From Thermoplasmata archaeon (lineage in GTDB: Archaea > Thermoplasmatota > Thermoplasmata > Lutacidiplasmatales > UBA184), in contig JBKQPJ010000008.1 in assembly GCA_052326305.1 (NCBI GenBank), positions 28,498 to 92,497 of the forward strand: DNA of 64,000 bases, given 5' to 3'. Made by a program: the position numbers and the translations under genes. Below the pieces are notes generated by a model. It did not search any database. It worked only from the letters and a program-made list of their open reading frames with translations, and was not told where the DNA came from. How positions within the stretch are numbered: position 1 is the first letter of the stretch; each line of letters opens with the position of its first letter. Shown here in pieces: positions 1 to 64,000 of this stretch.

Positions 1-362
1 GCCGCCACATTCGCGCTGGCCGACCGCTCGTTGCGCTCGGAACACTTACTCACATTTGTGAGTGAGGGCTTCCTCTGGTCGCGCCCGCCCTCGGCTCTGG
101 GCTTCTGCCCCTTGATCTGCGCCCGCTCGAGATCGATGCGCACATCAGTGTCTTTTCGCAAGCCGGGGTAGGGGTGCGTACACGTCCGGAAGGAAGGCAG
201 ATTCTCCGGATGACCTGCCCGAGAGATAACTGCCAGGCGGAGTTCCTCGGTTGTTTCGGGGCCGACCTCTAATGTCCGATACGCCGGAAGTGGATCCGGA
301 CTGAGTAGTCCCACTCAAGAGACGGGCCCGATGGGTCCTGAGCCGGGGAACTGTTAAGTCGG

Positions 363-860
363 GTGGCTGGTCCGGTGGGCCCGCAGGACCCCCAGTACAT
401 GGCGGAATCGCGCGAACCTAATCCCACAGAAGCCCAGGTACAGGAGGACCTGATCCGGCTCGATGCCTACCGCTCCCAGCTGAACGGCCTCATCCAGCAG
501 CACCAGATCCTGATCGCGTCGCGCCAGGACCACCTCCGGGCGCGGGAAAGCCTCGAGGGGATCGACCGATCGTCGGCGGGCGACGAGATGCTCGTCCCGC
601 TCGGCGGAGAGGCGTTCGTCCGGGGCCGGGTCCATCGGGACGCTCCCATCATCCTCGGGATCGGTTCGGGCGTCGCGGCCGAGATGGACCGGTCGAAGGC
701 GGCCGAGGTCATCGCCGAGAGGATCACCCGCATCGAGCAGGCGGTCCGCGATATCGAGGGCCAGATGGGGTCGGTCGACGAACGGATCCAGCTCCTCTCC
801 CGCCGCCTCGACGCCGCGTCGCGCTCCTCGAGGGCGCCGTCCGATGTGGGCCGCGATTAA
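363..860 (+). CDS. pfdA: prefoldin alpha subunit (GimC alpha)
   Basis: 165-aa translation has the coiled-coil / two beta-hairpin (LVPLGGEAFVRGRV...ILGIGSGVAAE) / coiled-coil layout of archaeal prefoldin alpha. Sits directly upstream of ftsY, as in many archaea. Confidence 0.7.
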   Translation: MAGPVGPQDPQYMAESREPNPTEAQVQEDLIRLDAYRSQLNGLIQQHQILIASRQDHLRARESLEGIDRSSAGDEMLVPLGGEAFVRGRVHRDAPIILGIGSGVAAEMDRSKAAEVIAERITRIEQAVRDIEGQMGSVDERIQLLSRRLDAASRSSRAPSDVGRD

Positions 861-1881
861 GGCCCGCCTTCGGCGCTCGAGCGAACCCGAGCCGTCCTCT
901 CCCGAAGCCACGCCGCCCTCCCCTCCTTCTCCCGGGGGATCGTCGACCGCCGCCTCCTCACCGGGCCGGCCCTCCGCGGGGCCGGGCGAGGATTCGGCGC
1001 TCTTTGGAGGCGGCGTCTTCGCTCGTCGGCTCAAGGAGGGAACGATCGACGACGTGCTCGACGACCTCGAGATCGTGCTGCTGCAATCGGACGTCGCGCT
1101 CCCCGTGATCGAGCGGCTGCGACGCGACCTCGTCCGGGAGCTCGCAGGCCGCAAGCTCAAGTTCGGGGTCGACGCCGAGGAGGCGATCCGCGTCTCGCTC
1201 GAGCGGTCGGTGCGCTCGATCCTCGGCCGGACCTCGCTCGACCTCGGGGCCGCGATCCGCGCCCACGTGCCGAAACCGTACATCATCCTGTTCGTCGGCG
1301 TCAACGGCACCGGGAAGACGACGACGGTGGCGAAGTTCGCGGGCTGGCTCCGGGCCCAGGGGTTCTCGAGCGTCATCGCCGCGGGCGACACGTTCCGGGC
1401 CGGGGCGATCGAGCAGCTCCTGACCCACGGCGAGCGCCTCGGCGTCCGGGTCGTCCGGCAGCAGGAGGGCTCCGATCCCGCCGCGGTGGCGTTCGATGCC
1501 ATCGCGCACGCCAAGGCGAAGGGGATCGACGTCGTGCTGATCGACACCGCCGGCCGGCAGCACACGAACGAGAACCTGATCGAGGAGGCGAAGAAGATCC
1601 GGCGCGTCGCCGCGCCGACCCTGACGCTGTTCGTCGGCGACGCGCTCTCGGGCAACGACGTCGTCGAGCAGGCGCGCCTGTTCGACCAGGCGCTCGGGAT
1701 CGACGGTCTCGTCCTCACGAAGCTCGATGCGGACGCGAAGGGCGGGGCTGCTCTCAGCGCCTCGTTCGTCACGAAGAAGCCGATCCTGTTCGTCGGCCTC
1801 GGCCAGGGGTACGCCGACCTCGCTCCGTTCGACGCCGACTGGATGGTCCGGCGCCTGTTCACGGAGGAGGCGGCCGGTTGA
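844..1881 (+). CDS. ftsY: signal recognition particle receptor FtsY (SRP GTPase)
   Basis: GVNGTGKTTT P-loop, DTAGRQ motif and LTKLDADAKGG G4/G5 motifs identify the SRP54/FtsY GTPase family. An N-terminal acidic/Pro-rich A-domain is followed by the NG domain. Confidence 0.9.
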   Translation: MWAAIKARLRRSSEPEPSSPEATPPSPPSPGGSSTAASSPGRPSAGPGEDSALFGGGVFARRLKEGTIDDVLDDLEIVLLQSDVALPVIERLRRDLVRELAGRKLKFGVDAEEAIRVSLERSVRSILGRTSLDLGAAIRAHVPKPYIILFVGVNGTGKTTTVAKFAGWLRAQGFSSVIAAGDTFRAGAIEQLLTHGERLGVRVVRQQEGSDPAAVAFDAIAHAKAKGIDVVLIDTAGRQHTNENLIEEAKKIRRVAAPTLTLFVGDALSGNDVVEQARLFDQALGIDGLVLTKLDADAKGGAALSASFVTKKPILFVGLGQGYADLAPFDADWMVRRLFTEEAAG

Positions 1882-2630
1882 CGGTCCATCTCGACGTCGT
1901 TCTCGTCCGGCCGAAGGAGGACGGCAACGTCGGCGCCACTGCCCGCGTCGCCCGGAACTTCGGGGCGGAGCGCCTGATCCTGGTCGCGCCCCGCGCCCGG
2001 GTCGGCTCCGAGGCCCGGCGCCGGGCGATGGGCGGCCTCGCGCTCCTCACCTCGGCGGTCCGCTCGCCGTCGCTGGCCCCGGCGGTCGAGGGCGCCGACC
2101 TCGTCGTCGGCACGACCGACCTTTCGACGGGCCGGTCTACCGCCTACCTCCGCCGCTCCGTCAGCCCCGAACGGCTCGGGGAGATCGCGCGCACGCTCGA
2201 GGGGCGGCTCGCCGTCGTCTTCGGACCGGAGGACAACGGCCTCTCGCGCGAGGAGCTCGCGCTCTGCGACCTCCTGGTCCACATCCCCGCCCGTCGGGAA
2301 TTCCCGACGCTCAACGTCTCGCACGCCGCCGGCGTGGTCCTCTACGCGGTCCACCGCGCCCGGGGTCCGGCCGATCCCGAGACGACCCCCGCGCCCGAGA
2401 TCGTCGAGATGAACGGGCGCGAAAAGGAGCTGTTCCTCGTGCGTCTCGGCGAGCTCCTCGCCCGCACGCGCTACCCGGCGCACAAACGACGGGGTTTAAT
2501 CCTCCTGTTCCGTCGCGTCCTCGGCCGGGCGACGCCTTCCGAGGCGGAGTACCGGATGATGCTGGGGCTCCTGAGGAGCGTCGGCACCACGCTGGACCGG
2601 GGAGTTCCGGATGGCAAGCGAAGAAGGTGA
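1878..2630 (+). CDS. SpoU/TrmH-family RNA 2'-O-methyltransferase (SPOUT)
   Basis: TTG start overlapping the ftsY stop (TTGA). The N-terminus VVLVRPKEDGNVGATARVARNFGA and later GPEDNGLS...HIP motifs are typical of the SPOUT TrmH/TrmJ family. Confidence 0.7.
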   Translation: MTVHLDVVLVRPKEDGNVGATARVARNFGAERLILVAPRARVGSEARRRAMGGLALLTSAVRSPSLAPAVEGADLVVGTTDLSTGRSTAYLRRSVSPERLGEIARTLEGRLAVVFGPEDNGLSREELALCDLLVHIPARREFPTLNVSHAAGVVLYAVHRARGPADPETTPAPEIVEMNGREKELFLVRLGELLARTRYPAHKRRGLILLFRRVLGRATPSEAEYRMMLGLLRSVGTTLDRGVPDGKRRR

Positions 2631-3024
2631 TTGGCTGCGCGTGCGCGGCATCGGGAGAGAGCGGTTCGCCGGGTACCTCGTCGACTACCTCCAGACGCTC
2701 GGGTACTCGGTGGAGCGGGAGGAGTCCGCCGACACGCCGGTGAGCCGGATCCGGGGACGCCTCGAGCGGATGAACCCCGCCGTCCCGCCGGCCGCGGGCC
2801 TGCTCGTCTTCCGGCTCTATCCGACGAGCGGGGGCGCCGCGGTCGTCTGGGAGAGCCCGGTCGCGATACCGGCCGAGGAGCACGAGCGCATGGACCGCCT
2901 CGTCCGGGAGCTCACGAGCCACCTCGAGCGGGCGATCCACACCGAGAGCCATGCGACCGCGAAGATCGTACGTCCGACCGAGCCCCGGCTCCCCTGGACG
3001 TCCCCCAAACCGGGCGGCAGTTGA
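2611..3024 (+). CDS. hypothetical protein
   Basis: Non-repetitive 137-aa ORF with varied composition in an otherwise empty interval. No recognisable motif. Confidence 0.3.
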   Translation: MASEEGDWLRVRGIGRERFAGYLVDYLQTLGYSVEREESADTPVSRIRGRLERMNPAVPPAAGLLVFRLYPTSGGAAVVWESPVAIPAEEHERMDRLVRELTSHLERAIHTESHATAKIVRPTEPRLPWTSPKPGGS

Positions 3025-3342
3025 GCCGCGTACGCCCTCCTTCCTCGAACGGCGTATAACCTCGAACACGAGAGCTTTATCCTCGGCGTCGCGCCTCGGA
3101 CGACCCTCGGGGGGTCCCCGCATGGGCTTCGTGCGCCGTCTGCGATCCGCCCGCGGCGGGGTGCTGCTCGATGGGGTACTCGCCCTGGGGGTCGTTCTGG
3201 TCGGGGCCTCCGTGCTGGCCCACTTCGGCCTCACGTTCACCGAGATCCTCCGGGGCGCCGGCCGCTTCTTCGGCCTCTGAGCGGCCGCTCGCGGGCGCGG
3301 CTGCCGCCCCGCCGCCCGGCCCGCCTTCGCCTCCTCGGCAGG

Positions 3343-3350
3343 CTTATAAA
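3343..3350 (+). promoter_or_regulatory. TATA box (cttataaa) about 30 nt upstream of the L15e start
   Basis: AT-rich octamer in a GC-rich background at -37 to -30 of the ATG at 3380, which is archaeal TATA/BRE-like spacing. Confidence 0.45.
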
Positions 3351-3379
3351 CGGCGCCCGGGTCCCCCGCGCCGCCCTCG

Positions 3380-3994
3380 ATGTCGACCTCCTCCTACCGT
3401 TACATGTCGCGGTCGTTCCGCCAGACGATGGGCCCCGAAGGGGCCGCGCTGCGGCACGAGCGCCTCTTGACCTGGCGGCGGGAGCAGACCGTCACTCGGC
3501 TCGAGTATCCCACCCGCCTCGACCGGGCCCGCGCCGTCGGGTTCCGAGCGAAGGGCGGCTATTTCATCGTCCGAGTCCGGGTCCGCCGCGGCGGCCAGGG
3601 GAAGCGGGCGATCATCGCCGGGCGCCGCCCGAAGCACAAGGGGATCCTCCAGATGACGCTCAACAAGAGCATCCGCCGGATCGCCGAGGAGCGGGCCCAG
3701 AAGCACTACCCGAACCTCGAGGTGCTGAACTCCTACTGGGTCGGCGAGGACGGCAAGCAGAAGTTCTACGAGGTGATCCTCGTCGATCCCGATAATCCCG
3801 AGATCCTTGCCGACCCGAAGATCTCCTGGATCGCGGCGCCCGCCCAGCGGGGCCGCGTCTACCGCGGGCTGACGAGCGCCGGGATCGAGGGCCGCGGTCT
3901 GCGCTGGAGCGGCAAGGGCGCCGAACGGATGCGGCCGTCCCGCGCGCGGAACCGCCGGTCGACCCGCCGCACGCAGACGAAGGTCATCCCGTAG
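3380..3994 (+). CDS. rpl15e: 50S ribosomal protein L15e
   Basis: RLLTWRREQTVTRLEYPTRLDRARAVGFRAKGGYFIVRVRVRRGG is the L15e signature and the length is right at 204 aa. Confidence 0.9.
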   Translation: MSTSSYRYMSRSFRQTMGPEGAALRHERLLTWRREQTVTRLEYPTRLDRARAVGFRAKGGYFIVRVRVRRGGQGKRAIIAGRRPKHKGILQMTLNKSIRRIAEERAQKHYPNLEVLNSYWVGEDGKQKFYEVILVDPDNPEILADPKISWIAAPAQRGRVYRGLTSAGIEGRGLRWSGKGAERMRPSRARNRRSTRRTQTKVIP

Positions 3995-4008
3995 ACCGGG
4001 GCGATCCC

Positions 4009-4458
4009 CTACGGCTCGGGCGCGTCGACGACCGTCTCGAGCGGCACGCCGAATCGTTCCGCGTTGCGTCGGGCCCAGCCAAACAGCCCCTCGACGTGGA
4101 CGAGCTCCCCCCGGAGGAGGTGCGCGAATCGTCGTCGGTACTCGAGGTCGAGCTCGACTCGGTCGGGGCCGAGGAACTCCCGGAGTCGCCTCGCGAGCGT
4201 CCCACCCTCGGTGTCCCAGTCGGTGAGCACGATCACACGACGGCTCCCGTCGACGAGGCTCTGGGCCGTGCCCGACAGGGTCCGTCCCCGGTGCACGATC
4301 GCGACCGTTCCCGGCCAGCCGAGGCGGCGGACGGACCGTCGGTCCCGTTCGCCCTCGACCAGCACGGTCGTCCCGGGGACCCGCCCCTCGGCGAGGAGCT
4401 TCTGCCAGAGGTCGACGAACTCCTCGAACGCCGCCCGCGGGTCCCGGTCGCGCTGCAT
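4009..4458 (-). CDS. small Toprim-domain protein (RNase M5/primase-like, COG1658-type)
   Basis: Toprim motifs VLVEGERD (conserved Glu) and VLTDWDTEGG (DxD). Start taken at the internal Met (ATG at 4456-4458) because the longer ORF would overlap the divergent gene start at 4556. Confidence 0.55.
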   Translation of the reverse strand: MQRDRDPRAAFEEFVDLWQKLLAEGRVPGTTVLVEGERDRRSVRRLGWPGTVAIVHRGRTLSGTAQSLVDGSRRVIVLTDWDTEGGTLARRLREFLGPDRVELDLEYRRRFAHLLRGELVHVEGLFGWARRNAERFGVPLETVVDAPEP

Positions 4459-4555
4459 CGGTTCCGCCGGCCCCTCCTCCCGTTCGCGGCCCGGTCGGCA
4501 TCCCCGCAGACCGCACACCTCGTATAGTCCCTGCGTACTTCGCGGGCTCCCGGCG

Positions 4556-5215
4556 ATGCCCGACCAGTTCACCCTTCTCCTCGAGTGGAGGCGCAACGAA
4601 GCGGCCGGCCGCGGCCTCGCCAAGCTTCCCCCCGACTACTACGGGGGGACGAGCACGTACCTCCGCGAGCTCCGGCGGTCCTACGAGTCGGACCTCCGGG
4701 AGAACCCGTCGAGCCGGAAGGGGGAGATCTCGCGGCAGACGTACCAGCGGGCCGGCCAGGTCGCCCGCGACATCCTCGAAGGACGGGTCCAGAAGATCCT
4801 CTCGCTCTCGTTCCAGGCGAGCATCGGTGGTGCCCGCGAGCTCCCGAACGCGCTGCCCGAGGAGCGGAGGATGTTCGACGAGCTGCTCGGGACCCTCCTC
4901 GAGTACCGCCGGACCGCCGCCCCGTACCTCGAGCCGTTCGTGGGAACCACGGCGGCGCCCCCCCCCGAGGCCAAACCGGTCGAGCGAGCCCCGGCGCCCG
5001 AACCGACCCCCGCTCCCGCGGCCCGGGCCCCCGGGGCCGCGGGCCCGCTCGCCTACGTGCGGATCCTCGAGGATGGCCATACGGTCGAGGTGGGCGCCGA
5101 CTCGATCGACCTGCGCGCGGACGATCTCCTGTCGCTCCCGCCCGCGACGGCGAAGCTGCTCGTCGACACGAAGGTCGCGGAGCCGATCAAGGCCTCGCTC
5201 CCGCCGGTCCGCTAG
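4556..5215 (+). CDS. GINS-family replication protein (Gins51/Gins15-like), tentative
   Basis: ATG at 4556 inside the longer track ORF. LAKLPPDYYGGTSTYLRELRR ... GRVQKILSLSF ... LPEERRMFDELLGTLLEY resembles the A-domain pattern of archaeal Gins51 from memory. C-terminal Pro/Ala-rich linker. Confidence 0.4.
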   Translation: MPDQFTLLLEWRRNEAAGRGLAKLPPDYYGGTSTYLRELRRSYESDLRENPSSRKGEISRQTYQRAGQVARDILEGRVQKILSLSFQASIGGARELPNALPEERRMFDELLGTLLEYRRTAAPYLEPFVGTTAAPPPEAKPVERAPAPEPTPAPAARAPGAAGPLAYVRILEDGHTVEVGADSIDLRADDLLSLPPATAKLLVDTKVAEPIKASLPPVR

Positions 5216-6357
5216 CGCGCCTCGCCGATCCCGGCCGGGGGCACGGAGAGCTCGAGCGCCCGGAACCGATCGAACCCGAAGAGGAGGTTCTTCACGGCGA
5301 GCCGGAGCCGGACCTCCTCCTCGCTCGACCGGGTCCTCTTCAGCGCGGCCGCGAACAGCTCGGGGAATCCCCAGGCCCCGAGCGCCTCCGCCTGGGAGCG
5401 GAAGGCGGTCTCGACCCATCCGGCGGCCCGGGCGGCGGCCCGCAGCCGGGTGAAGTTGACGAACACCGAGAGGTCCGTCTCCCCGGGCGCGGAGAGCGGA
5501 TCGTCGGCCGCCCGGTGCCGCCGGATCGCCTGCAGCGTTCCGCGCGGGTGCGCGGCGAGGAGCTCGGCCTCGGCCATCCCGTAGTCGAGGATCAGGAACC
5601 GGCCCCCGACGAGGTGGTCGGCGACCTCACGGACGAGCGCCTCGGCCGAGCTCGAGAGCTCGACGACCGTACCGACCTCGGCCTGCTCGGGCAGCGGCGG
5701 TGGGGGGACCGGATCGACGATCTCCTTCTCGGCCGGAGCGATCCGGCCGCCCTCCAGTCGTACCCCGAGCTCGGCCCATCCGCTCGGAGTCCGGCGGAGG
5801 CGTCGGGCGGGAAGCGCGTCCAGGAGCTCGTTCGCCAGCACCACGCCGGCGAACGGCCCCTCCGCGGCGACGGACGCGCTCTCGCGGACGGGAAGGTTCG
5901 CCGCCTCCCCGGCGGCCCGGGCCCGGGCGAGCGCCGTGCGGCGGAGCGCGTTCGATCGCTCGATGAGGACGTACTCGGCGGAGGCGGCGAGCCGCGACTC
6001 CCCGAGCGCCTCCAGGATCCCGGCGGCGAGGCTCCCGTCCCCGGGGCCGAGCTCCACGATCCGTACACGAGCCGACGCGGACAGGCGCTCGCAGACGCTC
6101 CCGATCTCCCGCGCGAGGGTCCGGGCGAAGAGTGGGTGGACGTGCGGGGCCGTGTAGAAGTCGCCCCCGGTCCCGAGGGGCGAGACCTCCCGTTCATAGT
6201 ACCCGAGCCCCGGGGCATAGAGCGCCACGTCCATGAATCGGTCGAACGCGACGAACCCGTCGGGATCGGCGCGCGCGCGGAGCCGGGCGAGGAGGTCGGG
6301 CGCCGGCGTCGGGCTTTCGGCCGGTCCGTTCGTCGTCGGGTCCGGGAGCGGAGCCAC
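5212..6357 (-). CDS. MidA/DUF185-family SAM-dependent methyltransferase
   Basis: DFYTAPHVHPLFA and ELGPGDGSLA motifs with class I MTase core spacing, as in the DUF185 / NDUFAF7 family. Confidence 0.7.
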   Translation of the reverse strand: MAPLPDPTTNGPAESPTPAPDLLARLRARADPDGFVAFDRFMDVALYAPGLGYYEREVSPLGTGGDFYTAPHVHPLFARTLAREIGSVCERLSASARVRIVELGPGDGSLAAGILEALGESRLAASAEYVLIERSNALRRTALARARAAGEAANLPVRESASVAAEGPFAGVVLANELLDALPARRLRRTPSGWAELGVRLEGGRIAPAEKEIVDPVPPPPLPEQAEVGTVVELSSSAEALVREVADHLVGGRFLILDYGMAEAELLAAHPRGTLQAIRRHRAADDPLSAPGETDLSVFVNFTRLRAAARAAGWVETAFRSQAEALGAWGFPELFAAALKRTRSSEEEVRLRLAVKNLLFGFDRFRALELSVPPAGIGEAR

Positions 6358-6378
6358 GGGCCGCGGCCTCCCGCGCCG

Positions 6379-7164
6379 TCAGCCGATGTACCCGACGTCC
6401 TCTCGGGTCGGGGCGGACGTTCCGCCCGACGGCTCACCGGAGCGCTGCTCCACTTCGTGGATCTTCTGCGCGATCCGGTCGATCTCCCGGGCCTTCGCCT
6501 CGAGGGCGGTGAAATCGATCTCCACGCGCAGGACCTTGCCGAGGACCTTGAGGACCGCTTCCGCGCTGTGGGGGTCGACGAAGTACCCGCTCGTCTCCCC
6601 CATGAGGCAGACCCCCTCCATCCCGAACATCCGTCCGAGGCCGAGGAACAGCCCGCTCGCCCCGATCAGGCCGCCGCCGGGGTCGTTGCGGGAGAAGACG
6701 ACGCCGAACTTCTTCATCGCCTCGACCCGGGCGGGGATCGTCGCCGCGCCGAGGACCCGCGGCGTCTCGACCGCGTGGCCCTGGGCGAAGCCGGCGAGCG
6801 TGTAGACCTCCTTGACCCCGAGGCCCGCGCAGTAGTCGAGCACCCGGTCGGTGATCTCGTACTGCCCTTCCGGGCTGATCCCCTGGTAGTCGCCGCCGAG
6901 GACGAGGATGTCGTGCGGGGCGGAGGCGGGGGCCTTCCAGTACGCGAGCTCGTTCGAGACGAGCCGGATCACTCCGGTCTCGCTGACGTACACCTGGGGG
7001 GGGAAGAACTTCGAGTAGATCGTCGCGAGCGGCTTCGTGGGGAGCTGGTCCCGCAGGTAGTCCGCCGCCAGCTTTCCGACGTTGCCGACCCCCGGGAGCC
7101 CTTCGACCAGGATCGGATCGCGGAGCTGGACCTTCTCGAGCGTGCGGATGACGACGTCTTGCAC
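6379..7164 (-). CDS. proteasome assembly chaperone PAC2-family protein (PbaA/PbaB-like)
   Basis: ILVEGLPGVGNVGKLAADYL N-terminus, LVLGGDYQG core, and length and composition typical of archaeal PAC2/DUF75 proteins. Confidence 0.6.
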   Translation of the reverse strand: MQDVVIRTLEKVQLRDPILVEGLPGVGNVGKLAADYLRDQLPTKPLATIYSKFFPPQVYVSETGVIRLVSNELAYWKAPASAPHDILVLGGDYQGISPEGQYEITDRVLDYCAGLGVKEVYTLAGFAQGHAVETPRVLGAATIPARVEAMKKFGVVFSRNDPGGGLIGASGLFLGLGRMFGMEGVCLMGETSGYFVDPHSAEAVLKVLGKVLRVEIDFTALEAKAREIDRIAQKIHEVEQRSGEPSGGTSAPTREDVGYIG

Positions 7165-7228
7165 GACTACCCTCGCGGATACGACCCTCGGCGGGGCGAT
7201 AAAGGTTCGGTGGCGCGGGGGTACGTCG

Positions 7229-7990
7229 CTATCCCGGGGACGAGGGCGCTTCGACCCGCCAGCCCCGCTCCTCGAGCCGGGCCCGCCAGATCCGGGTGAG
7301 GTCCGCGCGGTTCCCGACCTTCTCGACCGAGAGGGTGTGCTGGTGCCGGTCCCCGCGGGGCTCGGCGTGGAGGGTGAGGACGAGGTCGGCGAGGTCCTCG
7401 AGCCGGGTCGTCGTCGCCCGCTCGTGCGAGCTCGAATGGACCGCGATGAGCGCCTGGCCCCCGATCGTCTGGCAGCGGTGCCGGATCTGCCGCGCGACCG
7501 TGAGGACGTCCCGCGGGTCGAGCACCTCGAAGAAGAAGTCGACGGAGTCGACGACCATCCGGAACGGGGCGTCGATCGTCGCGAGGTCGGCGAGCATCCG
7601 GTCGGTGAGGCTGAACGACGGGCGGGCCCGGCCCTCGGGCTCCGGCCGGGTGAGGTCCTCGAGCGAGAGCCCCCGCTCCCGGACCCGGGCGACCTCGAGC
7701 CCGCGGACGAGGACCCGCTCGTAGTACTCGTCCGCCAGGTTGACGACCTTGATGTCGGTCGGGTCCCACCCGAAGTCCTCGAACGCTCCGCGGACGTCGT
7801 CCGTGCGCTCGTACGTCGTGTAGAACAGGACGGGCGAGGTCCCGACGCCGGCGTTCGCGAACTGCTTGGCGAGCAGCGGCGCCCCCGATCCCGACGTGCC
7901 CGAGAGGACGGAGAGCCAGCCGGGACGCAGTGCCGGGCCGATCGGCTGGTCGATCTCGGGGATGTCGAAGATCCGCTGGGCCTCGGACAT
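7229..7990 (-). CDS. KaiC/RadB-like RecA-superfamily protein with degenerate P-loop
   Basis: ATG at 7988-7990 (MSEAQRIFDIPEID...). The RecA-like fold is recognisable (GWLSVLSGTSGSGAPLL in place of Walker A, with no Lys). Stop-start juxtaposed with the upstream gene. Confidence 0.6.
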   Translation of the reverse strand: MSEAQRIFDIPEIDQPIGPALRPGWLSVLSGTSGSGAPLLAKQFANAGVGTSPVLFYTTYERTDDVRGAFEDFGWDPTDIKVVNLADEYYERVLVRGLEVARVRERGLSLEDLTRPEPEGRARPSFSLTDRMLADLATIDAPFRMVVDSVDFFFEVLDPRDVLTVARQIRHRCQTIGGQALIAVHSSSHERATTTRLEDLADLVLTLHAEPRGDRHQHTLSVEKVGNRADLTRIWRARLEERGWRVEAPSSPG

Positions 7991-7992
7991 GC

Positions 7993-8577
7993 TCAGCGGC
8001 CGGCCCGGGCGACGTCGATGGTCTCGTCGACGACGAGGTTCAGCATCTGGTCGATCGCCGCCGCCTCCTCGTCGGTCGTCTCGAGGACGAGCGTGAGGAC
8101 CTGGCGGGTCTTGAGGTTGTTCAAAAGGATGTGGAAGAACTCGGAGAGGAGCTCGGGGGGGTTGTGGATCGCGAGCGAGTTCACGCTGTCGATCACGACG
8201 GTGGTCCGGGGGTGCGGGTAGCGTCGCAGGAGGTACTCGACCCGGAGCATGATCTCCTCCAGCGCCCGCGGGCTCTCGACGTACGTCGCGTTCGCGAGCG
8301 GGTTCGAGTAGTTCATCATCAGGTGGCTGATCGCATCGACGAACGAGATCCGGTCGGGCGTCACGTCGAGCGCCTGGGCGAGCGACCAGACGAACGACGC
8401 CGGGTTCGTCACCGCGACGTAGACGGTGTGGTTGTTCGACTCCGATCCGACGTCGCGCAGCGTCGCGTTCAGGACGGCGAAGTAGTGGTCGGCGTACTCC
8501 CGGGGGTCGAGCTTCAGCGCCACGGCGCTCCCGAGCGGGAGCGCGCGCAGCCGGTCGGCGACGTCGACGGGCGCCAT
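7993..8577 (-). CDS. KaiC/RadB-like RecA-superfamily protein lacking Walker A
   Basis: 194 aa with beta-strand/helix alternation and VVIDSVNSL (Walker B-like) but no GxxxxGK[ST]. Sits 3 nt after the upstream KaiC-like gene. Confidence 0.5.
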   Translation of the reverse strand: MAPVDVADRLRALPLGSAVALKLDPREYADHYFAVLNATLRDVGSESNNHTVYVAVTNPASFVWSLAQALDVTPDRISFVDAISHLMMNYSNPLANATYVESPRALEEIMLRVEYLLRRYPHPRTTVVIDSVNSLAIHNPPELLSEFFHILLNNLKTRQVLTLVLETTDEEAAAIDQMLNLVVDETIDVARAGR

Positions 8578-8580
8578 CCC

Positions 8581-9387
8581 CTACCCGCCCCCGTCCGCGC
8601 CCCGGGCCCCCTTCAGGTGGGGCGCCATGAGCAGGCCGATCGGCGTCAGCTCGATCACGTACTGGGTCCGGGAGTGGGCGGTCCCGCGCATCTTGACGAT
8701 CTGGAGGACCCGGAGGATGTCGCCCATCCGACGATTGTTCCACAGGAGGATCACCCCGTCCACGATCGCCTCCTCGACCCCGTGGGTCGAGTAGCGGCCG
8801 GACTGCGGGCCGATCTCCGAGACGAGCAGGGACGTGCAGCCCGCCTCGCTCAGCCCCTCGCCGAGGCGCAGGAGGAAGTCGCGGATCTGCTCGTCCCGGC
8901 GGATCCGGTAGCAGAGCGAAGTGAGGCTGTCGAGCACGAGCCGCTTGACCCCGAGCTCCCGGACGAGGCTGGCGATCGTCCGCAGCAGGATGTCGATGTC
9001 CTCGGGGGCCAGCTCCTCCCGCTCGAGGCCGAGCTTCCGGTAGATCACGGGAAGGTCGACGAACATCAACGAGCCGTTTGCGACCAGCTCCGGCCGGAAG
9101 AAGTCGAACGTGGAGAGGTTCTGGACCAGCTTCCCCGACGACTCCGTCACGGAGATGAACAGCGACCGCTCGCCCTTCTCCGCCCCCCGGACGAGGAACT
9201 CGAGGCAGAGCGTCGTCTTTCCCGTGCCGACGCTCCCCGCCACGAGCACCATGTTCCCCCGGGGGATCCCGCCTTCGAGGATGCTGTCGAGCCCCTCGAT
9301 CCCCGTCAGGCACCGTTCGAGGGTGGTCGCCGCGCTCGCGAGCTCACGGTTCTCCGAGACGGGGACCGGGCCGGTCGGTGGGTCCAT
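8581..9387 (-). CDS. KaiC/RadB-like RecA-superfamily ATPase (intact P-loop)
   Basis: GIEGLDSILEGGIPRGNMVLVAGSVGTGKTTLCLEF (Walker A), LVLDSLTSL (Walker B). Single-domain KaiC/RAD55-type protein. Confidence 0.8.
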   Translation of the reverse strand: MDPPTGPVPVSENRELASAATTLERCLTGIEGLDSILEGGIPRGNMVLVAGSVGTGKTTLCLEFLVRGAEKGERSLFISVTESSGKLVQNLSTFDFFRPELVANGSLMFVDLPVIYRKLGLEREELAPEDIDILLRTIASLVRELGVKRLVLDSLTSLCYRIRRDEQIRDFLLRLGEGLSEAGCTSLLVSEIGPQSGRYSTHGVEEAIVDGVILLWNNRRMGDILRVLQIVKMRGTAHSRTQYVIELTPIGLLMAPHLKGARGADGGG

Positions 9388-9412
9388 CGGGGTAAATCAG
9401 GCCGGCCCGTGC

Positions 9413-11743
9413 CTAAGAGGGTTGTGGCCTTGAGGAATCGTCGGGGGACGGCGCCGAACCGTCAGCCGGGATTTTGCGGAGGGGTTCGGGATCCAGCCAC
9501 CATACCGCTCCGGCCTCCGTCCGCTCGGTCCGGCGGATCGCCCCGAGCCGTCCAAGCCGGGCTCCGACACGACGGACGACCTCGGGGTCGGTAGGGTACC
9601 GGGCGCGCAGCTCCGCGAGGGGTAGGCGGAGAAGCCGACCGGCCTCGACGCTCCAAGACCGCTCCCGCAACCAGGCGATCGCCATCTCGGGCGGAGGTGT
9701 GGCGGCTCGGAAAGGGGAATCCGCGGGCCGCCCCGCGGCAGGATCCTCCCCGCGGCCGCCCGCTGCCGTGGTGGGGGGCGGGACCGGCCGGGGGATCCGT
9801 GCCGTTCTCACCCACCGGACCGACTGGCCTTTTCCGATCAGGACCGCCGCCTCCCCCCGCGGCAGCGCCAGAAGGCGCTCCGCCGGCACCCCCGGCGCGG
9901 CCCGCGCGAGCTCCCGCGCCTCCTCGGGGAGGCCGCGGAAGGCAACGAAATCGGCCACGTTCGTCCACGCCGCCTCCCGGACGTTCTCGGGGAGCGACGC
10001 GATCGATTGGGTGGCGAGGACCACGTGGACGTTGCGCCGCCGAGCGAGGCGGAGCATCTCGGCCAGGCTCTCGTGGGCGAACCATTGGGCCTCGTCGAGG
10101 AAGACGAACGTCTTCGATCCCGGTCCGGAGGCCAGCAGCTCCGACCAAACGAGCGCGAGGTAGACCGCGAGGAGGTAGCGCGCGGTCGCCTCCCCGACCC
10201 GGGCGGCGTCTCCCGAGACGAGCACGATCCGACCCGGTCGAACGAACTCGGCCGCGCTCAGCTCGGGGGTGCGCGCGCAGAGCATCCGGGCGAGCGTCGG
10301 GTTGCGGACCACTTCGTGGAGGAGCCGGCGGGCCCCGTCGGCGTCCTCGGGCCGCTCCCGGATCCGCGCGGCGAGCTCCCGAAGAGATTCTTCCGCGCCG
10401 GGCGGGGCGGCTCGTCGGGTCAGGCCCGAGGTCGAAAGGAGGGTGTGGGCGTCGGCGAGGGTCCCGCCGGGGAAGGCGGCGGCCGACCGAACCGCCCGCG
10501 TCAGCATCTCCTCGAGGCGGGGCCCCCAGAAGGAGTCGGCGTACCGGCCCGATCGGACTCGCCGTAGGGCGTGGACGATGTCGGCGATCCGCCGTTCGGC
10601 CCGCACCGGGTCGATCGCGGTACCGCCTCCGATCCCTTCGAGCGCGTTGATCGAGGGGGCGTCCTCTCCCGGGGAGATCGAGAGCACGGGTACCCCGGCC
10701 CCGGCGAGCTCTGAGCGGACCTCGCGGGCGGTCTCGCCGAGCGGATCGAGGAGGACGAGCCCCCCCTGTCGGGCCGCCCGGACCGCGAGCCCGACGATCA
10801 GCGAGCTCTTCCCCATCCCGGTCTCGCCGAGGATCGCGAGGTGGCGCCCTTGCGCGGGCTCGACGGGCACGCGGACCACGGTGCCTGCCGGCGTGCGGCC
10901 GAGGGGAAGTCCCCCGGACCCGATCGCTCCCAGGCCCGCACCCGAACCTCCGACCTCCCGCGGGGGCAGCACCGCGATCAGCTCGGCCGATGTGAGGAGG
11001 AAGCGGGGCTCGATCCGGAGGTAGGCGAGGGCGCGAGAGAACGAGATCCCGATCCCATCGATCCGCCTCCATGCGGCCTCCGCCGCGCCGATGGCGCGAC
11101 GACGCTCCTCGGCGGGAGCTGCCCGAGGCACCCTCACCCGCACCGTCGCGGTCCAGAGCGGCCCCGGGTCGCTCGCCACCGGGGTCGGCGGCGGGACCCG
11201 GAACGGTGCGGCTCTCCCACCGACCGGGGCCGGTCGGGGGATCCCTGCCGGCTCTAGATATCGCTCGAGATCCGGGAGTCGATAACGGTCGACGACCGGG
11301 GAGACGAGACAATCGAGCTCGGTCCCCGACCGGATCGCGGACAGGGCGAGCGCCGCGGTCAACACCACCGCCCCGCTTTCCGGGGGTGGGACCGGTCGCT
11401 CCCCCGGGAGTCCCCTCCTTCGGGCGAACAGGGTCTCGCCGCCGTCCGGGACCGGGTCCACGGGGGTCCGTCGCCACTGACCTGGGTCGTAGGCGCCCGC
11501 GAGGACCCGCTCGACCCATCGAACGGACGACGGGCCCCTCACTTCGAGCGAGATCGCCGGCTCGGGACCGGATCGCACCGCGACCCCCAGCGACACGCCG
11601 AGGCCGTGGCCGGCGCGCAGCGCTGTCTCCAACCTCGACCTCCCCCGGCTCGCTTCGTCCCGGACCATCGGCCCTTCCGCGCGGGAAACGAACCGCCACG
11701 CGGCCGCCTCGCCGGCCGGCCGGTGGGCCCCCGGGACACGCAC
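9413..11743 (-). CDS. HerA/FtsK/VirB4-superfamily P-loop ATPase (DUF87-like)
   Basis: HLAILGETGMGKSS Walker A, FVFLDEAQWF Walker B and HVVLATQS are characteristic of DUF87 HerA-like ATPases. The true start may be the internal MVRDEA at about 11668. Lies 25 nt upstream of the KaiC-like triad on the same strand. Confidence 0.65.
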   Translation of the reverse strand: MRVPGAHRPAGEAAAWRFVSRAEGPMVRDEASRGRSRLETALRAGHGLGVSLGVAVRSGPEPAISLEVRGPSSVRWVERVLAGAYDPGQWRRTPVDPVPDGGETLFARRRGLPGERPVPPPESGAVVLTAALALSAIRSGTELDCLVSPVVDRYRLPDLERYLEPAGIPRPAPVGGRAAPFRVPPPTPVASDPGPLWTATVRVRVPRAAPAEERRRAIGAAEAAWRRIDGIGISFSRALAYLRIEPRFLLTSAELIAVLPPREVGGSGAGLGAIGSGGLPLGRTPAGTVVRVPVEPAQGRHLAILGETGMGKSSLIVGLAVRAARQGGLVLLDPLGETAREVRSELAGAGVPVLSISPGEDAPSINALEGIGGGTAIDPVRAERRIADIVHALRRVRSGRYADSFWGPRLEEMLTRAVRSAAAFPGGTLADAHTLLSTSGLTRRAAPPGAEESLRELAARIRERPEDADGARRLLHEVVRNPTLARMLCARTPELSAAEFVRPGRIVLVSGDAARVGEATARYLLAVYLALVWSELLASGPGSKTFVFLDEAQWFAHESLAEMLRLARRRNVHVVLATQSIASLPENVREAAWTNVADFVAFRGLPEEARELARAAPGVPAERLLALPRGEAAVLIGKGQSVRWVRTARIPRPVPPPTTAAGGRGEDPAAGRPADSPFRAATPPPEMAIAWLRERSWSVEAGRLLRLPLAELRARYPTDPEVVRRVGARLGRLGAIRRTERTEAGAVWWLDPEPLRKIPADGSAPSPDDSSRPQPS

Positions 11744-11855
11744 GGTCGACGCCGGACGGATGGCGGACGAAGGAGAGGTCGGCCTAGCCGAACGCTGAAA
11801 GCCGCCTCGTCAGCCTCAAGTAGCCCTCCCCCCACGCCGGGACGAGCGTCCCCCG

Positions 11856-12977
11856 ATGCCGTCGATGGAAGAGCAGATACTCGCCGTCGAGGAGGAGATC
11901 CGCAATACCTCTTACAACAAGGCGACCCAGGGGCACATCGGCCGGCTGAAGGCGAAGCTCGCGGTCCTCCGCCTCGAGCGGGAGTTCCGGGCGAAGGGTA
12001 AGGGCGGGGGCGCGGGGTACTCGGTCCGCAAGAGCGGTCACGCGACGGTCGGGCTCGTCGGGTACCCGTCCGTCGGCAAGTCGACGCTGCTGAACCGCCT
12101 GACCGCGGCGGAGAGCGAGACCGCGGCCTACGACTTCACGACGGTCTCGATCATCCCGGGAATGCTCCGCTGGAGCGGCGCCTCGATCCAGATCCTGGAT
12201 ATGCCCGGTCTCGTTCCCGGCGCCGCTACCGGCCGGGGGCGGGGCCGTGAGGTCCTGTCGGTCGTGCGGTCGACCGACCTCATCCTCTTCATGGTCGATC
12301 CGGAGCACCCGAACCTGCGGGCCCTCGTCCAGGAGCTCGAGGCCGCGGCCGTCCGCATCAACGCCCGCCCCCCGAAGGTCGTCATCCACCGCGTCGACCG
12401 CGGCGGGCTCACGATCTCGAGCACCGTGCGGCTGACCCACCTCGCCGGCGGCCTCGCGACCCCGATCGCTCGGGAGTTCGGCCTGCACAACGGCACCATC
12501 ATCTTCCGGGAGGACGCCACGGCGGACGAGCTGATCGACGTCCTGGCCGGCAACCGCGTCTACCTGCCCGCGCTCCTCGCCGTGAATAAGTCGGAGTACC
12601 TCACGGCGGACGACCGGGCCCGTCTCGCCGTCGCGACGCAGCCGTTCGTGCCGTCGTACATCAGCGCGCGCGACGGCACCGGGCTCACCGAGCTCGTCAA
12701 TCGCATCGGCCGGGCCCTGCGGTTCATACGGATCTACGTGAAGCCCCCCGGACGTCCGCCGGACCGGGAGGAGCCGGTGATCCTCCGGCGGGGCGATTCC
12801 GTTACGGAGCTGCTCCGGCGGCTTCCGGGGGATCTCGACAAGACGTTCAAGGCCGCCCAGATCTGGGGGCCGAGCGCCCGGTTCCCGGGTCAGACGGTCG
12901 GGCGGGACCACGTCCTCGACGACGAGGACGTCGTCACGATCGTCGTCGCCCGCGGGTCGGCGCGCGCGAGCGAGTGA
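11856..12977 (+). CDS. developmentally regulated GTP-binding protein (DRG/Rbg1-type Obg-family GTPase with TGS domain)
   Basis: VGLVGYPSVGKSTLLNRLT G1 motif, DMPGLV G3 and NKSE G4. The C-terminal TGS-like region (IYVKPPG...) matches the DRG family. Confidence 0.85.
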   Translation: MPSMEEQILAVEEEIRNTSYNKATQGHIGRLKAKLAVLRLEREFRAKGKGGGAGYSVRKSGHATVGLVGYPSVGKSTLLNRLTAAESETAAYDFTTVSIIPGMLRWSGASIQILDMPGLVPGAATGRGRGREVLSVVRSTDLILFMVDPEHPNLRALVQELEAAAVRINARPPKVVIHRVDRGGLTISSTVRLTHLAGGLATPIAREFGLHNGTIIFREDATADELIDVLAGNRVYLPALLAVNKSEYLTADDRARLAVATQPFVPSYISARDGTGLTELVNRIGRALRFIRIYVKPPGRPPDREEPVILRRGDSVTELLRRLPGDLDKTFKAAQIWGPSARFPGQTVGRDHVLDDEDVVTIVVARGSARASE

Positions 12978-13698
12978 CCGGACCCGGCGGCCGCGCCCCC
13001 GCGGCCCGCAGCACGCCCCCGATCAGGTAGTGGCCCCGGTGGAACGGCTCGAGCCGCACCCCGCGCTCGAGGTCGACCCCGTCGGCGAGGCTCGATTCGG
13101 CGCCTTCGAGGTGCCGGATCGCCGAGAGATCGCGGCCCATGCTCGCGGTCTTCAGGGCCATGAGGAGCGCCGCCCCATCCCCGGAGAGGAGGAGCTCGGC
13201 GTTCCGTTGCACGATCTCGACCTGGTCGGGCTGGGCGACATCGGCGTACACGCCGTGGACGACGGGAACGAGGTCCGCGTACGAACCAGGATCGCGCGCG
13301 TCGCCCAGGATCGGGAGCAGGCTGGGCCATCGCGCGCTCGTGGCGAGCAGGCGAGCGAACGGCCGGAGGCTCCGCTCGACCGCGTAAACGCTTCCGGACG
13401 GCCCGACAAGGTCGGCGACGTGGGAGGCGGTCGTGCCGCTCGCGGCTCCGAGGTACAGCCAGCGCTCGCCGGGCCGTGGGATCGGACCGGACCAGCCCGC
13501 GGCGATCCCGGCCGCCAGCTTCGACCGAGCTGGCTCGAAGCGACGGAACCTGCGCCCGTCGCGCTCGATCCACCCTTCCCCGTAGACGGGGGGCAGCTCC
13601 CCGACCGCCTCGGTCCAGAGCTCGACGCGGTCGGCGAGGCGGCGACGCAGGAGCCGCGGGGAGAAACGGTCCTCCTCGAACGGCCGCGCGGTCCTCAC
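12934..13698 (-). CDS. flpA: fibrillarin-like rRNA/tRNA 2'-O-methyltransferase
   Basis: WLYLGAASGTTASHVADLVGPSGSVYAVERSLRPFARLL ... LLPILGDARDP is the fibrillarin SAM-binding core. Proposed GTG start at 13696-13698 overlapping the nop5 stop (GTGA). The C-terminal Arg/Gly-rich tail is unusual. Confidence 0.75.
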   Translation of the reverse strand: MRTARPFEEDRFSPRLLRRRLADRVELWTEAVGELPPVYGEGWIERDGRRFRRFEPARSKLAAGIAAGWSGPIPRPGERWLYLGAASGTTASHVADLVGPSGSVYAVERSLRPFARLLATSARWPSLLPILGDARDPGSYADLVPVVHGVYADVAQPDQVEIVQRNAELLLSGDGAALLMALKTASMGRDLSAIRHLEGAESSLADGVDLERGVRLEPFHRGHYLIGGVLRAAGARPPGPVTRSRAPTRGRRRS

Positions 13699-14612
13699 CG
13701 GGACCTCCGACGGAGCTCCTCGATACGGCGGTCCCGCCGGCGGGTCAGACCGGGCGCGATCGGGGCGCGCGTCGTCGCATCGGCTCGCACGGCGATCGCG
13801 GCCAGGGCCGCGAGGCTCCGAGCGTACGCCCCCCGACGCTCGACCGGCACGTCCCCCATCCGCTCGGCCCGGAAGATCACGCCGAACCTCGGTCCCCGGT
13901 CGGGGGACGGTCGGCGGCGGGACCCGAGCAGCTGCAACCGCGGCGCGCGCATCCTTCCGAGAGGCGCCACCCCGCCCGCGGCGGCGACGAGCCGCGCCGC
14001 GACCCGGGCCCCCACGACGGCCGAGAGGTTCGGGACGACCTCGCGGGCTGCATTCTCGACCGTCTCGACGAGCGCCCGGTGATGGTGCTCGAGGGTGCCC
14101 CGGGCCGAAGCCCAGCGGGCCGAATACTCGACCAGCGGGGATCCCGGCACGGTCAGCATCGCTTCGGCGGCCCGTTGCTCGCGACCGACCGCCCGCTCGA
14201 GGCGCTCCTCCTCCCGCGCCAACGTGACGAGCACCTCCTCGGGCGCGCGGAGGGCGCGGGCGAGGCTCGAGGTGGCGATCTCTCGCAGGTACGCCCGTTC
14301 GGCGGACGGCTCGGGGCGCGGCAGCAGGCGGCGGCCGCGACGCCACTCCACCACGGTCGCCGGGGCCACGCGCCTTCCCGTCCGGAGCGCGAGGGCCCGG
14401 ACGAGCTCCGGGCCGGCGGCGTGGACCTCGACATCGGCCGGGAGCTCGGCGACCGCGCCCGCCAGGGACGCCGGGACCGTTTCCGGCGCGAGGCCCGCTC
14501 CGGGGCGGGGGGGTTCCCGGCCGACCGGTGGGCGGTGGACCACGGGCCGATCGCTTCCGGGGGGGAACAGATAGAGCGCCGGCCCGAACGGGATGACGAG
14601 CGCCGCGCTCAC
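13695..14612 (-). CDS. nop5: C/D box snoRNP protein Nop5 (Nop56/58)
   Basis: NOP domain VVPNLSAVVGARVAARLVAAAGGVAPLGRMRAPRLQLLG. Immediately upstream of fibrillarin, the canonical archaeal arrangement. Confidence 0.75.
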   Translation of the reverse strand: MSAALVIPFGPALYLFPPGSDRPVVHRPPVGREPPRPGAGLAPETVPASLAGAVAELPADVEVHAAGPELVRALALRTGRRVAPATVVEWRRGRRLLPRPEPSAERAYLREIATSSLARALRAPEEVLVTLAREEERLERAVGREQRAAEAMLTVPGSPLVEYSARWASARGTLEHHHRALVETVENAAREVVPNLSAVVGARVAARLVAAAGGVAPLGRMRAPRLQLLGSRRRPSPDRGPRFGVIFRAERMGDVPVERRGAYARSLAALAAIAVRADATTRAPIAPGLTRRRDRRIEELRRRSR

Positions 14613-14615
14613 GCG

Positions 14616-16022
14616 CTAGAACTCCCCAAGCGACTTCTGGAACCGGTGACGCTCCTCGGGGACCTCGACCGGGTACTTTCCCGTGAGGCACCCAAGGCAA
14701 AGGCGGTCGCCCTTCAGGCCGATCGACTCGACCAGCCCGGGGAGCGAGAGGTACCGCACGCTGTCCGCCCCGATGATCACCGCGATCTCCGCCTCCGAGC
14801 GGCCGTGGGCGACGAGCTCCTTGCGTTCCTTCATGTCGACGCCGAAGTAGCAGGGCGCCACGATCGGCGGGCAGCCGATCCGGACGTCGATCCGGGTCGC
14901 CCCGGCGGCGCGGACCATCTGCACGATCTCGCGGAGCGTCGTGCCCCGGACGATCGAGTCGTCGAGCAGGACGACGCGCTTTCCCTTGAGCAGCCCGGGC
15001 ACCGGATGGAGCTTCACGCGCACCTCGAACTCCCGGCGGCGCTGGTCGGGGAGGATGAACGTACGCTCGACGAACCGGTTCTTGATCAGCGCCTCGGCGT
15101 ACGGGATCCCCGAGCGCTCCGCGAACCCGAGCGCCTGCGGACGCGCCGAATCCGGTACCGGCACGACGATGTCCGCCTCCACCGGGCTCTCCTCCGCGAG
15201 CCGCCGGCCGATCCGATGGCGGACGTCGTACACCGGCTGGCCCTCCGCGATCGAATCGGGACGCGAGAAGTACACCCACTCGAACATGCAGTGCGCCTGC
15301 TCGCCGTTCCCCGGGATGTGCGAGGTATGCGCGAGCTGGCCCTTCTCGAGGACGACGACCTCGCCGGGCCCGACCTCGCGGATCGCCCGACCGCCCATCA
15401 TCTCGAGGGCGACCGACTCGCTCGCGACCGCCACGCCCCCGTCGATCGTCCCGAAGACCAGCGGTCGGATCCCGAGCGGGTCCCGGAACCCGTAGACCTT
15501 CGACCCCGCGAGGAGCACGACCGCATACCCTCCGACGATCTCCGTGCATGCCCGGCGGATCGCGGCGTCGAGGTCGCGGGTCCTTCCGAACTCGAGGGCG
15601 ATCATCTGGGCCATCGTCTCGGTGTCGGCGTTCCCGAGCAGGTCCACGCCCTGGGCCTGGAGCCGGCGGCGGATCCGGTCGAAGTTGACGATGTCGCCGT
15701 TGTGGGCGATCGCCGCGTCCTGGTCGTGGATCTTGACGACGATCGGCTGCGCGTTCTCGAGGTCGCTCGACCCCGTCGTGGAGTAGCGCACGTGCCCGAT
15801 GCCGACCGGTCCGCGCAGGGTGTCAAGCATCTCCTGGGTGAAGATCTCGTGGACGAGGCCCATCCCCTTGCGGTGGAACAGCTTCCCGTGGCTCGTCGTG
15901 CCGATCCCGGCCGACTCCTGGCCCCGGTGCTGCAGGGCCCGGAGGCCCCGGAACAGGTAGGGGGCCGCCCCCTTGCCCTGCAGCGAGACCCCCACTACGC
16001 CGCAGAACTCGCGTGCCGGCAT
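14616..16022 (-). CDS. purF: amidophosphoribosyltransferase
   Basis: N-terminal Cys nucleophile (CGVVGV), PRTase motif VVLLDDSIVRGTT, and the full-length GATase-II plus PRT architecture. Confidence 0.9.
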   Translation of the reverse strand: MPAREFCGVVGVSLQGKGAAPYLFRGLRALQHRGQESAGIGTTSHGKLFHRKGMGLVHEIFTQEMLDTLRGPVGIGHVRYSTTGSSDLENAQPIVVKIHDQDAAIAHNGDIVNFDRIRRRLQAQGVDLLGNADTETMAQMIALEFGRTRDLDAAIRRACTEIVGGYAVVLLAGSKVYGFRDPLGIRPLVFGTIDGGVAVASESVALEMMGGRAIREVGPGEVVVLEKGQLAHTSHIPGNGEQAHCMFEWVYFSRPDSIAEGQPVYDVRHRIGRRLAEESPVEADIVVPVPDSARPQALGFAERSGIPYAEALIKNRFVERTFILPDQRRREFEVRVKLHPVPGLLKGKRVVLLDDSIVRGTTLREIVQMVRAAGATRIDVRIGCPPIVAPCYFGVDMKERKELVAHGRSEAEIAVIIGADSVRYLSLPGLVESIGLKGDRLCLGCLTGKYPVEVPEERHRFQKSLGEF

Positions 16023-16106
16023 CTCTCGGTCGGGGGCGGACAGGGCACCCCCGACCGAGCCAGCGGCCCGCGGGTCTTAAGCGGTGCGCCGCGCGCGAGG
16101 TCGACC

Positions 16107-16415
16107 TCAGCCGAAGAGGGCGGAGAGACCCTCGGCCGCCTCTTCCTCGGAGACGCCCTTCTCTTCCTTCTTCTCCTCTTCCTTCTTCTCGGGCTTGCCC
16201 TTCCCCTCGGCCGCCGGAGCGGCCGCGGGGGCGGCGAACGACTCGGCCTTCGTGAGCAGCTCGGCGAGGTTCACGCCCTCGAGCGAGGCGAGCAACGCCT
16301 TCACGCGCGGCACGTCCGGCGCGACGCCCGCCGCGCTCAGGACCCCGGAGAGCCCCTTCTCATCGATCGGCTTCTTGGCGGCATTCAGCAGCAACGCACC
16401 GTAGACGTACTCCAT
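16107..16415 (-). CDS. rpl12: 50S ribosomal stalk protein P1 (L12e)
   Basis: [10 protein letters not shown] start, and the C-terminal acidic tail [23 protein letters not shown] is the P-protein stalk signature. Confidence 0.85.
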
Positions 16416-16446
16416 CTCTCTCACTCCGTGGACTTCGGGGGAACCC

Positions 16447-17307
16447 TCAGTGACCTGTCAGTTTTCCGACCGCCGCCGCCTCGCGGATCGCCTGCGCGAA
16501 GAGGGGGCCGACCGTTTCGGGAGTAGGGTAACCGGCGGCGACCGCGACCGCCAGGGCGGCGCGGTGGGCCCGGGTAACGAACCGCGAGATCGTCTCGGGG
16601 GCGATGATCCCGAGCTCGAGCGCGACCCCGAGGGCGCCCACGACCCCGCGGGCGATGTCGGCCCGGCGCGCGTCGAGGTCGACCGCGAGGACATCGGGCG
16701 GATAGAACGTGTCGCCGTCGACGACGGCGCGCAGCGTCAGCCCGACCTCGAGCGGGCGGATGTCGAGCCGCGTCAGGAGCCCCGCGACCTCGCGCGAGAT
16801 CGTACCGCCGGCCCGGACGATCGTCGTGTCCTTCTTGAGCACGACCTTGCCCTTCTCGATCGCCGCGGGGAAGCCGGCGTGCTGGAGCTCGCCGACGATC
16901 GGGCCGGGTTTGAAGCTGGTCGTCCCTCCCGGGACGACGATGTCGTTCGGGGCCAGCTCGCCGCCGCGGGCGGGGGTCGGGGAGCGGGTCTCGAAGAGCT
17001 CGTGCGCGAGCGAGAACGGATTCCCCTCGGCGGCGAGGACCGCCGTCTGGTCCTGGACCTGCTCGAGGAGCGGGCGCAGCGACGGGCGCGTCTCCGACGC
17101 GCGCTCGAGGGCATGGCGGATCGAGCTGTTCGTCGCGACGACGATCGGGTGGTCCCGGTTCCTCAGCTCCCGCCGCATCGTCTGGAGCGCCGAAGCCGGC
17201 ACGCCCCGCAGGCCGACGACGGCGGTGACCTTGTGGGAGAGCAATTGCTTCGCGAGCGCGTCGACCTGCGCGATCCTTTCCGGTCGGACCGATCCGCGTC
17301 CCGGCAT
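16447..17307 (-). CDS. rplP0: 50S ribosomal protein P0 (uL10)
   Basis: Sits between L1 and P1 in the conserved L1-L10-L12 order. Length and the [20 protein letters not shown] motif fit uL10. Confidence 0.85.
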
Positions 17308-17317
17308 CGTCCCTGCC

Positions 17318-17947
17318 CTACCAGAGCCGAACGGCCGGGCCCATCGTCGTCTTGATGTAGACCGATTCGATGTTGGAGCGCCCCCGTTCGAGCTTCCCGA
17401 CGATGCGGGTGAGCACCACGTCGACGTTCTGGGCGATCAGCTCGGGCGTCATCCCGCGCGTGCCGACCGGGGCGTGGAACGTGCGCTTCCCCTTCGAGCG
17501 GACCCGGATCGAGCGCTTGAGGGCGTTGATCAGGTTCGTCGGATCGCTGCCCGGCGGGAGAGGGCGGGGCATCTTTCCCCGCGGGCCGAGCACGACGCCG
17601 AGCCGCTTACCGATCGTCGGCATCAGCGGGGCCTCGGCGAGGAAGAAGTCGATCGTCCCCACGGCCTTCTTCGCGCCCTTCGCGAACTCGTCGAGCTCGG
17701 CGGAGGTGATCACCACGTCGGCGACGTTCCGGATCTTCTGGCAGAGTTCGGGGGAGGCGATGACCGCGACCCGGACCGTCTTGCCGCGGCCGTTCGGGAG
17801 GGGGATGTCGTCCTCGACCCGGTTCTTCGGCAGCGAGAGGTCGAGGTCCTTGATGTTCACGGAGAGCTCGACGGTCTCCGAGAACTTGCGCTCGGGAGCC
17901 TTCCCGAGGGCTTCGGTGACCACTTCTACGGACGGACGGTCGGGCAT
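17318..17947 (-). CDS. rpl1: 50S ribosomal protein L1 (uL1)
   Basis: LGVVLGPRGKMP and the overall uL1 pattern in a 209-aa protein. Confidence 0.9.
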   Translation of the reverse strand: MPDRPSVEVVTEALGKAPERKFSETVELSVNIKDLDLSLPKNRVEDDIPLPNGRGKTVRVAVIASPELCQKIRNVADVVITSAELDEFAKGAKKAVGTIDFFLAEAPLMPTIGKRLGVVLGPRGKMPRPLPPGSDPTNLINALKRSIRVRSKGKRTFHAPVGTRGMTPELIAQNVDVVLTRIVGKLERGRSNIESVYIKTTMGPAVRLW

Positions 17948-18101
17948 CGCTCTCTCCGAGGTAAGGACGCGAGCGCGGCGAAAAGGCTTCCCTATATGAG
18001 CGTTCGCTCGCCGCTCGGCGAGCGCGGGTGGCCCGGGGAGGCCGTCCGCTCGCGCGGGGAGCGTTCCCCATCGCGTTCGTCGCCTCAGAGCCCGCCCTAA
18101 C

Positions 18102-18110
18102 TCATATATA
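18102..18110 (+). promoter_or_regulatory. TATA box (tcatatata) upstream of the L44e operon
   Basis: AT-rich element centred about 28 nt upstream of the ATG at 18135, the spacing expected for a leaderless or near-leaderless archaeal transcript. Confidence 0.5.
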
Positions 18111-18134
18111 GCAAATCAACCTCGGGCGCCGCCG

Positions 18135-18422
18135 ATGCATTACCCTAAGACCGTGTCCACGTACTGCCCGAAGTGCAAGACGCACACGGACCACGAGGTC
18201 GAGAAAGGCAAGAAGCGCCCCGCTTCCGAGATGAAGTGGGGGCAGCGCCGCTTCCGCCGGGCGACCCGCGGCTACGGGGGCTTTCCGCGACCCAAGCCCG
18301 AGGGCCGGGCGAAGGCGGTCCGCCGGGTCTATCTCAAGTTCCGTTGCAAGAAATGCAAGTATACCGTCCAGCCGAGGAGCTGGCGGGCGAGCCAGCTCGA
18401 GCTCGTCGAGCAGCACAAGTAG
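18135..18422 (+). CDS. rpl44e: 50S ribosomal protein L44e (eL42)
   Basis: YCPKCKTHTDHEV ... CKKCKYTV zinc-ribbon pattern in 95 aa. Confidence 0.9.
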   Translation: MHYPKTVSTYCPKCKTHTDHEVEKGKKRPASEMKWGQRRFRRATRGYGGFPRPKPEGRAKAVRRVYLKFRCKKCKYTVQPRSWRASQLELVEQHK

Positions 18423-18430
18423 GAGGACCG

Positions 18431-18607
18431 ATGCGAGGACCAGCCCCCTTCTGGGTCGTGAAGTGCCCCGACTGCTCGACCGAGCAGACGATCTTCAGCC
18501 GCCCCGCGACCGTCGTCAACTGCGGCGTCTGCGGCGCCAACCTCGCGACGCCGACCGGCGGCCAGGCGCAGCTTCGGGGGGAGCGCGTGCGCTCCCTCGA
18601 GGGCTAG
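18431..18607 (+). CDS. rps27e: 30S ribosomal protein S27e
   Basis: ATG at 18431 preceded by aggagga. FWVVKCPDCSTEQTIFSRPATVVNCGVCGANL is the S27e zinc-finger signature. The track only shows it inside a longer alternative-start ORF. Confidence 0.85.
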   Translation: MRGPAPFWVVKCPDCSTEQTIFSRPATVVNCGVCGANLATPTGGQAQLRGERVRSLEG

Positions 18608-18625
18608 GCAGGTCCGGCGGGACGG

Positions 18626-19402
18626 ATGGCCCTTCGCGCGGAACTCCCCGAGGAAGGGGAGCTGGTCATCGGGACCGTCACCTCGATCCGGAACTTTGGG
18701 GCGTTCGTCACCCTCGACGAGTACGCGAAGCGCGAGGCATTCATCCACCTCTCCGAGGTCGCCGCGGGCTGGGTCAAGTACATCCGGGACCACATCCGCG
18801 AGGGCCAGAAGATCGTCGCGCGGGTACTGCGCGTCGACCCCGCGAAGAACCAGATCGATCTCTCCCTGAAGCGGATCAACGACCATCAGCGGCGGGAGAA
18901 GGTCCAGGCCTGGAAGAACGAGCTGCGCGCGATGCGCCTCGTCGAGCAGGTCGCGACCGCGCTGGGGAAGACGGGGGAGGAGGCGCTCGAGCTCATCGGG
19001 CCCCCGCTGATCGAGCGGTACGCCTCGCTCTTCGCGGCCTTCGAGATCGCGTCGGCCGACCCGAAGCGGTTCCAGAAGGAGAATGAGAAGTCCGCCTGGG
19101 CGACCGCGTTCCTCAAGGTCGCCCGGGAGAACATCCTCCCGCCCCAGGTCACGATCCTCGGCACGCTCGAGATCTCCGACCGCGCGGCGGACGGCGTCGA
19201 CCACGTCCGGGCGGCCCTCGCGGCGGCCGAGGCGGCGGACAAGGAGGCGGTCGAGGTCCAGTACGTCGGCGCCCCCCGGTACCGCATCCGCGTCCAGGCG
19301 CCCCAGTACAAGCAGGCCGAGGAGACCCTGAAGCGGGCGACCGAGGCGGCGCTCAAGTCGATCCGGGCCGCGGGCGGCGAGGGGAGCTTCGCGCGCGCAT
19401 GA
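18626..19402 (+). CDS. eif2a: translation initiation factor 2 alpha subunit
   Basis: N-terminal S1 domain (GELVIGTVTSIRNFGAFVTLDEY) followed by a helical domain. Position in the L44e-S27e-aIF2a-Nop10 operon. Confidence 0.85.
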   Translation: MALRAELPEEGELVIGTVTSIRNFGAFVTLDEYAKREAFIHLSEVAAGWVKYIRDHIREGQKIVARVLRVDPAKNQIDLSLKRINDHQRREKVQAWKNELRAMRLVEQVATALGKTGEEALELIGPPLIERYASLFAAFEIASADPKRFQKENEKSAWATAFLKVARENILPPQVTILGTLEISDRAADGVDHVRAALAAAEAADKEAVEVQYVGAPRYRIRVQAPQYKQAEETLKRATEAALKSIRAAGGEGSFARA

Positions 19403-19581
19403 CGGAGTCGCTCCTGCGCGTGTGCCGGCCCTGCGGCCGCTACACGTTCCGCGCCCAGTGCCCCGACTGCTCGAACCCGACCCGCACGCCCCACCCCGCG
19501 CGGTTCGACTCGAGCGACCGGTACGGGAAGTACCGCCGTCGCCTGCTGGCGGCGACCGCGATGCCGACCCGGACGGAGTGA
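19399..19581 (+). CDS. nop10: H/ACA RNP protein Nop10
   Basis: 60 aa with CRPCGRYTF...CPDCSNPT zinc ribbon and a GKYRRRLL tail. Overlaps the aIF2a stop (ATGA). Confidence 0.85.
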   Translation: MTESLLRVCRPCGRYTFRAQCPDCSNPTRTPHPARFDSSDRYGKYRRRLLAATAMPTRTE

Positions 19582-19587
19582 TCACGT

Positions 19588-20112
19588 ATGGCAGCCGCGA
19601 TCCACCGGATCAAGGTCGTGAACGACGTGAGCGACCTCGTGCCGATCCTGCGGGCGGTCGACTCCCCGGTGAAGCTGAAGCTCGTGCAGCGGCTCGGCGA
19701 GGAGTGGCTCACGCTCGAGGACGTCGAGAAGCATTTCGGCAAGGACGGCGTGAAGGCGCTCGCCTTCTTCGAGAAGCTCCGGCTGATCGACACGCGCTGG
19801 GTCGCCCGCGAGGGCCGGCGCCAGCCGGACAAGAGCTACCACTTCTACTACTCGACGATCAACATCAACACGACGAGCCCCCTCGTCGAGATCTCCGAGG
19901 TGCTCGCCATCGCCACGATGGGCACGAAGGAGTACACGAAGCTCGAGCAGCGGATCTACGAGGCGGCCGGCCCCGACGGACGGTTCTTCTCCGACATCGC
20001 GGAGGAGCTCGGGATGTCCCCGACCCGCCTCAAGGGCCTCGTCAAGCGTTCCGAGAAGCTGGAGTACCGTGGGCATCGGATCGAGCGGTTCCAGGCGGAA
20101 GTCGACGCGTAG
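19588..20112 (+). CDS. hypothetical protein, probable winged-helix DNA-binding domain
   Basis: 174-aa ORF co-oriented in the operon. Helix-turn-helix-like stretches but no strong family call. Confidence 0.4.
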   Translation: MAAAIHRIKVVNDVSDLVPILRAVDSPVKLKLVQRLGEEWLTLEDVEKHFGKDGVKALAFFEKLRLIDTRWVAREGRRQPDKSYHFYYSTININTTSPLVEISEVLAIATMGTKEYTKLEQRIYEAAGPDGRFFSDIAEELGMSPTRLKGLVKRSEKLEYRGHRIERFQAEVDA

Positions 20113-20131
20113 ACCGCGCCCCGGGCCCTCG

Positions 20132-20653
20132 GTGCTCCGGATCGGCCACCGGCCCGGCCGGGACCCCCGGCTCACGACCCATCTCGCGCTCACGGCCCGC
20201 GCCTTCGGCGCGCGCCGGATGTACCTCCACCCGCCCGACCCGGATCTCGCCGAGCGCCTGCGCCGGGTGGTCGACGGCTGGGGCGGCGACTTCGAGATCG
20301 TCCCCGCGCCGGACTGGCGGAAAGTGGTGCGCGAGCACCGGGGGACGGTCGTCCACCTCACGATGTACGGTCTCCCGCTCGAGCGCGTGCTCCCCCGGCT
20401 GCGGAGGGGCGGGGAGATCCTGTTCGTCGTCGGCGGCGCGAAGGTCCCGGCCGACCTCTACGCGCTCGCGGGGCTCAACGTCGCGGTCGGTCACCAGCCG
20501 CACAGCGAGGTCGCCGCCCTCGCCGTCGTCCTCGAGCGGCTGCGCGGGGTCCCGGGGCCCGAGCCGCTCCCGGGGGCGCGTCGCCGCATCGTCCCGACCG
20601 AGCGCGGGAAGCGCGTCCGTTCGCGGGGGAGGGACGGCCGATGGAGCCGCTAG
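20132..20653 (+). CDS. tRNA (cytidine56-2'-O)-methyltransferase aTrm56
   Basis: VLRIGHRPGRDPRLTTHLALTARAFGA is the aTrm56 SPOUT N-terminal signature. GTG start at 20132 proposed because the longer track ORF overlaps the upstream gene. Confidence 0.7.
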   Translation: MLRIGHRPGRDPRLTTHLALTARAFGARRMYLHPPDPDLAERLRRVVDGWGGDFEIVPAPDWRKVVREHRGTVVHLTMYGLPLERVLPRLRRGGEILFVVGGAKVPADLYALAGLNVAVGHQPHSEVAALAVVLERLRGVPGPEPLPGARRRIVPTERGKRVRSRGRDGRWSR

Positions 20654-21630
20654 CCCCGATCCCGCCGCGCCCGCTCCCGGTCTCGGCAATCGCTCCGGGG
20701 AAGTGCATCGTCTTCGGGGAGCATGCGGTCGTGCACGGCGCTCCGGAGCTCCTGCTCGCGATCGATCTCACGACCCAGACGCTCGTCCGCCCCGCGCCAC
20801 GGGGGACGACGATCCTCAACGCCGACCGGGAGGCGCTCGCGCACAATCCGTACTTCCGGGAGGCGATGAGCCGCGCCTGGGAGCGGTCCGCCCCCCCGGT
20901 AGAGGTCCGGAGCGTCTCGCGGATCCCCCGCGCTGCCGGGCTCGGGTCGTCGGCCGCCTTCGCCGCGTCGCTCTCGGCGGCGTTCGGCGCGGCGACCGGC
21001 GGGATCGACCGCCCGGGCCTCGCCCAGCGGGCGTTCGACATCGAGCGGGCGGCCCAGGGGGTCGGTAGCCCCGGGGACACCTCGGCGAGCGTCGCGGGGG
21101 GGTACGTCTCTCTCAACGGCGGCTCCGGCGATCTCCTCTGGACGGTGACCGCCGCCGAGCAGAAGTGGGAGGTGCGTCGGGTCGAGGACCCCCGGTGGCT
21201 CTGGGTCGTCGCGCACACCGGCATCGCGCGCGCGACCGGCCCGGCGGTGCGCGCCGTCGGCGAACGGTTCCGGGCGGCGGGCGGGGCGGCGCTCCTCGAG
21301 GAGTTCGCGGCCCTCGCGCGGGAGGGGATCGCCGCCGTCGGTCGCGGGGACCGCGTCCGCACCGCCGAGCTGATGCGCCGCAACCAGGAGCTGCTCGTCG
21401 AGGTCGGGGTCTCGCATCCCCGCCTCGAGGCCCTCCTCGCCGCCGCCGCCCCGGCCGCGGAAGCGGCGAAGATCACGGGCGCCGGCGGGGGCGGGTCGAT
21501 CGTCGCCCTTCCCGTGCCCGGAAGCGAGTCGGACCTCGTCCGCCGGCTCGCCCGAGCCGGCGGGCTCCCGTTCGTCGTCCAGCCGTCCGCGCGCGGCGCC
21601 GAGCTGCTCGAAGGGCCGGTGCCGTCCTAA
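20641..21630 (+). CDS. mvk: mevalonate kinase (GHMP kinase)
   Basis: APGKCIVFGEHAVV N-terminus, PRAAGLGSSAAFAAS GHMP motif, and C-terminal GAGGGGS. Confidence 0.85.
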   Translation: MEPLAPIPPRPLPVSAIAPGKCIVFGEHAVVHGAPELLLAIDLTTQTLVRPAPRGTTILNADREALAHNPYFREAMSRAWERSAPPVEVRSVSRIPRAAGLGSSAAFAASLSAAFGAATGGIDRPGLAQRAFDIERAAQGVGSPGDTSASVAGGYVSLNGGSGDLLWTVTAAEQKWEVRRVEDPRWLWVVAHTGIARATGPAVRAVGERFRAAGGAALLEEFAALAREGIAAVGRGDRVRTAELMRRNQELLVEVGVSHPRLEALLAAAAPAAEAAKITGAGGGGSIVALPVPGSESDLVRRLARAGGLPFVVQPSARGAELLEGPVPS

Positions 21631-21643
21631 CGGACCGGCCCGT

Positions 21644-22840
21644 TCACTTGCGCGCGACGATCCGCACGACGGAGTTCGGCTCCATCGGGTGGTCGGCGGC
21701 GAGCGCGCGGTGCGTCCGGCCGTCGATCGCCCGGATGAACTGCTCCCCGAGGTCGGTGTGCACGCGGTACGCGAGCGCCCGCGCCGGGATCCCCGCGGGG
21801 ACCAGCAGCGCGTCCGGGAGGACGCGGCCCTTGCTGTCCGTCCAGTGCGTCTCGTCCTCCACCGGATAGACGACCATCCGGCCGAGCCGGGTGAAGACGG
21901 TCGTTTCGAGCGCCTCTTGGACGCCGGTCGTGCCCCATTCGTGGAGGACGCGCCGGATCTCCGCGAGCGCGGCGGTCTGGCCCGGGCTCAGGCGGGCCGG
22001 GTCGCGGACCGTGAAGGCGGTGTCGCCGGGCCGGTAGTCGACCATGCCGGCCCGGGCCGCGCGTCGCAGCGTGAGCTCGGCGTCGGCGGCCGTCGGGACG
22101 AAGGGAAGAGGTCGGATCCCCTCGCCGAGCAGCGCGGCCTGGGCGCGCGTCGCGCGATCGCATTTGTTCGCGGCCACGAGCCTCGGCTTCGAGGAGCGGA
22201 GGAGCTCGCGGGCGAGATCGAGACGCTGCTCGTCGGTCCAGTGGGCGGGGTGGTCGCGCTCGACGGGGGCGTTGCGCAGGGCCGTCATCACCGCCGGCGT
22301 GGGGATCGAGAGGCCCGCGAGCCGCTCGGTCAGGAACTCCTCGACCTTCCGGCCCTCGAGCTCCACGCCCTTCGCCTGACGCACGAAATCGCGGCCCAGC
22401 ACCTCGGCGATCCACGCGACGAGCTCCTCCTCGAGCCATCCGACCTCCTGGGCGGGGTCGTGCGATCCGGGAGCGACGATCTGACCCTCGGCGTCGGTCG
22501 CCCCGCTCAGGTCGACGACCTGGACGAACCCGTCGGCCTGCCGGAGATCGTCGAGGAACTTGTGGCCGAGACCCTTGCCCTCGTGGGCGCCGGGGACGAG
22601 GCCCGGAACATCGACGAGGGCGACGGGCACCCATCGGGTCCCGTCGACGCATTTCGCGTTGCCCGGATGGCACTGCGGTCCCTTCTCGTGGTGGGGGCAC
22701 GGCGCCCGCACGGCCGACACCCCCCGGTTCGGCGCGATCGTCGTGAAGGGGTACGGGGCCATCGGAACCTCGAGGAGCGTGAGGGCGTTGAAGAACGTCG
22801 ACTTCCCGACGTTCGGCTTGCCCACGACCCCTACTTCCAT
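21644..22840 (-). CDS. ychF: YchF/OLA1-type Obg-family GTPase/ATPase with TGS domain
   Basis: VGVVGKPNVGKSTFFNALT P-loop, VDVPGLVPGAHEG and C-terminal TGS domain. Confidence 0.8.
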   Translation of the reverse strand: MEVGVVGKPNVGKSTFFNALTLLEVPMAPYPFTTIAPNRGVSAVRAPCPHHEKGPQCHPGNAKCVDGTRWVPVALVDVPGLVPGAHEGKGLGHKFLDDLRQADGFVQVVDLSGATDAEGQIVAPGSHDPAQEVGWLEEELVAWIAEVLGRDFVRQAKGVELEGRKVEEFLTERLAGLSIPTPAVMTALRNAPVERDHPAHWTDEQRLDLARELLRSSKPRLVAANKCDRATRAQAALLGEGIRPLPFVPTAADAELTLRRAARAGMVDYRPGDTAFTVRDPARLSPGQTAALAEIRRVLHEWGTTGVQEALETTVFTRLGRMVVYPVEDETHWTDSKGRVLPDALLVPAGIPARALAYRVHTDLGEQFIRAIDGRTHRALAADHPMEPNSVVRIVARK

Positions 22841-22862
22841 CTTCGGATCGCTCCTACCGTCC

Positions 22863-23480
22863 TCAGACCGTGTAGTTCGGCGGGGTCTCGACCACGCCCA
22901 GAGCGTGGTTCGTGGCGAGCGCGAGGGCGAAGAGGAGGTCGCTCAGGCGGTTCGCCCACGCGAGGAGGTCGGCGGAGAGCGGCTCGTCCCGGTGGAGCGC
23001 GAAGAGCTCGCGCTCGGCCCGTCGCGAGATGGTGCGACAGACGTGGAGCGCCGACGCCGGCATCGAGCCCCCGGGGACCACAAAGCTGCGGGTCGGGGGA
23101 TGTTCCGCCTCGAACCGGTCGATCTCATGCTCGAGCCGTTCGGTGTGCGCCGCCGTGAGGTGATGCTTCGCACCGGCCCCGTTCGGAGCGGCGGCCAGCT
23201 CGGCCTGGGCCACGAACACCTCGTCCTGGAGTCGCCGAACGACCGTCCGGATCTCCCCGAGCGACTCGGGGAGCGTTGCCAGGGCCACGCCGAGGTGGGC
23301 GCCGAGCTCGTCGTACGCGCCGTAGGCGCGGATCCGCAGGGCGTCCTTCGCTAGACGGACGCCACCCGCGAGACCGGTCGTTCCACGGTCGCCCGTACGG
23401 GTATAGAGACGCGGGATCCTCTCGCCTCCGGCCGCCACGGCAGCTGATCCAAGGGGGAGCTCAGACCGTGGACGGGGCAA
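22863..23480 (-). CDS. ATP:cob(I)alamin adenosyltransferase, PduO-type
   Basis: YTRTGDRGTTGL and IRAYGAYDELGAHLG match the PduO/MMAB N-terminal motifs. Confidence 0.75.
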   Translation of the reverse strand: MPRPRSELPLGSAAVAAGGERIPRLYTRTGDRGTTGLAGGVRLAKDALRIRAYGAYDELGAHLGVALATLPESLGEIRTVVRRLQDEVFVAQAELAAAPNGAGAKHHLTAAHTERLEHEIDRFEAEHPPTRSFVVPGGSMPASALHVCRTISRRAERELFALHRDEPLSADLLAWANRLSDLLFALALATNHALGVVETPPNYTV

Positions 23481-23605
23481 TACGAGATGTGGAGCACCTC
23501 ATTATGCTTGGCGTCCTGACGGCACAGTCGGCAAATGAATCCGCTTCGCTCGCTCCAGGCGATCCCCATCGCTCCTACGGTTGCTGCCATCCCTTGTCCC
23601 GGGGG

Positions 23606-24004
23606 CTAGCGCCGGAGGAGCCCCCGCCCCTCCCGATCCGCTCGTCGTCGTCCCTCACGTCGCTCGCTCGCCGCGCGCGCGTGGTTCCGCAGCGCGGGCA
23701 GCCGCTCGCCGTAGGTCCGGGCTAGCTCCGAGATCCCGATGTGGACGGCGAGCGAGAGCGCGCCGTCGTAGTTCGGGGCATACCCTTGCTCGACCAGCTC
23801 TTCGAGCTCGTTCCGCAGGGTCGCGGGGAGCTCGGTGACGGAGGGCCGCTCCTTCGCGGCCTCCCGGACGAGGGCGCGCACCGCTTCCGAGCGGCTCGCG
23901 AACTCGCGGCTCTGGCGGATCTGGTCGAGAAGGGCCTCCTCCTCGGTCGTCAGGCGCACGCCGAGGAAACGGGTCGCGGGAGCGTCGGCCCGAGCGTTTC
24001 GCAC
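23606..24004 (-). CDS. ribbon-helix-helix (CopG/Arc-like) DNA-binding protein
   Basis: RFLGVRLTTEEEALLDQIRQSREFASRSEAVRALVRE is an RHH beta-strand-helix-helix pattern. GTG start. Sits beside an AT-rich palindrome-containing intergenic region. Confidence 0.55.
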   Translation of the reverse strand: MRNARADAPATRFLGVRLTTEEEALLDQIRQSREFASRSEAVRALVREAAKERPSVTELPATLRNELEELVEQGYAPNYDGALSLAVHIGISELARTYGERLPALRNHARAASERREGRRRADREGRGLLRR

Positions 24005-24045
24005 GGCGTTTAACAGAATTTAACGAATACTTATCCTTTGTGCCG

Positions 24046-24076
24046 TTTCGTTAAACGAAGGGGGCAAGGCGTCTCC
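24046..24076. repeat. palindromic GGAGACGCC...TTTCGTYAAACGAA element, copy A (reverse orientation, half copy)
   Basis: tttcgttaaacgaagggggcaaggcgtctcc read directly. Reverse complement matches copies B and C (ggagacgccYYgcccccTTtcgtYaRacgaa). Confidence 0.7.
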
Positions 24077-24427
24077 GAACCCGGCGAGCACCGATCGCCA
24101 GCCCCACGGAGTCCGCTTGAAGCTGCAGGACGTCCCGTGCCCGCCCACGCGCCAGCACCCGGTTCGGTGAACGACCGAACTGCGCGAGGAGACGTCGGTC
24201 ACGCCGGTGCCGTTCGCGCCGGAGCATCCGACGAGAGACGCGATCTAGGCGTTCTGAAGTTCTCGGTCGCGGGGCCGTCGGGTGGAAGTACCCGTGACCG
24301 GACGGCCGAAACCAAGGGGCGGGCCCGGCGATAGAGCACGCGGTCACGAAGATGGGGGGGACCTTCGCTAAGCTACTTGAGAAGGGATGGCCTGAGCTCG
24401 CCGAGGCGAGGGCGTAGAGGCGCGTAG

Positions 24428-25021
24428 ATGTCGAGAAAGATCACCGCCAGTCTGTACATGACACTTGACGGCCGCGGAGCGTTCCCGAAGTACCCGGGTT
24501 CCGACCGGCAGACGACCGAGGCCAACGAAATGTGGCGCGAGATGTGGCTGAATCGGTTCGACGATGACACGACCGTCATCATGGGCCGCCGGTCGTTCCT
24601 TGGTCATCGACGCGTCTGGACCGAGAAAGCACGAATAGCGAGCGACCCGAAGTACTTGATCGATTACTCTCGGTGGCTCGACCACGTCGACAAGGTCTGT
24701 CTGTCGAACCGCTTGAAGTCCCCGGGATGGGAGAACTCCCGGATCATGAAGGGCGACCTTTCCAAGATCGTTGCCAAGGTGAAGCGCGAGAAGGGCGGGA
24801 ACATCATCGCGGAGGGGGGCCCGCGACTGATCCTCGAGTTCCTCCGGCGGGGGCTCGCGGACGATTACTGGCTCGTCGTGCAGCCCGTGGTCTACGGGAA
24901 AGGGCCTCAGTACTGGGGTCCGATGAAAGCGCAAGCGACCCTCAGGCTCCTCTCGTCGACGACCATGGAAGACGGGGAGTTGATGCTCCACTACGAAATG
25001 GTTCGAGGATTCCGCGCCTAG
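24428..25021 (+). CDS. dihydrofolate reductase-like / RibD C-terminal domain family protein
   Basis: MSRKITASLYMTLDG...IMGRRSF...GGNIIAEGGPRLILEFL pattern typical of the YwjB/RibD-C DHFR-like family. Confidence 0.65.
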   Translation: MSRKITASLYMTLDGRGAFPKYPGSDRQTTEANEMWREMWLNRFDDDTTVIMGRRSFLGHRRVWTEKARIASDPKYLIDYSRWLDHVDKVCLSNRLKSPGWENSRIMKGDLSKIVAKVKREKGGNIIAEGGPRLILEFLRRGLADDYWLVVQPVVYGKGPQYWGPMKAQATLRLLSSTTMEDGELMLHYEMVRGFRA

Positions 25022-25196
25022 TGCGACCGGCGACCGCTGGGACCTGGGCGGGTCCCGTGCGCAGAGGGCGGCGCGAGGGGAGGGAGGCGTCCGGCCTCGC
25101 ATCACGAGGGTCGGAACGAGGGGGGGCACCAATGGGGCCCCGTACTCACAACCCCTGGCGGGGTACAAGTAGGCCCGTCGGCTCCGTCCGCGGGCC

Positions 25197-26306
25197 ATGC
25201 CGGAGACCCCCTCGAAGCTGCAGCGCAGCGCCGCCCGCAACATCGTGGCCAAGTACCTCAAGGTCCGAGCGGGAGAGAACGCGATCATCGAGTCGTGGGA
25301 CCACACGATGGCCATGGCCACGGCGATGGTCGATGAGGTCCGCCGAGCGGGCGGCCGCGTCCTCCTCGTCCACGAGGACGAGGACGCGTGGTGGCGCGCG
25401 GTCGACCGAAAGCAGAGCAAGCTCCTCGGCCAGTCGAGCGCCCCGGAGTGGGCGGCGTTGAAAGCCGCGGATGTGTACGTGAATTTCTGGGGTCCGGGCG
25501 ACACCGACCGCATCGAGGATCTTCCCGAGAAGACCTTCGACGAAGCGCTCGCCTGGAACTGGCCCTGGTACGCGGTCGCCCGGAAGGCGGGGCTCCGCGG
25601 CGGGCGGATGACCGTTGGGTTCGTGACGGAGGGACGGGCCAAGAAGTGGGGCGTGGACCTCGCCCAGTGGGAGGAAGGCGTGCTGCGGGCATCTCTCGTC
25701 GACCCGGAGGAGACGGCGAAGAGCGGGGCTCGGCTCTGCCAGGCGCTCTCCCGCGGGAAGAAGGTGCGGATCTCGCACTCGAACGGAACCGACCTGGAAG
25801 TCGCCCTCGGGGGGGTCGCTCCACGGTTGCACGACGGGAGACCCCACCCCTATCACAAGGGAGACTCCACCTCTGGGATGCTGCAGCAGATACCCGCCGG
25901 AACTGTCGAGGTGGCCCTCGACTCCAAAACCGCGGAGGGGAGCTTCCACGCCAACCGCCGGACCAATATCTGGTGGAACGTGCACACGGGGGGAACGCTC
26001 GAATTCGCTGCCGGTAAACTTTCCTCGTACTCCTTCGAGGAGGGCGAGGAAAATTTTGCCCGTCAGTACTCGAACGGCACGGCGGGCAAGGACCGTGCCA
26101 GCGTGCTCAAGCTCGGGCTGAACCCGGCCGTCGAGGACGTCCCCAATCTGGAGACCATCGAGCGCGGCGGCGCTACCCTGCAAATCGGGGGGAACCGGTA
26201 TCTGAGGGGCACCAACGGATCGAATTTCTTCACTTGGTTCTCGCTCGCCGGCTCCGAGATCGCGATCGACGGGACTCCGGTCATCCGCTCCGGAAAGCTG
26301 CTCTAG
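25197..26306 (+). CDS. aminopeptidase, M29 (AmpS/aminopeptidase T-like) family, tentative
   Basis: 369 aa of non-repetitive sequence with conserved His/Glu/Asp clusters (HSNGTDLEV..., ...HANRRTNIWWNVHTGG) resembling thermophilic M29 aminopeptidases. Assigned from memory. Confidence 0.45.
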   Translation: MPETPSKLQRSAARNIVAKYLKVRAGENAIIESWDHTMAMATAMVDEVRRAGGRVLLVHEDEDAWWRAVDRKQSKLLGQSSAPEWAALKAADVYVNFWGPGDTDRIEDLPEKTFDEALAWNWPWYAVARKAGLRGGRMTVGFVTEGRAKKWGVDLAQWEEGVLRASLVDPEETAKSGARLCQALSRGKKVRISHSNGTDLEVALGGVAPRLHDGRPHPYHKGDSTSGMLQQIPAGTVEVALDSKTAEGSFHANRRTNIWWNVHTGGTLEFAAGKLSSYSFEEGEENFARQYSNGTAGKDRASVLKLGLNPAVEDVPNLETIERGGATLQIGGNRYLRGTNGSNFFTWFSLAGSEIAIDGTPVIRSGKLL

Positions 26307-26419
26307 TGCCGCGTCCACCAGCGGCGTGCCGGACGTGAATTGGTCACCCGCGGATTGGATCGAGCCGACGGATGGCCCGGTGGAGGGCCTCCTCCACCGC
26401 TCCCCCCTTCACTGGGTTT

Positions 26420-26468
26420 GGAGACGCCCCGCCCCCTTTCGTCAAACGAACGGGGGCAGGGTGTCTCC
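26420..26468. repeat. palindromic element copy B (complete 17-bp stem hairpin with TTTCGTCAAACGAA centre)
   Basis: ggagacgccccgccccc / tttcgtcaaacgaa / cgggggcagggtgtctcc. Arms are complementary with one mismatch and one G-U pair. Confidence 0.75.
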
Positions 26469-26587
26469 CATCCCCCCACCTCAGCGCCGAGCGGTGGCAT
26501 GGGGGCCTCCTTCGTCCTCCGGGATTTCCCATCCCCCGAGCAGCCGCCGCTCGCCCGGGAGGGAACGGCGCCCACCCCCGAGCCGTG

Positions 26588-27493
26588 TCAGGCGCGGGTG
26601 GACTCCTTGGGGGCGTCGGCGAACAGTTCTTCGAGCGGGTTCCCCATCTCGCGTATCTCCCGGATCCGGACCCCCTGGGACTCGAGCGTGCGGAGGAGGT
26701 CGGGAACGGCCTCGGGGCCCGGGAGCTCCTTGAGGTAGTAGTCGCCCTGCCGCGGGAGCCCGGCCAGCGCGCTCGAGGGTTCGAGGGTACGGATCCCGAG
26801 GACGAAATGCGAGCTTCGGAGGTCGTCGATCCGCCCGAAGAGGGCGATCTGTCCTTCTCGGATGGCCATCACGTACCGACCGATCTCCCTCGCCTCGTAT
26901 AGGTTGTGGGAGGAGTAGAGCACCACTCGCTTGCGGCTGAGATTGAGGACGAGGGCGCGGATCTCGCTCGCGACCTTCGGGTCCAGGTTGCCGGTCGGTT
27001 CGTCCAGGAGATAGATGGGCCGCTCCCGTAGGAAGACGCGCGCGATCGAGACTCGCTTGCGCTGACCGGCGCTGAGTTGCGAGACGTACTGCTCCGCGAG
27101 CGGCCGGATCTCGAGCAGGTCAAGGACGCGCTCTACATCCGACGGGCCGGCCCGCTCGACCAGGGCATAGAAGTTGAGCGCCTCGCGCACCCGGAGTCCA
27201 TCCGGGATACCATCGACGTGCGACAGGTAGTGGACTCGGGTCCCCGCACTCGAACGGTCGAGGGTCCTTCCATCGATCCGAATCGTCCCCTCGTACGGCT
27301 CGAGGATCCCCGAGAGGGTCCGCAGCAGAGTCGTCTTCCCCGCTCCGTTGGGGCCGAGCACGACGTAGATGGCCGGTTCGCTTATCTGAAACGAGATGTG
27401 GCGCAGAACTCGAATTCCGTTGTACCCTGCGCTGACGCCCCGGCACTCGATCGCCGGCCCCGAGCCATTGGACTCGACCGAGGGCGCGCGCAT
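26588..27493 (-). CDS. ABC transporter ATP-binding protein
   Basis: GPNGAGKTTLL Walker A, LSAGQRKRVSIA signature and YLLDEPT Walker B. Confidence 0.9.
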   Translation of the reverse strand: MRAPSVESNGSGPAIECRGVSAGYNGIRVLRHISFQISEPAIYVVLGPNGAGKTTLLRTLSGILEPYEGTIRIDGRTLDRSSAGTRVHYLSHVDGIPDGLRVREALNFYALVERAGPSDVERVLDLLEIRPLAEQYVSQLSAGQRKRVSIARVFLRERPIYLLDEPTGNLDPKVASEIRALVLNLSRKRVVLYSSHNLYEAREIGRYVMAIREGQIALFGRIDDLRSSHFVLGIRTLEPSSALAGLPRQGDYYLKELPGPEAVPDLLRTLESQGVRIREIREMGNPLEELFADAPKESTRA

Positions 27494-27517
27494 GGTCCCT
27501 TCTTCCTCTCCGGTCCG

Positions 27518-28243
27518 CTAGGCGGGCGAGAGGAGGCGCTCTCTCCGCAGGAACCGGCTCAATGTACCCAGCAAGGCGATCACGATGAGGACGACCGCGC
27601 CCACGACCCCCGCGGCGAGAAGCAGCAGCTCCGTTGGCGAGAATATCCCCGCCGCGGCCAGGGCCGTCAACAGGAAGAGGGTCACGAGGGACGGGAGGAT
27701 CCCGATGAGCGGGATCAGGCCGATCGGGCTGTTCATGCCGGCCCTCGGCGAGGAGAGCGAGGTCCAGAGCATCCCGACCGTCGCCGCGAACGCCGGCGAC
27801 GCGATGCTCATGGGGATCGCGTAGAGGAACAGGAGGGTCGCGAACTGGGTCGTGAACGGATGTCCTCGGATCAAGGACGCCCCGACTCCCACCCCCACCG
27901 CCACCGAAAGCACGACCGCGGAGAGCGCGAGCGCCGTCAACAGGAAGGTGACGAAAAGTCGTCGAGGAGTGTATCCGTAGGCGAGGAGGTACTCGAGGAC
28001 CCCTTTGATGCGGTCGTTGGTGAAGACGACCATCGCGCCCATCGATCCCATCACGACGAAGATAGGGAGGACGAACGGGAACGCCGACGCGAACGCCGAC
28101 CCGGGGGAGAGCGCGAGCGATACGCCGAGGACCACCGCGATCCCACTACCGTAGACCAGGAAGAATCGCCCGGTCGTGAACGACCGCCGCACCGTGACCC
28201 CGAGGAGGGAGGGGGCGGCCTCTGAGTTCATCGAGCGGCGCAT
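27518..28243 (-). CDS. ABC-2 type transporter permease
   Basis: Six predicted hydrophobic helices in 241 aa, immediately downstream of and co-oriented with the ABC ATPase. Confidence 0.7.
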   Translation of the reverse strand: MRRSMNSEAAPSLLGVTVRRSFTTGRFFLVYGSGIAVVLGVSLALSPGSAFASAFPFVLPIFVVMGSMGAMVVFTNDRIKGVLEYLLAYGYTPRRLFVTFLLTALALSAVVLSVAVGVGVGASLIRGHPFTTQFATLLFLYAIPMSIASPAFAATVGMLWTSLSSPRAGMNSPIGLIPLIGILPSLVTLFLLTALAAAGIFSPTELLLLAAGVVGAVVLIVIALLGTLSRFLRRERLLSPA

Positions 28244-28528
28244 ACCCCGGGCCGATTAAATCGGGGACTATCGAGGAGTCCGGTGAGCCGCGGGCGGCCA
28301 GTGAGGTTTCGTTCGATGAGCACCGGGGTCCGGTCGGCGGGCCGCCGGTAGCATGACGAAGCCGCGAATCGGGTCGCAGACTACGGTCTCGCACGGGAAT
28401 GCGATGGGACCAGTCTCTGCTAGAAGGTCGCGACCTTGTGGCTCAGAGCGAGCTCTTCGATGCTCACTTTCAAGCAGGCGTCCTGGTCGGAGATTTGCCG
28501 GGGCCTGACGAGGCCCCACGGCCCTAAT

Positions 28529-28590
28529 CCCTTGCCCCCGGATGCGTCGGGCAGGGTCTGGAGACGCCCTGCCCCCTTTCGTTAGACGAA
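28529..28590. repeat. palindromic element copy C (rearranged)
   Basis: cccttgcccccgg ... gggcagggtctggagacgccctgccccctttcgttagacgaa. The left arm plus centre are conserved, and the partner arm is displaced upstream. Confidence 0.65.
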
Positions 28591-28702
28591 TGAGGAGATG
28601 CTCCGTCCACGAGCCAAGCCCCATGGCCGCCCAACCCCCACCCGCCTCAGAGGGCCGGGTCAGGTCGGGCCGGATTCCGGGGCAGCGTCGGCGATCCGAT
28701 CC

Positions 28703-28903
28703 CTAGTCGCTGCGGGGCTCGATCAATCGGATCCGGGTGAACCGGGGGTTCAGGTTCCCGAGCCGACTCGTGAGCCCGGCGAGGAACCTCCCCGCCGCCT
28801 GCTGCGGTGTGATGTACGTCTCGGAGGCATGGGTCTCGATGTATTCCACCTCGGGCAGTCCCGGGAACCGCACCTTCGCCGTGATCTCATAGGTCCACGT
28901 CAT
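28703..28903 (-). CDS. small hypothetical protein (66 aa)
   Basis: Compact ORF of normal composition in a gap between the ABC-2 cluster and the M13 peptidase. No motif. Confidence 0.25.
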   Translation of the reverse strand: MTWTYEITAKVRFPGLPEVEYIETHASETYITPQQAAGRFLAGLTSRLGNLNPRFTRIRLIEPRSD

Positions 28904-29111
28904 CGCGCCCCGCTCCGGGGGGTGGAGAGGGGCGGGTCCATATCACTCCGAGGCCGCCGCGTTCCGCTTCCCTTGACCTCGCCCGCGGGAGCGGTCCCTC
29001 CGGCGCCGGGGCGGGGAGTTCGGTCGACCTGCCCCCGACGCCTCGGACCGGATCGGACAGAAACCGTCATCCTCCCGACACGATAGGGAGCTCCCGGCAG
29101 GTGAGCCCCCT

Positions 29112-31151
29112 TTGGCCGTCCGCAAGAGCCGTGGTCGACCGGCCCCGACGAGGAGATCTCCCGCCCGTTCGCCCTCCGCGCCGCCGGACCGGAAGGTGCC
29201 GCGGTTCTCGGTCGACCACATGGACCGCACGGTCGATCCGACCCGCGATTTCTATGCGTACGCGACGGGAACCTGGGCCCGGAAGAATCCGGTCCCTGCC
29301 GACAAATCCCGATGGGGCTCTTTCGGCGAGCTGATCGAGCGCAACTTCGGACTGCTCCGGATTATCCTGGAGGAGTCGAGATCGGACCGCCGCGCGCCGG
29401 CCGAGTCGGCGCGGCGCAAGGTCGGCGACTTCTTCGCGTCCGCCATGGACACGAAGCGACTGGACTCGCTTCGGTTCGAGCCGATCGCGGACGACCTCCG
29501 TCGGGTCGACGGGATCCGGTCGACCCGGGAGCTGGGAGAGGCGCTGGCGGACCTCCACCGCCAGGGGATCGACGGGCTGTTCGAGACGGCCGCGCTCGCC
29601 GATCGGAAGAACAGCTCGGTGTATGCCTTCTACCTCTGGCAGGGCGGGCTTTCGCTCCCCGACCGGGACTACTACCTCAAGGAGGAGTTCGCCGGTGCGC
29701 GCGCGGGATTCCTCGCCCACGTCCAGCGGATGTTCGAGCTCCTCGGGGAGCTTCCCGGGAAAGCGCGGCGGCACGCCGCCACGGTCCTCGACCTCGAGAC
29801 GGGCCTCGCGCGCGTCAGCCGGACGGCGACGGAGCAGCGGGACGCGGTCAAGAACTACCACCGGTTCGGGCCGGTCCGGCTGGCCCGGCGCCTCGCGAAC
29901 TTTCCCTGGACCGCGTATCTCGCCCGTCGCGCCGTCGGCCGCCTTCCCTACCTCGTGGTCGGGCAACCGGAGTTCTTCGATGGGATGGACGCCCTCCTCG
30001 ACGAACACGACCTCGAGTCGTGGAAGGTCTACCTCCGCTGGCATCTTCTCCACGACGCCGCCCCGTACCTTCACGCGCCCCTCGAGGCGGAGGATTTCGC
30101 CTTCTTCCGCCGAAGCCTGCTCGGCCAGCCGACGCCCGAACCGCGCTGGAAGCGCGCCGCGATCGCGATCGATCAATGCCTCGGAGAGGCGCTGGGGCGG
30201 CTCTACGTCGAGCGCCACTTCCCTCCGGAGGCCCGGGCGCGGACCGGGCAGCTCGTCGCGGACCTGCGCGAGGTGTTCCGTGACCGGCTGTCCCGCCTCG
30301 AGTGGATGACCGGCCCGACGCGGCGCCGGGCCCTCGCCAAGTTCGCGCGCTTCACGTCCAAGATCGGCCACCCCGACCGGTTCCGCGACTATCGCCCCGT
30401 GCGGATCTCCCCGACCGACCTTTTGGGGAACGTCCGGCGGGCCGGGGCGTTCGACGTCCAACGGAGGGTCGACCGGGTGGGGAAGCCCGTGGATCGGACC
30501 GAGTGGGGGATGACGCCGCCGACGGTCAACGCCTACTTCAACGCCACCCAGAACGAGATCGTGTTCCCCGCCGGCATCCTCCAGCCGCCGTTCTTCGACG
30601 TCGCGATGGACGACGCGGTGAACTACGGGGGGATCGGCGCGGTCATCGGCCACGAGATCACCCACGGATACGACGACCAGGGCCGGCGGTTCGACCCGAA
30701 CGGGAACCTGCGCGACTGGTGGAGCGGACGGGACGCGACGGCGTTCCAAGCGCGCGCCCGGAGGATCGTGAAGGAGTACGACGGGTTCGAGGCGCTGCCC
30801 GGCCGGCACGTCAACGGCTCGCTGACCCTCGGCGAGAACATCGCGGATTTCGGAGGGGTGAGCATCGCCTACGAGGCCCTCGAGCGCCGCCTCTCCAAGG
30901 AGCCGAGGCGCCGCCGGACCGTCGACGGACTGTCGCCCGAGCAGCGCTTCTTCATCGCGTGGGCGCAGATCTGGCGCGAGAACTGCCGCGCGCCCGAACG
31001 GCGGCGCCGGTTGACGGTCGACCCGCACTCGCCCGGGAGGTTCCGCGCGATCGGTCCGATCACCAACTTTCCCGAGTTCTATGCCGCGTTCGACATTCCT
31101 CCGGGGGCCCCGATGCGTCGATCCCCGGCGGCCCGGGTGACGATCTGGTAG
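29112..31151 (+). CDS. M13-family zinc metalloendopeptidase (neprilysin/PepO-like)
   Basis: VIGHEITHGYDDQGRRFD (HExxH), downstream ENIADFGG (ExxxD) and the characteristic N-terminal M13 domain (NPVPADKSRWGSF). The true start may be at the internal Met (MDRTVDP). Confidence 0.85.
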   Translation: MAVRKSRGRPAPTRRSPARSPSAPPDRKVPRFSVDHMDRTVDPTRDFYAYATGTWARKNPVPADKSRWGSFGELIERNFGLLRIILEESRSDRRAPAESARRKVGDFFASAMDTKRLDSLRFEPIADDLRRVDGIRSTRELGEALADLHRQGIDGLFETAALADRKNSSVYAFYLWQGGLSLPDRDYYLKEEFAGARAGFLAHVQRMFELLGELPGKARRHAATVLDLETGLARVSRTATEQRDAVKNYHRFGPVRLARRLANFPWTAYLARRAVGRLPYLVVGQPEFFDGMDALLDEHDLESWKVYLRWHLLHDAAPYLHAPLEAEDFAFFRRSLLGQPTPEPRWKRAAIAIDQCLGEALGRLYVERHFPPEARARTGQLVADLREVFRDRLSRLEWMTGPTRRRALAKFARFTSKIGHPDRFRDYRPVRISPTDLLGNVRRAGAFDVQRRVDRVGKPVDRTEWGMTPPTVNAYFNATQNEIVFPAGILQPPFFDVAMDDAVNYGGIGAVIGHEITHGYDDQGRRFDPNGNLRDWWSGRDATAFQARARRIVKEYDGFEALPGRHVNGSLTLGENIADFGGVSIAYEALERRLSKEPRRRRTVDGLSPEQRFFIAWAQIWRENCRAPERRRRLTVDPHSPGRFRAIGPITNFPEFYAAFDIPPGAPMRRSPAARVTIW

Positions 31152-31269
31152 GCTCGAAAGGGTCCCCCGGGGGCGCCGGCGAGGGTCGAACTCGGGCCCG
31201 AGTGAGTGCCACCACCGCTCCGCCGGTGCTCTCTTAGCCGTCCGAAGCCCGCGGCTCCCGGGAACGACG

Positions 31270-31647
31270 ATGGGCGGGTCGGAGTGGCACCGTGCCGGCG
31301 TGCCCGTCGGGCCGGCGGAAGGCGCGACCCAGTGCGTCGATCTCGCGGGACTCGGCCGGATCCTCCTCGTCCGCTCGGGAGGCCATCTCTACGCGACCCA
31401 GCAGAACTGCGGCCACATGCGCATGCCCCTCTGCGATGGCAAGGTCGACGGGACGCTCCTAACGTGCCCGCTCCACAAAGCCCGTTTCGACCTCAGGACC
31501 GGCGTCCCGGTACGCGGTCCAAGGGTGCCCGGCCTATTCGCCCGGACGAAGCTCGGCCGGGGGATCCTCGCCGTGCCGACCGATCCCCTCCAGACGTTCG
31601 ACGTCGAGATGCGTCCGGACGGTCTGTATCTCCGACGCAAGGCGTAG
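31270..31647 (+). CDS. Rieske [2Fe-2S] ferredoxin-domain protein
   Basis: CGHMRMPLCDG ... CPLHKARFDLRTG gives the CxH-(15-17)-CxxH Rieske ligand pattern. Confidence 0.75.
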   Translation: MGGSEWHRAGVPVGPAEGATQCVDLAGLGRILLVRSGGHLYATQQNCGHMRMPLCDGKVDGTLLTCPLHKARFDLRTGVPVRGPRVPGLFARTKLGRGILAVPTDPLQTFDVEMRPDGLYLRRKA

Positions 31648-31821
31648 GAGTCGGTCGACCCCTCGATCCGGCAGGGTCCTTCCTTCGCTCCGAGGCCGAA
31701 TCGCTTCGGGCTCGCGGACCCCCCGCCAGGGCGGGGGCGGATCGCCCGAACGGATCGGTACTGTCCCGGTCCCGAGCAAGCGGGATGGCTCGCTCCTGTC
31801 GAGGGTGGGAGGCGATGGCCG

Positions 31822-32805
31822 TCAGAGCTGCGGAGCGTACGACCAGTTGAGCTCCAGATACTCGACCTTCGGGCAGGAGGTCAGATTGGCCGCGTACACC
31901 CACGTCGAGCCCCCGCTCCCCTCAAAGGTGACCCCCCCCGACGTGCCGCTCTCCTCGATCGTCCAGCTCGCGTAGCGGGAGTTCGGCGGGTCCTGGAGGA
32001 CCTCGACCCAGATCTCCGAATGGCGAGCGGAGGCCCATCTCAGGTGGACCAGGGAGTAGGGAGGGAAACCGTCCGGATATGGCTGCGCCCCCACCCCATG
32101 GGTAGGGACCCCGCCACAACCGACGATCTCCTGCCGAGAGGATCCGGTGCTCGGATAGTACCATCCGGGGAGGACGCCGACCGAGAGAAGCAGGACGACG
32201 GAGAACACGACCGCACCGGCCCCGAGCACGGTGGGGCCGACGCGCGGGTCCCTCCCGGCTCGGGGCCGGCGGCCCGGGTCCCGTGGGAGGAGTTCGCGGG
32301 TGCCCAGGGCGAGCCCGATCACGAGGAGCAGAGCCCCGGCCAGGATGGCTCCCACGGCCGGGAGGGCGGCCGGTGTGGTCGAAGAGCTCTGCTGGTACCC
32401 CGGACCGAAGTAGAGGGGAACGAGGCCACCGACCAGCACGAGGGCCCCCGACGTGGACACCAGCAACGGATTCCACCAGGCTCGAGCTCCGGTCGGCGGG
32501 GAGGCAAGAGCCTTTGTCGGTCCCGGACCGCTCGATGTCGCCGGGCTTTTCGACGGCCCCGGAGCGGGAGGTTCGCCGGTCATCTCCCCGCCGATCGAGA
32601 GCCCCCGGGGGACTATACATTCCCGGTCGCATCCGCACGCGAGGTCGCTCGTCCCGGGAGGTACGTTCCGGACGGGTGCCGCCCGCGGGCAGGCCCCGGG
32701 ACACATCCCCCGAGCGACCGGCGACGCCTCGCACCCGACCCCCCGGGCGCGAGGAGCGCCGTCGACAACCGCGCCCCGCTGGATAACGTCGCACGACGAA
32801 TTCAT
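31822..32805 (-). CDS. hypothetical membrane protein (Cys-rich N-terminus, two or more TM helices)
   Basis: Hydrophobic segments LVLVGGLVPLYF, AILAGALLLVIGLAL and VVFSVVLLLSVGVL. Cys cluster CPGACP...CGCDREC near the N-terminus. The start is uncertain. Confidence 0.4.
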   Translation of the reverse strand: MNSSCDVIQRGAVVDGAPRARGVGCEASPVARGMCPGACPRAAPVRNVPPGTSDLACGCDRECIVPRGLSIGGEMTGEPPAPGPSKSPATSSGPGPTKALASPPTGARAWWNPLLVSTSGALVLVGGLVPLYFGPGYQQSSSTTPAALPAVGAILAGALLLVIGLALGTRELLPRDPGRRPRAGRDPRVGPTVLGAGAVVFSVVLLLSVGVLPGWYYPSTGSSRQEIVGCGGVPTHGVGAQPYPDGFPPYSLVHLRWASARHSEIWVEVLQDPPNSRYASWTIEESGTSGGVTFEGSGGSTWVYAANLTSCPKVEYLELNWSYAPQL

Positions 32806-32828
32806 CTGGGAGGGAGCGATGCGGGCTC

Positions 32829-33701
32829 ATGGCCGCGCGGTTCTGCTCGCACTGCGGACGCCCGGTCCCCGCGAACGCCAGCTTCTGCGCCTCGTGCGGG
32901 GCGGCCGTCGCGTCGACGTACGCCCCCCCGTACGCGCCCACGGCCCCGCCAGGGGTGGCCCCTCCGCTCTCGTTCGGGTCCCCCGCCCCATACTCGCCGT
33001 ATCCCCCTCGCTATCCGAGACCTGCCGAGACCGCTCCGGGCTCGCCCGAAAGCGACCGAAGCGCGCTCTCGAACGTGACCCTCGCCGCGATCCTCGGCCT
33101 GGTGGCGGCGGCGCTTTCCTACGTCTGGCTGTTCGCGAGCCCCGCGACGTCGCTGTTCGGCGCCAGCGCGGTCGGCTCTTCGACCTCCGTCACCCTGAGC
33201 CTCGCGGCCCTCTACTATGTCGTCGGCGTCGCGGGCGTGGGAGTGGTCATCGGGCTGCTCGAACTGTGGATCTACCGGCAGGCGTTCGCCACCCTCGCCG
33301 TCCACGATCGGAGGTTCTCCACTCCCGCGGCGCTGGTCCTGATGGCCCTTGTCGCCGTGATGATACTTGCCGTGATCGGGGCCGCCCTGGTGACGGTGCT
33401 CTACGAGGCGGTCACCTGCGCGGGGGTAGGAAACCCGATCACTTCCTCTTGCCTGAACGTCGGGACGTTGTTGGGCCTCATCCTCCTGTCCGGCGTGGTA
33501 GCGATCATCGCCTTCGTCGGCTACATCGGCCTCTTGCTGGGGATCTGGCGGCTCGGGTCGTACTTCGACGAGGATACGTTCAAGATCGGGGCGATCCTCC
33601 TCATCATCCCGCTCCTGAACTTCGTGGGACTGATCCTGATCCTCGTCGCCGCGCGCTCCGCCGCACGGAAGATCGACGGCCCTCCGGGCTACCGGTTCTG
33701 A
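32829..33701 (+). CDS. zinc-ribbon plus DUF973-like multi-pass membrane protein
   Basis: N-terminal CSHCGRPV...CASCG zinc ribbon, a Pro/Tyr-rich linker, then four or five TM helices. Confidence 0.55.
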   Translation: MAARFCSHCGRPVPANASFCASCGAAVASTYAPPYAPTAPPGVAPPLSFGSPAPYSPYPPRYPRPAETAPGSPESDRSALSNVTLAAILGLVAAALSYVWLFASPATSLFGASAVGSSTSVTLSLAALYYVVGVAGVGVVIGLLELWIYRQAFATLAVHDRRFSTPAALVLMALVAVMILAVIGAALVTVLYEAVTCAGVGNPITSSCLNVGTLLGLILLSGVVAIIAFVGYIGLLLGIWRLGSYFDEDTFKIGAILLIIPLLNFVGLILILVAARSAARKIDGPPGYRF

Positions 33702-33864
33702 GTCGGAACATGGCAAAACGCCGACCTCCGCCGGTCGACGCCTCCGGCCCGCCCTGACTCTCCTCGGGCCAGAAGGTCGCAGGGCCGAGCGGCCGCCGCG
33801 CCGGGTCGCGGGGTAGCTCCGGGGAAACCCTGATGACGAAGGAGCCTCATCGGGTTCCTCCGGG

Positions 33865-35391
33865 ATGCCGGAGAGATCGGACGGGCCATCCGCTCCGGCC
33901 TCCGGGCCGTTCGACCCCCTCGGCCATCTGGCCGCGTTCGTCTCCGGCCCGGTGCCGCGCATCCTCCTCGTGAAGGGGCCGAGCGGCTCGGGCAAGAGCA
34001 TCCTCGTCCGGAGCCTGGTCGAGCGACTCACCGACTCCCTCCTCCTGATCGCCTACCGGACCGGTCCGTCGGATTCCGGACCGCCGGCCACGGCCGACGT
34101 CTCGCTGCTGCTGGTCGACCGCGGTCGGGTCTCTGGGGCCGGCGGAAATGGTCCCGACGCCCCTTCGACTCCCGGCGCCTCGGTCAACCCCCCTCGGGCG
34201 GCCTCGGCCGAGCCCCTCCCCGAGCCGATCCGGGCGGCGATCGCCCGGCTGGCGGAGACCGGCTCCGGGGTCGTCGTCATCGACGCCTGGGACCGGGCGA
34301 CCGAGGAGGCGTTCCGGTCGTTGGGGAACGGGACGGTCGACTCCGCCCACGTGACGTCGCCCATCGCGACGTTGCGGGCCCACCTCGGCCGCTTCCCTCT
34401 CCATGCCATCGTCACGGTGGCGGGGCCCGTGGACCCGGGATTCGACTCCGTCGCGGACGGCGTTCTCGAGCTCGGGACGGAGCCGCTCGACACCGCTCAG
34501 GTGCGGGTCCTGACGGTCGCCACCCTGCGCGGGGCGTCCCGGCTGGACACGCATTTCCTCTACTCCCTCGGCGGCGGACGGTTCTACACGCCGACCGGCC
34601 ATCGACCGGGGTACCTGGGCGCGGCGGGGCCCGCCGAGCCGGAGCCGGATTCCCAGGAGGGGACGTCCTGGCCCGGCTCCGTCGCTTACGCCCGCGCCTT
34701 CGGACGGTTGCGGCACCACGGGTTGACGGCGATCGAGTTCACCGAGCACACCGCGTTCCCGCTCGCCGACGTGCTGCTCCTGCCGATGGTCGCCTCGGTC
34801 GTGCGCTCCGGGGGCCGGGTGGTCTGGGTCCCGGGCGGCACGGCGACCCCGGCACGCGTCGCCGCGATGCTCGGGCGGTTCCTCCCCGAGGAGGCGATCG
34901 CGCAGAGCGTGCGGGTCCTCTCGGGGAGCTCGACCGATGCCGTGGCCCCGGCGCTCCGGCCGCTGGTACTCGTCCCCAAGCGGGCCGGCCCCGGCGCGGC
35001 GGCCCGGTCGTCCGACCCCGACCGCGTCGTCCCGCTCTTCCCCGAGGCCTACCAGTTCCTGCGCGACCGGCGGTCCGAGGGCCCCGCGATGTTCCTCCTC
35101 TCGATCGACGGCCTGAGCGCGCTTTCGACGGTCACCGGGAACGTCTACGACCCCGCGACCTTCCCCCTGATCATCTCCTCCTACGCCCGGTTGGGCCAGT
35201 TCCATGGGATCGGGTACGGCCGGCAGGACAGCCCTCTCACGAAGGCGATCCTCCCGGCGGTCGACGTCCATCTCCGGGCCCACGAGATCTACGGCCGTTC
35301 GGTCCTGGTCGGGATCCGGCCGCGCACTCCCGCGTACATCCTCGACTGGACGGAACCCGACGGGCGGTACTCGCTCGTTCCCGTCGAGTGA
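33865..35391 (+). CDS. two-domain KaiC/GvpD-like RecA-superfamily ATPase
   Basis: ILLVKGPSGSGKSILVRSLVE Walker A and VVVIDAWD Walker B in domain 1. A second degenerate RecA-like domain follows. Confidence 0.6.
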   Translation: MPERSDGPSAPASGPFDPLGHLAAFVSGPVPRILLVKGPSGSGKSILVRSLVERLTDSLLLIAYRTGPSDSGPPATADVSLLLVDRGRVSGAGGNGPDAPSTPGASVNPPRAASAEPLPEPIRAAIARLAETGSGVVVIDAWDRATEEAFRSLGNGTVDSAHVTSPIATLRAHLGRFPLHAIVTVAGPVDPGFDSVADGVLELGTEPLDTAQVRVLTVATLRGASRLDTHFLYSLGGGRFYTPTGHRPGYLGAAGPAEPEPDSQEGTSWPGSVAYARAFGRLRHHGLTAIEFTEHTAFPLADVLLLPMVASVVRSGGRVVWVPGGTATPARVAAMLGRFLPEEAIAQSVRVLSGSSTDAVAPALRPLVLVPKRAGPGAAARSSDPDRVVPLFPEAYQFLRDRRSEGPAMFLLSIDGLSALSTVTGNVYDPATFPLIISSYARLGQFHGIGYGRQDSPLTKAILPAVDVHLRAHEIYGRSVLVGIRPRTPAYILDWTEPDGRYSLVPVE

Positions 35392-35503
35392 CGGTCGGCC
35401 GAGCGCCCCGGACCGGGGAGAGGCGCAGCGTTCCCCACCGGGGGCCGGCCCGAGCTGTTAAGCGGTAAGGACCCCGTCGGACCCGGGCTCGTGGAAGGTT
35501 CGA

Positions 35504-36286
35504 ATGCGCGGGGCTCCCGAAGGATCGCCCGAGACGGTCGTGCCCCTCGAGGGCGCCGAGCCGCTCGCCGGCCTCGACCCCCGTGAGATGTCGAGCTTCT
35601 TCGCCCCGTTCCTCCTCCATTTCATCGCGGAGAACGTCCGCACGGGCGGGACGGTGATGCTCGCCCGGGGCCCCTCCCGGGTCGACGGGATCCTCCTGCG
35701 CCGCGACCCGGAGCGGGTCGGATCGATCTTCGCGCGCCGCCGGGACGCCGCCGTAGCGCTGTACCGGAGCCGCGGCCGGCTGTCGGTCTTCTCCGAGTTC
35801 CGGCTCGAGGACAACGCGGAGCCCTACCCCGTGTACTCGGCCGAGATGGCGGGATGGGAGATCCCCCACCGCTTCGCCCACCCCGTCCGGGCGGCCCGGG
35901 CGGCCGACGTTCCGCCGGTCCTCGAACTGATGCGCGAGGTCTACGGTCGGGTCGACGAGAGCTGGTTCCGGGCGCCCGCCGTTCCGGAGGAGCGGTGCTT
36001 CCTCGCCGAGGTCGCGGGCCGGATCGCGGGCGCGGCCTGGGTGACGGTCGTTCAGCGCCACGGCCGCCTCCACTCGCTTTCGGTGGCCCCGCGTTACCGG
36101 CGTCTCGGGATCGGCGCCGACCTCTGGCACGCCCGGATGATGTACGCCCGCGCCGCCGGGGCCCTGCGGGTCGTCACGGAGATCGCCGAGACGAACGTCG
36201 CCTCCCGCGCGATCGCCACCGCCGGAGGGATGCAGCGGATCGGCCAGGTGTTCGAGCACCGTCCGGACGACGGGGCGCGCTCCTAG
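35504..36286 (+). CDS. GNAT-family N-acetyltransferase
   Basis: C-terminal AAWVTVVQRHGRLHSLSVAPRYRRLGIGADL is the acetyl-CoA binding motif A (Q/RxxGxG/A). Confidence 0.7.
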   Translation: MRGAPEGSPETVVPLEGAEPLAGLDPREMSSFFAPFLLHFIAENVRTGGTVMLARGPSRVDGILLRRDPERVGSIFARRRDAAVALYRSRGRLSVFSEFRLEDNAEPYPVYSAEMAGWEIPHRFAHPVRAARAADVPPVLELMREVYGRVDESWFRAPAVPEERCFLAEVAGRIAGAAWVTVVQRHGRLHSLSVAPRYRRLGIGADLWHARMMYARAAGALRVVTEIAETNVASRAIATAGGMQRIGQVFEHRPDDGARS

Positions 36287-37332
36287 GTCCGGGGCGCCCC
36301 GCACTTCGGGCAGGCCGTCGCGGTCGTGTCGATCAGCGTGCCGCAGTAGCGGCAGTTGACCTTCACCGTCTCCCGCATCACGATCTGCTGGACGGCCGGC
36401 TCGCCCGACGGGATCAGGCCGATCGGCGGAGGCGGCGGCCCGGCCGGCCCCGCGCCCGGGAAGTAGTTGACCCGGCCCCCGGCCGAGTGCTGGGGTAGCG
36501 TCGTTCGCCGCCGGGACCGCAGGTACAGGGAGATCACGACGACCACGACAAGCACGCCGAGGAGGATCAGGCCGAGGAGGAGAAGGGGGGAGGGTCCGGT
36601 CGAGGAGGCGGGGGGAGCGGCCGCCGGCGTCAGCGGGTAGCTCGTGTGGGTGACGGTCAGCTCGTCCGTCCAGGTGAACCCGTCGCCCGCGAGGTCCCGG
36701 TCCTGCTCGGTGTAGACGTAGCCGACGATGTACCCCGTCGCGGGGTCGAAGTACGCCGTCCAGGTGTACTTGGCCGTGAAGATGCCGTAGGAGTCGTCCC
36801 GGCCGAACGCCCCGGTCCCGAGGGCGGAGATCGTCGCGACGTAGCCCGTCCGGCTCGAGGAGAGCGGGAAGCTCGCGTCCCGTGAGGTGACGTTGAGCTC
36901 CGTGTCGAGCAGGTAGAACGAGCTACCGACGCCGGTCGCGTTGTTGATGTAGTACCAGACGAACGGGGCGGTGTAGTTGTACTGCCCGTCCGTCCCGGAT
37001 ACGTAGTTCAGGTACTGGAACGACGACGCGGAGAAGTTGTAATCCCCGTTCGTAGGGGACCGCAAGACCTCCGAGCCCCCTTGGTTGTTCACCCAGTGGT
37101 CGGTGAAGTTGTCGTAGGCCGACGTCACGTCGCCCGCCCGGGCGGTCACGTTCTCGGTCCCGTTGATCCACTGGTGCTCGGTGTACCCGCTGTAGTTCCC
37201 GACCCCGTTGTCGAGGACGACCGTCTCGCGGTAGGTGAACCCGTCGCCGGCGGTGGGAAGGTAGTGCGGCCCCGTGACCAAGGCCGGCGCCGCGACGAGG
37301 AGAATGGCGAGGAGCGCGAGCTTCGGGATCAT
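36283..37332 (-). CDS. secreted N-glycosylated protein with C-terminal TM anchor and cytoplasmic zinc ribbon
   Basis: ATG at 37330-37332 (MIPKLALLAILLVAAPALV signal peptide). Many N-x-S/T sequons. LLLLGLILLGVLVVVVVISLYL TM near the C-terminus, then CRYCG...CPKCG. The start overlaps the upstream stop (ATGA). Confidence 0.65.
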   Translation of the reverse strand: MIPKLALLAILLVAAPALVTGPHYLPTAGDGFTYRETVVLDNGVGNYSGYTEHQWINGTENVTARAGDVTSAYDNFTDHWVNNQGGSEVLRSPTNGDYNFSASSFQYLNYVSGTDGQYNYTAPFVWYYINNATGVGSSFYLLDTELNVTSRDASFPLSSSRTGYVATISALGTGAFGRDDSYGIFTAKYTWTAYFDPATGYIVGYVYTEQDRDLAGDGFTWTDELTVTHTSYPLTPAAAPPASSTGPSPLLLLGLILLGVLVVVVVISLYLRSRRRTTLPQHSAGGRVNYFPGAGPAGPPPPPIGLIPSGEPAVQQIVMRETVKVNCRYCGTLIDTTATACPKCGAPRT

Positions 37333-38852
37333 CCGACGGACCCGCCAAAGCCGTGGGCGTGGCCCGGGTGCGCGCCGCCGAGGCCGCTGTAGGTCGAGTA
37401 GTACGAGCCGTGCAGCACGATGATCGGGACGAAGAAGAACCGCTGGGTCGGCAGGTAGGTGAACCCGGCCGGCGCCTTCGCCGCGGCGGCGGTCGAGTCG
37501 AGGCCCCGGACCGTCTCGGTGCGGATGCCGTGGACCATGCGGACCGCGAGGCAGATCAGCTCGGCCTGGGTCATCGGCATCGCCCGCCGTCCGATGATCT
37601 CGTAGGCGTGCTCGAGGAGGTTCAGGGTCTCGTTCGCCTCGAGCACCGGGATCGAGGCGAGGATCGCCGAGGCGACCAGCGGATACTCGAGGTACTGGAT
37701 CAGCCCCCGGGAGAGGATCGTGAGCTTGGTCGAGATGCCGTCCGCCGGCAGGTCGGAGAGAGTAAGGTAGCTCGAGGCGAGCTCGACGTCCTCGGACGGC
37801 TGGTATCCCCACGACTGGAAGAGCGCGCGCAGCTGGCCGAACTTCCCGGCGACCTCCTCGAACGGACGGTTCAGGATCGCGAGGAGCCCCGCCGACTCGT
37901 AGGAGGGGGTGAGCCGCAGGAAGTTGGCGAGCTCGGGGAGGGCGAACGAGCCGTCCTGGCGCTGGCCCAAGAGGACGATCGAGGCGACGCCGAGCGAGGA
38001 CTCCTTCGGGACCCCCGCCTTGCGCACGCTGACCTCGAGCTGGCCGAGCATCGGAACGGTCTCCGCGGGCGGCCGGGGAAGGGCCGAGAGGATCTCGGCC
38101 GACAGTAGACGGTTCTCGTCGTTGTGGGCGAGGCCGCCGATCGCCCCGTAGGCGGAAAGGAACGCCCCTGTGCCCTGCGCCACGTCGGCCTGCGTCTTCG
38201 ACAGGCCGACGGCGATCGCCCAGAGGTACGATCGGTCGGAGCTCGGGAGCCGTCCGTAGAGCTGAGCGAAGTAGGAGGCGCTGCGCGAGCCGATGTCGTT
38301 CAGCTCGTGGTCGACCTGCTGGACCTCCTGCCAGTACGCGCCGAAATCGACGTCCGAGGTGCGGTAGAGGCGGAGCCCGAGGTCCCGCCACTGCATCGCG
38401 CCGAACCCGGTGAGGCCGACGTACCCGCCCCCGTACGGCGTGAGGGAATCCATCACCGAGCGCTGGGCCAGAAGGGCCTCGAACTGCTGCTGCCGGGCGA
38501 CGAGGTCCCCGTCGAGGGATCTCAGGGCCGCCGCATCCTTCGCCTCCTGGGCGACCTCCGTCTCCCGGCGGGCCTGGCCCTCGAAGTGGAACAGGATCGA
38601 GTGCGTGCGGGCGTCCTCGGCCCGGACCTGGGAGGCGAGCCGGTAGCGGTCGGAGGCCTCCTGGCCGATCGCACTGCGCCGGGCGTCGAGCGTCCCGAGG
38701 TCCTGCGCCAGCTGCGTGTACTGGGCCGAAGTCACGACCTGGACGATCCCGAGCTGGCCCAGGTTCGCGAGGTCGGCGTCGGGCAATGCGGCGGTCGCGG
38801 TGCGGTGGCGGACCCCGTCGAGGAACGCGTACACGTCCTTGCAGCTCGTCAC
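37332..38852 (-). CDS. hypothetical protein (about 507 aa)
   Basis: The track ORF 37329-39398 has a wrong-frame Ser/Arg/Thr-rich N-terminus overlapping the upstream gene. A plausible GTG start at 38850-38852 sits just after the upstream stop. The remainder is non-repetitive. Confidence 0.45.
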
Positions 38853-38853
38853 G

Positions 38854-40026
38854 TTAGCCGTCGACCATGCGGAACCCGAAATAGAGGTTTTCCCTGGAGC
38901 AGAGGTTGCGGACGACGATCTCGGTATGCCGTCCGTCCCGCCGGAGCCGGACGAACGGGTCGTCCCGCAGCGCCTCCGCGAGGACCCGCTCGAAGTGGGA
39001 CCGCCGCTCGAGCGCCCCGCCGAAGCGGCGGACGCGCTCCTGCTCGACCTGCTCGAACGCGAACATGAACTCGTAGAGCGAGCGGTAGATCTGGTCCTCC
39101 ATCCGCTCCCGGACCTCGGCCTCCTCGAGGGTGACGTCGTCGATCCCTTCGAGGTCGACGAAGTAGACGGCGCCGTCGGGGGCGAGGACGGCGTCCTTGT
39201 CGAGCCAGACGTCGTGGAAGTCGAGCCCCGTGAACCGGCCGCGCCCCGGGTCGAACGAGAGCGTCCGGGCGTAGAGGGTGAGGAGCGCGATCGCGCTGCG
39301 GACGAAGTTCGTCTCGAACCGGAGGGCGGAGGAGGAGCTCTCGATCGAGAAGAGGTCGAAGACGTGGCGGATGCCGGTGCCGAGGGTGTTCCGGGCATGG
39401 AAGTAGACGCGAACGTTCGACGGGACGAGCCGGAGCTCCTGGACGATCCGCCCGGGGTACTGGCGGTACCAGTAGATCTTCCGCACCCGCTCCTCGAGCG
39501 CTCGAGGCAGGAAGCAGACCTTCACCACCGGCGCGATCAGGAAGCCGTGGATCGAGGTCAGCTCCGCCCGCTCGGAGACGCGCAGCGCGGTCATCGCGTG
39601 CTCGAGGCCCTGACCGCCGTACGGGGACCCTCGCAACCACAGCTCCCCGGTGATCATCCGGGGCTCGGGGTCGGACGGCGGTCGGCGGAGCCGCTCGCCG
39701 AGGTCGGGGTCGTCCGTCAGGCTCGAGGCCGTGGCCCGGTCGAGCGGCCGCGTCGAGTACGGGTCGACCGTCGAGCCGACCCCCTTCACCGACAGGTAGA
39801 ACGCGCGGCCGTCGAGGGTCGCGACGGGATCCCGGGAGACGGCTCCGCGATTGTCGTCCTCGACGAACTCGCGGGTCTCGATCGGCGCCTCGTCCAAGAG
39901 CGGGGCCAGGCTCGATGGCAGATAGACGCGGTCGAGCCCGGAGAGCTCGAAGGCGCGAAACTCCCGGTGCGTCACGCTCTCCGCCGGATGGGCGTGGAGC
40001 TCGAGGGGCGTGCCCGTCAACCGCAT
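38854..40026 (-). CDS. hypothetical protein, possible protein-kinase-like fold
   Basis: ATG at 40024-40026 (MRLTGTPLELH...). FHDVWLDKDAVL and YFVDLEG are weakly reminiscent of HxD catalytic loop and DFG-like motifs. Otherwise unassigned. Confidence 0.4.
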   Translation of the reverse strand: MRLTGTPLELHAHPAESVTHREFRAFELSGLDRVYLPSSLAPLLDEAPIETREFVEDDNRGAVSRDPVATLDGRAFYLSVKGVGSTVDPYSTRPLDRATASSLTDDPDLGERLRRPPSDPEPRMITGELWLRGSPYGGQGLEHAMTALRVSERAELTSIHGFLIAPVVKVCFLPRALEERVRKIYWYRQYPGRIVQELRLVPSNVRVYFHARNTLGTGIRHVFDLFSIESSSSALRFETNFVRSAIALLTLYARTLSFDPGRGRFTGLDFHDVWLDKDAVLAPDGAVYFVDLEGIDDVTLEEAEVRERMEDQIYRSLYEFMFAFEQVEQERVRRFGGALERRSHFERVLAEALRDDPFVRLRRDGRHTEIVVRNLCSRENLYFGFRMVDG

Positions 40027-40223
40027 CGCCGGAAACGCTCCGGCGACGTCGATCGGACCGCCGATTCCGGACAGATCCCTGCCACGACGCGCCGCCCCCG
40101 ACCCGGAGCACGCCGACGGGCGAAAAGCATTCCCGAACGTGCCCGCCTCGGGCCCGGGGGAAAAGAGGCCCCTCGGCGGCCGGGGGTCGGTCGGAGGAGC
40201 CGCCGGGTCGGCGGAGCCCCCCG

Positions 40224-41186
40224 CTATCGGTCCGAGGCTCGGTGGTCCCCGCACGCTCCGCAGCGGGTCGCCCACGGCGAGTTCACGGTGCGGCACCGGT
40301 GGCAGACCCAGCGCGTGGTCCGGGAGGCGGAGAACGGGATCGCGTTGCGTCCCGTCGAGGGCAGGGTGGCGCCGGTCGGGGCCCCGGCCTCGCCCGGCGG
40401 TCCGCGGTCGGTCAGCTGGTAGGGCTGGTTCGCGGCCGCCCACTCCCATTGCTCCCGCTGGGTGAACGGGCCGTGACGGCCCCTCCAGAGGAGAAAGGCG
40501 CCGAAGAGGCTCGCGGCCGCGAGCCCGATCGTCGCGAAGAAGGCGTAGCCGCCGCCCCAGTTCAGCTTCGAGGCGCACTCGATGCACGAGCCCGGAATGA
40601 CCCCCGCGGTCACCCCGCCCAGGAACGACGGGCACGTCGTCTGGTTCGCCGAGAGGGCCGCACAGTAGCCCGCCGCCTGGGGGCCGGGACCGAGGGCCAC
40701 GGTGAACCCGACCATCCCGAGGGCGAGAAGACCGACCGCCAGCGCGAGGACGATCGCGAGGGTGAACTGCGCGCGGCCGAAGGAGTACCCGAGGAGCCCG
40801 AGCCCCAGCAGGGCCCCCGCGCCGAGGGCCCCGGCGACGATCGCGCCGAGACCTAGGTCGAGCGCCCCGTACGCCGACCCCACGACCCCCGCCACGGAGC
40901 TCGAGATGTTCGCGCAGGGGTCCGGGTGCCAGTCCCGCCAGCTCGAGCACGAGGCCGACCCCCCGGCGTTGAACTCGACCTCGACGTTCTGTACCTGTTC
41001 GTTGGTCAGCTCGCTGGCGGAGACCCTCGTGGCCGTCCACCAGGGTCCGTTGATCGACAGGGCCCCGAGGACCGCCGCGGCGAGGAAGAGGAGGACCGCG
41101 ATCCGGCGGTGGAGGTCCACGTAGTGGAACGGTCGATGGCGACCGTGTCCGGCGGATCCGTTCGTCGGCCCTGGTCCCCCCGACAC
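40224..41186 (-). CDS. multi-pass membrane protein with C-terminal zinc ribbon
   Basis: Five or six Gly/Ala/Leu-rich TM helices. C-terminal WVCHRCRTVNSPWATRCGACG zinc ribbon. Confidence 0.55.
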   Translation of the reverse strand: MSGGPGPTNGSAGHGRHRPFHYVDLHRRIAVLLFLAAAVLGALSINGPWWTATRVSASELTNEQVQNVEVEFNAGGSASCSSWRDWHPDPCANISSSVAGVVGSAYGALDLGLGAIVAGALGAGALLGLGLLGYSFGRAQFTLAIVLALAVGLLALGMVGFTVALGPGPQAAGYCAALSANQTTCPSFLGGVTAGVIPGSCIECASKLNWGGGYAFFATIGLAAASLFGAFLLWRGRHGPFTQREQWEWAAANQPYQLTDRGPPGEAGAPTGATLPSTGRNAIPFSASRTTRWVCHRCRTVNSPWATRCGACGDHRASDR

Positions 41187-41389
41187 GCTCCTTACTCTCC
41201 GATCGGATCGAGGCCCCGAGGGACCCGCCGACCCCGACCCGAGAGGCGTCTTATCGCTGACGCCGCCGGCGCGGCGGTTCCGGCGCCGGGACCGTCGAGC
41301 GGCAGGCCCGCCCAGAGCCCTCGGGGTCGGTCCCCCCGCCGGCTATATGGGCAGCTCCGGGCTGAGCGCCCACCCGAACGCGAGGCAAC

Positions 41390-41905
41390 GTGCACCGACG
41401 ACTGATCATCCTGGGGATCGCCGTGGCGCTGCTGGGGGTCGCGCTGTGGTACTTCCCCATCCAGACGACCACGACCGGCCCGGTGACCGGCTCGGGGACG
41501 TCGAACGTGGTGGGGCTCTACGCTCCGCTCGACGTGTTCGGCGGGTCGGTCCCCTTCACGCTCCACTGGCAGTCGCACTTCACGATGACCGTGAAGGTGT
41601 ACAGCTGCGGGGACTCTCCGGGCTGCAAGAACGTGCTCCCCTCGAACTACCTCACGGGGGGGAGCGGGACCTCGGGAACGCTCCACTGGCACGGAACGGC
41701 CGGGGAGTACTTCGCGATCATCTCCACGTCCGAACCGCTCACCTACACCTTGGTCTACCCGGAGCCGGTCCTCGGAGGGACCGCGGGGGCCGGGGCGACC
41801 GTGTTCGGAGGGTTCCTGATCGTGCTCGGCGTATGGCTCCCTCCCCCGGTGCGCCGCGTGCGGCCCGGGAAGCGCGAGGACGGGTCAGGGCGGGACCCGT
41901 TCTAG
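41390..41905 (+). CDS. hypothetical secreted/membrane protein with N- and C-terminal TM helices
   Basis: LIILGIAVALLGVALWYF signal/anchor and VFGGFLIVLGVWL C-terminal TM. Thr/Gly-rich ectodomain. Confidence 0.45.
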   Translation: MHRRLIILGIAVALLGVALWYFPIQTTTTGPVTGSGTSNVVGLYAPLDVFGGSVPFTLHWQSHFTMTVKVYSCGDSPGCKNVLPSNYLTGGSGTSGTLHWHGTAGEYFAIISTSEPLTYTLVYPEPVLGGTAGAGATVFGGFLIVLGVWLPPPVRRVRPGKREDGSGRDPF

Positions 41906-42134
41906 GATCGACAGGACGGCAAGGCCGGGGCGCCCGGGAAGGACGCCGTTCACTGGTTGCGGGTGATCACCCGGCCGATGAGGCCGCCGAGGATGCCCCC
42001 GGCGATCAGGCCGACCACGAGGTAGATGATCCCCCAGAGGAGGGTGCTGAGCGAGAGGTAGCCGAGCTGCTGCAGGAGGAAGATCACGACGGCGCCGAGG
42101 ACGGCCCCCGAGCCCGCGGCGTTCGATGCCGCGC

Positions 42135-42890
42135 TCACGGGGATCCCTCCGGCGGGGTTACCGGCGGTGGGGGCGGAGACTCGGGGGTCGTCGCCCCTCC
42201 GGCCGCGGAACCGGTCTCGGACGGATGCTCCCACGGCGTCGGCGGCGAGCTCACCGTCTTCGGTCGCCGGCGCACGGAACGGCCGACCGTGAGGATCGAG
42301 TACAGCTCGACGAGGCCCAGCACGAGGAGGAAGATGATCAATCCGGAGGCGATGTGGTCCACGGCCGTCGCGTCGATGTAGAAGTTCTCGCTCCAGACGG
42401 TCGAGCCGTTCGCGTCGACGAGGCTCGCGGTCAGCAGGTAGACGCCCGCGAGCAGGTAGGTGAAGGTGCCCAGGCCCCAGTTCATCGTCCCGGTGCCGTG
42501 CTCGACCCCGCCCCCCGCGGGGTGGTTGACCGTCGACACCTGGTCGGTGGAGATGACCGCCCCGAAGTAGAAAGCCTGGATCCGGGCGAGCGTCACGTTC
42601 GGTCCCCCGGCGTGGATCGTATAGGTGAACACGTTGACGATCTGTTGATTGGCCGAGATCCCGAAGGCGTGCGCTTCGGTGCTCGCCGCGGAGAGGTTCG
42701 TGCCGCCCCACGTGGCGTGCGGACCCCCCAGGCCCGTGGTCGCCGGTGCCGCGAGGGCGTTCACGGTCGTAGGGCGCGCTCCGACCCCGGCCGCATCGGC
42801 CGCGGGCATCGCGATCAGCAGGGCGATCGAGGCCACGAGGACCCACTGGCCTGCGCGTCCGAACCCTAGAGGCCGACCCGATCTCGCCAT
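42135..42890 (-). CDS. hypothetical membrane-anchored extracellular protein
   Basis: Signal-like N-terminus (WVLVASIALLIAMPAADA), C-terminal TM (LIIFLLVLGLVELYSIL) and a Pro-rich cytoplasmic tail. A possible small TM ORF follows at about 41950-42138. Confidence 0.45.
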   Translation of the reverse strand: MARSGRPLGFGRAGQWVLVASIALLIAMPAADAAGVGARPTTVNALAAPATTGLGGPHATWGGTNLSAASTEAHAFGISANQQIVNVFTYTIHAGGPNVTLARIQAFYFGAVISTDQVSTVNHPAGGGVEHGTGTMNWGLGTFTYLLAGVYLLTASLVDANGSTVWSENFYIDATAVDHIASGLIIFLLVLGLVELYSILTVGRSVRRRPKTVSSPPTPWEHPSETGSAAGGATTPESPPPPPVTPPEGSP

Positions 42891-43006
42891 GCTTCAGGGC
42901 GACCGAACGGCGTCGGGTTAATGAACTATTCCTCGGAGAGGGCTTCGGGAGACCCCGGGGACGGACCCCTCCGAGGGCGGGAGTTCGAGGGGCGGGACCG
43001 ACGGGC

Positions 43007-46000
43007 CTACGTCCCCGCCGGCGCGGCCCCCCGCAGGGCGGAGACGAGCCGATCGAGGTCCGCTTCTCCCAGGAGGGTCGGGGTGATGTGGATCCAGATC
43101 CGGGCGACGTGCTGGCGGGCCGCCACGTCGATGTCGCGGAGGAAGGCGCCGACGCGCTCGACCCCGTGCATGCCCACCAGGTACTCGATCCCCTCGATGA
43201 AGACGGCCGTCACCCCGTCGTCTTCGAACGCCCGGAGGAGGCTCTGGGCGAGCGCGGGGAGGTCCGACGGGCGGAGCGTCCGCGGCCGGTCGAGGTTCGT
43301 GAGCCAGTAGACCTCCACCGGACGGGGGCCGATGTGGACGCGGATCCGCTCGGGAAGCTCCCGGACGAGGGCGATCCCCTTGTGGCCGGCGGCCGTCGCG
43401 TCGAGGAACGGCTGCAGCGCGAGAAAGAGCGCCGACGAGAAGTCGATCTCGACCCCCGCGGGCGGGGGCGGTGGGATCTCGACCGGCACGGGGGCCGGAA
43501 CCGGCGACGGGACCTCCGCCCGGACCGGGGCGGGCTCGGGCGGAAGGGCTTCCGTCGGAACGACGGACGCCTCCTCCGGCATCACCTCCACCGGGGCCTC
43601 GGGGGGAGTCGCGGGCAGCGCTTCGGCGCCTGCCGCTTCCAGTACAGGAGCGGTCACCTCGCTTTCGAGCGGCGTCTCGGCCGGCCCGGCCTCGGGTCCG
43701 CCGGGAACTAGGTCGGAGGTCGGGGGTGAAGGGGAGGGCGGCTCCTCGCTGGCAATCATGGGGGTGGAGGGGGTGGGCTCCCGAGGCCCCTCGGGTGCGT
43801 CGGAGTCCACCGGTGGCAGCAAGTCGGCTTCCGGGGCCGGGGTCGGGGCCTCGCCGGCCGGTTCGCCGATCGCGCTGGAGTTCTCGGCCGGGGCCCGCGG
43901 AAGATCCGGGATTCCCACCTCGGCCGGGGGCGGTGCCGATTCGAACGCCTCGGCCATCGGCTCGTTCGGGGATTCTGTCGCCGGGGTGCTCGGCGGTACC
44001 TCCGAGGCTCCCGGTGGAGATAGGTCCTGAAGAGGCTCCGGGGCTGCGTCCATCGCTTCGCCCGCGGGCGGGGCCTCGAGCGGTGCCTCGGCCTCCTCCG
44101 CGCCAGCAACCGGCGGAACTTCCTCCGCCGCCGAACCGTTCTCCACCGCCTCGGTAGGGAGCTCGGCCTCGCCCCCCGGGGACTGCTCGCCAGGGAGCGG
44201 GAAGTCCTCCGGTTCCGTCGAGGGAGGACCGGTCTCGGTAGGCGGCGCGGGGCTGGCCTCGGGCGGCGCGACCGGTGGGGCCGAGGGCGTTTCCATCGCC
44301 TCCGAGGTCGGGGCAGTTATCGAGCTCGCCTCCGGGGGCGAGGGCGGGGTGACGGTCGCCTCGGACACCCCTTCCGTCCCCTCGGCGGGGGCGGGTTCGG
44401 GAGCGTCGACCACTCCTTCGGGCGGCTCGTCCCCTTCCGAAGAGGGAACCGCCGCGTCGTCGTCCAGGACCGGCTCGTCGATCTCCGGGGCGATCTCCAC
44501 ATCCGGTGAAAGTTCCGGGACCTCGGGGGGTGACTCGGACGCCGTGACCTCGATAGCAGCCTCCGCTGGGGCGGCCGACTCCAGTCGGTCGGGAGACGGT
44601 ACCGGCTCACGCTCTTCCGCGGACGGCTCCGGAGGAAGGTCTTCCTGCCCCAGGGGTTCCCCCGCGCCCAGCAGGAGCCGTTCCGGCGCGGCCTCGATCG
44701 GGACCGGCGGAATCGGATGCGCCGGCGGTTCCGGTGCGGCTGCCGGGGCGGGGGCCTCGGGCGGGGAGGCCGCGGGAGGCTCGGATTCGGCCGGCTGAAC
44801 ATCGCCCGCTTCGGAGCTCGGGGGGAGAAGAACCGGCGTTACAGGTGCCGCGGGACTAGGAGGTACGAGCACCGTTGGCGGCGCGGGTGAGGGAACGCGT
44901 TCCGGGGACGGACCGCCGGGATCGGGACTCATCACGGTCGGACGAGGATGGGCCGGGGCGGGGGGGACCGTTCGGCCGAGCTTCTTCCAGAGCGTCGCCG
45001 CCACCGGTCGTCCGAAGCCGGCGAGCGCCGCGACCTTCTCGAAGGGGGCTTCCCGGAACCCTTCCATCGACTGGAGCCCCGCGCCCCAGGCGATCGTGAC
45101 CTTCGCCGGCCCCAACAGGGGAACCGCGAAAAGTTCGTCGAGCTCCTGGCCGAGCTCCCGGATCGATTGTTCGCGTGCGATCACCTTCTCGTCGGAGTAA
45201 TCGATCTCGGCGGGCCCGGCCGCCGCGCTGGGGGGCGGCACTCGACGGCCGTCCGAGCAGACGGGGCGCCGCTTGGGAGCCCGGCGCGCTACCGGGACCC
45301 CAGGGAGGGAGACCGACCAGCGGGCCCCCGTTCGGGTACGGCCCTCGACCGCCGGGTGGGGCATCGCCTCGGGCGCCGCCCCGACGACCCGCAGCTCTTC
45401 GATATGCAGGTACTCGCCGATCGCGCCGGCCTTTTCCCGGAGCTCGGCGGCGAGCGGGTCGACCGCCGCGACGATCGCCACCCGTGGGGCCGGGCCGGTG
45501 GTCGATTCCGGGGCACCGAGACGACGCCGCACCCGGCGCACCAGCCAGAAGGCGTCGGGAGATAGAGGAGGTGGGGTGCTGGGCCGGTCGCCCTTTCCCA
45601 GCAGTTGCACGTACATCTCTCCCGAGGCGAACGGGGTGGGCGAGAACCCCTCGGGAAGCGTGTCGACCGTCGTCACCATCTCCGGTGTGATCGTCCTCGG
45701 CACGCCGTGGATGAACAGCGTCAGCTCCCGCGCCACGGCATCGGCGCTCCGGCGGGGCGGCATCCGCTCGATCAGATGGACGATCTGGGAGGCGAGCGCC
45801 GGATAGGCCCGCAGGATCTCGGACTCGACCGGGACGACGCGGCGCTGGCGGGCCTCCCACGGGACCTGGGGGCTCGTCACCTCGAGGCGGGAGACCCTGG
45901 CGAGGCGCTCGATCGTCACCCGGTCGGCGCGCAGGCGGCCGGCCACGGCCTCGTCCGGGAGCACGAGCGCGACCAGGGGCAGCACGGTCGCCGGCGCGAG

Positions 46001-48223
46001 ATGGTGGGCCCGGCGGAAGTCGTCGACCGCTGCGAGGACGGTCTGCCAGCGGTCCCACGCCGCCGAGAGCTCCTCGTCGGCCAGGGCGCGGTCCGCGCCC
46101 AGGTCGGACGACTCGAAGAGGCTCCGCGGCTCGGCGATGAGGCGGAGATGGACCGCCTCCGAGGTGAGCGGGGCGATCGGGGCGAGCGCGATCGCCGAGG
46201 CCCGGTAGAGGTAGATGAGCGTGCGCAGGGCGCTCCGCTTCGCGGCTGGGTTGCCCGGAAGGGCGAGCCGGGGGCGGATCATTTCCAGGTACTCGAGGAG
46301 GTCCCGCTCCAGGAACCGGAAGAGGTGGCGGTGCGCGGCCGCCGGCTCCCAGCGGTCGTAGTCGGCCAGGACCCGCAGGTGGGTCCGGGCCCATCGCGCG
46401 AGGATCGCCCGGTCCTCGACCTCGAGGTCGCGCGCGCTCGCGTCGGGCGGCTGGGCCCCTTCGCGCAGCAGGTCGCGTCCGCAGCTCGAGAGCAGCGCCC
46501 GGCTCTGGGAATAGAAGCGCTCGAGCCGCGCCTCCTCCTGACGGCACCGTTCCTCGAACGTCGTCGTCGATCCGCCCGCGCCGGCCGTACGGACGAAGGC
46601 GGAGCGGACGGCATCGGCGCCGTGCGCCCCGACGAGCCGGGGTAGGTCGACCCGGCTCACGGTCGGTTCGACGCTCAGGCCGAAGTCGGCGCTCGTCGCT
46701 TCGAGGCCGCTCATCGAGGCGAGGTGATGGACGAGCGTCGGGACCCGGCGCCGCTCGTTCGCGTAGACCCGGACGGTGTCGGCGGGGGAAAACGGATCGC
46801 AGCGGGCCCACGCCCCGAACGCCCCGCCGACCTCCGCGAGGAGCCGGCGGGCGACGAGCCGACGGGTCCCGCCGCAGGGGCAGGCGCGCGGACCGTCGGG
46901 AGCGTCGAGCCGTTCGCAGCGCGCGCACTCGAGCAGGGCGACGGCCTCGGGGTCGGAGGAGGGGATCGTCTCGCTCACCGGCCAGCGGGAGATCTCGATC
47001 TGCGCGATCGGCCGGTCGCGGGGCAGGAGCCGGGCGTACCGGTCCTTCTGCTCGGGGGCCAGGTGGTTCGGTTCGAGGCACCAGGCCCGTCCCGGGGTCC
47101 AGACCATCCGGTGCCCGCAGAGGGAGCAGTACGGGACCCCTCGGACGACGCGGAGGCGGGCGAGGACGGAGCCGCCCTCCATCAGATCGCGGCAGACGAA
47201 CTCGTTCGCGGTCTCGACGTCGAGCCCGGAGTACTTGTGCATCAACGTCGGGTCGAGCAATCCGCGCGAGGTGAGGAGCGGCCACCCGGCGATCCCGAGA
47301 CGCTCGGCGATCTCCGCGTCGGTCGGGCCGTGGCCGGGGACGAGCGGCACGATCCCCGTGCCCGTGTCCCCGACCTCGAGGTCCGCCTGGATCGTGCCGG
47401 CGGGCGGGTCGAGCGAGCCGCCGATCGGGAACTCGTGCCGGAGCGGGTAGGCGTACGCCCGTCCGACCCACTCCCGGCCCGGCCGCTCCTCGCGCACCTC
47501 GAGCTCCACGTCGGGCAGCCAGGCGTGCAATCGGGCGAGCGAGCCGTGGGACGTGAGGAGGAGCGCGCTCGATCCCTTGTGCCGGTACTCCACGACCGAG
47601 TAGGGGACGTCCGGGTGGACGAGCAGGGCGCTCGCCCCGAGGAGGCGCCACGGGGCGTCGACCCAGACGAGGGCGTCGACGGCGGGGTCGGTGCCCTGCA
47701 GGGGGAATCGCACGAGGAACGTGTCGCCGACCTCCTTCTGGTAGATGATCCGCTCGGGCGTGCGCGGGATGCGGCAGGAGAGGCAGACCCGCAGCGGGCC
47801 GTCCCGCGCGACGAGCACCCCCTTGCGCGCGAGCCGCGCGACGATCGCCTGGACCCCGGCCTGTCGGTCGGCGGTATCCCACGGCCGGTCGCCCGCGCCG
47901 CCGGTCCACAGGGCGAGCGACTCGAGCAAGGGGCCGAGGCCCGCGGGGGTCGCGTTGGCGCCGTGCCGCTCGTCGCGGAGCGTTCCGACCACGCCGCGGC
48001 GGCTGAGAAGGAGGTGGCGCGCGTCCACGTCCGCGGCGACCGCGCGGTGCGCGACCATCTCCGCGGGCTCGCCCGGGGTGAACGACCCTTCGAACTGACG
48101 TACGATCGGCCCATCGGTCGGCCCGAGGGTCCCGCCGGGGGGGGGCAATCGCCGGGACCTCCAGAACGTGCGGATCTCCGGTTCGAGCGTGCGAACGGTG
48201 AACCGCGGCGTCTCCTCCGGCAT
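43007..48223 (-). CDS. catalytically degenerate IleRS-like protein fused by a long Pro/Glu/Ala-rich linker to a DUF835-like C-terminal domain
   Basis: ATG at 48221-48223 ([21 protein letters not shown]).
- Class-I aaRS N-terminus with HIGH replaced (PAEMVAH).
- CP1 editing-domain motif [24 protein letters not shown].
- Cys knuckles CSLCGH...WCLE and CARCERLD...CPCGG.
- The KMSKS position reads DFGLS, followed by GADAVRSAF.
- Anticodon-binding-like helical region.
- About 600 aa of low-complexity P/E/A/S linker.
- C-terminal 130 aa ([20 protein letters not shown]...[14 protein letters not shown]...[10 protein letters not shown]) resembling DUF835. Confidence 0.6.
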
Positions 48224-48371
48224 CGGTCCCGCGGGCTCCCTCGACCGAGGGAGCGACCGGGGCGGGAATAAACCCTCGTTCGAGCCGAACCGCTGTCGGT
48301 CGGTCCGGCCGCTCGCCTCCGGAGCAACTCTTATGCCGCCGGTCATCTCCGTGGCGTCCGAGGAGACAGGA

Positions 48372-48758
48372 ATGGCCTGGACGCAGCAGGAGGTCCGGGA
48401 GCTGAAGGAGGGCCGGTACATGCTCATCGACGAGGAGCCGTGCCGCATCATCAGTATCCAGACGTCGAAGCCCGGGAAGCACGGAGAGGCGAAGGCGCGG
48501 ATCGATGCGGTCGGGGTGTTCGATGGCTCGAAACGGAGCGTCGTTTTCCCCGTCAAGCACAAGGTCCAGGTGCCGCTGATCGGCAAGAAGCAGGCCCAGG
48601 TCCTGTCGATGACCGACTCGGAGGTCCAGCTGATGGACCTCGAGTCCTACGAGACGTTCATGCTGCCGCTCGACGCGGAGACGAAGGCGGCGGTCTCTCC
48701 CGGAGCGGAGGTCCAGTACGTTGACGCGATGGGGAAGCGCCGGATCACCCGGACGTGA
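48372..48758 (+). CDS. eif5a: translation initiation factor 5A (aIF-5A)
   Basis: ATG at 48372 preceded by ggag. Hypusination loop [14 protein letters not shown]. 128 aa. Confidence 0.9.
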
Positions 48759-48882
48759 GCCTCGGCACCGCCGGTGACCGGGGGACCCGCGCGGTTCATT
48801 AATAAGGAGGGCCCGGCATGAAACACCTGCCCGCGCCCCCTCGGCGACATCGTCAGGTGGCGGAGCGCATGGGAGAAGGAGC

Positions 48883-51800
48883 GTGTCCGGTCCGGGAGGC
48901 GTCGGACCCCTACCATCGTCCCGGTTGACCCGGATCCTTCAGGAGAAGGCGGAGGCGCTTCGCAAGAGGCGCCAGACCGCCGAGGTCGCCCTGAAGGAGG
49001 CCGAGGAACGGGTGGGCCAGCTCGATCGCTTGGGGATCTCCCCCGCGGGGGCGGCCGAACGGCTGCAGCAGCTGCACGAGCTCGTCCGCCGGTCGGACTG
49101 GGACCAGGTCGAGACCAGCGCGCAAGCGCTCCTCGCGGAGCTCGCCGCCGCCGTTCCCGGGCTCCTCGAGGAACGTCGCGTCCGCACGGGGGAATCGCTC
49201 GGGCGGCTTACGGGCCTCGGCATCCCCATCCCGCCCGAGCTCGCGACCGAGCTCGAGGCGCTCGCCCGCCCCGCGGCGGGCGGCCCGTGGACCGATTCGC
49301 TCGTCCGCCTGATGAAGGTCGAGGACGGGATCCGCCACGCCGCGACCGCGTACCTCGAGGGCGTACGGGGCCGCGCGATCTCGGTCGCCCGATGGTCCGG
49401 CCTCGGGCCCGAGCGGCTCGCCGAGTTCGAGCGCCTCCTCCCCAACACGGTCGACACCACCCGCGACGACGCCCTCGCCGACGCGGTGACGACGGTCCAG
49501 CGGAACCTCGTCGACGGCCTCCCGGAGGCCGCCGAGCGGCATCGCACGGTGCGGGAGAACGCCGAGCGCCTCCGTGCGACCGCCGAGGAGCTCGGCGCCG
49601 TGACCGGGCCGCTCGACGCCGCCCTCCGGGACGACGCGGCCGCCCCGATCGACCGCTGGCCGGAGACGGTGGCGGCCATCGACGCGGCGATCCCCGAGGT
49701 CGGCGAGGGGCTGCGCGAACGTTCGCGCCAGGTCCTCGAGGGCCTGCGCGGGTCGCTCGGCACGGTCGCCGAGTTCGAGGTCGACGCCGCCGGGGCGGTC
49801 GCCGCGGTCGAGTCCGCGCTCGCCCGGCTCCCGGCCACCGGACCGCTCGAGATCACCGGCCTCCTCGCGGAGGCACGGGCCGCGGCGGAGGAGCCGATCG
49901 TGACGGTCGTCGCGGGGCTCCTCGACGAGGTGCGTCCCCGCATCGCGGGGGCCCGTCGCCTCGGGCGCGACCCGAGCGAGGTGTTCTCGGCGATGAACCG
50001 GGCCCGCGAGGCCCTGCGCCTCAAGATCTACTCCGAGGCGCTCGCCGCCGCCCAGGAGGCCCTCGACCGCGTCAGCGGGCTCACCGAGGACCTCGACGCC
50101 GCCCGCGGGGAGCTCGGCACCCTGCAGGAGATGCTCCTCAAGTTCCGGGCGGCGGGGTTCCCGACCGAGCCGTTCGACGCCCCGGTGGCGCGCGTCCGCG
50201 CGCTCCTCGACCGGGCCGACGTTCCCGCCGCCCGGCAGGCGCTCCAGGAGGCGGTCCACCTCGCCGGCAAGGAGGCGCTCCGCTTCTTCGTCGACCGTTG
50301 GGCAACCCTCGACAAGACCCGCGCGTACGCGCACGAGCACGGGTTCGTCTCCCCCGAGACGGAGCAGGTCCTTGGGGAGGCCCGTGCCCTCCTCGACGCG
50401 GGCGACCTCGGCGGCGCCGCCGAGCTCCTCGCCCGGTTCGAGGTCGAGCTGCGTTCGAGCGCCGGGCCGTACGTCGCCCGGCGCGTCGAGGAGATGGAGA
50501 AGGCGTTCGTCGAGATCACCGACGGCGCCCTGACCGCTCCGGTCCGCCGCCTCCTCGCCGACGCGGACGTCACGCTCCGGGTCAAGCAGGACGTCGTCGG
50601 CTCGGTCGAGAGCCTGCACCGGGCGGAGCGGGAGTTCTCCGCCGTCTTCGGCGCCCACGCCTCCGCCCTCGTCGAGGGCCTCGAGTCGGAGGTCCGCGTC
50701 CTCAGCTCGATGGGCGGGACGAGCGACGAGATCCAGCGGCAGATCGACGAGGTCCAGCAGATCTTCAACATGGGCGATTTCGTCCAGGCGTCCCGCGCGT
50801 CGCAGGAGATCCGGACCCGCGCGCGCCAGCAGCAGCTCCTCCGCTCCGACGAGGCGATCTCCCACGCCAAGCTCGCGCTCGTCGAGCTCGAGCCGATGGG
50901 GCTCGACCTCACCTCCCTCCGCCCGCTCCTCGACGACGCGCAGTCGGCGGCGCGCGAGAACCGCTACCTCGACGCCTACCGCACGGCCACCGAGCTCGAG
51001 GAGGCCGCGGGCCGGGGCCGCGCCGCGGCCCAGACGGTCGTCGAGCGGATCTCCCGGCTCCAGGACCAGCTCGGCCGGCTCCATGCGAGCGGCGCGGACC
51101 CCTCGCCGTTCTACGAGGGGCTCCGCGAGGGGCGCGAGCAGCTGAACGCCCTTCGGTTCGACCGCGCGCGGACCCTGCTCGACGACCTCGACGGGCGCAT
51201 CTCCGCCGAGGCGGCCCGGATCGAGACCGAGCGGCTGCTCGGCGAGGTCGGTCTCCTGGTCGAGGAGGGCCGGCAGCTCGGGGCGCCGGTGGAGCCGATG
51301 GTCCGCCGGCTCGAAGGGCTCCAGACCGAACGGCATACCGCCGCGCCCGAGGCGACCCGCACGGGTTCGGTGCTCCTCCATGACGAGATCCTCGCCGTGC
51401 TGCGTCCGATCCTCGAAGAGAACCTCCGGTCGCTCGAGCGCGACCTCGACATCGCCCGCTCGGCGGGCGTGCCGCTCGACAAGATCGTCCCCCCCCTCGC
51501 CGAGGCCCGCCGGCGCGTGGCGCTTCCGGTGCCGACCGGCGCGGCGGCGCTGATCGACGAGGTCCGCAGCGCCCTGATCAGCACCCGCGGGTTCGTCGAG
51601 CACGCCGAGCGGGCGGCGAAGCGGGTGCACGAGGCGCTCGCCCAGGCGGACCTGTTGCGCGTGGAGGTCGGGGAGCTGCGCGCCCGGGCGGAGCGGTTCG
51701 ACACCTTCCTCGCCGGTCGGGAGTACGTACGGGTCGTCGAGCTCGCGGGCCCGCTCGAGCGGGAGCTGCACCAGGCGACGTACCGTCACGTGTCGAAGAC

Positions 51801-53376
51801 GCTCGCCGGCTTCCAGGCGACGGTCACCCAGCTGCGCCGCGACGGGGCGAACACCTCCGTCGCGGAGAACCTGCTGCACCAGGCCCGGATGTCGCTCGAC
51901 GAGGGCCGGCCCCTCGATTCCATCCAGCTCGCCGCCCGCAGCGAGCGGGAGCTCGAGCGGGCCGACCTGCAGCACAAGCTCGCGGAGGGGTCGATCGAGG
52001 CGGCCGAGCGGGCGATCGCGGGGGCGCTCGCCGAGGGGGCCGTCGCGACCGAGGCCCAGGATTCCCTGCGGAGCGCGAAGTCGTCGTACGTCAAGGGATC
52101 GTACGCCGACGTCTTCGAGCGGATGATCTTCATCTCGGACCTCGTCGCGACGGTGCGGGACGGCCTGCGCCGGGCCCGCGAGGCGATCGCGGTCGCCGAC
52201 CGGCAGCTCACCGAGGCGAAGGGCCTCGGCGCCGAGGCGGCGGACGCCACCGGCGAGCTCGCCGAGGCGCGCCACGAGCTCGACGCCGGCCACTACTCTC
52301 CGTCGGTCCGCCGGGCGCGCGAGGCGACCGAGATGGCCCGCTGGGCGATCGACCGCGCGTTCGCCGCCCCGCTCGGGGAGCTCCGGCGCCAGGTCGACGC
52401 GGTCCGCGCCGAAGGGATGGCGGGAGAGCTCGAGCCGCTCGAGGCGCTCGTCACCGGTGCCGAGGCCGCCGCCCGCGCCCACCAGTGGACCGAGGCGCGC
52501 GGCATGATCCTCCAGGCCGAGGACGCCGCCCGCCGTCTGTTCGAGGAGACGCTCGACGGACGCTGGCGGGAGGTCGAGGCCGACGCGAAGGAGACCGGGC
52601 CGGTGTCGCCCTCGGAGACCGCCCGGCGGGCCGACGTCGCGAGGAAGCTCGGAGAGCTGCGCTCCTCCCGGGACGTCGGGGGGGCCTTGCGCCTCGTGCA
52701 CGAAGAGCTCGAGATCGTCCGCGGCCAGCGTAAGGAGGTCGTTCTGCGCGCGGTCGCCGCGCTGCGCGACCGCCTTTGGGTCGGCGAGCGGCTCGGCGTC
52801 GACACGACGCCGGCGATGCAGACGTTCGGGGAGGCCCGCGCGTCCGCCGAGGCGGGGCGCCTGGGCGAGGCGACCGAGCTCCTGGCCCGGTCCGGTGCGG
52901 CCCTCGCGGAGGCGGTTCGGGGCCCGCTCGCCCGCCGGCGCAAGGAGCTCGCCTCCGAGGTGACGTTCGCCGAGGAGGGGCTCCACGTCAGCGTCGGGTC
53001 GGTGAAGGAGGAGCTGCGCGCCGCCGACGAGCTGCTCGGCGCGGGTCGGCTCCTCGACGGCGGCGCGAAGCTGCTCAAGATCGAGGAGGACCTGAACCTG
53101 CGCAAGTCGCTCCACCGCGAGCTCACGAACCTGCACTTCCTGATCGACGCGGCGCTCGGCCGGGCGGAGGAGCGGCAGATCGACACGTCGCGGGCCCGCG
53201 CGCTCCTCGACGAGTCGCTGCGCCTGCGCCCCGTCGACTACCCGGGGGCCCTCCAGAAAGCGCGCGAGGCGCTGAAGCTCCTGCAGGCCGACGGGGTCGT
53301 GATCGGGGAAACGGCGGCGACGGCCGCTCCCTCCTCGACCCCGTTCTGGCCGTTCCGGCGACCGCCGCCGTCCTGA
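48883..53376 (+). CDS. giant (1497 aa) alpha-helical repeat protein, hypothetical
   Basis: Continuous ORF rich in A/E/R/L with at least 12 recurrences of a module like [E/R]AR.LLD.GD...A..LL spaced about 90-110 aa apart. No enzymatic motif. TATA-like attaataa at about 48797 upstream. Confidence 0.6.
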   Translation: MSGPGGVGPLPSSRLTRILQEKAEALRKRRQTAEVALKEAEERVGQLDRLGISPAGAAERLQQLHELVRRSDWDQVETSAQALLAELAAAVPGLLEERRVRTGESLGRLTGLGIPIPPELATELEALARPAAGGPWTDSLVRLMKVEDGIRHAATAYLEGVRGRAISVARWSGLGPERLAEFERLLPNTVDTTRDDALADAVTTVQRNLVDGLPEAAERHRTVRENAERLRATAEELGAVTGPLDAALRDDAAAPIDRWPETVAAIDAAIPEVGEGLRERSRQVLEGLRGSLGTVAEFEVDAAGAVAAVESALARLPATGPLEITGLLAEARAAAEEPIVTVVAGLLDEVRPRIAGARRLGRDPSEVFSAMNRAREALRLKIYSEALAAAQEALDRVSGLTEDLDAARGELGTLQEMLLKFRAAGFPTEPFDAPVARVRALLDRADVPAARQALQEAVHLAGKEALRFFVDRWATLDKTRAYAHEHGFVSPETEQVLGEARALLDAGDLGGAAELLARFEVELRSSAGPYVARRVEEMEKAFVEITDGALTAPVRRLLADADVTLRVKQDVVGSVESLHRAEREFSAVFGAHASALVEGLESEVRVLSSMGGTSDEIQRQIDEVQQIFNMGDFVQASRASQEIRTRARQQQLLRSDEAISHAKLALVELEPMGLDLTSLRPLLDDAQSAARENRYLDAYRTATELEEAAGRGRAAAQTVVERISRLQDQLGRLHASGADPSPFYEGLREGREQLNALRFDRARTLLDDLDGRISAEAARIETERLLGEVGLLVEEGRQLGAPVEPMVRRLEGLQTERHTAAPEATRTGSVLLHDEILAVLRPILEENLRSLERDLDIARSAGVPLDKIVPPLAEARRRVALPVPTGAAALIDEVRSALISTRGFVEHAERAAKRVHEALAQADLLRVEVGELRARAERFDTFLAGREYVRVVELAGPLERELHQATYRHVSKTLAGFQATVTQLRRDGANTSVAENLLHQARMSLDEGRPLDSIQLAARSERELERADLQHKLAEGSIEAAERAIAGALAEGAVATEAQDSLRSAKSSYVKGSYADVFERMIFISDLVATVRDGLRRAREAIAVADRQLTEAKGLGAEAADATGELAEARHELDAGHYSPSVRRAREATEMARWAIDRAFAAPLGELRRQVDAVRAEGMAGELEPLEALVTGAEAAARAHQWTEARGMILQAEDAARRLFEETLDGRWREVEADAKETGPVSPSETARRADVARKLGELRSSRDVGGALRLVHEELEIVRGQRKEVVLRAVAALRDRLWVGERLGVDTTPAMQTFGEARASAEAGRLGEATELLARSGAALAEAVRGPLARRRKELASEVTFAEEGLHVSVGSVKEELRAADELLGAGRLLDGGAKLLKIEEDLNLRKSLHRELTNLHFLIDAALGRAEERQIDTSRARALLDESLRLRPVDYPGALQKAREALKLLQADGVVIGETAATAAPSSTPFWPFRRPPPS

Positions 53377-53391
53377 GCCCGGCGACCGGGC

Positions 53392-53847
53392 CTACCCGGA
53401 GCCGAACCCGGAGGCCGCGGAGGGCATCGGCATCCCGGGAGGGACCCGGATCGGTCCGAGGGGGAGGCGGTCGTACTCCACGTTGTGGCGCAGCCCCCGG
53501 CGCCGCAACAGCGCGGAGACCTGCTCGGTCACCTGCACGACCTCCTGGCAGCGCGACGGCTTCGCAAAGTAGAACTCGACGCGACGTTCGTCGGTGATCG
53601 GGAAGATCAGGCGGAGCCCGAAGACGTCCTGCCGGTTGTAGCCGACCGGCTTCTTGTCCCGCTTCAGGTCCCGCAGGTTCTCCTCGAGGAGCGCCTCCGG
53701 AGACAGGGGATCGGACTCCTTGACGAACGGCCGGTTCATCTCGACGACGCGGCGGTGGATCTCGGGGTACACGCGGACGAGGTCGCGGAACGAACGTTTC
53801 GGCTCGAGGAGGATGTGGCCGCTGCGCGCCTTCACGGGCGGGGTCAC
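53392..53847 (-). CDS. hypothetical conserved protein (151 aa)
   Basis: Non-repetitive ORF with balanced composition. No family recognised. Confidence 0.4.
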   Translation of the reverse strand: MTPPVKARSGHILLEPKRSFRDLVRVYPEIHRRVVEMNRPFVKESDPLSPEALLEENLRDLKRDKKPVGYNRQDVFGLRLIFPITDERRVEFYFAKPSRCQEVVQVTEQVSALLRRRGLRHNVEYDRLPLGPIRVPPGMPMPSAASGFGSG

Positions 53848-53930
53848 ACGCGCACGACGCGGGGCGGGCAGATAGGGTCTTCCGTCGCACGACGCGACGG
53901 GGTTATGGGGGCCGCCCCGCTCGCCCGGCC

Positions 53931-54338
53931 ATGTCCGGAACGCCGCTCCCCGCCCAGGGGTCCCCCATCTACGCCCCCCCCAGCCAGATCCCGGTCGTCA
54001 CGACCCCGTTCCTCCCCGGATACCGCGTGACCCGCGTGATCGGGGTGACGTTCGGCCTGATCGTGCGCTCCCGCGGGCTCGGGCGGAATATCGTCGCCGG
54101 GTTCCGCAGCCTCGCCGGCGGGGAGATCACCGAGTACACCCAGCTCCTCGAGCAGTCGCGCCACGAGGCGATCGCCCGGCTGACCCAGCACGCGCAGAGC
54201 CTGGGCGCGAACGCCGTCCTCTCCGTCGGGTTCGACACCTCCGAGATGAGCGAGATCATGACGGAGATCATGGCGTTCGGGACGGCCGTGGTCGTCGAGC
54301 CGGACCCGTCGCCCGCCCAGCCGGTCAGCCTCCGGTAG
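53931..54338 (+). CDS. YbjQ/UPF0145 (DUF74) family protein
   Basis: GRNIVAGFRSLAGGEITEYTQLLEQSRHEAIARLTQHAQSLGANAVLSVGFD is the UPF0145 core. Confidence 0.65.
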   Translation: MSGTPLPAQGSPIYAPPSQIPVVTTPFLPGYRVTRVIGVTFGLIVRSRGLGRNIVAGFRSLAGGEITEYTQLLEQSRHEAIARLTQHAQSLGANAVLSVGFDTSEMSEIMTEIMAFGTAVVVEPDPSPAQPVSLR

Positions 54339-54611
54339 GTCCTCGGGCCGGGCGAGAGGTTGGGCGGCGGGCGAGGACGCTGGGACCGGAATTGCCGGGG
54401 GGCTCGGTCGGATCGAGACGAGCGCCCCCGGGGGCCCGGGCCACAAGGTCGGTAGACCGCAGCCGGCCGATCGGAGCGATCCCGCTCCAGCGTTCGGTCC
54501 CGGCCCCCCACCGATCCCGCGCCTCTCTCGGGCCGGAGAAGGGATTGGACCCGTTCCACCCCCGAACTCGGCAGAAAGGTTGAAACGTCCGCCCCGCTAC
54601 CGAGCGCCGGC

Positions 54612-54713
54612 GCTCCCGTAGTCTAGTGGTCAAGGATAGAGGCCTCTCGAGCCTTTGACGCGGGTTCAAAACCGGGCGGTTAGGGCCGTCCGGGGAAACT
54701 CCCGCCGGGAGCA
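54612..54713 (+). tRNA. tRNA-Glu (anticodon CUC) with a putative 29-nt intron in the T-loop (position 59/60)
   Basis: Manual fold:
- Acceptor GCTCCCG / CGGGAGC.
- U8 A9.
- D arm GTCT-AGTGGTCAAG-GGAT.
- Anticodon stem GAGGC / GCCTT with loop CTCTCGA (CTC at 54646-54648).
- T-stem GCGGG (54660-64), TTCAAA (54665-70), then T + CCCGC (54700-05) after 54671-54699.
- Discriminator A at 54713.
- No encoded CCA. Confidence 0.6.
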
Positions 54714-54745
54714 CTTACCACCGCGGGTAGTGCCACGTTACCTTG

Positions 54746-54805
54746 GGCCCCCGGAGGCCGACCCGAAGGATCAGCGGGCCTTTCACGAGTCCGGAAACGG
54801 GTGGA
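54746..54805 (+). repeat. direct repeat family R2, copy 1 (about 60 nt, immediately downstream of tRNA-Glu)
   Basis: cccccggaggccgacccgaaggatcagcgggcctttcacgagtccggaaacgggt is about 80 percent identical to 59157-59212. Confidence 0.7.
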
Positions 54806-55117
54806 TTGGCGAAGCAGGGGTTCCCTCCCTGCTCGTTCGGGGGCATTCCGGTTGCGTCAGAAACCCGCGAACGCCGCTGCTATACTCGGCCAAGGTCGCC
54901 TGTGAGCGCTGGGAGCGTAGCTGAACCTTCCACGCGACCGACAATTCAGCCCGACTGCCCGTGGTAGGTTCTCGCGAGGGGATGTGGACCTCGCCGCGGC
55001 GGAGCACGGTCCGACGGGCTCTGCCTCCCTCCCAATCCTGTTCGAGGTGGCAAGTTCCCAATCACGAAGGTAATGCTAAAGTATAGCACGCTGGTGCGCT
55101 GGCTCGCGGGATAGACG

Positions 55118-56467
55118 ATGCGGGGTCAAATCCGAAGTGCCGAGATCTGGGTCGTAGTCGTTATCGCGGTGATGGTGTGGGCGTCGGCGGGGGTCCTGGG
55201 TCTTGAGGCGGGGCACGCCCTTTCGCGAGGTGCCGTGCACAACCTTCCCTCGGTAGATCGAAAGCTTGGGGCTATCCTCCTGTCGGAGAACGAAGTATCG
55301 AGCCCCTCGGCGAGTCCACGACTCGACCCCGCAGCCGCGCAAGTCTACGCGGGCGAACTCACCAGCCCCAACGCGCAACTAAACGGATTCTTCGGAAGCT
55401 CAGTGGCGATCAGCGGCACGACGGTCGTCGTGGGGGCTTGGGGTGAGTCGGTCTCGGGTCAGAACAATGCGGGCCACGCCTACACGTTCAACGCCAGGAC
55501 GGGCGCCCTGGTCGCGACGCTTACAAGCCCCAACGCTCAGACGGGTGGGCTCTTCGGCCGCTCGGTGGCGATCACCGGCACGACGGTCGTCGTCGGGGCC
55601 CCCCAAGAGACGGTCTCGGGTCAGGGCGATGCGGGCCATGTCTACACGTTCAATGCCAAGACGGGCGCGCTGATCTTGACGCTTACAAGCCCCGACGCGC
55701 AACTCAACGGATTTTTCGGAAGTTCGGTGGCGATTAGCGGCAAGACCGTCGTGGTCGGGGCTTACGGGGAGATGGTCTCGGGTCAGACCGATGCAGGTCA
55801 TGTCTACACGTTCAACGCCAAGACCGGCGCGTTGGTCTTGACGCTCACCAGCCCCGGCACGCAGTCCTACGGTATCTTTGGCGGCTCGGTCGCGATCGGG
55901 GGCACGACGGTCCTCGTCGGGGCCGACGGCGAGACGGTCTCGAGTCTGAGCGGTGCGGGCCATGCCTACACGTTCAACGCCAAGACGGGCGCATTGATCT
56001 TGACGCTCACGAGTCCCAACCCGCAACTCAATGGATACTTCGGCTACTCGGTGGCGATCGGGGGCACTACGCTCGTCGTCGGAGCTGCCGACGAGACGCT
56101 CTCCGGGGGTCTGATCGCTGCGGGCCATGCCTACACGTTCAACGCCAAGACCGGCGCGCCGATCTCGACGCTCGCCAGCCCCAATGCCCAGGTCGACGGG
56201 GCTTTCGGCGGCTTGGTGACGATTAGCGGCAGGACCGTCGTGGTGGGAGCCTACGGCGAGGCATTCTCCGGCCTGAGCCAGTCGGGCCATGCCTACACGT
56301 TCAATGCCAAGACCGGCGGACTGATCTTGACGCTCACCAGCCCCAATGCACAGACTTCAGGAGTCTTCGGCAGCTCGGTGGCGATGAGCGGCAAGACTGT
56401 CGTGATCGGGGCAGATTTTGAGTCGGCCCTGGGTCAGAGCGGCGGGGGACATGTTTACCTGTGGTAG
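55118..56467 (+). CDS. secreted FG-GAP repeat (integrin-alpha-like beta-propeller) protein
   Basis: Signal peptide, then eight tandem 46-aa units (LTSPNAQ.NG.FG.SVAI.G.TVVVGA..E.VSGQ..AGH.YTFNAKTGAL...) giving 138-nt DNA periodicity from about 55330 to 56440. Confidence 0.8.
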   Translation: MRGQIRSAEIWVVVVIAVMVWASAGVLGLEAGHALSRGAVHNLPSVDRKLGAILLSENEVSSPSASPRLDPAAAQVYAGELTSPNAQLNGFFGSSVAISGTTVVVGAWGESVSGQNNAGHAYTFNARTGALVATLTSPNAQTGGLFGRSVAITGTTVVVGAPQETVSGQGDAGHVYTFNAKTGALILTLTSPDAQLNGFFGSSVAISGKTVVVGAYGEMVSGQTDAGHVYTFNAKTGALVLTLTSPGTQSYGIFGGSVAIGGTTVLVGADGETVSSLSGAGHAYTFNAKTGALILTLTSPNPQLNGYFGYSVAIGGTTLVVGAADETLSGGLIAAGHAYTFNAKTGAPISTLASPNAQVDGAFGGLVTISGRTVVVGAYGEAFSGLSQSGHAYTFNAKTGGLILTLTSPNAQTSGVFGSSVAMSGKTVVIGADFESALGQSGGGHVYLW

Positions 56468-56587
56468 GTTGGCTACGAGCGGGGCCCCGAGACATCCGCC
56501 AGATGCGAGGAGACCCGCTTATCGGCGAGGGATATCCGGTCATCCCGACGCGATCGACCTGCGCCTCCATCGCGCCCGAACGGGCCC

Positions 56588-57226
56588 TTGTCACCAGGGA
56601 GGATCTGCTCGACTTCGGAATTGACAGGTAACGCTTGCCTGGACCACCTGGTGAGACTCTTTCGCAAGGTGTGGTTTGGCGAGCCAATCGATTCGCAGGG
56701 TTCTTCATCAAGACCAATGTCATGGTCCCTCGCCGAGGGGGCTGCTTCGATGACGAAACACTGGCCGGGTCCTACCTACGAAGTGCGAGCGAACTTCAGA
56801 GCTCCGTTGAAGTTTGTGTACCGGTGGTGCACCGATTACACGCCGAAGGACGCGAGGTACGAGTCGGAGCATTACCAACGACGCATCCTACGGCGGTCAG
56901 TTCGTGAGGTAATCTATGAGGATTTGGAGGATACCAAGGAAGGTTGGTATTGGACCCGACACGTGGTTCGCCTCTACCCGCCGAATCGCTGGCACTCCAA
57001 CTCGGTTGGGAGCCACCGGGAGGTCTCCCTGGAGTATCGCCTCTCCCCGCTCCCCGGGGACCGGACCCAGCTAATCCTCACGGCTCGGCGGCGTCCGTCG
57101 GGCGTCGGAGGGAAGAATCCTCCGAAATCGCAATGGGAGCGTTCCATCACGGTGGCATGGAAGAGGTTTGGCCGGGTTCTCGAGCGAGACTATCGGAAGT
57201 CCTCACGGCGGCGCGCACGAACCTAA
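56588..57226 (+). CDS. SRPBCC (START/Bet v1-like) domain protein
   Basis: From about the internal Met (MTKHWPGPTYEVRANFRAPLKFVYRWCTDYTP...WYWTRHVVRLYPPNRW...) the fold pattern matches polyketide-cyclase/SRPBCC proteins. The N-terminal 55 aa may not be translated. Confidence 0.5.
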   Translation: MSPGRICSTSELTGNACLDHLVRLFRKVWFGEPIDSQGSSSRPMSWSLAEGAASMTKHWPGPTYEVRANFRAPLKFVYRWCTDYTPKDARYESEHYQRRILRRSVREVIYEDLEDTKEGWYWTRHVVRLYPPNRWHSNSVGSHREVSLEYRLSPLPGDRTQLILTARRRPSGVGGKNPPKSQWERSITVAWKRFGRVLERDYRKSSRRRART

Positions 57227-57347
57227 TCGGTACTCACCCGCCGGCGACCTCGATGATCGCTGAGAGGGAGTGAGTTCCAGGTCAGTGCGCCTTTCTGCCC
57301 ATAGGTGTTCGAATCGGGCGGGTTCTCTAAGGGGTAGTCGAAGGGCT

Positions 57348-57401
57348 GGGTTCTCTAACGGTGCGGGATGCCGCCGTTCTCGCACAACGCGTGCGGATCG
57401 C
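57348..57401 (+). repeat. direct repeat family R3, copy 1 (GGGTTCTCTAACGGTGCGG... about 54 nt)
   Basis: gggttctctaacggtgcgggatgccgccgttctcgcacaacgcgtgcggatcgc. A partial extra copy gggttctctaa lies at 57320-57330. About 80 percent identical to 63367-63420. Confidence 0.7.
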
Positions 57402-57928
57402 GGTCCTCCCGAGAGCGCGCGCGTCGCCCGCCACTGGTGCGAAGGTGTTCGGGCGTCCGGCTACCTGTCCGTTGAGGAAGGCGGGGCTGCGATCGCAACT
57501 CAGGTCGTTGTGCTTCCCCCCGACACGCCCCTGACGGTCCGAGGCCTTCTGAGGACTACGGACCAATCAATCGGGCTGCCGGTTCAGGTCCCGCCGAAGG
57601 CACTTCTCGATGGGCGTAGGCACAACCCCTTTTGAACCCGAGCGCGAACCGGTTCTTGCTCCGTAACCTGGCCGTGTTCGACTTTTCTCGTACGTATCGA
57701 TCGCCCGTCCACAGACTTTCGAGTTCTGACAGTATCCGCCCCCCACACAATACGGTGATTACGCGTCCTACGCACCAGGTACTCGACAGTGCTCTCCCAT
57801 CCTAGGCCACCCGTGCGACAGACCCGAGGGCGAGGCAACGTCGTACTATTCCAGGAGGCCGCGCCGTCACGATGAGGGTGGCCTCCCTTCTTTTCAGCAG
57901 CGCCGCACCCGTCGGTCCGAAGGGCTAC

Positions 57929-58537
57929 TCAACTTGGAAAAAACTCCGCCACCATTTGGCTGCCCCAGAAATGATTGAGGGAGGCCCCCGCGCCGTCGTC
58001 GACGTTCACATAGAAAGTGTACGAGCCCGCTGCGACGGTATCCGAGAACACCACTGAGGCGGTGAGCTGGTAGTCACCAGTCGGCTGGCTTGAAGGAACG
58101 ACATCCCAGGATGCGGGTTGCGACACAGCGCACGAAGCCGCGGATGTGGCGATAACGAGCTCCACTTCGTCCGAGGTGCCGGAGACGTGGCTGAAGGAGA
58201 GAATGGAGTCGTCAGTCACCAGGATCGTACCTGCCGACGGAACTGTAATGGAGACTAGACCACCTTGTTCGTTTACGCACTGCGACTGATTGAATTCAGT
58301 ACGGGTGAAGGTGTAGGAGCTGGCCATGACGATGCCCGCTCCGGCCGGACCCGTGGCTCCGGTGTGCCCCGAGGCCGTTAGAGCGATACCGAGAGCCGAG
58401 CCCCCGAGGACTAGCGCGACAACTCCGAGAACAATAGGGAGCCTACTAGGGGAGATCGCCCCGAGACTTCGAGGATTGGGTGGCGACACCGGTCGGTCGG
58501 CTGGGATAGGACTGCTCTCGGGCGACGCGGCGGACAT
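57929..58537 (-). CDS. membrane-anchored extracellular protein, paralog family A
   Basis: Ser/Pro-rich N-terminus, one TM (LPIVLGVVALVLGGSALGIAL), then an about 150-aa ectodomain ending ...SQMVAEFFPS. Paralogous to 61369-61986. Confidence 0.55.
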   Translation of the reverse strand: MSAASPESSPIPADRPVSPPNPRSLGAISPSRLPIVLGVVALVLGGSALGIALTASGHTGATGPAGAGIVMASSYTFTRTEFNQSQCVNEQGGLVSITVPSAGTILVTDDSILSFSHVSGTSDEVELVIATSAASCAVSQPASWDVVPSSQPTGDYQLTASVVFSDTVAAGSYTFYVNVDDGAGASLNHFWGSQMVAEFFPS

Positions 58538-59156
58538 GCACGCTCAGCGAAGTCCATACCTTAGACCTTTCGCAAAGGTCAGGGCGAGGGAATTGAGCGC
58601 TCCCTGACCGCCGGGATCATGGTGACCCACGACGAATAGGGCTTAGGTAGACTCAGGTCCTTGCGGGGCCACTCACCTCGCCCATGGATTAGAATCGACG
58701 TGACCCAGAACAACGGGATCTTCTTTCATCCGATTGCAGATTTGCCAAACGCTGCACAGAGGCTGTTGGGTCGAGGATTCAAACCTTTTCGCAAACACGA
58801 AGCCACCCTCGGGACCCCATTGTGATGGAAATCGCGCCCGTCAACGACACTTGTTCGCTCAGGGAGATCGTGACTCCAAAGGCCGAGGCGAGCGTCACGA
58901 ACCCGAAGGGAACCGAACCCCTCGTAGTCAACCCCTTAGGTTGAGACGGGTCGCGAACTTGCGAGCCTGCCGCCGTATTGAATTCGGGCCGGTTGAGTAT
59001 CGGGCGGACCGCTCGCCCACGGGCTCGACCTTTGTCTATGGGACGGGTTCTCTATGGGCCCGGTCCACCGACCCAGCCGAAAAGCTGATGGGGTATGGTC
59101 CCCCCCGGGAGCACTCCATTTTGGGGGGAATGCCTACCCCATATCCGCGCCCTGAG

Positions 59157-59212
59157 ACCCCCGGGGGCCGACCCGAATGATCGACGGGCTCTCCTCGAGT
59201 TGGGAAACGGAT
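59157..59212 (+). repeat. direct repeat family R2, copy 2
   Basis: cccccgggggccgacccgaatgatcgacgggctctcctcgagttgggaaacggat. Followed immediately by a tandem duplication. Confidence 0.7.
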
Positions 59213-59283
59213 CCTTCCTCCTAGGTACCTTGGCACGGCGGGGGCCGGATCCTTCCTCCTAGGTACCTTAGCGCGGTGGGGCC
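59209..59283 (+). repeat. tandem duplication, 2 x 37-38 nt (ggatccttcctcctaggtacctt[g/a]gc[a/g]cgg[c/t]gggggcc)
   Basis: Two adjacent near-identical units read directly from the sequence, in a non-coding stretch. Confidence 0.75.
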
Positions 59284-59750
59284 ATCTTGATGGTGGGAGG
59301 GGCCTTCTGTTTCTCATGCGACGCTCTTTCCGGTTCCTGCTTCCGTGTCTTCTGATCGTTGCGGGGGCGATCTTGATCGTCGGCGCACTGACCATTCGTC
59401 CTCCGCCCTGTCGCTGTAGCAGTGAATTCGGGTGCGATCCATGTACGGTCCCGGTCAACACAACTCCGTACGTACTGTTGGCGGGAGCGGCGTGCGCTAC
59501 CCTTGGAGGAGCATGGCTGGGATGGGGCCGACGTAGACATCGCCCTACTCGAGTTGCCCCGATGGGACAAACCCGTGGGCTGTCCTAGGAGCCCCAGGCG
59601 CAGAGATTTTAGTGACGGCGCCCTAACCCACGGGGGGATTTGGGAGCTGATGCGGGACGAACTTGCATGGTTCGACTTCCCCCGAGCACGATGGTTCTTC
59701 GCTCTCTTCACGATCGCAGGCGGGGTACTGGTCGCCGCGTCGGTCCTCTC

Positions 59751-60452
59751 CTATCTGACACCCCCCTTTGCCCAGGCCACGAACTGCGGGATATGCCACC
59801 CCCCAGGGGGGTGGGCCCGTTCCCGAACCGCGGCCCACCGGGTCGGGTCCACGCTCGCGGCCCCAACTCCCGTCACGAACTTGAGGAAATCCGGCGGTGC
59901 CCCGTGCTTCACTCCGGTCATCATTCCGGTGAGCTCGGATAGGTTGAGTGACGGCAGCATCCATCGCAAGTAACTCGCGAGCCTCTCCGGGGGCATCGCC
60001 CCCATGATCGCGCCCTGCATCGCCCGCATCTGGTCGTTGGTGAAGAGGTCCCTCATTCTGGGTACGATGGTGGCCTCTTCCTTGTTGATGTGGGCGAGAT
60101 AGAAGGCAAAGAACTCATTCGCCTCACGGGTGACGCGAGCTCCCAGCTCCATTCGTCGCTCCGGCACTTCGGTCCCCCCGAGTTCGTCGGCCATCCTCGT
60201 CAGGGCGACGAGTCTCCGCGTGATCTCGTTATGGTCCTCGAGGAGCTTGCGAATCAGTTCCGGTTCGAACGACTGCACGGAGGGGAATATGTGCGTGGCC
60301 TCGGCACCGGCGTGCTCGTGGAGAAGACAGACGACGCACGTGGCCGAGACCGCACGGGAGAACTCGTGCTGCAGGTCCGCGAGTACCGCGGCCGACGCGG
60401 CCTTGTCCGCAAAGTCCACGGCCAGAAGGCGGCCCCCGAGGCTGTAGATCAT
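59751..60452 (-). CDS. hemerythrin HHE cation-binding domain protein, tentative
   Basis: Paired His/Glu motifs (CLLHEHAGAEATHIFP, EDHNEI, FYLAHINKEEATIVP) spaced as in hemerythrin-like four-helix bundles. Confidence 0.45.
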   Translation of the reverse strand: MIYSLGGRLLAVDFADKAASAAVLADLQHEFSRAVSATCVVCLLHEHAGAEATHIFPSVQSFEPELIRKLLEDHNEITRRLVALTRMADELGGTEVPERRMELGARVTREANEFFAFYLAHINKEEATIVPRMRDLFTNDQMRAMQGAIMGAMPPERLASYLRWMLPSLNLSELTGMMTGVKHGAPPDFLKFVTGVGAASVDPTRWAAVRERAHPPGGWHIPQFVAWAKGGVR

Positions 60453-60799
60453 CGAGCGGAGCGCCTTGTGGATCGGCGTAAACAGGTCCTCGGTCGCTGT
60501 CAGTGGAAGCTCCCCCCGCCCCTAACTCGAGGTACGGCGGGGACTGTCGTTCGGCTACGTCGTCCACCCACCGCCGAAGGAAAAGGTCGCCTCAACCGGG
60601 TCGAATTCGGATGCGTTTCCGGGAGACGGTCACCGACCGGGCAGGTGGCGAAGATCCATCGCGTCGGCCTCTCGCCTACTGAGGCGTGGGGTCACGACCG
60701 CCGGAGGATTCGAACCTCGGCAGACGGATTCCCTTCTGTGGTCAGGGCTCCTGTACTTTTTGGAGGCGCGGTCCCTGACCCGTCAGGGGCCTTGGGTTC

Positions 60800-61192
60800 A
60801 TGACCGCGGGGATCACCGGGCTGTATGCGGTGTCGGTGCACGTTCGCGACATATCTCGCGCCCGATCCTTCTACGCCGATGTCCTTGGTTTCAAGGAGCT
60901 CAGCTTCGATCCGAAGGTCGGACGGGCCGTGTTCGCCTTGCCGGGAACTACTACTATCCTCCGGATGCACATCCAGGGGCCGGACGAAGGGGGACGAGAA
61001 CCCGGAACCGTGTCGGGCCTCATGTTTCGGCATCCCGACCCCGTCGCCGCGTGCGCGGAGATCAAACGTCGCGGTGGCACGGTGACGGACGAGGCCCGGC
61101 TCGTTGAGCTGCCCTCCGTCAAGTTCGTGCTCGGCGTGATTGCCGACCCGGACGGTAATGAGTTCGTGATCACGAACCGAACGGACCAGTAA
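60800..61192 (+). CDS. VOC-family (glyoxalase/bleomycin-resistance) protein
   Basis: ITGLYAVSVHVRDISRARSFYADVLGFKE N-terminal beta-alpha-beta-beta-beta module and a C-terminal repeat of it (FVLGVIADPDGNEFVI). Confidence 0.7.
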   Translation: MTAGITGLYAVSVHVRDISRARSFYADVLGFKELSFDPKVGRAVFALPGTTTILRMHIQGPDEGGREPGTVSGLMFRHPDPVAACAEIKRRGGTVTDEARLVELPSVKFVLGVIADPDGNEFVITNRTDQ

Positions 61193-61368
61193 TGAGGGGA
61201 CCCCCTCGCCGGACCCCGTCCGTAGCTCGTGGTCGCCTCGGTCGTCCCTCCTCCGGAATCGGGTAGGTCAACGAGCCGCTCCCCGGCCCTCACGTGGTGG
61301 CGGACCCCAAGGACGCCCCGCCGAGGGACATCGGCTCGCCAGCGAGCGCTCAGGTCGTCCGTCGAAAC

Positions 61369-61986
61369 CTACCCCGGGGTGTAGGTCGCAACCATGTTCG
61401 TTGAGTAGAAGTCATCGGACGTGCCGATCCCGACATACCCGAACACAGCGTACTTGTAGGTGCCGGCGCTGAGAACATGAAACACGTTTTCGACCGAGAC
61501 GGTCGGGGCAAACTCCTGAGTAGATTGGTTGGTATCGTAGAACCACTGGGACCCCCAGTAGGCCGCCGAGCAACCGTAGGCGGCGGTCGAATTGTCGACA
61601 AAGAGCTCGCCGCCGTCAATCGTTCCCGCGGTATGGAACACCACCAACTGGACCTGAGCGAGAACGACAATCGTTCCGCTGGCCGGGACAACGATGGATA
61701 CGTTGGCCCCGGCCCACGTGGCGCAGGTAGAACTTCCGTAATTGTAGAGCCCCGAGTAGTATTGGCTGGAGGCGGTCACCGAGGAGGCTGAGGCCGGGGC
61801 CGCGGCGCCGGCGGGGCCCGGAATCGCGAAGGCCAGAACGAGGGCAATCACTGCGATCGCAATCGCGGCGCCCGAAAGCACGGTCGAGAGCTGGGTCCCT
61901 CTCCCTGCTCGGCCAGGAGGAGAGGAGGCACCCACGTTGGAAGGGGCGGCAGAGTCCGGGGTGGCGGCGCTCGAGGTCGACTGCAT
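61369..61986 (-). CDS. membrane-anchored extracellular protein, paralog family A
   Basis: Same architecture as 57929-58537: S/P-rich N-terminus, TM (AAIAIAVIALVLAFAI), and an ectodomain with conserved Cys/Trp positions ending ...TNMVATYTPG. Confidence 0.55.
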   Translation of the reverse strand: MQSTSSAATPDSAAPSNVGASSPPGRAGRGTQLSTVLSGAAIAIAVIALVLAFAIPGPAGAAAPASASSVTASSQYYSGLYNYGSSTCATWAGANVSIVVPASGTIVVLAQVQLVVFHTAGTIDGGELFVDNSTAAYGCSAAYWGSQWFYDTNQSTQEFAPTVSVENVFHVLSAGTYKYAVFGYVGIGTSDDFYSTNMVATYTPG

Positions 61987-62376
61987 AGCCTCGGTGGCAG
62001 ACCCGACCCCTGTTAAAGGTTCCGTTCTGCGGGTCCTGGGAACAGCGACGTGCGCGGGCCCAGCCGTCCCGGGCCACGGGCGGATCAGCAGAGAGATCGG
62101 TCGATCCGCCTTGGGAGGTGTCTCGCGGGTGCGGTGGCTGGCAGGCGCCCCGGTCTTGGCCGATCCAACCCCTCGCTTGGGACGTCCTTCTCAGCCCATT
62201 CTGTCGGGGCCAGTTATCCAGATCCGAATAGGGATTCTTCTGTGAGGGCGTGATCGACCTTCGGGTCGGGTGTAGACAACCTGTGGATTGGCAAACACCC
62301 CGTTCACCGAATTTGGATCTGTAGCGGGCCGCGAAGGTCAATAGTCGGCGAGACTTCACATTAACGGGCGCGTTCG

Positions 62377-63165
62377 ATGGCCCACCACCGTCGGCCGACT
62401 TCGGCATCAATCGCGACGGGAGTTGTACTCGGGGTCGTGATGGCCCTTACCGGCCTTTCCGGGTCTTGGACACCATTCGAACACACGGTGTGCGGCCGCG
62501 AAGCTTTGCTCTCGCACGAGGACCGACGTTACATTCCTGCGTTCTTTCTGAATTCGCCATACGGTGGCCGAGCGTTCGGGCTGAGCCAGATTCCGTGGCC
62601 GATCCAGCCGGGCGTGACTATTGGTGTGGGCGGTCCAACCTCGAACGGAACCGTGATAACTGACTTTGTCGGGGGAGTCAACGTAAGTCTCTACCAGCTC
62701 CAGAATTTCACCAACTTGGGTCTCGGAATCAACGAACCTTGTCGTGCCTACTACGGTGTCGAGCTTCAGCTCCCTCATCTCAACCGGTCGATAGAAACCT
62801 GGATTCCGACCGCGTCAAATCTGACAGATGCTGGAGAAGTGGACAACTTCTCAATCCTCAGTACCCCCGATAACCAATCCACCGTCGCTTTCTTCAACAA
62901 CAGTTTCTCAGTCTGGAACGCCGACAGTGTCTCCACGTGTGGGGGAGTGGCGCAGACAATCCCGGTGAAGTCTAGCTCTCTGACGATCGGCATACCATTC
63001 ACCGTCGGAGGTCGGACCCTCACTATACCATACATACTGCCGTTCGCACAGAATTTCACATACCGCTTTCCCGCGAACTTTGGGAGCTGGGAGGTCGGTA
63101 ACCTATCCGAACCCGGGGGCCCCGGCGGAGGGTGGGCGTTCAACTTTCTTGGCGGATGCCCTTGA
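62377..63165 (+). CDS. secreted N-glycosylated protein, hypothetical
   Basis: N-terminal TM/signal (IATGVVLGVVMALTGL) and at least 12 N-x-S/T sequons. Lower GC than the core genome. Confidence 0.5.
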   Translation: MAHHRRPTSASIATGVVLGVVMALTGLSGSWTPFEHTVCGREALLSHEDRRYIPAFFLNSPYGGRAFGLSQIPWPIQPGVTIGVGGPTSNGTVITDFVGGVNVSLYQLQNFTNLGLGINEPCRAYYGVELQLPHLNRSIETWIPTASNLTDAGEVDNFSILSTPDNQSTVAFFNNSFSVWNADSVSTCGGVAQTIPVKSSSLTIGIPFTVGGRTLTIPYILPFAQNFTYRFPANFGSWEVGNLSEPGGPGGGWAFNFLGGCP

Positions 63166-63366
63166 CGAGAGAATAGCTCAGATGCTCTCTTCGGCCGAGC
63201 AACTTTCCGTGCCGTGAAATCAGCCTCCGGGCGGTCGGAAGGCTGGACTTTGCTGACGGAGAACGCGCACCTCCAAACATTCAACAGAAGCTGAACCTTC
63301 AAGGTCTTGTTCGAGAAGTGTCCGATCTCACCTGAACAAACGTCGCCCCACGGTTAGCCTAGGGGT

Positions 63367-63420
63367 GGGTTCTCTAACGGTGCGGCACACCGGCGTTCTC
63401 GCGAAACGCGTCCGGATTGC
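63367..63420 (+). repeat. direct repeat family R3, copy 2
   Basis: gggttctctaacggtgcggcacaccggcgttctcgcgaaacgcgtccggattgc. Lies in a convergent intergenic gap, as does copy 1. Confidence 0.7.
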
Positions 63421-63508
63421 TGCCCTTCCTTGGGCAGGCAGGATGCGTCACTCGCGCGCACCGGCTCCGCGGTCCCGGTAAGAAGTCTCGGTCGACCTCG
63501 GAGTGCGG

Positions 63509-63958
63509 TCAGCAGGCGGCGCGCTCGAACGCCAGGAGCGACGTGGTCGTTGGGTTGCCTACGGTTGGCAGCGGCCCGGGAACCACCTCGCTAATATTCC
63601 AGACCCAACCTGGAGGCAGCGAGTACATCGCGGGCAGGATACCGTAGGGACCAGGTCCGCTCCACTCGGTGTACCCCGAGGATCGAATCGGTCCGATGGG
63701 GAGATGCATACTGACCACAATCTGGTACTTCGCCACTGCCGGGAGCGTGATGCTGAGGGGATCCGGGAACAAGGGTCCGCAGAGCCGGATTGACTCCGAC
63801 ACCGTGCCGGTGGAGGCGTTGCCGGTATGAAAGCTTGTATCGAACCACAACGCAGCCCCCGGGGTTGAAGTCTCCGTCGGGGTGCATGTCTGCGGAGGAA
63901 CCTCGTGGAGTTCCACAGCGTCACTTGAGTTGTCGGGTAACGGCAGAATCGTCGTCAA
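63509..63958 (-). CDS. hypothetical extracellular protein, possibly truncated by the window end
   Basis: ORF runs to near the window edge. Trp/Pro/Gly-rich sequence with possible weak similarity to paralog family A. Confidence 0.25.
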   Translation of the reverse strand: MTTILPLPDNSSDAVELHEVPPQTCTPTETSTPGAALWFDTSFHTGNASTGTVSESIRLCGPLFPDPLSITLPAVAKYQIVVSMHLPIGPIRSSGYTEWSGPGPYGILPAMYSLPPGWVWNISEVVPGPLPTVGNPTTTSLLAFERAAC

Positions 63959-64000
63959 GTTCCCGCTCGCGCCGCAGGTTAGGCCCCCGACTTCTTCCGC

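Follow-up and report, generated by a model that had tools for sequence, protein, structure and literature searches.

Four genes follow one another on the minus strand of the window, the whole 64-kb stretch of DNA analysed here, and encode a large ATPase and three KaiC-like proteins that we refer to as K1, K2 and K3. The four ORFs singled out by an earlier, sequence-only reading all exist where it placed them, and with the adjoining features they are as follows:

9413-11743, minus strand: soluble VirB4/coupling-protein-like ATPase of the FtsK-HerA superfamily, 776 aa (Pfam and fold)
9412..9425, minus strand: promoter-like element ACAACC-CTCTTAGG, BRE and TATA-like box (conservation and position)
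8581-9387, minus strand: K1, single-domain KaiC-family ATPase, active by its motifs, 268 aa (Pfam KaiC PF06745, 193.3 bits)
7993-8577, minus strand: K2, truncated KaiC-like putative pseudo-ATPase, 194 aa (Pfam KaiC, 28.3 bits)
7229-7990, minus strand: K3, full-length KaiC-like putative pseudo-ATPase, 253 aa (Pfam KaiC, 41.9 bits)
6379-7164, minus strand: PAC2-family protein (Pfam; context only)
5212-6357, minus strand: MidA/Methyltransf_28 protein (Pfam; context only)
5212..7164, minus strand: PAC2 and MidA block, probably a separate unit (context)

The ATPase is separated from K1 by 25 nt, and the K genes are spaced by 3 nt (K1-K2) and 2 nt (K2-K3), which are also the median values in 65-68 genomes; in distant lineages the K genes overlap by 4 nt. 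K1, K2 and K3 are separate, intact ORFs in ~65-70 genomes and share pairwise identities of 20-25% or lower, which rules out the frameshifted double-domain KaiC gene that had been considered as a source of the arrangement. The orientation of the ATPase and the trio is identical in all loci compared. Pfam identified the neighbours as a PAC2-family protein, a MidA-type methyltransferase and a DRG GTPase, bearing out the housekeeping setting first described, and the wider window encodes ribosomal proteins, eIF2-alpha, Nop5 and fibrillarin; the four-gene locus is part of a 16-kb block of housekeeping genes whose synteny is kept in at least 80 species. PAC2 and MidA probably form a transcription unit apart from the K genes; a median of 65 nt separates K3 from PAC2, a TATA-like box (CCTTTATC) stands ~38 nt before the PAC2 start, and neither gene is found beside the trio in other orders.

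Within the window the neighbourhood of the four genes contains no defence, methylase, integrase or conjugation genes, and no phage matches were found for the locus. Combined with the housekeeping synteny, these observations rule out a conjugative or integrative element, an origin that the sequence-only reading had already doubted; matches to haloarchaeal plasmids fall inside giant 3,200-aa DUF87 proteins without annotated KaiC-type neighbours. They also bear on the view that the ATPase belongs, or once belonged, to a mad8-like or DptH-like system of phage defence or of a mobile element, with the KaiC-like genes as unrelated neighbours, which we consider highly improbable, since the ATPase holds a fixed position in the block, is single-copy and, as far as visible, has been inherited vertically. 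A search of the MADS/mad8 literature found nothing relevant.

K1 and its two degenerate paralogues

All three K proteins match the KaiC family PF06745 above its gathering threshold (GA, 26.6 bits). K1 carries a Walker A motif GSVGTGKT (G51-T58, at 9214-9237), a catalytic Glu82, a Walker B LVLDS (D153) and a KMRG finger motif, and it alone of the three combines the Walker A, catalytic Glu and Walker B Asp of an active RecA/KaiC-type ATPase, in agreement with the initial observation that only this gene retains GxxxxGKT. Its best PDB matches are KaiC (8zn5, E 2e-54) and PH0186 (E 5e-39), 34% of its positions are invariant in 73 orthologues, and its dN/dS is 0.04-0.11 in 13/14 pairs. In these respects K1 appears to be a typical member of the archaeal single-domain KaiC-like ATPases (arCOG01171-type), whose nearest structures are KaiC CI-like and PH0186. 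It is not a bona fide circadian KaiC, which has two tandem domains (CI and CII, ~500 aa), and it scores below the cut-offs of the circadian models (PRK09302, 155 vs 408; TIGR02655, 96.7 vs 546). Neither is it ArlH/FlaH (NF052589, 39 bits vs a cut-off of 215), and no arl genes lie near it in the window.

K2 and K3 have both lost the motifs of an active site. K2 has no Walker A, the P-loop site being occupied by an invariant LDPREYADHYF; its catalytic Glu is replaced by Asn (VTNP), a Walker B-like VVIDS is retained and the C-terminal finger region is absent. We assign it to the DUF7504-type domain (DUF7504 E 0.002), one of the inactivated archaeal KaiC homologues (DUF835, DUF7504), and its predicted model has a RecA fold. 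A profile search with K2 found 660 representative proteins at E <= 0.001; C-terminal domains in giant TPR/SNAP/CARDB proteins and a DUF835 fusion are among these matches. In K3 the P-loop is degenerate (GTSGSGAP, at 7877-7900) and the Walker A lysine occurs in 0 of 67 orthologues of the window's lineage, Lys and Thr both being gone; two distant orthologues carry GSGKE. K3 retains Glu61 and a Walker B VVDS, and most of its orthologues have a K-x-R motif. Profile comparison by hhalign relates K1 to K3 over the full length (E 4.5e-5) and K1 to K2 at E 0.09, with no match between K2 and K3. The purifying selection that was looked for in the degenerate copies is seen in K2 (dN/dS 0.01-0.09 in most pairs) and in K3 (0.05-0.23), against 0.18-0.37 for the large ATPase. 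By these sequence measures K2 and K3 are pseudo-ATPases of ancient origin that strong purifying selection has maintained, and the proposal of one live ATPase with two pseudo-ATPase paralogues of RecA fold, rather than frame artefacts, is upheld by the Pfam matches, the loss of motifs and the intact ORFs.

The large ATPase

The ATPase can be divided into the following parts, all on the minus strand:

10904..11743: N-terminal domain, aa 1-280 (structure model)
10805..10828: Walker A GETGMGKS, aa 306-313 (invariant in 68 homologues)
10091..10096: Walker B Asp-Glu, D550 and E551 (invariant columns)
9476..9691: C-terminal winged-helix-like domain, aa 685-756 (model topology)

The N-terminal domain has low sequence conservation and is modelled as two alpha/beta (beta-alpha-beta-beta-alpha-beta-like) units; a loop at ~aa 150-195 is disordered. 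A proline-rich disordered linker (aa 651-684, pLDDT <50) precedes the winged-helix-like domain, which is predicted to have the topology H-E-H-H-E-E (pLDDT 90-96) and in which R724, G727, L730 and W748 are invariant. An ASCE core with Walker A and B motifs, together with fold similarity, places the protein in the FtsK-HerA superfamily, and structure comparison finds its fold nearest to VirB4, TrwB and DptH. Its Pfam match to the DUF87/HerA central domain (28.8 bits vs GA 23.2) covers the 57-residue P-loop region only; FtsK and the coupling-protein profiles TrwB_AAD_bind and TraG-D_C are sub-threshold matches, the latter two (18.9 and 20.5 bits) just below their GA of 20.5 and 22.

The original description of a HerA/FtsK/VirB4-type ATPase therefore stands at the level of the superfamily and not for HerA proper, as the HerA equivalog models NF040937 and NF042943 reach 14.2 and 13.3 against cut-offs of 800. 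There is no HAS-barrel, the N-terminal model being mixed alpha/beta and not an all-beta barrel, and no NurA or Sir2 neighbour in the window. Membership of a conjugative VirB4/TraG family finds no more favour: the VirB4 profile TIGR00929 fails (16.7 vs 643), no T4SS genes are present within the window, and no mobile genes lie nearby. The protein has a VirB4-like two-domain layout, and judging from its model it resembles VirB4 in fold only. Nor is it a type IV coupling protein (VirD4/TrwB/TraG), since it has no transmembrane segment (maximum 19-residue hydropathy 1.42), hence no TM anchor, and no conjugation context. Thus, compared with VirB4, VirD4/TrwB, DptH and HerA, whose sequence models all fail on it, the ATPase is without a membrane anchor and without T4SS, NurA or Dnd partners, has an extra C-terminal winged helix, and occupies a chromosomal, housekeeping setting in one archaeal lineage. 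Searches including one seeded with its most divergent orthologue (L075) returned the same Thermoplasmata family only. This uncharacterised, lineage-restricted family illustrates that a T4SS-type motor fold can become domesticated in a chromosomal, non-conjugative setting.

A role in DNA end resection or recombination, which the sequence-only reading had entertained, gains little from these data, as no feature points specifically there. We regard it as improbable that the genes encode a recombination or repair mediator of the kind represented by Rad51-paralogue complexes or crenarchaeal aRadC, with a HerA-like translocase as its partner: K1 scores 155-193 bits with KaiC models vs 26-32 bits with RadA/RadB models, no nuclease, NurA, Mre11 or Rad50 is found nearby in the window, the ATPase is not HerA, and the partners of the K genes elsewhere are pilins and not repair genes (see below). 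The K proteins likewise have no specific affinity to Elp456/Elongator or to Rad51-paralogue complexes (BCDX2, Shu), generic RecA, DnaB and KaiC folds scoring at least as high; unlike in those complexes, K1 is KaiC-like and by its motifs fully active, and the neighbourhood has no Elp3/tRNA link.

A promoter-like box ahead of K1

The BRE/TATA-like box begins 32 nt upstream of the K1 start codon and includes the stop codon (TAG) of the ATPase. In an ungapped alignment of 67 loci its conservation amounts to 0.5-1.1 bits/position vs 0.1-0.35 upstream, and a TATA-like box lies between -35 and -20 of K1 in 62 of the 67. Distant lineages without the ATPase have an equivalent box (AAACC with ATTTAA, ATTAAG or ATATAA) at -31/-32 of K1, and because the box is conserved where the ATPase is absent, K1-K3 are probably expressed from their own promoter. 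The ATPase is probably a separate transcription unit, divergent from DRG. Its conserved C-terminus, 'PQPS*', had suggested a docking peptide, which we rejected because the promoter box overlaps this gene end and explains the conservation better at the DNA level. In one clade an opposite-strand DUF1697 gene is inserted between the ATPase and K1, and in genome L011 the ATPase is present without the trio downstream; yet a spacer of 23-25 nt is retained in most lineage genomes, so that read-through co-transcription and a functional partnership may occur. The translational coupling first claimed for all four genes consequently applies to K1-K2-K3, with their 2-3 nt spacers, and probably not to the ATPase and K1, in view of the K1 box at -32, the insertion in one clade and L011.

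In the archaellum ArlH, a KaiC-like protein, pairs with the hexameric ATPase ArlI, which shares its superfamily with the ATPase found here. With this precedent (PMC4858521) the four genes might be read as one machine, in which a K1-K2-K3 ring docks on and regulates a hexameric, VirB4/coupling-protein-like motor, as ArlH does with ArlI; the winged helix suggests that this motor may translocate DNA. The adjacency to K1 in most of ~60 genomes where both are complete, the identical orientation and the invariant catalytic motifs of the ATPase agree with such a machine. However, every outside locus sampled has the trio without the ATPase, the K1 box is older than the juxtaposition, the two parts are separated in the cases just described, and adjacency counts little because the whole 16-kb block is syntenic. 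Moreover, the rates are very different: between the window and L001, dN is 0.36 for the ATPase vs 0.03-0.06 for the K genes. We judge this reading unlikely. The ATPase is of hexameric type by likeness, and a candidate partner of the K module. A more specific version, a hetero-hexameric ring with two live sites (e.g. two copies each of K1, K2 and K3) that was recruited in this lineage to gate a novel, soluble VirB4-like winged-helix translocase, is decidedly unlikely; if true, the ring would parallel in prokaryotes the Elp456 or Rad51-paralogue design, and ring and translocase would make up a previously unknown two-ring ATPase machine that translocates DNA or protein.

The K module in other Thermoplasmatota and its possible role

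Outside the lineage, orthologues of K1, K2 and K3 keep this order in five loci (L084, L086, L087, L090 and L092), with a K1-K2 pair in L081 and L085 (Methanomassiliicoccales-type), and HMMs built from the lineage confirm these distant orthologues (K1 216-390, K2 101-160 and K3 167-217 bits). K1-K2-K3 is thus a conserved unit across Thermoplasmatota, as had been asked of the triad. Co-occurrence with a HerA-like gene is not seen there: in the sampled loci outside the lineage neither the big ATPase nor PAC2 ever stands beside the trio or the K1-K2 pair. Type IV pilin genes adjoin 5/7 of the outside loci (L081, L084, L085, L087 and L090; L081 and L085 come from related genomes), the Pilin_N genes lying within ~1.5 kb downstream of the K module and carrying typical class III signal peptides. 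HMM and motif scans found no pilin genes in the 64-kb window, and none within 7 kb of the module in 80 loci of its lineage. Lutacidiplasmatales are reported to be without archaellum genes (PMC9287336).

Our preferred reading, held with moderate confidence, is that K1-K2-K3 form a promoter-driven, hetero-oligomeric switch of the KaiC-hub type, with the ATPase as a possible partner and an ancestral role connected to pili. A hetero-oligomer can reasonably be inferred because live and dead paralogues occur together, in conserved order and under purifying selection. The three proteins, whose genes are translationally coupled and probably have a promoter to themselves, would most likely assemble into a RecA/KaiC-type ring in which K1 alone binds and hydrolyses ATP. 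With its retained interface K-x-R motif, K3 could complete the K1 site or modulate it, and K2 may be a structural or adaptor subunit; the ring might then work as a switch driven by ATP or by phosphorylation, similar to the 'KaiC signalling hub'. As the module adjoins type IV pilin genes in other Thermoplasmatota, and by analogy with ArlH, it probably served originally to control or assemble a surface structure resembling a pilus. In soil and peat Thermoplasmata (Lutacidiplasmatales/UBA184-related) pilins do not adjoin the module, which has come to sit directly downstream of the lineage-restricted ATPase.

Makarova and colleagues (mBio, 2017) reportedly described inactivated KaiC homologues and the association of KaiC with type IV pili (T4P) as general archaeal themes in their work on KaiC hubs. 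The archaeal KaiC-like ATPases and their inactivated homologues, proposed as signalling hubs, recur at type IV pilus loci, and the K module likewise adjoins pilins elsewhere; inactivated homologues and the T4P association are general themes in archaea (PMC4858521). Compared with known hubs, the trio here has a fixed order (active, truncated dead, full-length dead) across orders, and no KaiB-like, response-regulator or DEATH-like partner adjoins it. To our knowledge such an ordered K1-K2-K3 trio has not been described as such. It is similar to ArlH and ArlI in that a single-domain KaiC-like protein occurs with a hexameric ATPase of the FtsK-HerA/secretion superfamily, there linked to a pilus-like structure; however, ArlH is a homo-oligomer without pseudo-ATPase paralogues, the ATPase here is VirB4/TrwB-like and not ArlI/VirB11-like, and no ArlJ or archaellin genes are present. 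Archaea possess many KaiC-like genes, most of them uncharacterised in function, and a live protein with two long-dead paralogues offers a tractable case, which could show how pseudo-ATPase subunits shape RecA/KaiC-type rings and by what means these rings govern pili or other outputs.

Three membrane proteins without a Pfam match are inserted in L057, and, in a likeness that we do not count as evidence, they weakly resemble the small one beside K2 in L081 (30% over 122 aa; E 0.02 when four sequences were compared).

A catalytic KaiC-family protein and two inactivated paralogues

Four successive genes of the window encode a large ATPase of the FtsK-HerA superfamily and three single-domain KaiC-family proteins, here K1, K2 and K3 (the trio):

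9413-11743, minus strand: large ATPase, 776 aa, first of the four
8581-9387, minus strand: K1, 268 aa, second
7993-8577, minus strand: K2, 194 aa, third
7229-7990, minus strand: K3, 253 aa, fourth

The spacers measure 25 nt (ATPase-K1), 3 nt (K1-K2) and 2 nt (K2-K3), with a PAC2-family gene 64 nt past K3, a MidA-type methyltransferase gene another 21 nt on, and a divergent DRG GTPase gene upstream of the large ATPase. Housekeeping genes (ribosomal proteins L15e, L10 and L1, eIF2-alpha, aTrm56, Nop5, fibrillarin, PurF) fill the rest of the window, whose G+C is 72%. From the sequence we infer three putative transcription units in all, namely the ATPase, K1-K2-K3 and PAC2-MidA.

K1 is a classic KaiC-family ATPase with a single domain, matching Pfam PF06745 (KaiC) with 193 bits, having KaiC (E 2e-54) and PH0186 (E 5e-39) as its best solved relatives, and keeping GSVGTGKT, the catalytic Glu, the Walker B Asp and the KMRG motif invariant in 73 orthologues. 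K3 is covered over its full length by the KaiC profile (41.9 bits) and aligns with K1 profile to profile (E 4.5e-5, ~20% identity); its P-loop reads GTSGSGAP, with the lysine kept in 0/67 orthologues of the lineage and the following helix LLAKQFA nearly invariant among them. K2 scores barely above the KaiC threshold (28.3 vs 26.6 bits) and also touches DUF7504; it has an invariant LDPREYADHYF at the P-loop position, has lost the catalytic Glu and is missing the C-terminal third of the domain. The K2 profile found 660 relatives (E <= 0.001) among 1.8 billion representative proteins, many of them stand-alone (180-200 aa) and others either sitting at the C-terminus of very large TPR/SNAP/CARDB proteins or fused to DUF835, so that K2 represents a widespread inactivated KaiC-type domain. 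The sequence-only reading, with one RecA-fold protein live and two dead, was correct. Frame artefacts as the cause of the degenerate copies were excluded, as was a split double-domain KaiC as the origin of the arrangement.

Pairwise dN/dS in the block (Nei-Gojobori, 14 pairs)
K2: 0.01-0.09 in most pairs
K1: 0.04-0.11
K3: 0.05-0.23
PAC2: 0.04-0.18
Large ATPase: 0.18-0.37
MidA: 0.16-0.38

One outlier pair of Thermoplasmata loci (L004-L005) gave higher values for all genes. The dead copies K2 and K3 rank with the most constrained genes in the block, so they are functional proteins.

The VirB4-like ATPase and its junction with K1

The large ATPase had been read as HerA-like. Pfam DUF87 matches only 57 residues around its P-loop, the HerA equivalog models reach no more than 13-14 bits (cut-offs 800), and the fold is VirB4-like. 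The structure was predicted confidently (pLDDT 86.9), and in Foldseek it aligns over its entire length with full-length TrwK/VirB4 (E 8.5e-16, TM 0.49). The chain begins with an alpha/beta domain of low conservation, continues with an ATPase core bearing an all-alpha insertion and with a proline-rich, disordered linker, and ends in a conserved winged-helix-like domain; a hydrophobic segment was sought along the protein and none was found. Its best single profile match is PADLOC mad8 (E 5e-19), its nearest plasmid relatives are coupling proteins and DUF87 proteins (24-28% identity, core only), and a search for phage relatives found none. Database searches with the protein and with its most divergent orthologue gave no hits other than Thermoplasmata MAG proteins, and the family seems confined to one lineage. 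The protein is not HerA in the strict sense; what adjoins the K module is an uncharacterised, lineage-specific VirB4-like ATPase. The database copy ('MAG: ATP-binding protein [Thermoplasmata archaeon]') has 739 aa. The 37 N-terminal residues of the 776-aa ORF (11633-11743, minus strand) include Trp16, which is almost invariant, and a beta-strand modelled with confidence (aa 13-18), and the annotated start probably lies too far downstream.

The last ATPase codons and the spacer hold a conserved element, ACAACC-CTCTTAGG (9412-9425, minus strand), distinct from the variable sequence upstream, whose TATA-like part begins 32 nt upstream of the K1 ATG and encloses the ATPase stop codon; 62/67 loci have a TATA-like box at this position. 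The ATPase C-terminus is variable and disordered, yet ends in a conserved 'PQPS', and because the stop codon sits within the TATA-like box this 'PQPS*' tail probably reflects constraint on the DNA rather than a peptide motif. Loci without the ATPase upstream of K1 retain a similar box (…CATTTTAGCA…), and distant lineages without such an ATPase have AAACC together with ATTAAG, ATTTAA or ATATAA at -31/-32 of K1; the putative K1 promoter would thus be older than the ATPase-K1 juxtaposition. TATA-like boxes also stand at comparable distances before other window genes, e.g. L15e and PAC2.

Conservation of the trio within and outside the lineage

A scan with one genome per species yielded 80 loci, all from Thermoplasmata MAGs and including Candidatus Lutacidiplasma silvani and UBA184. 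The order DRG / ATPase-K1-K2-K3-PAC2-MidA is kept in almost all, with median spacers of 24 nt (ATPase-K1), 3 nt (K1-K2), 2 nt (K2-K3), 65 nt (K3-PAC2) and 16.5 nt (PAC2-MidA). The conserved block is far longer, with L1, L10, P1, PurF, Nop5, fibrillarin and DRG on one side and L15e past MidA on the other, and adjacency within the lineage therefore says little about function. The ATPase-K1 junction can be broken: an opposite-strand DUF1697 gene lies there in at least 5 genomes of one clade, one locus (L057) carries 4.5 kb of extra genes, and another (L011) has the ATPase with no trio within 5.8 kb downstream.

Outside the lineage we examined the contexts of the closest stand-alone K2 relatives, confirming orthology of the K genes with HMMs derived from the lineage of the window.

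K genes and nearby Pilin_N (type IV pilin domain) genes in seven loci outside the lineage
L084: K1-K2-K3; two Pilin_N genes
L086: K1-K2-K3; no Pilin_N genes
L087: K1-K2-K3; one Pilin_N gene
L090: K1-K2-K3; two Pilin_N genes
L092: K1-K2-K3; contig ends
L081 (Methanomassiliicoccales MAG): K1-K2; one Pilin_N gene
L085: K1-K2; one Pilin_N gene

These loci have a G+C of 47-65%, and none of the seven has the VirB4-like ATPase, PAC2 or MidA near the trio or pair. The synteny survey called for earlier upholds the trio, conserved in the same order across distant Thermoplasmatota, and fails to uphold a HerA-like gene conserved with it. The outside K3 orthologues likewise have no functional P-loop (two read GSGKE, with the lysine kept and the Ser/Thr lost), so K3 inactivation is ancient.

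The Pilin_N genes, with typical class III signal peptides, lie within ~1.5 kb downstream in 5/7 outside loci. Makarova et al. reportedly proposed in 2017 that KaiC-like ATPases and their inactivated homologues are signalling hubs, which this adjacency fits. It also fits the published link between type IV pilus systems and archaeal KaiC-like ATPases (PMC4858521). Pilin genes were sought in the window and the 80 lineage loci and none were found; Lutacidiplasmatales are reported to be without archaellum genes (PMC9287336).

Taken together our data support a conserved three-subunit KaiC-type module of one catalytic and two non-catalytic paralogues, which belongs with the already known archaeal KaiC-like modules having inactivated paralogues. 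Its most economical mechanism would be a hetero-oligomeric ring of K1, K2 and K3 serving as an ATP-driven switch. The sequence-only reading, confirmed in its observation and partly supported in its interpretation, had proposed a HerA-KaiC DNA-processing machine; this is weakened, as the supposed HerA partner is VirB4-like and confined to the window's lineage, is separable from the trio, is probably transcribed apart from it and evolves at a very different rate. The most interesting possibility for the two is a partnership of the ArlI-ArlH type.

Further observations

The K1 tail (8581-8620, minus strand) is conserved across orders as ...LTPxGxLxxP(L/H)L(K/R)GG with a few variable residues after it, also in L081, L084-L087 and L090; it is reminiscent of the LRGG ends of ubiquitin-like proteins and may serve as an interface or in docking. 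In the distant loci L085, L086 and L090 a small RDD-domain membrane protein recurs on the opposite strand downstream of the K genes. L011, the one genome missing the trio downstream of the ATPase, instead encodes there (10728-14064) a secreted protein along with two response-regulator/HTH paralogues. The L057 insertion (9996-13658) encodes a proline-rich protein of 512 aa bearing a zinc ribbon at its C-terminus and three paralogous ~205-aa proteins, each with an N-terminal membrane helix and two (L057_b, L057_c) ending in ...C..GTCP. These paralogues weakly resemble the small membrane protein beside K2 in L081 (8788-9315, minus strand; 30% over 122 aa), and a further link to surface proteins is therefore at most possible.

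Elsewhere in the window we noted:

43007-48586, minus strand: very long ORF (1859 aa if read from its first start codon) with an aminoacyl-tRNA-synthetase anticodon-binding domain match (aa 725-869) and a C-terminal DUF835 domain (aa 1731-1847), another inactivated KaiC-related type; elsewhere giant proteins also have K2-like domains at their C-termini
48883-53376, plus strand (1497 aa); 37329-41040, minus strand (689/728 aa); 354-2483, minus strand (709 aa): large ORFs with coding-like codon-position G+C and no Pfam match at E <= 1e-5
54001-64000: G+C drops to 0.60-0.67 (about 0.70-0.75 before), which may mark a region of other origin; it encodes an FG-GAP/PQQ-repeat protein (55118-56467) and one with a hemerythrin domain (59751-60452)
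33865-35391, plus strand: 508-aa protein whose N-terminal part is an AAA_16/STAND-like NTPase domain, adjoined by a zinc-ribbon/DUF973 membrane protein (32829-33701)

Follow-up and report, generated by a model that had tools for sequence, protein, structure and literature searches.

Why would an archaeon keep an isoleucyl-tRNA synthetase (IleRS) that has lost the means to charge tRNA, and keep it fused to a domain known from signalling proteins? The question is raised by a 1738-residue protein encoded in the 64-kb stretch of Thermoplasmata DNA analysed here (the window), in which an IleRS-like body is joined by a long acidic spacer to a C-terminal DUF835 domain (Table 1). We call it pseudo-IleRS.

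A single gene and its neighbourhood

The gene is real and is a genuine one-ORF fusion. It starts with ATG and has no internal stop, and an independent gene caller returned the identical product from three independent assemblies, the NCBI MAG contig and two Logan assemblies. Within the spacer the annotated frame alone is open, the other two holding 8 and 2 stops, and the coding-frame check shows GC3 relaxed to 0.70-0.83. More than 110 homologs, taken from MAGs built on Illumina or on long reads, have the one-ORF layout too, their spacers measuring 93 to 604 residues. A GC-rich low-complexity spacer is the type of sequence prone to indel errors, and a frameshift joining two separate genes was the alternative to be excluded first; since the same protein is found in independent assemblies and its architecture is common to more than 175 database clusters, we consider this reading refuted and its probability negligible. 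The single uninterrupted frame described in the initial annotation is thus borne out at the position given, with the strand corrected to minus.

The gene is divergent from that of aIF5A in all 71 loci with enough flank, and a gene for a helical protein of about 1400 residues adjoins it in 53 of 53. A single AT-rich box, GGAATAAACCC, lies between the two divergent genes; from its sequence it is a candidate TATA element with a putative promoter role. Downstream, two genes that overlap by 4 nt encode small membrane proteins, neither of which matched a Pfam family. The pair is present in the five homologous loci inspected by gene calls, and tblastn places its members in at least 35 of 51 and at least 25 of 49 loci. 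An AT-rich box also stands upstream of 42890, and boxes of this promoter-like kind suggest that the downstream genes are transcribed separately; their part in the function of pseudo-IleRS is uncertain.

Table 1. Features of the pseudo-IleRS locus (window coordinates; aa, residues of the 1738-aa protein)
Feature	Position	Strand	Evidence
KaiC-family ATPase gene	8581-9387		
Downstream gene pair	41950..42890	-	gene calls at homologous loci; tblastn
62-aa two-TM glycine-zipper peptide	41950-42138	-	downstream of pseudo-IleRS
251-aa signal-peptide/C-terminal-TM protein	42135-42890	-	downstream of pseudo-IleRS
Pseudo-IleRS-(HhH)2-spacer-DUF835 gene, 1738 aa	43007..48223	-	gene calls; coding-frame check
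Stop codon	43007-43009	-	
DUF835, inactivated KaiC/FlaH-like RecA-fold domain, aa 1576-1738	43010..43498	-	Pfam, AF2, Foldseek
Acidic Pro/Ala/Glu spacer, aa 1087-1575	43499..44965	-	composition, repeat and frame checks
(HhH)2 module, aa ~1010-1086, hairpins LLGPAK and LAGFGR	44966..45196	-	AF2, hhalign, PF14520 in relatives
C-terminal domains of archaeal/eukaryotic (type 2) IleRS body, aa 746-1000	45224..45988	-	Foldseek alignment; DUF5915 in relatives
Helical anticodon-binding domain, aa 561-745	45989..46543	-	Pfam Anticodon_1; NCBIfam valS/ileS partial matches
CP2/CP3 zinc knuckle and second Rossmann half remnant, aa 386-560	46544..47068	-	invariant Cys, alignment
CP1 (editing-domain) fold with zinc hairpin, aa 136-385	47069..47818	-	phmmer, column conservation, motif states
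N-terminal class I Rossmann half remnant, aa 1-135	47819..48223	-	alignment to archaeal IleRS; AF2 model
Intergenic region shared by the divergent genes	48224..48371	.	sequence
AT-rich box, candidate TATA element	48263-48275		sequence
aIF5A gene, divergent neighbour	48372..48758	+	Pfam IF5A-like_N E 1e-15, eIF-5a E 6e-6; synteny

A synthetase body without its catalytic residues

The N-terminal part is derived from IleRS, as first proposed. Its AF2 model (pLDDT 84.9) matches IleRS over the full length, and Foldseek pairs it at E 1e-43 to 1e-34 with IleRS2 of full length and with yeast IleRS in complex with tRNA, and more weakly with ValRS and LeuRS. The alignments span about 1100 columns of yeast IleRS-tRNA 8wnd and of 8c8v/8c9d, IleRS2 structures in which the C-terminal tRNA-binding domain is resolved. 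The CP1 region matches IleRS CP1 structures in phmmer (1ile, E 8e-14), and the zinc-knuckle cysteine pairs that had been noticed are invariant (C147/C150, C366/C369, C433/C436, C448/C450). Of the Pfam families expected, Anticodon_1 (aa 604-748, E 7e-12) and DUF835 were found, and tRNA-synt_1 matched nowhere in the protein; the NCBIfam ileS model gives 94.7 bits, its cutoff being 621. We thus show that the whole archaeal-type architecture is kept: CP1, both zinc knuckles, the anticodon-binding helices and the C-terminal domains, the equivalent of the latter being Pfam DUF5915 in intact fused relatives.

The catalytic residues are gone. Aligned to real archaeal IleRS, the HIGH position (H-I/V-G-T in archaea) reads A-E-M-V, in agreement with the earlier reading PAEMVAH, and none of the 118 family members retains H-x-G-[HTN]. 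A KMSKS-like motif is also absent from all 118; it was not replaced by DFGLS, as had been thought, since the loop itself is deleted, leaving a gap of about 16 residues. A segment of about 35 residues, PGxDxHGLPIE, is missing after the HIGH helix, and ERRRVP stands where archaeal IleRS has DQxRGWF. Our results show the loss of every residue set for isoleucine activation and transfer; with both motifs absent from 118 of 118 proteins and core segments deleted, the aminoacylation chemistry must be dead, judging from sequence, as the initial annotation had expected. The residue set for editing is probably lost too: the threonine-rich WTTTPW has become WVDAPW and the histidine of GTGxVH-APGHG has disappeared, the original states surviving in 0 of 118, while the aspartate of GHGxxD is invariant (D302). 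CP1 is nonetheless the best-conserved part, with 41% of columns at least 90% conserved against 16-23% elsewhere. The body has also turned basic, with a family median net charge of +11 compared with -9 in canonical and -12 in intact fused IleRS.

Behind this body, the linker first described as 600 residues of Pro/Glu/Ala is only partly so. Its beginning had been missed as a folded (HhH)2 module, which forms five helices in the AF2 model; the module of this protein has no Pfam match itself, but PF14520 is precomputed in many family members and hhalign aligns it to the HHH_5 region of intact fused IleRS (94% probability, E 1e-7). The remaining disordered spacer, of about 490 residues, is low-complexity (27% Pro, 16% Glu, 16% Ala, no Lys, net charge -88) and no tandem repeats were found in it; the median length in the family is 395. 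A PPPPP motif then precedes the C-terminal domain, whose initial assignment to DUF835 was correct (PF05763, aa 1610-1726, 56.3 bits, cutoff 33.1). The domain, modelled at pLDDT 93, matches FlaH (4yds, E 5e-6) and KaiC. A four-residue loop, LPER, takes the place of Walker A, which is absent here and from all 118 members. Its model is that of a FlaH/KaiC fold lacking the P-loop, known in the literature as "iKaiC", an inactivated KaiC-like output domain of archaeal signalling proteins and response regulators (PMC5847659).

Relation to intact fused synthetases

The arrangement had been taken for a novelty, which it is not. It occurs in those more than 175 clusters at 48-75% identity, always at full length, and in at least 78 GTDB species, all soil or peat Thermoplasmata (Ca. 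Lutacidiplasmatales); about 100 representatives remain at the 50% clustering level, with identity down to 33%. These data show that the fusion is conserved under purifying selection across these species. The database search for other aaRS-DUF835 fusions also found many outside the dead family. Catalytically intact proteins of the IleRS-HhH-DUF835 layout are frequent in Methanomassiliicoccales and further Thermoplasmatota, where they carry the annotation IleRS. The best non-family matches are IleRS-HHH_5-DUF835 proteins with an intact tRNA-synt_1. Publications describing these enzymes were not found in the literature searched.

Intact fused IleRS (e.g. P0204, P0205, P0321, P0342 and P0347, annotated 'isoleucine--tRNA ligase') have the same domain order, i.e. 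body, DUF5915-type C-terminal domains, (HhH)2 and DUF835, with homologous HhH and DUF835 modules and the HhH in the same position. Unlike the dead family, they still have HIGH (HxGT), loops of the KMSKS type, WTTTPW and GTGxVH; tRNA-synt_1 matches them at E 1e-95 to 1e-133, and their linkers are short and not Pro/Glu-rich (tails 4-10% Pro). Their genes lie at the housekeeping locus, with SecY, pdxS and genes for ribosomal proteins close by, whereas the dead gene is elsewhere. Partly decayed intermediates exist. Against the dead-family HMM the median score is 243 bits for fused IleRS bodies and 182 for plain ones, though a few plain IleRS reach 244 and such scores are no phylogeny. The (HhH)2 and DUF835 tail is shown to be that of catalytically intact IleRS, and within the IleRS-(HhH)2-DUF835 family, which spans the phylum, pseudo-IleRS is the branch that has degenerated furthest. 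A fused IleRS-HhH-iKaiC gene would have been duplicated, one copy retaining the non-catalytic role alone and moving to a new locus. That pseudo-IleRS is a functional pseudo-synthetase of such descent is very probable.

What might the protein do?

We tentatively propose that it is a tRNA sensor or adaptor, while thinking this mechanism somewhat doubtful; the full statement of a non-catalytic, fused-origin IleRS paralog with this mechanism we place just short of an even chance. The basic body would still bind tRNA(Ile), a related RNA or a 3'-end ligand. The P-loop-less domain might oligomerise or dock onto KaiC-family ATPase hubs, as has been suggested for DUF835 domains that form the output of archaeal response regulators. 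The polyanionic, proline-rich spacer would be a tether both long and flexible; it might also mimic RNA and so autoinhibit the basic body. Together they may report tRNA(Ile) or translation status, or couple it, to KaiC-type signalling. A hint of RNA binding is the basic body beside so acidic a spacer (family median -52). Also in favour, the window itself encodes a KaiC-family ATPase (8581-9387). On this view the protein could connect the state of tRNA or of translation with signalling in archaea. Some observations go against this model. No KaiC-like gene was found in the conserved neighbourhood, the nearest in the window being 34 kb off, and archaea commonly have KaiC paralogs. The model leaves aIF5A, the large helical protein and the two small membrane proteins unexplained. 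With the editing threonines and histidine gone, a different ligand could account for the high conservation of CP1.

The body might instead be an RNA-independent platform for binding proteins, e.g. aIF5A, the ribosome or the large helical protein, tethered to a DUF835 anchor that perhaps sits at the membrane via the downstream proteins. The invariant adjacency of the first and last of these partners fits this idea, as do the membrane proteins encoded downstream and a spacer that would span about 150 nm if fully extended (from 490 residues). In most cases, moreover, DUF835 forms the cytoplasmic part of a membrane protein. Yet, the body turned more basic, not less, and retains its anticodon-binding domain and both zinc knuckles; that a housekeeping block stays syntenic throughout the order says little about physical interaction, and the promoter-like boxes speak for separate transcription. 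We find such a scaffold unlikely.

Less probable still is an enzyme centred on CP1, either a trans-acting deacylase or editing factor or an aminoacyl-tRNA-dependent transferase like the IleRS homolog SbzA, in which the CP1 pocket and tRNA-binding body work and the DUF835 tail localises or regulates. No other region is nearly as conserved as CP1, and D302, the aspartate that in IleRS editing binds the amino group of the substrate, is invariant. In two related loci a gene for a DTD2-type tRNA deacylase is found a few genes off, and non-canonical chemistry is known among IleRS-like proteins (SbzA, PMC9437257). But the editing peptide and histidine are lost throughout the family, the alignment reveals no new invariant catalytic-looking cluster beyond residues conserved in canonical CP1, and gene calls with Pfam at the locus found no biosynthetic genes nearby.

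Finally, pseudo-IleRS might still be the working IleRS of the cell, with unconventional catalytic residues. No canonical ileS was found in the window, nor in the same assembly or contig beside any family member among the 120 best matches listed, with 10-kb flanks and one genome per species. This limited scope weakens the point, and the order's MAGs are reported to reach up to 97-98% completeness (PMC9287336). The missing motifs, the deletion or replacement of the KMSKS loop, DQxRGWF and GxDxHG segments of the aminoacyl-adenylate pocket, and the lack of a tRNA-synt_1 match make this highly improbable.

Among known systems, the logic we propose, sensing of tRNA status, is that of the HisRS-like domain of GCN2. 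GCN2 is an eIF2-alpha kinase with a catalytically dead HisRS-like module whose tRNA binding is demonstrated. Both proteins unite a dead aaRS-like module and a signalling module in one polypeptide. Yet, the module of GCN2 is class II, HisRS-like and eukaryotic, and here it is class I, IleRS-like and archaeal; the effector of GCN2 is an active kinase, here an inactivated KaiC domain, and tRNA binding here is a prediction. FlaH/ArlH and KaiC (PDB 4yds, 1tf7, others) share the fold of the C-terminal domain but bind ATP via the Walker A that it lacks. The DUF835 proteins of PMC5847659 likewise carry this domain at the C-terminus of a multidomain protein, in which the N-terminal part would be the input; that input is REC or PAS in those proteins and an entire 1000-residue synthetase body here, with a connector of several hundred residues.

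LeuRS-I of Sulfolobaceae and LeuRS2 of Halobacteria are archaeal duplicates of the same class I (Ile/Leu/Val) subclass with little or no aminoacylation (PMC9437257, citing Weitzel 2020 and Fang 2014). LeuRS-I binds tRNA, has an acidic C-terminal region and still makes adenylate with a disrupted CP1, whereas pseudo-IleRS has a dismantled synthetic site and keeps CP1 best; neither LeuRS is described there with an iKaiC or HhH tail. HisZ, PoxA/EpmA and SbzA (PMC9437257) are aaRS paralogs likewise recruited to non-translational or regulatory roles. The target of EpmA is EF-P, which corresponds in bacteria to its homolog aIF5A; nothing here indicates modification of aIF5A. EpmA and SbzA differ in that their active sites still work, HisZ belongs to class II and serves as a regulatory subunit, and none of the three is fused to a KaiC-like domain.

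The fusion protein and its altered motifs

We showed that pseudo-IleRS joins a complete tRNA-synthetase scaffold to a nucleotide-blind KaiC-like domain. The initial annotation had read a single fused gene here, and had asked that a frameshift in its GC-rich linker be excluded before anything else. The ORF runs on the minus strand from an ATG at 48223 to 43007 and encodes 1738 residues without interruption; the identical product was called on a contig of GCA_052325905.1, an NCBI MAG, and in two independent Logan assemblies. The third codon position has the highest G+C throughout the gene (0.70-0.83 in the low-complexity part against 0.86-0.98 in the folded parts), and the annotated frame is the only open one across the low-complexity part. 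Since the same ORF occurs in independent assemblies, the architecture is family-wide and the other frames are closed, we reject a frameshift or assembly artefact. The fusion is a real and conserved feature, and it had been read correctly.

The IleRS-like body is best seen in its predicted structure. An AlphaFold2 model of residues 1-1090, built on 69 homologs (pLDDT 84.9, pTM 0.78), matches the full-length type-2 IleRS 8c9d (E 1e-43) and the yeast IleRS-tRNA complex 8wnd (E 1e-34), each over about 1100 columns, which argues that the whole IleRS body is present, C-terminal domains included. ValRS and LeuRS structures match it less well than IleRS does. At the sequence level, only CP1 matches solved structures (1ile, E 8e-14), and the NCBIfam model for ileS, TIGR00392, gives a fragmentary match of 94.7 bits, below its cutoff of 621.4. 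The Pfam search proposed in the initial annotation was successful for Anticodon_1 (residues 604-748, E 7e-12) and for DUF835, but not for tRNA-synt_1 (PF00133), which has no match in the protein even at E<=1. The eight zinc-knuckle cysteines are invariant in the dead family, i.e. pseudo-IleRS and its relatives of the same architecture in Ca. Lutacidiplasmatales. The structural matches, Anticodon_1 and these cysteines bear out the proposed IleRS domain order, and according to the model the protein keeps the overall IleRS fold with CP1, zinc knuckles, anticodon-binding and C-terminal domains.

The catalytic motifs had another fate. We aligned pseudo-IleRS with genuine archaeal IleRS and counted motif states over 118 dead-family members. 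Where archaeal IleRS have HIGH in the form H-I/V-G-T, pseudo-IleRS has A-E-M-V, and H-[IVLM]-G-[HTN] occurs in 0/118 members. The KMSKS loop site is a gap of about 16 residues, and no member of the 118 has a KMSKS-like pentapeptide. Both losses had been claimed from the sequence and are confirmed here. Furthermore, the PGxDxHGLPIE segment of about 35 residues is absent, and DQxRGWF has become ERRRVP. In the editing site, WTTTPW has changed to WVDAPW and the histidine of GTGxVH to proline; the original state is kept by 0/118 members in either case. Judging by these motifs, we showed that pseudo-IleRS cannot be a conventional synthetase. Its body is more basic, by about 20 charges, than the bodies of canonical IleRS or of the intact tailed IleRS, the IleRS-(HhH)2-DUF835 enzymes of Methanomassiliicoccales and other Thermoplasmatota.

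Beyond the body, the initial annotation had described one long disordered linker. A spacer of disordered type is indeed there, but a probable (HhH)2 module at residues ~1010-1086, helical in the AlphaFold2 model, had been overlooked. PF14520 (HHH_5) is not detected by Pfam in the pseudo-IleRS sequence itself and is detected in many dead-family relatives. An hhalign comparison places the dead-family profile on the HHH_5 region of intact tailed IleRS (94% probability, E 1e-7), and by this comparison the two regions are homologous. The spacer proper, of about 490 residues, consists largely of Pro (27%), Glu (16%) and Ala (16%), lacks Lys altogether and carries a net charge of -88. In the family it can be as short as 93 or as long as 604 residues, with its composition conserved. 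It is non-repetitive, and we rejected an origin by tandem repeats.

The C-terminal domain is DUF835 (PF05763), as the initial annotation had proposed: residues 1610-1726 reach 56.3 bits, above the gathering score of 33.1, and span profile positions 16-132 of 136. The last ~160 residues are modelled as a RecA-type fold (pLDDT 93), closest to FlaH/ArlH and KaiC (Foldseek, FlaH 4yds E 5e-6, KaiC E 3e-4). The P-loop site is a four-residue loop, and a Walker A motif (G-x4-GK[ST]) is lacking in 118/118 dead-family members. DUF835 has been described as an inactivated KaiC ('iKaiC') serving as output domain of archaeal response regulators, and its docking to KaiC-family ATPases or oligomerisation has been put forward as a proposal only (PMC5847659). 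The modelled domain of pseudo-IleRS agrees with this description.

Relatives, distribution and origin

The initial annotation knew of no such arrangement, and it might have seemed an isolated oddity. This is not the case. With residues 1-1086 as query we obtained at least 175 clusters, almost all of them 1370-1850 residues long and of the same architecture. An exhaustive HMMER search, with clustering at 50%, gave about 100 representatives, the most distant at 33% identity. Scanning one genome per GTDB species, we found 78 loci, every one in a soil or peat MAG named 'Thermoplasmata archaeon'; UBA184, AcS1-45 and AcS1-67 are among them, and these three belong to Ca. Lutacidiplasmatales. The G+C content of the window fits the figures for this order (~69% GC, genomes of ~2.1 Mb; PMC9287336). 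We showed that pseudo-IleRS is under purifying selection. Database entries of the dead family carry names as different as 'valyl-tRNA synthetase' and 'DUF835 domain-containing protein', which is a problem of annotation.

The best matches outside the family are IleRS-DUF5915-HHH_5-DUF835 proteins and not ordinary IleRS. These have intact tRNA-synt_1 domains (E 1e-95 to 1e-133) with HxGT and KMSKS-type motifs, measure ~1320-1430 residues, and occur frequently in Methanomassiliicoccales and other Thermoplasmatota under the annotation isoleucine--tRNA ligase. For two of their genes the neighbours are SecY, ribosomal protein genes and pdxS, a housekeeping setting similar to the plain-IleRS locus of other high-GC Thermoplasmatota. 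Partly or fully decayed tailed IleRS are found in further, low-GC Thermoplasmatota, where NCBI labels them just 'class I tRNA ligase family protein'. Within an unstudied IleRS-HhH-iKaiC family that spans the phylum, pseudo-IleRS is the branch that has decayed furthest. We found no IleRS-DUF835 fusion in a 2022 review of aaRS duplicates (PMC9437257), and a single paper in the literature searched refers to DUF835.

Individual cases are loci L091 (6001-10002) and L092 (6001-10164) in other genomes and the database proteins P0321, P0330, P0349 and P0355: in Methanomassiliicoccales, and in part of the other Thermoplasmata, the apparent housekeeping IleRS has an (HhH)2 and DUF835 tail, and SecY and genes for ribosomal proteins are close by. 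Some members of these tailed-IleRS clusters have only 989 residues though they lie on long contigs, which suggests that tail-less or split variants may exist.

The dead-family profile scores intact tailed bodies higher than plain ones (medians of 243 and 182 bits), with targets truncated at residue 1100, so that they lacked DUF835 and the greater part of the HhH module. This similarity ranking, which is not a tree, suggests that a tailed IleRS was duplicated and that one copy then lost catalysis. Intact, partly decayed and fully dead forms make a natural series for the change from enzyme to pseudoenzyme.

The window holds no canonical ileS anywhere in its 64 kb. We searched for one with the best canonical match, P0225, and also with a profile built from 29 IleRS of high-GC Thermoplasmatota. 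Among the matches listed and in the 10-kb flanks, with one genome per species, none was found beside pseudo-IleRS in the same genome. The assemblies of P0225, P0280, P0335, P0347, P0325 and P0303 share no WGS prefix with the 78 species loci, which is not evidence of absence since that collection holds one genome per species. The supplementary tables of the Lutacidiplasmatales paper have no ileS entry.

Genomic surroundings

Upstream of pseudo-IleRS and divergent from it lies aIF5A, in 71/71 related loci with enough flank (median gap 132 bp). Beyond aIF5A come a Pfam-less helical protein of ~1400 residues (53/53 loci) and then a 147-residue protein (48/48). We read the window's version of the former as all-helical and coiled-coil-like from its sequence, and it may share a conserved block with pseudo-IleRS. 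Downstream, two genes overlapping by 4 nt recur in most related loci (a signal-peptide/TM protein of ~250 residues and a two-TM peptide of ~60-80), and neither product has a Pfam family. Both intergenic regions around pseudo-IleRS contain AT-rich boxes. A need of the Pro-rich spacer for aIF5A, i.e. polyproline stalling, is not supported as the cause of the adjacency: PPP occurs once against ~9 expected from composition, the exception being a PPPPP right before DUF835.

Features of the window around pseudo-IleRS
Feature	Position	Strand	Remark
Translation/housekeeping genes	3380-23480		L15e, L10, L1, aIF2-alpha, Trm56, Nop56/58-like, two DRG/Obg-type TGS GTPases, PAC2
194-aa weak KaiC-like protein	7993-8577	-	E 1e-6; after the KaiC-family ATPase; possibly inactivated
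KaiC-family ATPase	8581-9387	-	PF06745, E 5e-57
HerA/DUF87-like ATPase	9413-11743	-	precedes the KaiC-family ATPase
320-aa multi-TM protein	40224-41186	-	terminal RanBP-type zinc ribbon (PF00641, E 5e-5)
251-aa signal-peptide protein and 62-aa peptide	41950-42890	-	C-terminal TM helix and Pro-rich tail; two-TM glycine zipper
1497-aa protein	48883-53376	+	no Pfam family; immediately past aIF5A in 53/53 related loci
tRNA-Glu(CTC)	54612-54699
Segment of lower G+C	54612-64000
FG-GAP/PQQ-repeat protein	55118-56467
Hemerythrin-like protein	59751-60452
Glyoxalase-like protein	60800-61192

Other neighbours are less constant. The 320-residue zinc-ribbon protein was found by tblastn in 5/85 related loci. 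A DTD2-type D-aminoacyl-tRNA deacylase (PF04414) lies ~8 kb upstream of pseudo-IleRS in two related genomes (L004, 1404-2363; L006, 1169-2029) and was not seen among the gene calls of the window's own locus. There is no tRNA(Ile) gene or known RNA element near pseudo-IleRS, the sole tRNA gene being tRNA-Glu at 54.6 kb. Directly past the latter, G+C drops from ~0.73 to 0.60-0.67 and most ORFs have no Pfam family, the FG-GAP/PQQ-repeat, hemerythrin-like and glyoxalase-like proteins excepted; a genomic island may have entered here, with the tRNA gene as its insertion site. The conserved pseudo-IleRS block has no KaiC gene. A KaiC-family ATPase pair stands 34 kb off in the window, and, on sequence evidence, 7993-11743 makes a candidate KaiC hub that shares its genome with pseudo-IleRS.

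Possible functions and known analogues

Pseudo-IleRS is a pseudoenzyme of aaRS descent with a signalling module attached, and the mechanism is a proposal. We infer that the scaffold may still bind tRNA(Ile) or a related ligand, and that the DUF835 end would dock to KaiC-type hubs or self-assemble. The polyanionic, PPII-like spacer would be a long tether, and perhaps also a pseudo-substrate competing for the basic body.

There are rival readings. Pseudo-IleRS might act through CP1 as a deacylase or transferase; no other region is as constrained as CP1 (41% of columns at least 90% conserved, against 16-23% elsewhere), and its sole editing residue left is the invariant Asp of GHGxxD (D302). It might also be a scaffold that works independently of RNA and is linked to the conserved neighbours; aIF5A apart, Pfam gives no informative family for these. 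An unconventional active enzyme, the third alternative, is very unlikely given the loss of motifs throughout the family.

The tRNA-binding reading can be extended by analogy. Thermoplasmatota might wire IleRS into KaiC-type signalling, Methanomassiliicoccales through the enzyme's own iKaiC and Lutacidiplasmatales through a dead paralog sensing uncharged tRNA(Ile) or starvation. We regard this as improbable. If true, the dead paralog would count as the archaeal equivalent of GCN2 or RelA. Archaea are not known to have RelA/SpoT-type or GCN2-type sensors for amino-acid starvation or the charging of tRNA. KaiC-family hubs have been proposed to dominate archaeal signalling, and pseudo-IleRS and the intact tailed IleRS offer a testable candidate link between an aaRS scaffold and such hubs. 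Should the role be merely structural, this would still be a well-documented lineage-specific family of pseudo-synthetases.

Among archaea, LeuRS-I (PMC9437257) is the closest precedent for a class I duplicate that is inactive. In function, the HisRS-like domain of GCN2 offers the closest parallel: in both systems a dead aaRS-like domain is joined to a signalling effector, which is a kinase in GCN2 whereas it is the iKaiC tail in pseudo-IleRS.

Follow-up and report, generated by a model that had tools for sequence, protein, structure and literature searches.

A giant all-alpha protein with 24 units of a ~63-residue repeat in Thermoplasmata archaea

The locus and its coding frame

The window, which is the whole 64-kb stretch of Thermoplasmata DNA that was analysed, encodes a giant protein downstream of the aIF5A gene and convergent with a gene for a hypothetical protein (Table 1). 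The open reading frame (ORF) lies exactly where the original prediction had placed it and adjoins aIF5A, whose identity is supported by the Pfam matches. The protein also has the predicted richness in Ala, Leu, Arg and Glu (16, 13, 12 and 11%, respectively). Its mass is 162.5 kDa, its pI is 5.3, and it lacks cysteine. In most orthologs of the gene, the start codon is apparently ACG.

Table 1. Features of the giant-protein locus, in window positions
Feature	Position	Strand	Details
aIF5A gene	48369..48758	+	129 aa; hypusine-site motif KPGKHG; Pfam IF5A-like_N E=2e-15, eIF-5a E=1e-5
TATA-like CATTAATAAGG of putative own promoter	48797..48807	+	Conserved in intergenic alignment
Conserved GCATGAAAC of putative own promoter	48816..48824	+	Conserved in intergenic alignment
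Shine-Dalgarno-like GGGAGAAGGAG	48871..48881	+	Directly 5' of the GTG start; orthologs have GGAGG or GGGGG at the same position
Giant repeat protein CDS	48883..53376	+	1497 aa; GTG start, TGA stop
Conserved N-terminal peptide LPSSRLTRILQEKAEAL	48910..48960	+	Residues 10-26; invariant columns R17-A23
Repeat array, 24 units of ~63 aa	48922..53289	+	Residues 14-1469; AF2 secondary structure, periodicity, unit stack/consensus, positional heptad pattern
Conserved stretch, units 6-7, EEPIVTVVAGLLDEVRPRI...RLKIYSEALAA	49888..50058	+	Residues 336-392; invariant columns
Most conserved patch family-wide, units 16-17	51844..51990	+	Residues 988-1036; 26-sequence deep alignment A4
C-terminal tail motif W-P-F-R-R-P-P	53347..53367	+	Residues 1489-1495; conserved down to 24% identity
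Convergent neighbour, hypothetical protein	53392..53847	-	151 aa; found in 71 loci and L090

At 74-77% GC, several frames of this DNA hold long ORFs, including a 1408-aa ORF on the opposite strand (48910-53136), as might be expected if the giant ORF had arisen by chance or been over-extended in GC-rich DNA, or if a frameshift had joined several genes. However, the GC content of the giant ORF at codon positions 1, 2 and 3 is 0.80, 0.50 and 0.95, and the third-position value (GC3) stays within 0.86-0.99 in each 300-nt window, indicating that the ORF contains no frameshift. The chance reading is further refuted by 233 homologs that cover 91-100% of the query at 55-100% identity, by homologs that keep a similar length at identities as low as 17%, by the conservation of both termini, and by high-confidence AF2 models, and we give it practically no weight. 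The antisense ORF has a mirrored GC pattern (0.955/0.49/0.80) and an implausible composition rich in L, G, R and P; it is thus an artefact, as had been suspected. The plus-strand frame is the true coding frame of a real, well-conserved gene and not GC-driven noise. The small archaeal genome assumed as its setting was not borne out; related MAG contigs reach 1.8-4.2 Mb.

The intergenic region between aIF5A and the giant gene was aligned across 15 loci. Two elements located ~60-85 nt 5' of the start codon are conserved in most of the closer loci, while the surrounding GC-rich sequence is divergent. We infer that this segment (48797-48824) is a putative promoter of the giant gene itself.

The repeat unit and its predicted packing

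Two AF2 models of the giant protein, with pLDDT values of 86.9 and 85.7 and a pTM of only 0.40-0.43, are all-helical, and helices of ~15 and ~40 residues alternate with 3-5-residue loops between them. The chain is divided into 24 units with a period of 62.6 aa, each passing from a short helix of ~15 aa through a G-D turn into a long helix of ~40 aa and on to a G-x-D/P loop of ~5 aa. The long helices of units 1-12 start at residues 14, 73, 136, 195, 256, 321, ~384, 447, 509, 571, 633 and 695, and those of units 13-24 at residues 759, 822, 887, 948, 1010, 1074, 1138, 1202, 1265, 1327, 1390 and 1453. This ~63-residue repeat is previously undescribed.

An LLD-x-GD...A...LL module had been claimed to recur at least 12 times in the protein. 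All five peptides quoted as examples were located (residues 499-520, 437-458, 680-708, 1383-1398 and 1437-1464), and the module is present and recurs beyond chance. However, it represents only the short-helix, turn and long-helix-start part of the 62.6-aa unit, and the number of units is 24. The periodicity is significant: the autocorrelation of the family-alignment profile is highest at offset 62 (z=7.3 relative to column shuffles), with harmonics at offsets 126, 189, 312-315, 439, 501, 627 and 755, and offset 7 gives a heptad signal (z=5.7). Self-comparison with hhalign gave long off-diagonal alignments at multiples of ~62 residues with E values down to 1.8e-13, and unit-versus-unit HMM scores averaged 7.3 compared to 2.8 in column-shuffled controls (Mann-Whitney p=1e-35). 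The repeat register is conserved in homologs, and the distant ones are even more periodic (autocorrelation z=16.8).

Coiled coil and solenoid had been offered as structures to be distinguished with AlphaFold. The alternation of ~15- and ~40-residue helices with conserved turns contains no uninterrupted coiled coil, and a long two-stranded coiled coil of the SMC, Rad50 or myosin type was rejected because the conserved turns break the helices every 15 or 40 residues. The protein scores 15 bits with the Rad50 model of NCBIfam, whose cut-off is 700. Hydrophobic residues continue through the long helix at positions 0, 3/4, 7, 10, 14, 18, 21/22, 26, 29, 33 and 36, which suggests that this helix is buried over its full length.

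The packing of the helices was addressed by pooled-repeat DCA on the repeat units (Neff ~2,200). Strong couplings, 16 pairs of them at z>3, place the short helix antiparallel to the long helix of the same unit; the covarying pairs of this hairpin include S(-16)-L(10), S(-9)-L(3) and S(-13)-L(6), and its turn has G at position -2 and D at position -1. Covariation between units is weak (z at most ~4). It favours consecutive long helices that run parallel with a stagger of 17-22 residues, and an antiparallel placement of the long helix against the next short helix. Some couplings, among them L(3)-L'(25) and L(7)-L'(3), are at odds with a straight rod of staggered helices and may point to a more compact superhelix.

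Taken together, the helix and loop lengths and the pooled-repeat covariation favour a staggered up-down-up arrangement with spectrin-like connectivity. In such a model, the short helix would pack antiparallel against its own long helix, along the first half, in the manner of a TPR hairpin, and also against the preceding long helix, along the second half. Packing on both would make consecutive long helices parallel with a stagger of ~20 residues, and the staggered helices would form a continuous chain of short three-helix bundles, up to ~70 nm long if straight. The proposed alpha-solenoid or spectrin-like rod holds in part: the protein is an all-alpha tandem repeat that fits an up-down-up model, but it is not a member of the spectrin family.

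Conservation, neighbourhood and possible function

All of the homologs (>230) come from Thermoplasmata MAGs, one of which encodes an identical protein (ACLQD8_07255, 100% identity in NCBI). As far as the sequence searches reach, the family is found only in uncultured Thermoplasmata archaea, and no carrier was found among cultured organisms. The total length of nearly all full-length homologs across the class is ~1,380-1,630 aa, even at 17-25% identity, and every repeat unit is individually conserved among orthologs.

In addition to this fixed length, several patches stand out. The L-x-x-x-L-Q-E-K-A core of the N-terminal peptide is kept even at 17% identity (A4 consensus; N-termini of homologs P0163 and P0184). 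In the units 6-7 stretch, the deep alignment shows no variation at A357 and R375, and the only internal low-confidence part of the AF2 model (residues 351-390, pLDDT 49-62) overlaps this stretch, which makes it a candidate hinge or partner site. The units 16-17 patch follows the pattern G..T..AENLL..A....L.EG....A..LA..SE.ELER..LQ; here E1023, E1025, L1029 and Q1030 are invariant in the 26-sequence alignment, which also shows conservation of 90% or more at G988, A994, A1001, E1021 and A1034. At the C-terminus, a disordered linker (residues 1475-1488, pLDDT <50) precedes the tail, and the protein ends in WPFRRPPPS. The WPFRRPP motif is invariant in the query clade, which is a clade without cysteine, and takes the place of a RING-like zinc finger that forms the C-terminal end of distant homologs. 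The protein contains no N-terminal hydrophobic segment; this, together with the zinc fingers in homologs, suggests that it is cytoplasmic.

From these features, we consider the giant protein to be an all-alpha repeat protein of fixed length in the cytoplasm, most likely a structural scaffold or tether, with a probability of roughly 0.55; the cytoskeletal or scaffold role first proposed for it is plausible. Its partners would bind to the conserved N-terminal peptide, to two or three of the conserved internal units and to the C-terminus, where the docking part would be the WPFRRPP tail in this clade and, elsewhere, the RING-like zinc finger, sometimes after a beta-sandwich. The neighbourhood, comprising aIF5A, the 125-151-aa protein and, in two deep lineages, SMC-ScpAB, points to a housekeeping role. 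That this role concerns chromosome or cell organisation is conceivable, but is the weakest step of the proposal.

The convergent neighbour has 204 homologs, all of them Thermoplasmata hypothetical proteins, and gave no match in Pfam, NCBIfam or PADLOC. A 125-aa homolog (39% identity) occupies the same position beside the RING-type homolog of L092. At E<=0.01, PADLOC defence models matched neither this neighbour nor the giant protein nor P0163.

ScpB directly abuts the giant gene in two deeply separated lineages with different orientations (2 of ~9 lineages sampled): in L001 and L091 (tail type, 24-25% identity) the two genes are convergent, and in L087/L088 (RING type, 19% identity) the giant gene lies downstream of SMC-ScpA-ScpB in the same direction. 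The protein could thus be a chromosome-organisation factor working with SMC-ScpAB, for example a long tether or ruler from condensin or the nucleoid to another cell structure. We find this unlikely, because neither SMC, ScpA nor ScpB was found within the 64-kb window or ~80 close loci, the adjacency could be residual ancestral synteny, and the protein is acidic and contains no DNA-binding domain. Its net acidity argues against direct binding to DNA.

aIF5A is directly upstream of the giant gene at every tail-type locus examined (73 of 73 loci with a tblastn-detected aIF5A, plus L090 and L091) and at none of the examined RING-type loci (L004-L006, L087-L089 and L092). This pattern, together with the distant ~1,500-1,600-aa homologs carrying a terminal RING-H2-like finger, would suit a translation- or ribosome-associated platform tied to aIF5A, in which the RING-bearing relatives are Listerin-like E3s and the WPFRRPP tail might bind the SH3-like domain of aIF5A. 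However, the association of tail type with aIF5A adjacency separates just two clades and is therefore confounded by phylogeny, and the adjacency itself may be inherited synteny, given that the giant gene has its own conserved promoter-like element. Furthermore, the query contains neither a RING nor a cysteine, and its gene neighbourhood showed no genes for ubiquitin, E1 or E2. We regard such a platform as very improbable.

Comparison with known systems

The giant protein has no significant match in Pfam, NCBIfam, PADLOC, PDB or BFVD, and Foldseek found no significant structural match. Its weak similarities are all to helical-bundle rods: a designed three-helix bundle (E=6e-5) and the alpha-actinin rod (E=7e-4) in the PDB profile search, and PRC1, EzrA and vinculin in Foldseek. 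Like phage tape-measure proteins and other helical rulers, the protein is long, helix-rich and conserved in length, and in BFVD it best matches tape-measure or tail proteins, though not significantly (E>=0.02, rmsd 40-80 Å). In contrast to tape-measure genes, the giant gene lies in a cellular housekeeping context with no prophage, and PADLOC matches are absent.

The C4HC3-like finger at the C-terminus of the distant homologs matches Prok-RING_1 (PF14446) at 26-28 bits, just below the gathering threshold of 29.1, and, in the PDB profile search, Arkadia, RNF165 and RNF126 at E ~0.02. The query itself was rejected as a member of Prok-RING_1 or RING families, whose C-terminal cross-brace finger binds zinc through eight Cys/His ligands, on account of its cysteine-free WPFRRPP terminus, which replaces the finger in its clade, and the 1,400-aa repeat region is foreign to Prok-RING_1 proteins. 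Listerin (Ltn1), a giant eukaryotic E3 of ribosome quality control, consists of ~1,560 aa of HEAT repeats and a RING, and eIF5A participates in ribosome quality control. The distant homologs, with ~1,500-1,600 aa of helical repeats followed by a RING-type finger, resemble this overall architecture, and the query gene adjoins aIF5A; the repeat type, however, is different, the RING is absent from the query and there is no sign of a ubiquitin system. Among the matches listed for the PDB profile search (E<=10) and for Foldseek against PDB there was no Listerin chain, and thus no detectable sequence or fold similarity to its N-terminal, HEAT or RWD-RING regions.

The short helix, G-D turn and long-helix start can be read as the A/B hairpin of a TPR (A..LL..GDY..A..L). 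The covariation confirms the antiparallel contacts of such a hairpin, and small residues occupy the turn. One unit of the distant homolog P0150 passes the Pfam thresholds of TPR_2 (35.1 bits vs 27) and ANAPC3 (43.7 vs 27.2), the TPR domain of Hop/STI1 is a weak match in the PDB profile search (E=0.012-0.019), and some homologs are annotated as TPR proteins by JGI. Instead of a rod, these observations would fit a TPR-like superhelical solenoid with a role in peptide binding or in chaperoning clients. However, the period is 63 aa and not 34, no TPR profile matches the query at E<=1, and Foldseek found no TPR structure; TPR membership was rejected accordingly. In the giant protein, the B helix is extended to 40 residues, which, with the 3-5-residue connectors, implies a stagger that the canonical TPR superhelix does not have, and the 24 copies are fixed in number with each unit individually conserved. 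A TPR-like solenoid thus has only a small chance of being correct.

A further comparison is with spectrin-type rods. Membership of the spectrin family (PF00435) was rejected, as the Pfam Spectrin score is 11.1 bits (E=0.6) against a cut-off of 29.9. The spectrin unit is ~106 aa with three ~30-residue helices, in contrast to 62.6 aa with one ~15- and one ~40-residue helix here, actin-binding, EF-hand and membrane-anchor domains are absent, and the family is restricted to Thermoplasmata. It is conceivable, if rather doubtful, that the family is an archaeal counterpart of such rods: a ruler or tether of fixed length with ~24 bundles, ancestral to the Thermoplasmata, some of which are wall-less, that connects a conserved partner at each end, cooperates with SMC-ScpAB in chromosome or cell-cortex organisation, and uses the RING-like finger or WPFRRPP as an exchangeable docking module. 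With the rods of spectrin, alpha-actinin and bacterial EzrA, the giant protein shares all-alpha tandem repeats with heptad-patterned helices, and its predicted connectivity would likewise be up-down-up, with a long helix that runs from bundle to bundle.

Coding frame and start codon

The single 1497-codon ORF of the original prediction was recovered as claimed and begins with GTG (Table). The region is 71–77% G+C and long ORFs therefore occur in several frames, so that the coding frame needs demonstration. The GC contents at the three codon positions of the forward ORF are 0.80, 0.50 and 0.95, and the third-position value (GC3) stays at 0.86–0.99 across all 300-nt windows, which is the same signature as in the genuine genes of the window. 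Because GC3 is this high in every 300-nt window, a frameshift or a mosaic of several genes, which had been left as a possibility, is excluded. The antisense 1408-aa ORF displays the mirrored values (0.955/0.49/0.80), and its product is rich in Leu, Gly, Arg and Pro and almost devoid of Lys, Ile, Asn and Tyr, indicating that it is a shadow of the giant gene, as had been suspected. The five peptides quoted as examples of a recurring module were found at residues 437–458, 499–520, 680–708, 1383–1398 and 1437–1464 of the giant protein, which has a mass of 162 kDa, is acidic (pI 5.3) and contains no cysteine. The giant ORF is a real, conserved gene, and the chance that it is an artefact is negligible.

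The codon aligned with the GTG start of the window is ACG at 45 of 63 orthologous loci, ATG at nine and GTG at five. In 20 ACG loci, no ATG, GTG or TTG occurs in frame from the upstream stop to the invariant N-terminal motif, beyond which 22–197 codons pass before the next canonical start. In addition, a G-rich element resembling a Shine-Dalgarno sequence precedes the ACG in the ACG loci. These alignments suggest that near-cognate ACG initiation is conserved in most orthologs, which would explain the many database homologs with a truncated N-terminus (1,393–1,470 aa, 93–97% coverage) and would make the family a rare, testable case of a near-cognate start in archaea.

Coordinates of the features discussed (L numbers, loci bearing homologs of the giant gene)
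Feature	Sequence	Position (strand)	Remark
Membrane-looking protein	window	40224–41342 (−)	multi-pass; C-terminal RanBP-type zinc ribbon, E = 5.8e-5, under the Pfam cut-off
Synthetase-like/DUF835 frame	window	43007–~48100 (−)	single long frame; class-I aminoacyl-tRNA-synthetase-like N-terminal part (Anticodon_1 the sole domain detected, E = 7.5e-12); middle ~600-aa low-complexity linker rich in Pro/Glu/Ala; C-terminal DUF835, E = 4e-15; listed ORF start 48586 overlaps aIF5A, too far upstream
aIF5A	window	48369–48758 (+)	hypusine-site motif KPGKHG
Giant gene	window	48883–53376 (+)	GTG start at 48883–48885
Internal low-confidence stretch	window	~49933–50052	residues 351–390, pLDDT 49–62
151-aa protein	window	53392–53847 (−)	N-terminus MTPPVKARSGH...; convergent, 3' of giant gene
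135-aa ORF	window	53931–54338 (+)	resembles YbjQ/UPF0145 family, judged by eye
Antisense ORF	window	53969–54559 (−)	tblastn signal stems from overlapping 135-aa ORF
tRNA-Glu(CTC)	window	54612–54699	
Lower-GC stretch	window	54500–58000	G+C falls from ~0.75 to 0.61–0.65, just beyond tRNA-Glu
FG-GAP repeat protein	window	55118–56467	secreted-looking; first gene of lower-GC stretch
SMC-ScpA-ScpB operon	L001	12379–17622	
SMC-ScpA-ScpB operon	L091	11679–16398	
SMC-ScpA-ScpB operon	L087/L088	809–5829	
Coiled-coil zinc-ribbon protein	L004	4916–5983	
Coiled-coil zinc-ribbon protein	L005	4603–5958	
Coiled-coil zinc-ribbon protein	L092	2895–3815	
Second giant ORF	L004	13078–16593	>1,500 aa; 2.5 kb from family member; Pfam negative
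ACG loci without canonical start	L010, L011, L015, L019, L021, L025, L027, L031, L039, L043		
ACG loci without canonical start, continued	L044, L046, L049, L064, L069, L071, L073, L074, L079, L080		

Genomic neighbourhood

The aIF5A gene, first described as adjacent, lies on the same strand 125 nt upstream of the giant gene. The same arrangement was observed in 73 of the 73 loci where tblastn detected aIF5A, including L001–L003, where the giant protein is just 24–25% identical, and also in L090 and L091, whose homologous proteins (P0130 and P0137) have 32% and 25% identity. Between the two genes lie a TATA-like box, CATTAATAAGG, and, ~10 nt further on, GCATGAAAC, both of them conserved, and a G-rich Shine-Dalgarno-like element stands directly before the giant-gene start codon. 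From these elements, the giant gene probably has its own promoter, so that the adjacency of aIF5A need not imply co-transcription. A Listerin-like or aIF5A-linked ribosome platform, for which the persistent adjacency speaks, is in our judgement a distant prospect beside the putative separate promoter. Upstream of aIF5A, the DUF835 part of the minus-strand frame is kept in 46 related loci.

The convergent 151-aa neighbour is retained in 71 loci as well as in L090, and L092 carries a 125-aa version at the same position beside a distant homolog with a RING-like zinc finger (RING type), whose giant protein is 14–18% identical to that of the window. The neighbour has no match in Pfam, NCBIfam or PADLOC, and every one of its 204 homologs is an unnamed Thermoplasmata protein. 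We rejected its assignment as a divergent ScpB, as it has no similarity to ScpB. Further downstream, the lower-GC stretch may represent an acquired region beside the tRNA.

In two deep lineages an SMC-ScpA-ScpB operon abuts the giant gene in opposite relative orientations, the giant gene being convergent with ScpB-ScpA-SMC in L001 and L091 and co-directional, straight after the operon, in L087/L088. These neighbourhoods hint at a link of the giant protein to SMC-ScpAB or to aIF5A. A condensin-linked role would fit the abutting operons; with no SMC, ScpA or ScpB gene within the window and no SMC genes in the close loci, we consider it unlikely.

In three RING-type lineages, a coiled-coil protein that terminates in one to three FPCPKCGT...CYACGA zinc ribbons is encoded 18–43 nt upstream of the giant gene on the same strand, and is likely its operon partner there. 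The window encodes no such partner; the RanBP-type ribbon of the membrane-looking protein is another terminal zinc ribbon in this genome. The neighbours are housekeeping genes (EF-1alpha, S10, aIF5A, SMC, MCM and AdoMet synthetase), and, except at L089, the context is not a mobile or defence island. An Rfam scan of the window returned no RNA family.

The 63-residue repeat and its predicted packing

Three independent tests established that the repeat is genuinely periodic. The profile built from 35 family sequences has its autocorrelation maximum at offset 62 (z = 7.3 versus shuffled columns), with harmonics at 126, 189, 312–315, 439, 501, 627 and 755, and also shows a heptad periodicity at offset 7 (z = 5.7). 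When the family alignment was compared with itself in hhalign, off-diagonal alignments of 450–1130 columns appeared, each shifted by a multiple of ~62 residues (E = 1.8e-13 to 2e-7). Finally, the 24 units into which the protein was cut gave a mean unit-versus-unit HMM-HMM score of 7.3 versus 2.8 for column-shuffled controls (p = 1e-35). The period is even stronger in homologs at 14–18% identity to the query (z = 16.8 at 62 and 13.1 at 126), and a repeat HMM trained on these alone finds 18–21 units in most of these distant proteins and, weakly, in-register units in the query. The register, which we had been urged to check in homologs, thus belongs to the family and does not arise from GC content.

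The consensus unit is EARAALRAGDYAEALELLRRAEEELRRAALRRAEERLAELERELARARELGVD. The LLD-x-GD...A...LL module that had been proposed is real, but it covers only the N-terminal third of this unit. Long helices begin at residues 14, 73, 136, 195, 256, 321, ~384, 447, 509, 571, 633, 695, 759, 822, 887, 948, 1010, 1074, 1138, 1202, 1265, 1327, 1390 and 1453, by which the AF2 models mark out 24 units spaced 62.6 ± 1.5 residues apart. In the 242-sequence family alignment, the mean identity per unit is 0.28–0.56 and is highest in units 6–7, 10–11 and 17; since the units are conserved individually, the array is ancient and not homogenised.

Two overlapping AF2 models (residues 1–800 and 701–1497, from the 35-sequence alignment; mean pLDDT 86.9 and 85.7) are all-helical, in line with the alpha-helical protein first proposed. 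Short helices of 12–19 residues alternate with long helices of 34–43 residues; the turn from a short helix to its own long helix takes 2–3 residues and the loop after the long helix 4–7. We aligned 22 units × 35 sequences on the long-helix start and found hydrophobic residues of the short helix at −16, −12, −9 and −6/−5, Gly and Asp at −2 and −1, and an aromatic residue at 0. The long helix has a continuous a/d-type seam at 3/4, 7, 10, 14, 18, 21/22, 26, 29, 33 and 36 and is therefore buried over its full length.

The packing was tested by mean-field DCA on consecutive unit pairs pooled from 242 family members (4,000 sequences, Neff ~2,200). With positions counted from the long-helix start in the short (S) and long (L) helices, and L' denoting the long helix of the next unit, the top couplings are S(−16)-L(10), S(−9)-L(3), S(−5)-L(3), S(−13)-L(6) and S(−13)-L(13). 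The 16 pairs with z > 3 have the short helix folding back, antiparallel, onto the first half of the long helix in its own unit, showing that each unit contains a TPR-like hairpin. Weaker inter-unit couplings favour an arrangement with consecutive long helices in parallel at a stagger of 17–22 residues (2.7 sd above other diagonals) and the next short helix antiparallel on residues ~19–37 of the preceding long helix; connectors this short impose a stagger by themselves. A zigzag solenoid of antiparallel long helices, which we raised after the first DCA pass, is less likely, although the diagonals prefer the parallel stagger only slightly (2.7 sd versus 2.2 sd). The simplest model would be a series of short three-helix bundles in which continuous helices link one bundle to the next. 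If straight, such a chain would extend by ~30 Å with each unit and reach roughly 70 nm at most. A few couplings, such as L(3)-L'(25) and L(7)-L'(3), misfit a straight rod, and the units may instead adopt a supercoiled or more compact arrangement; with a pTM of 0.40–0.43 the AF2 models do not determine the long-range geometry.

Family, function and relation to known systems

The identical protein on record is a hypothetical protein of a Thermoplasmata MAG, and 232 further homologs have 55–82% identity over 91–100% of the query. When 1.84 billion cluster representatives were searched exhaustively with phmmer, 150 matched; those of full length run collinear with the query, most of them at 1,380–1,630 aa, even at 17–25% identity. 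In the 30 clusters examined, all named members come from uncultured Thermoplasmata/Thermoplasmatota MAGs, one labelled Methanobacteriota, and no cultured carrier is among the 30 representatives looked up. Close relatives are soil and peat MAGs, among them a Candidatus Lutacidiplasmatales genome; the related-locus scan, with a shallower alignment, reached close orders only. Four family matches are about twice the normal length (P0191, 3106 aa; P0211, 3129 aa; P0206, 2710 aa; P0479, 3406 aa) and could be tandem fusions or duplications.

The N-terminal peptide LPSSRLTRILQEKAEAL is still recognisable in the most distant members, and residues 988–1036 contain most of the few family-wide invariant positions. 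Residues 336–392, nearly invariant in close relatives, overlap the sole internal low-confidence stretch of the AF2 model, which may be a hinge or fold upon binding a partner. At the C-terminus, distant homologs have a C4HC3-type finger (Prok-RING_1, 26–28 bits, just below the gathering score of 29.1), preceded in P0184 by a beta-sandwich-like segment. The query clade, down to 24% identity, lacks the finger and ends, after a disordered linker, in an invariant WPF(R/x)RPP tail. That the same small gene lies downstream of both forms supports their positional orthology.

We favour a fixed-length scaffold, with a probability of roughly 55%, and it is probably cytoplasmic. As a scaffold, tether or ruler, it might be docked by partners at both ends and at units 6–7 and 16–17. 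To our knowledge, hardly any archaeal cytoskeletal or scaffold proteins are known beyond the actin, tubulin and ESCRT families, and this conserved giant protein, with its fixed repeat number, RING or tail end-modules and neighbours in translation and condensin, makes a promising candidate for a missing structural system of archaea. A class-wide family of 160-kDa proteins in a housekeeping context is now defined, offering a clean structural-biology target and a candidate ruler or tether to set against SMC-ScpAB and aIF5A. Literature searches gave nothing relevant on Prok-RING in archaea, giant proteins in Thermoplasmatota, spectrin-like proteins in Thermoplasma or ACG starts in archaea.

Pfam gave no significant match to the query (best DUF5790, E = 0.035; Spectrin, E = 0.6), NCBIfam and PADLOC no meaningful one, and phmmer against the PDB none at E ≤ 1. 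The deep-family profile gave weak or compositional PDB matches, to a designed three-helix bundle (E = 6e-5), the alpha-actinin rod (E = 7e-4), the Hop/STI1 TPR domain (E = 0.012–0.019) and, from C-terminal columns supplied by distant homologs, RING-H2 fingers (E ~0.02). Foldseek searches with both AF2 models against the PDB and one against BFVD returned nothing at E ≤ 0.001, the top non-significant matches being vinculin, PRC1, EzrA, designed helical repeats, MukB and phage tape-measure proteins. Thus, the 63-residue repeat type is absent from Pfam, NCBIfam, the PDB and BFVD as searched. A TPR-like client-binding solenoid would agree with the hairpin and the weak Hop/STI1 match; the giant protein failed the test for membership of the TPR family, and we regard this role as improbable. 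The spectrin-like rod of the original prediction would fit the predicted connectivity, but the giant protein failed the test for membership of the spectrin family too. The giant protein would therefore work like a helical-bundle repeat rod, and these membership tests place it outside both spectrin and TPR.

In summary, the fixed-length scaffold that we favour would belong to an uncharacterised, class-restricted family of a well-known general kind, the tandem alpha-helical repeat scaffold. What sets the family apart is a new 63-residue repeat with TPR-like hairpin logic, a fixed copy number with conservation unit by unit, exchangeable terminal modules (a RING-like finger or a Pro/Arg/aromatic tail), and a bundle chain whose connectivity would resemble that of spectrin at ~60% of its scale.
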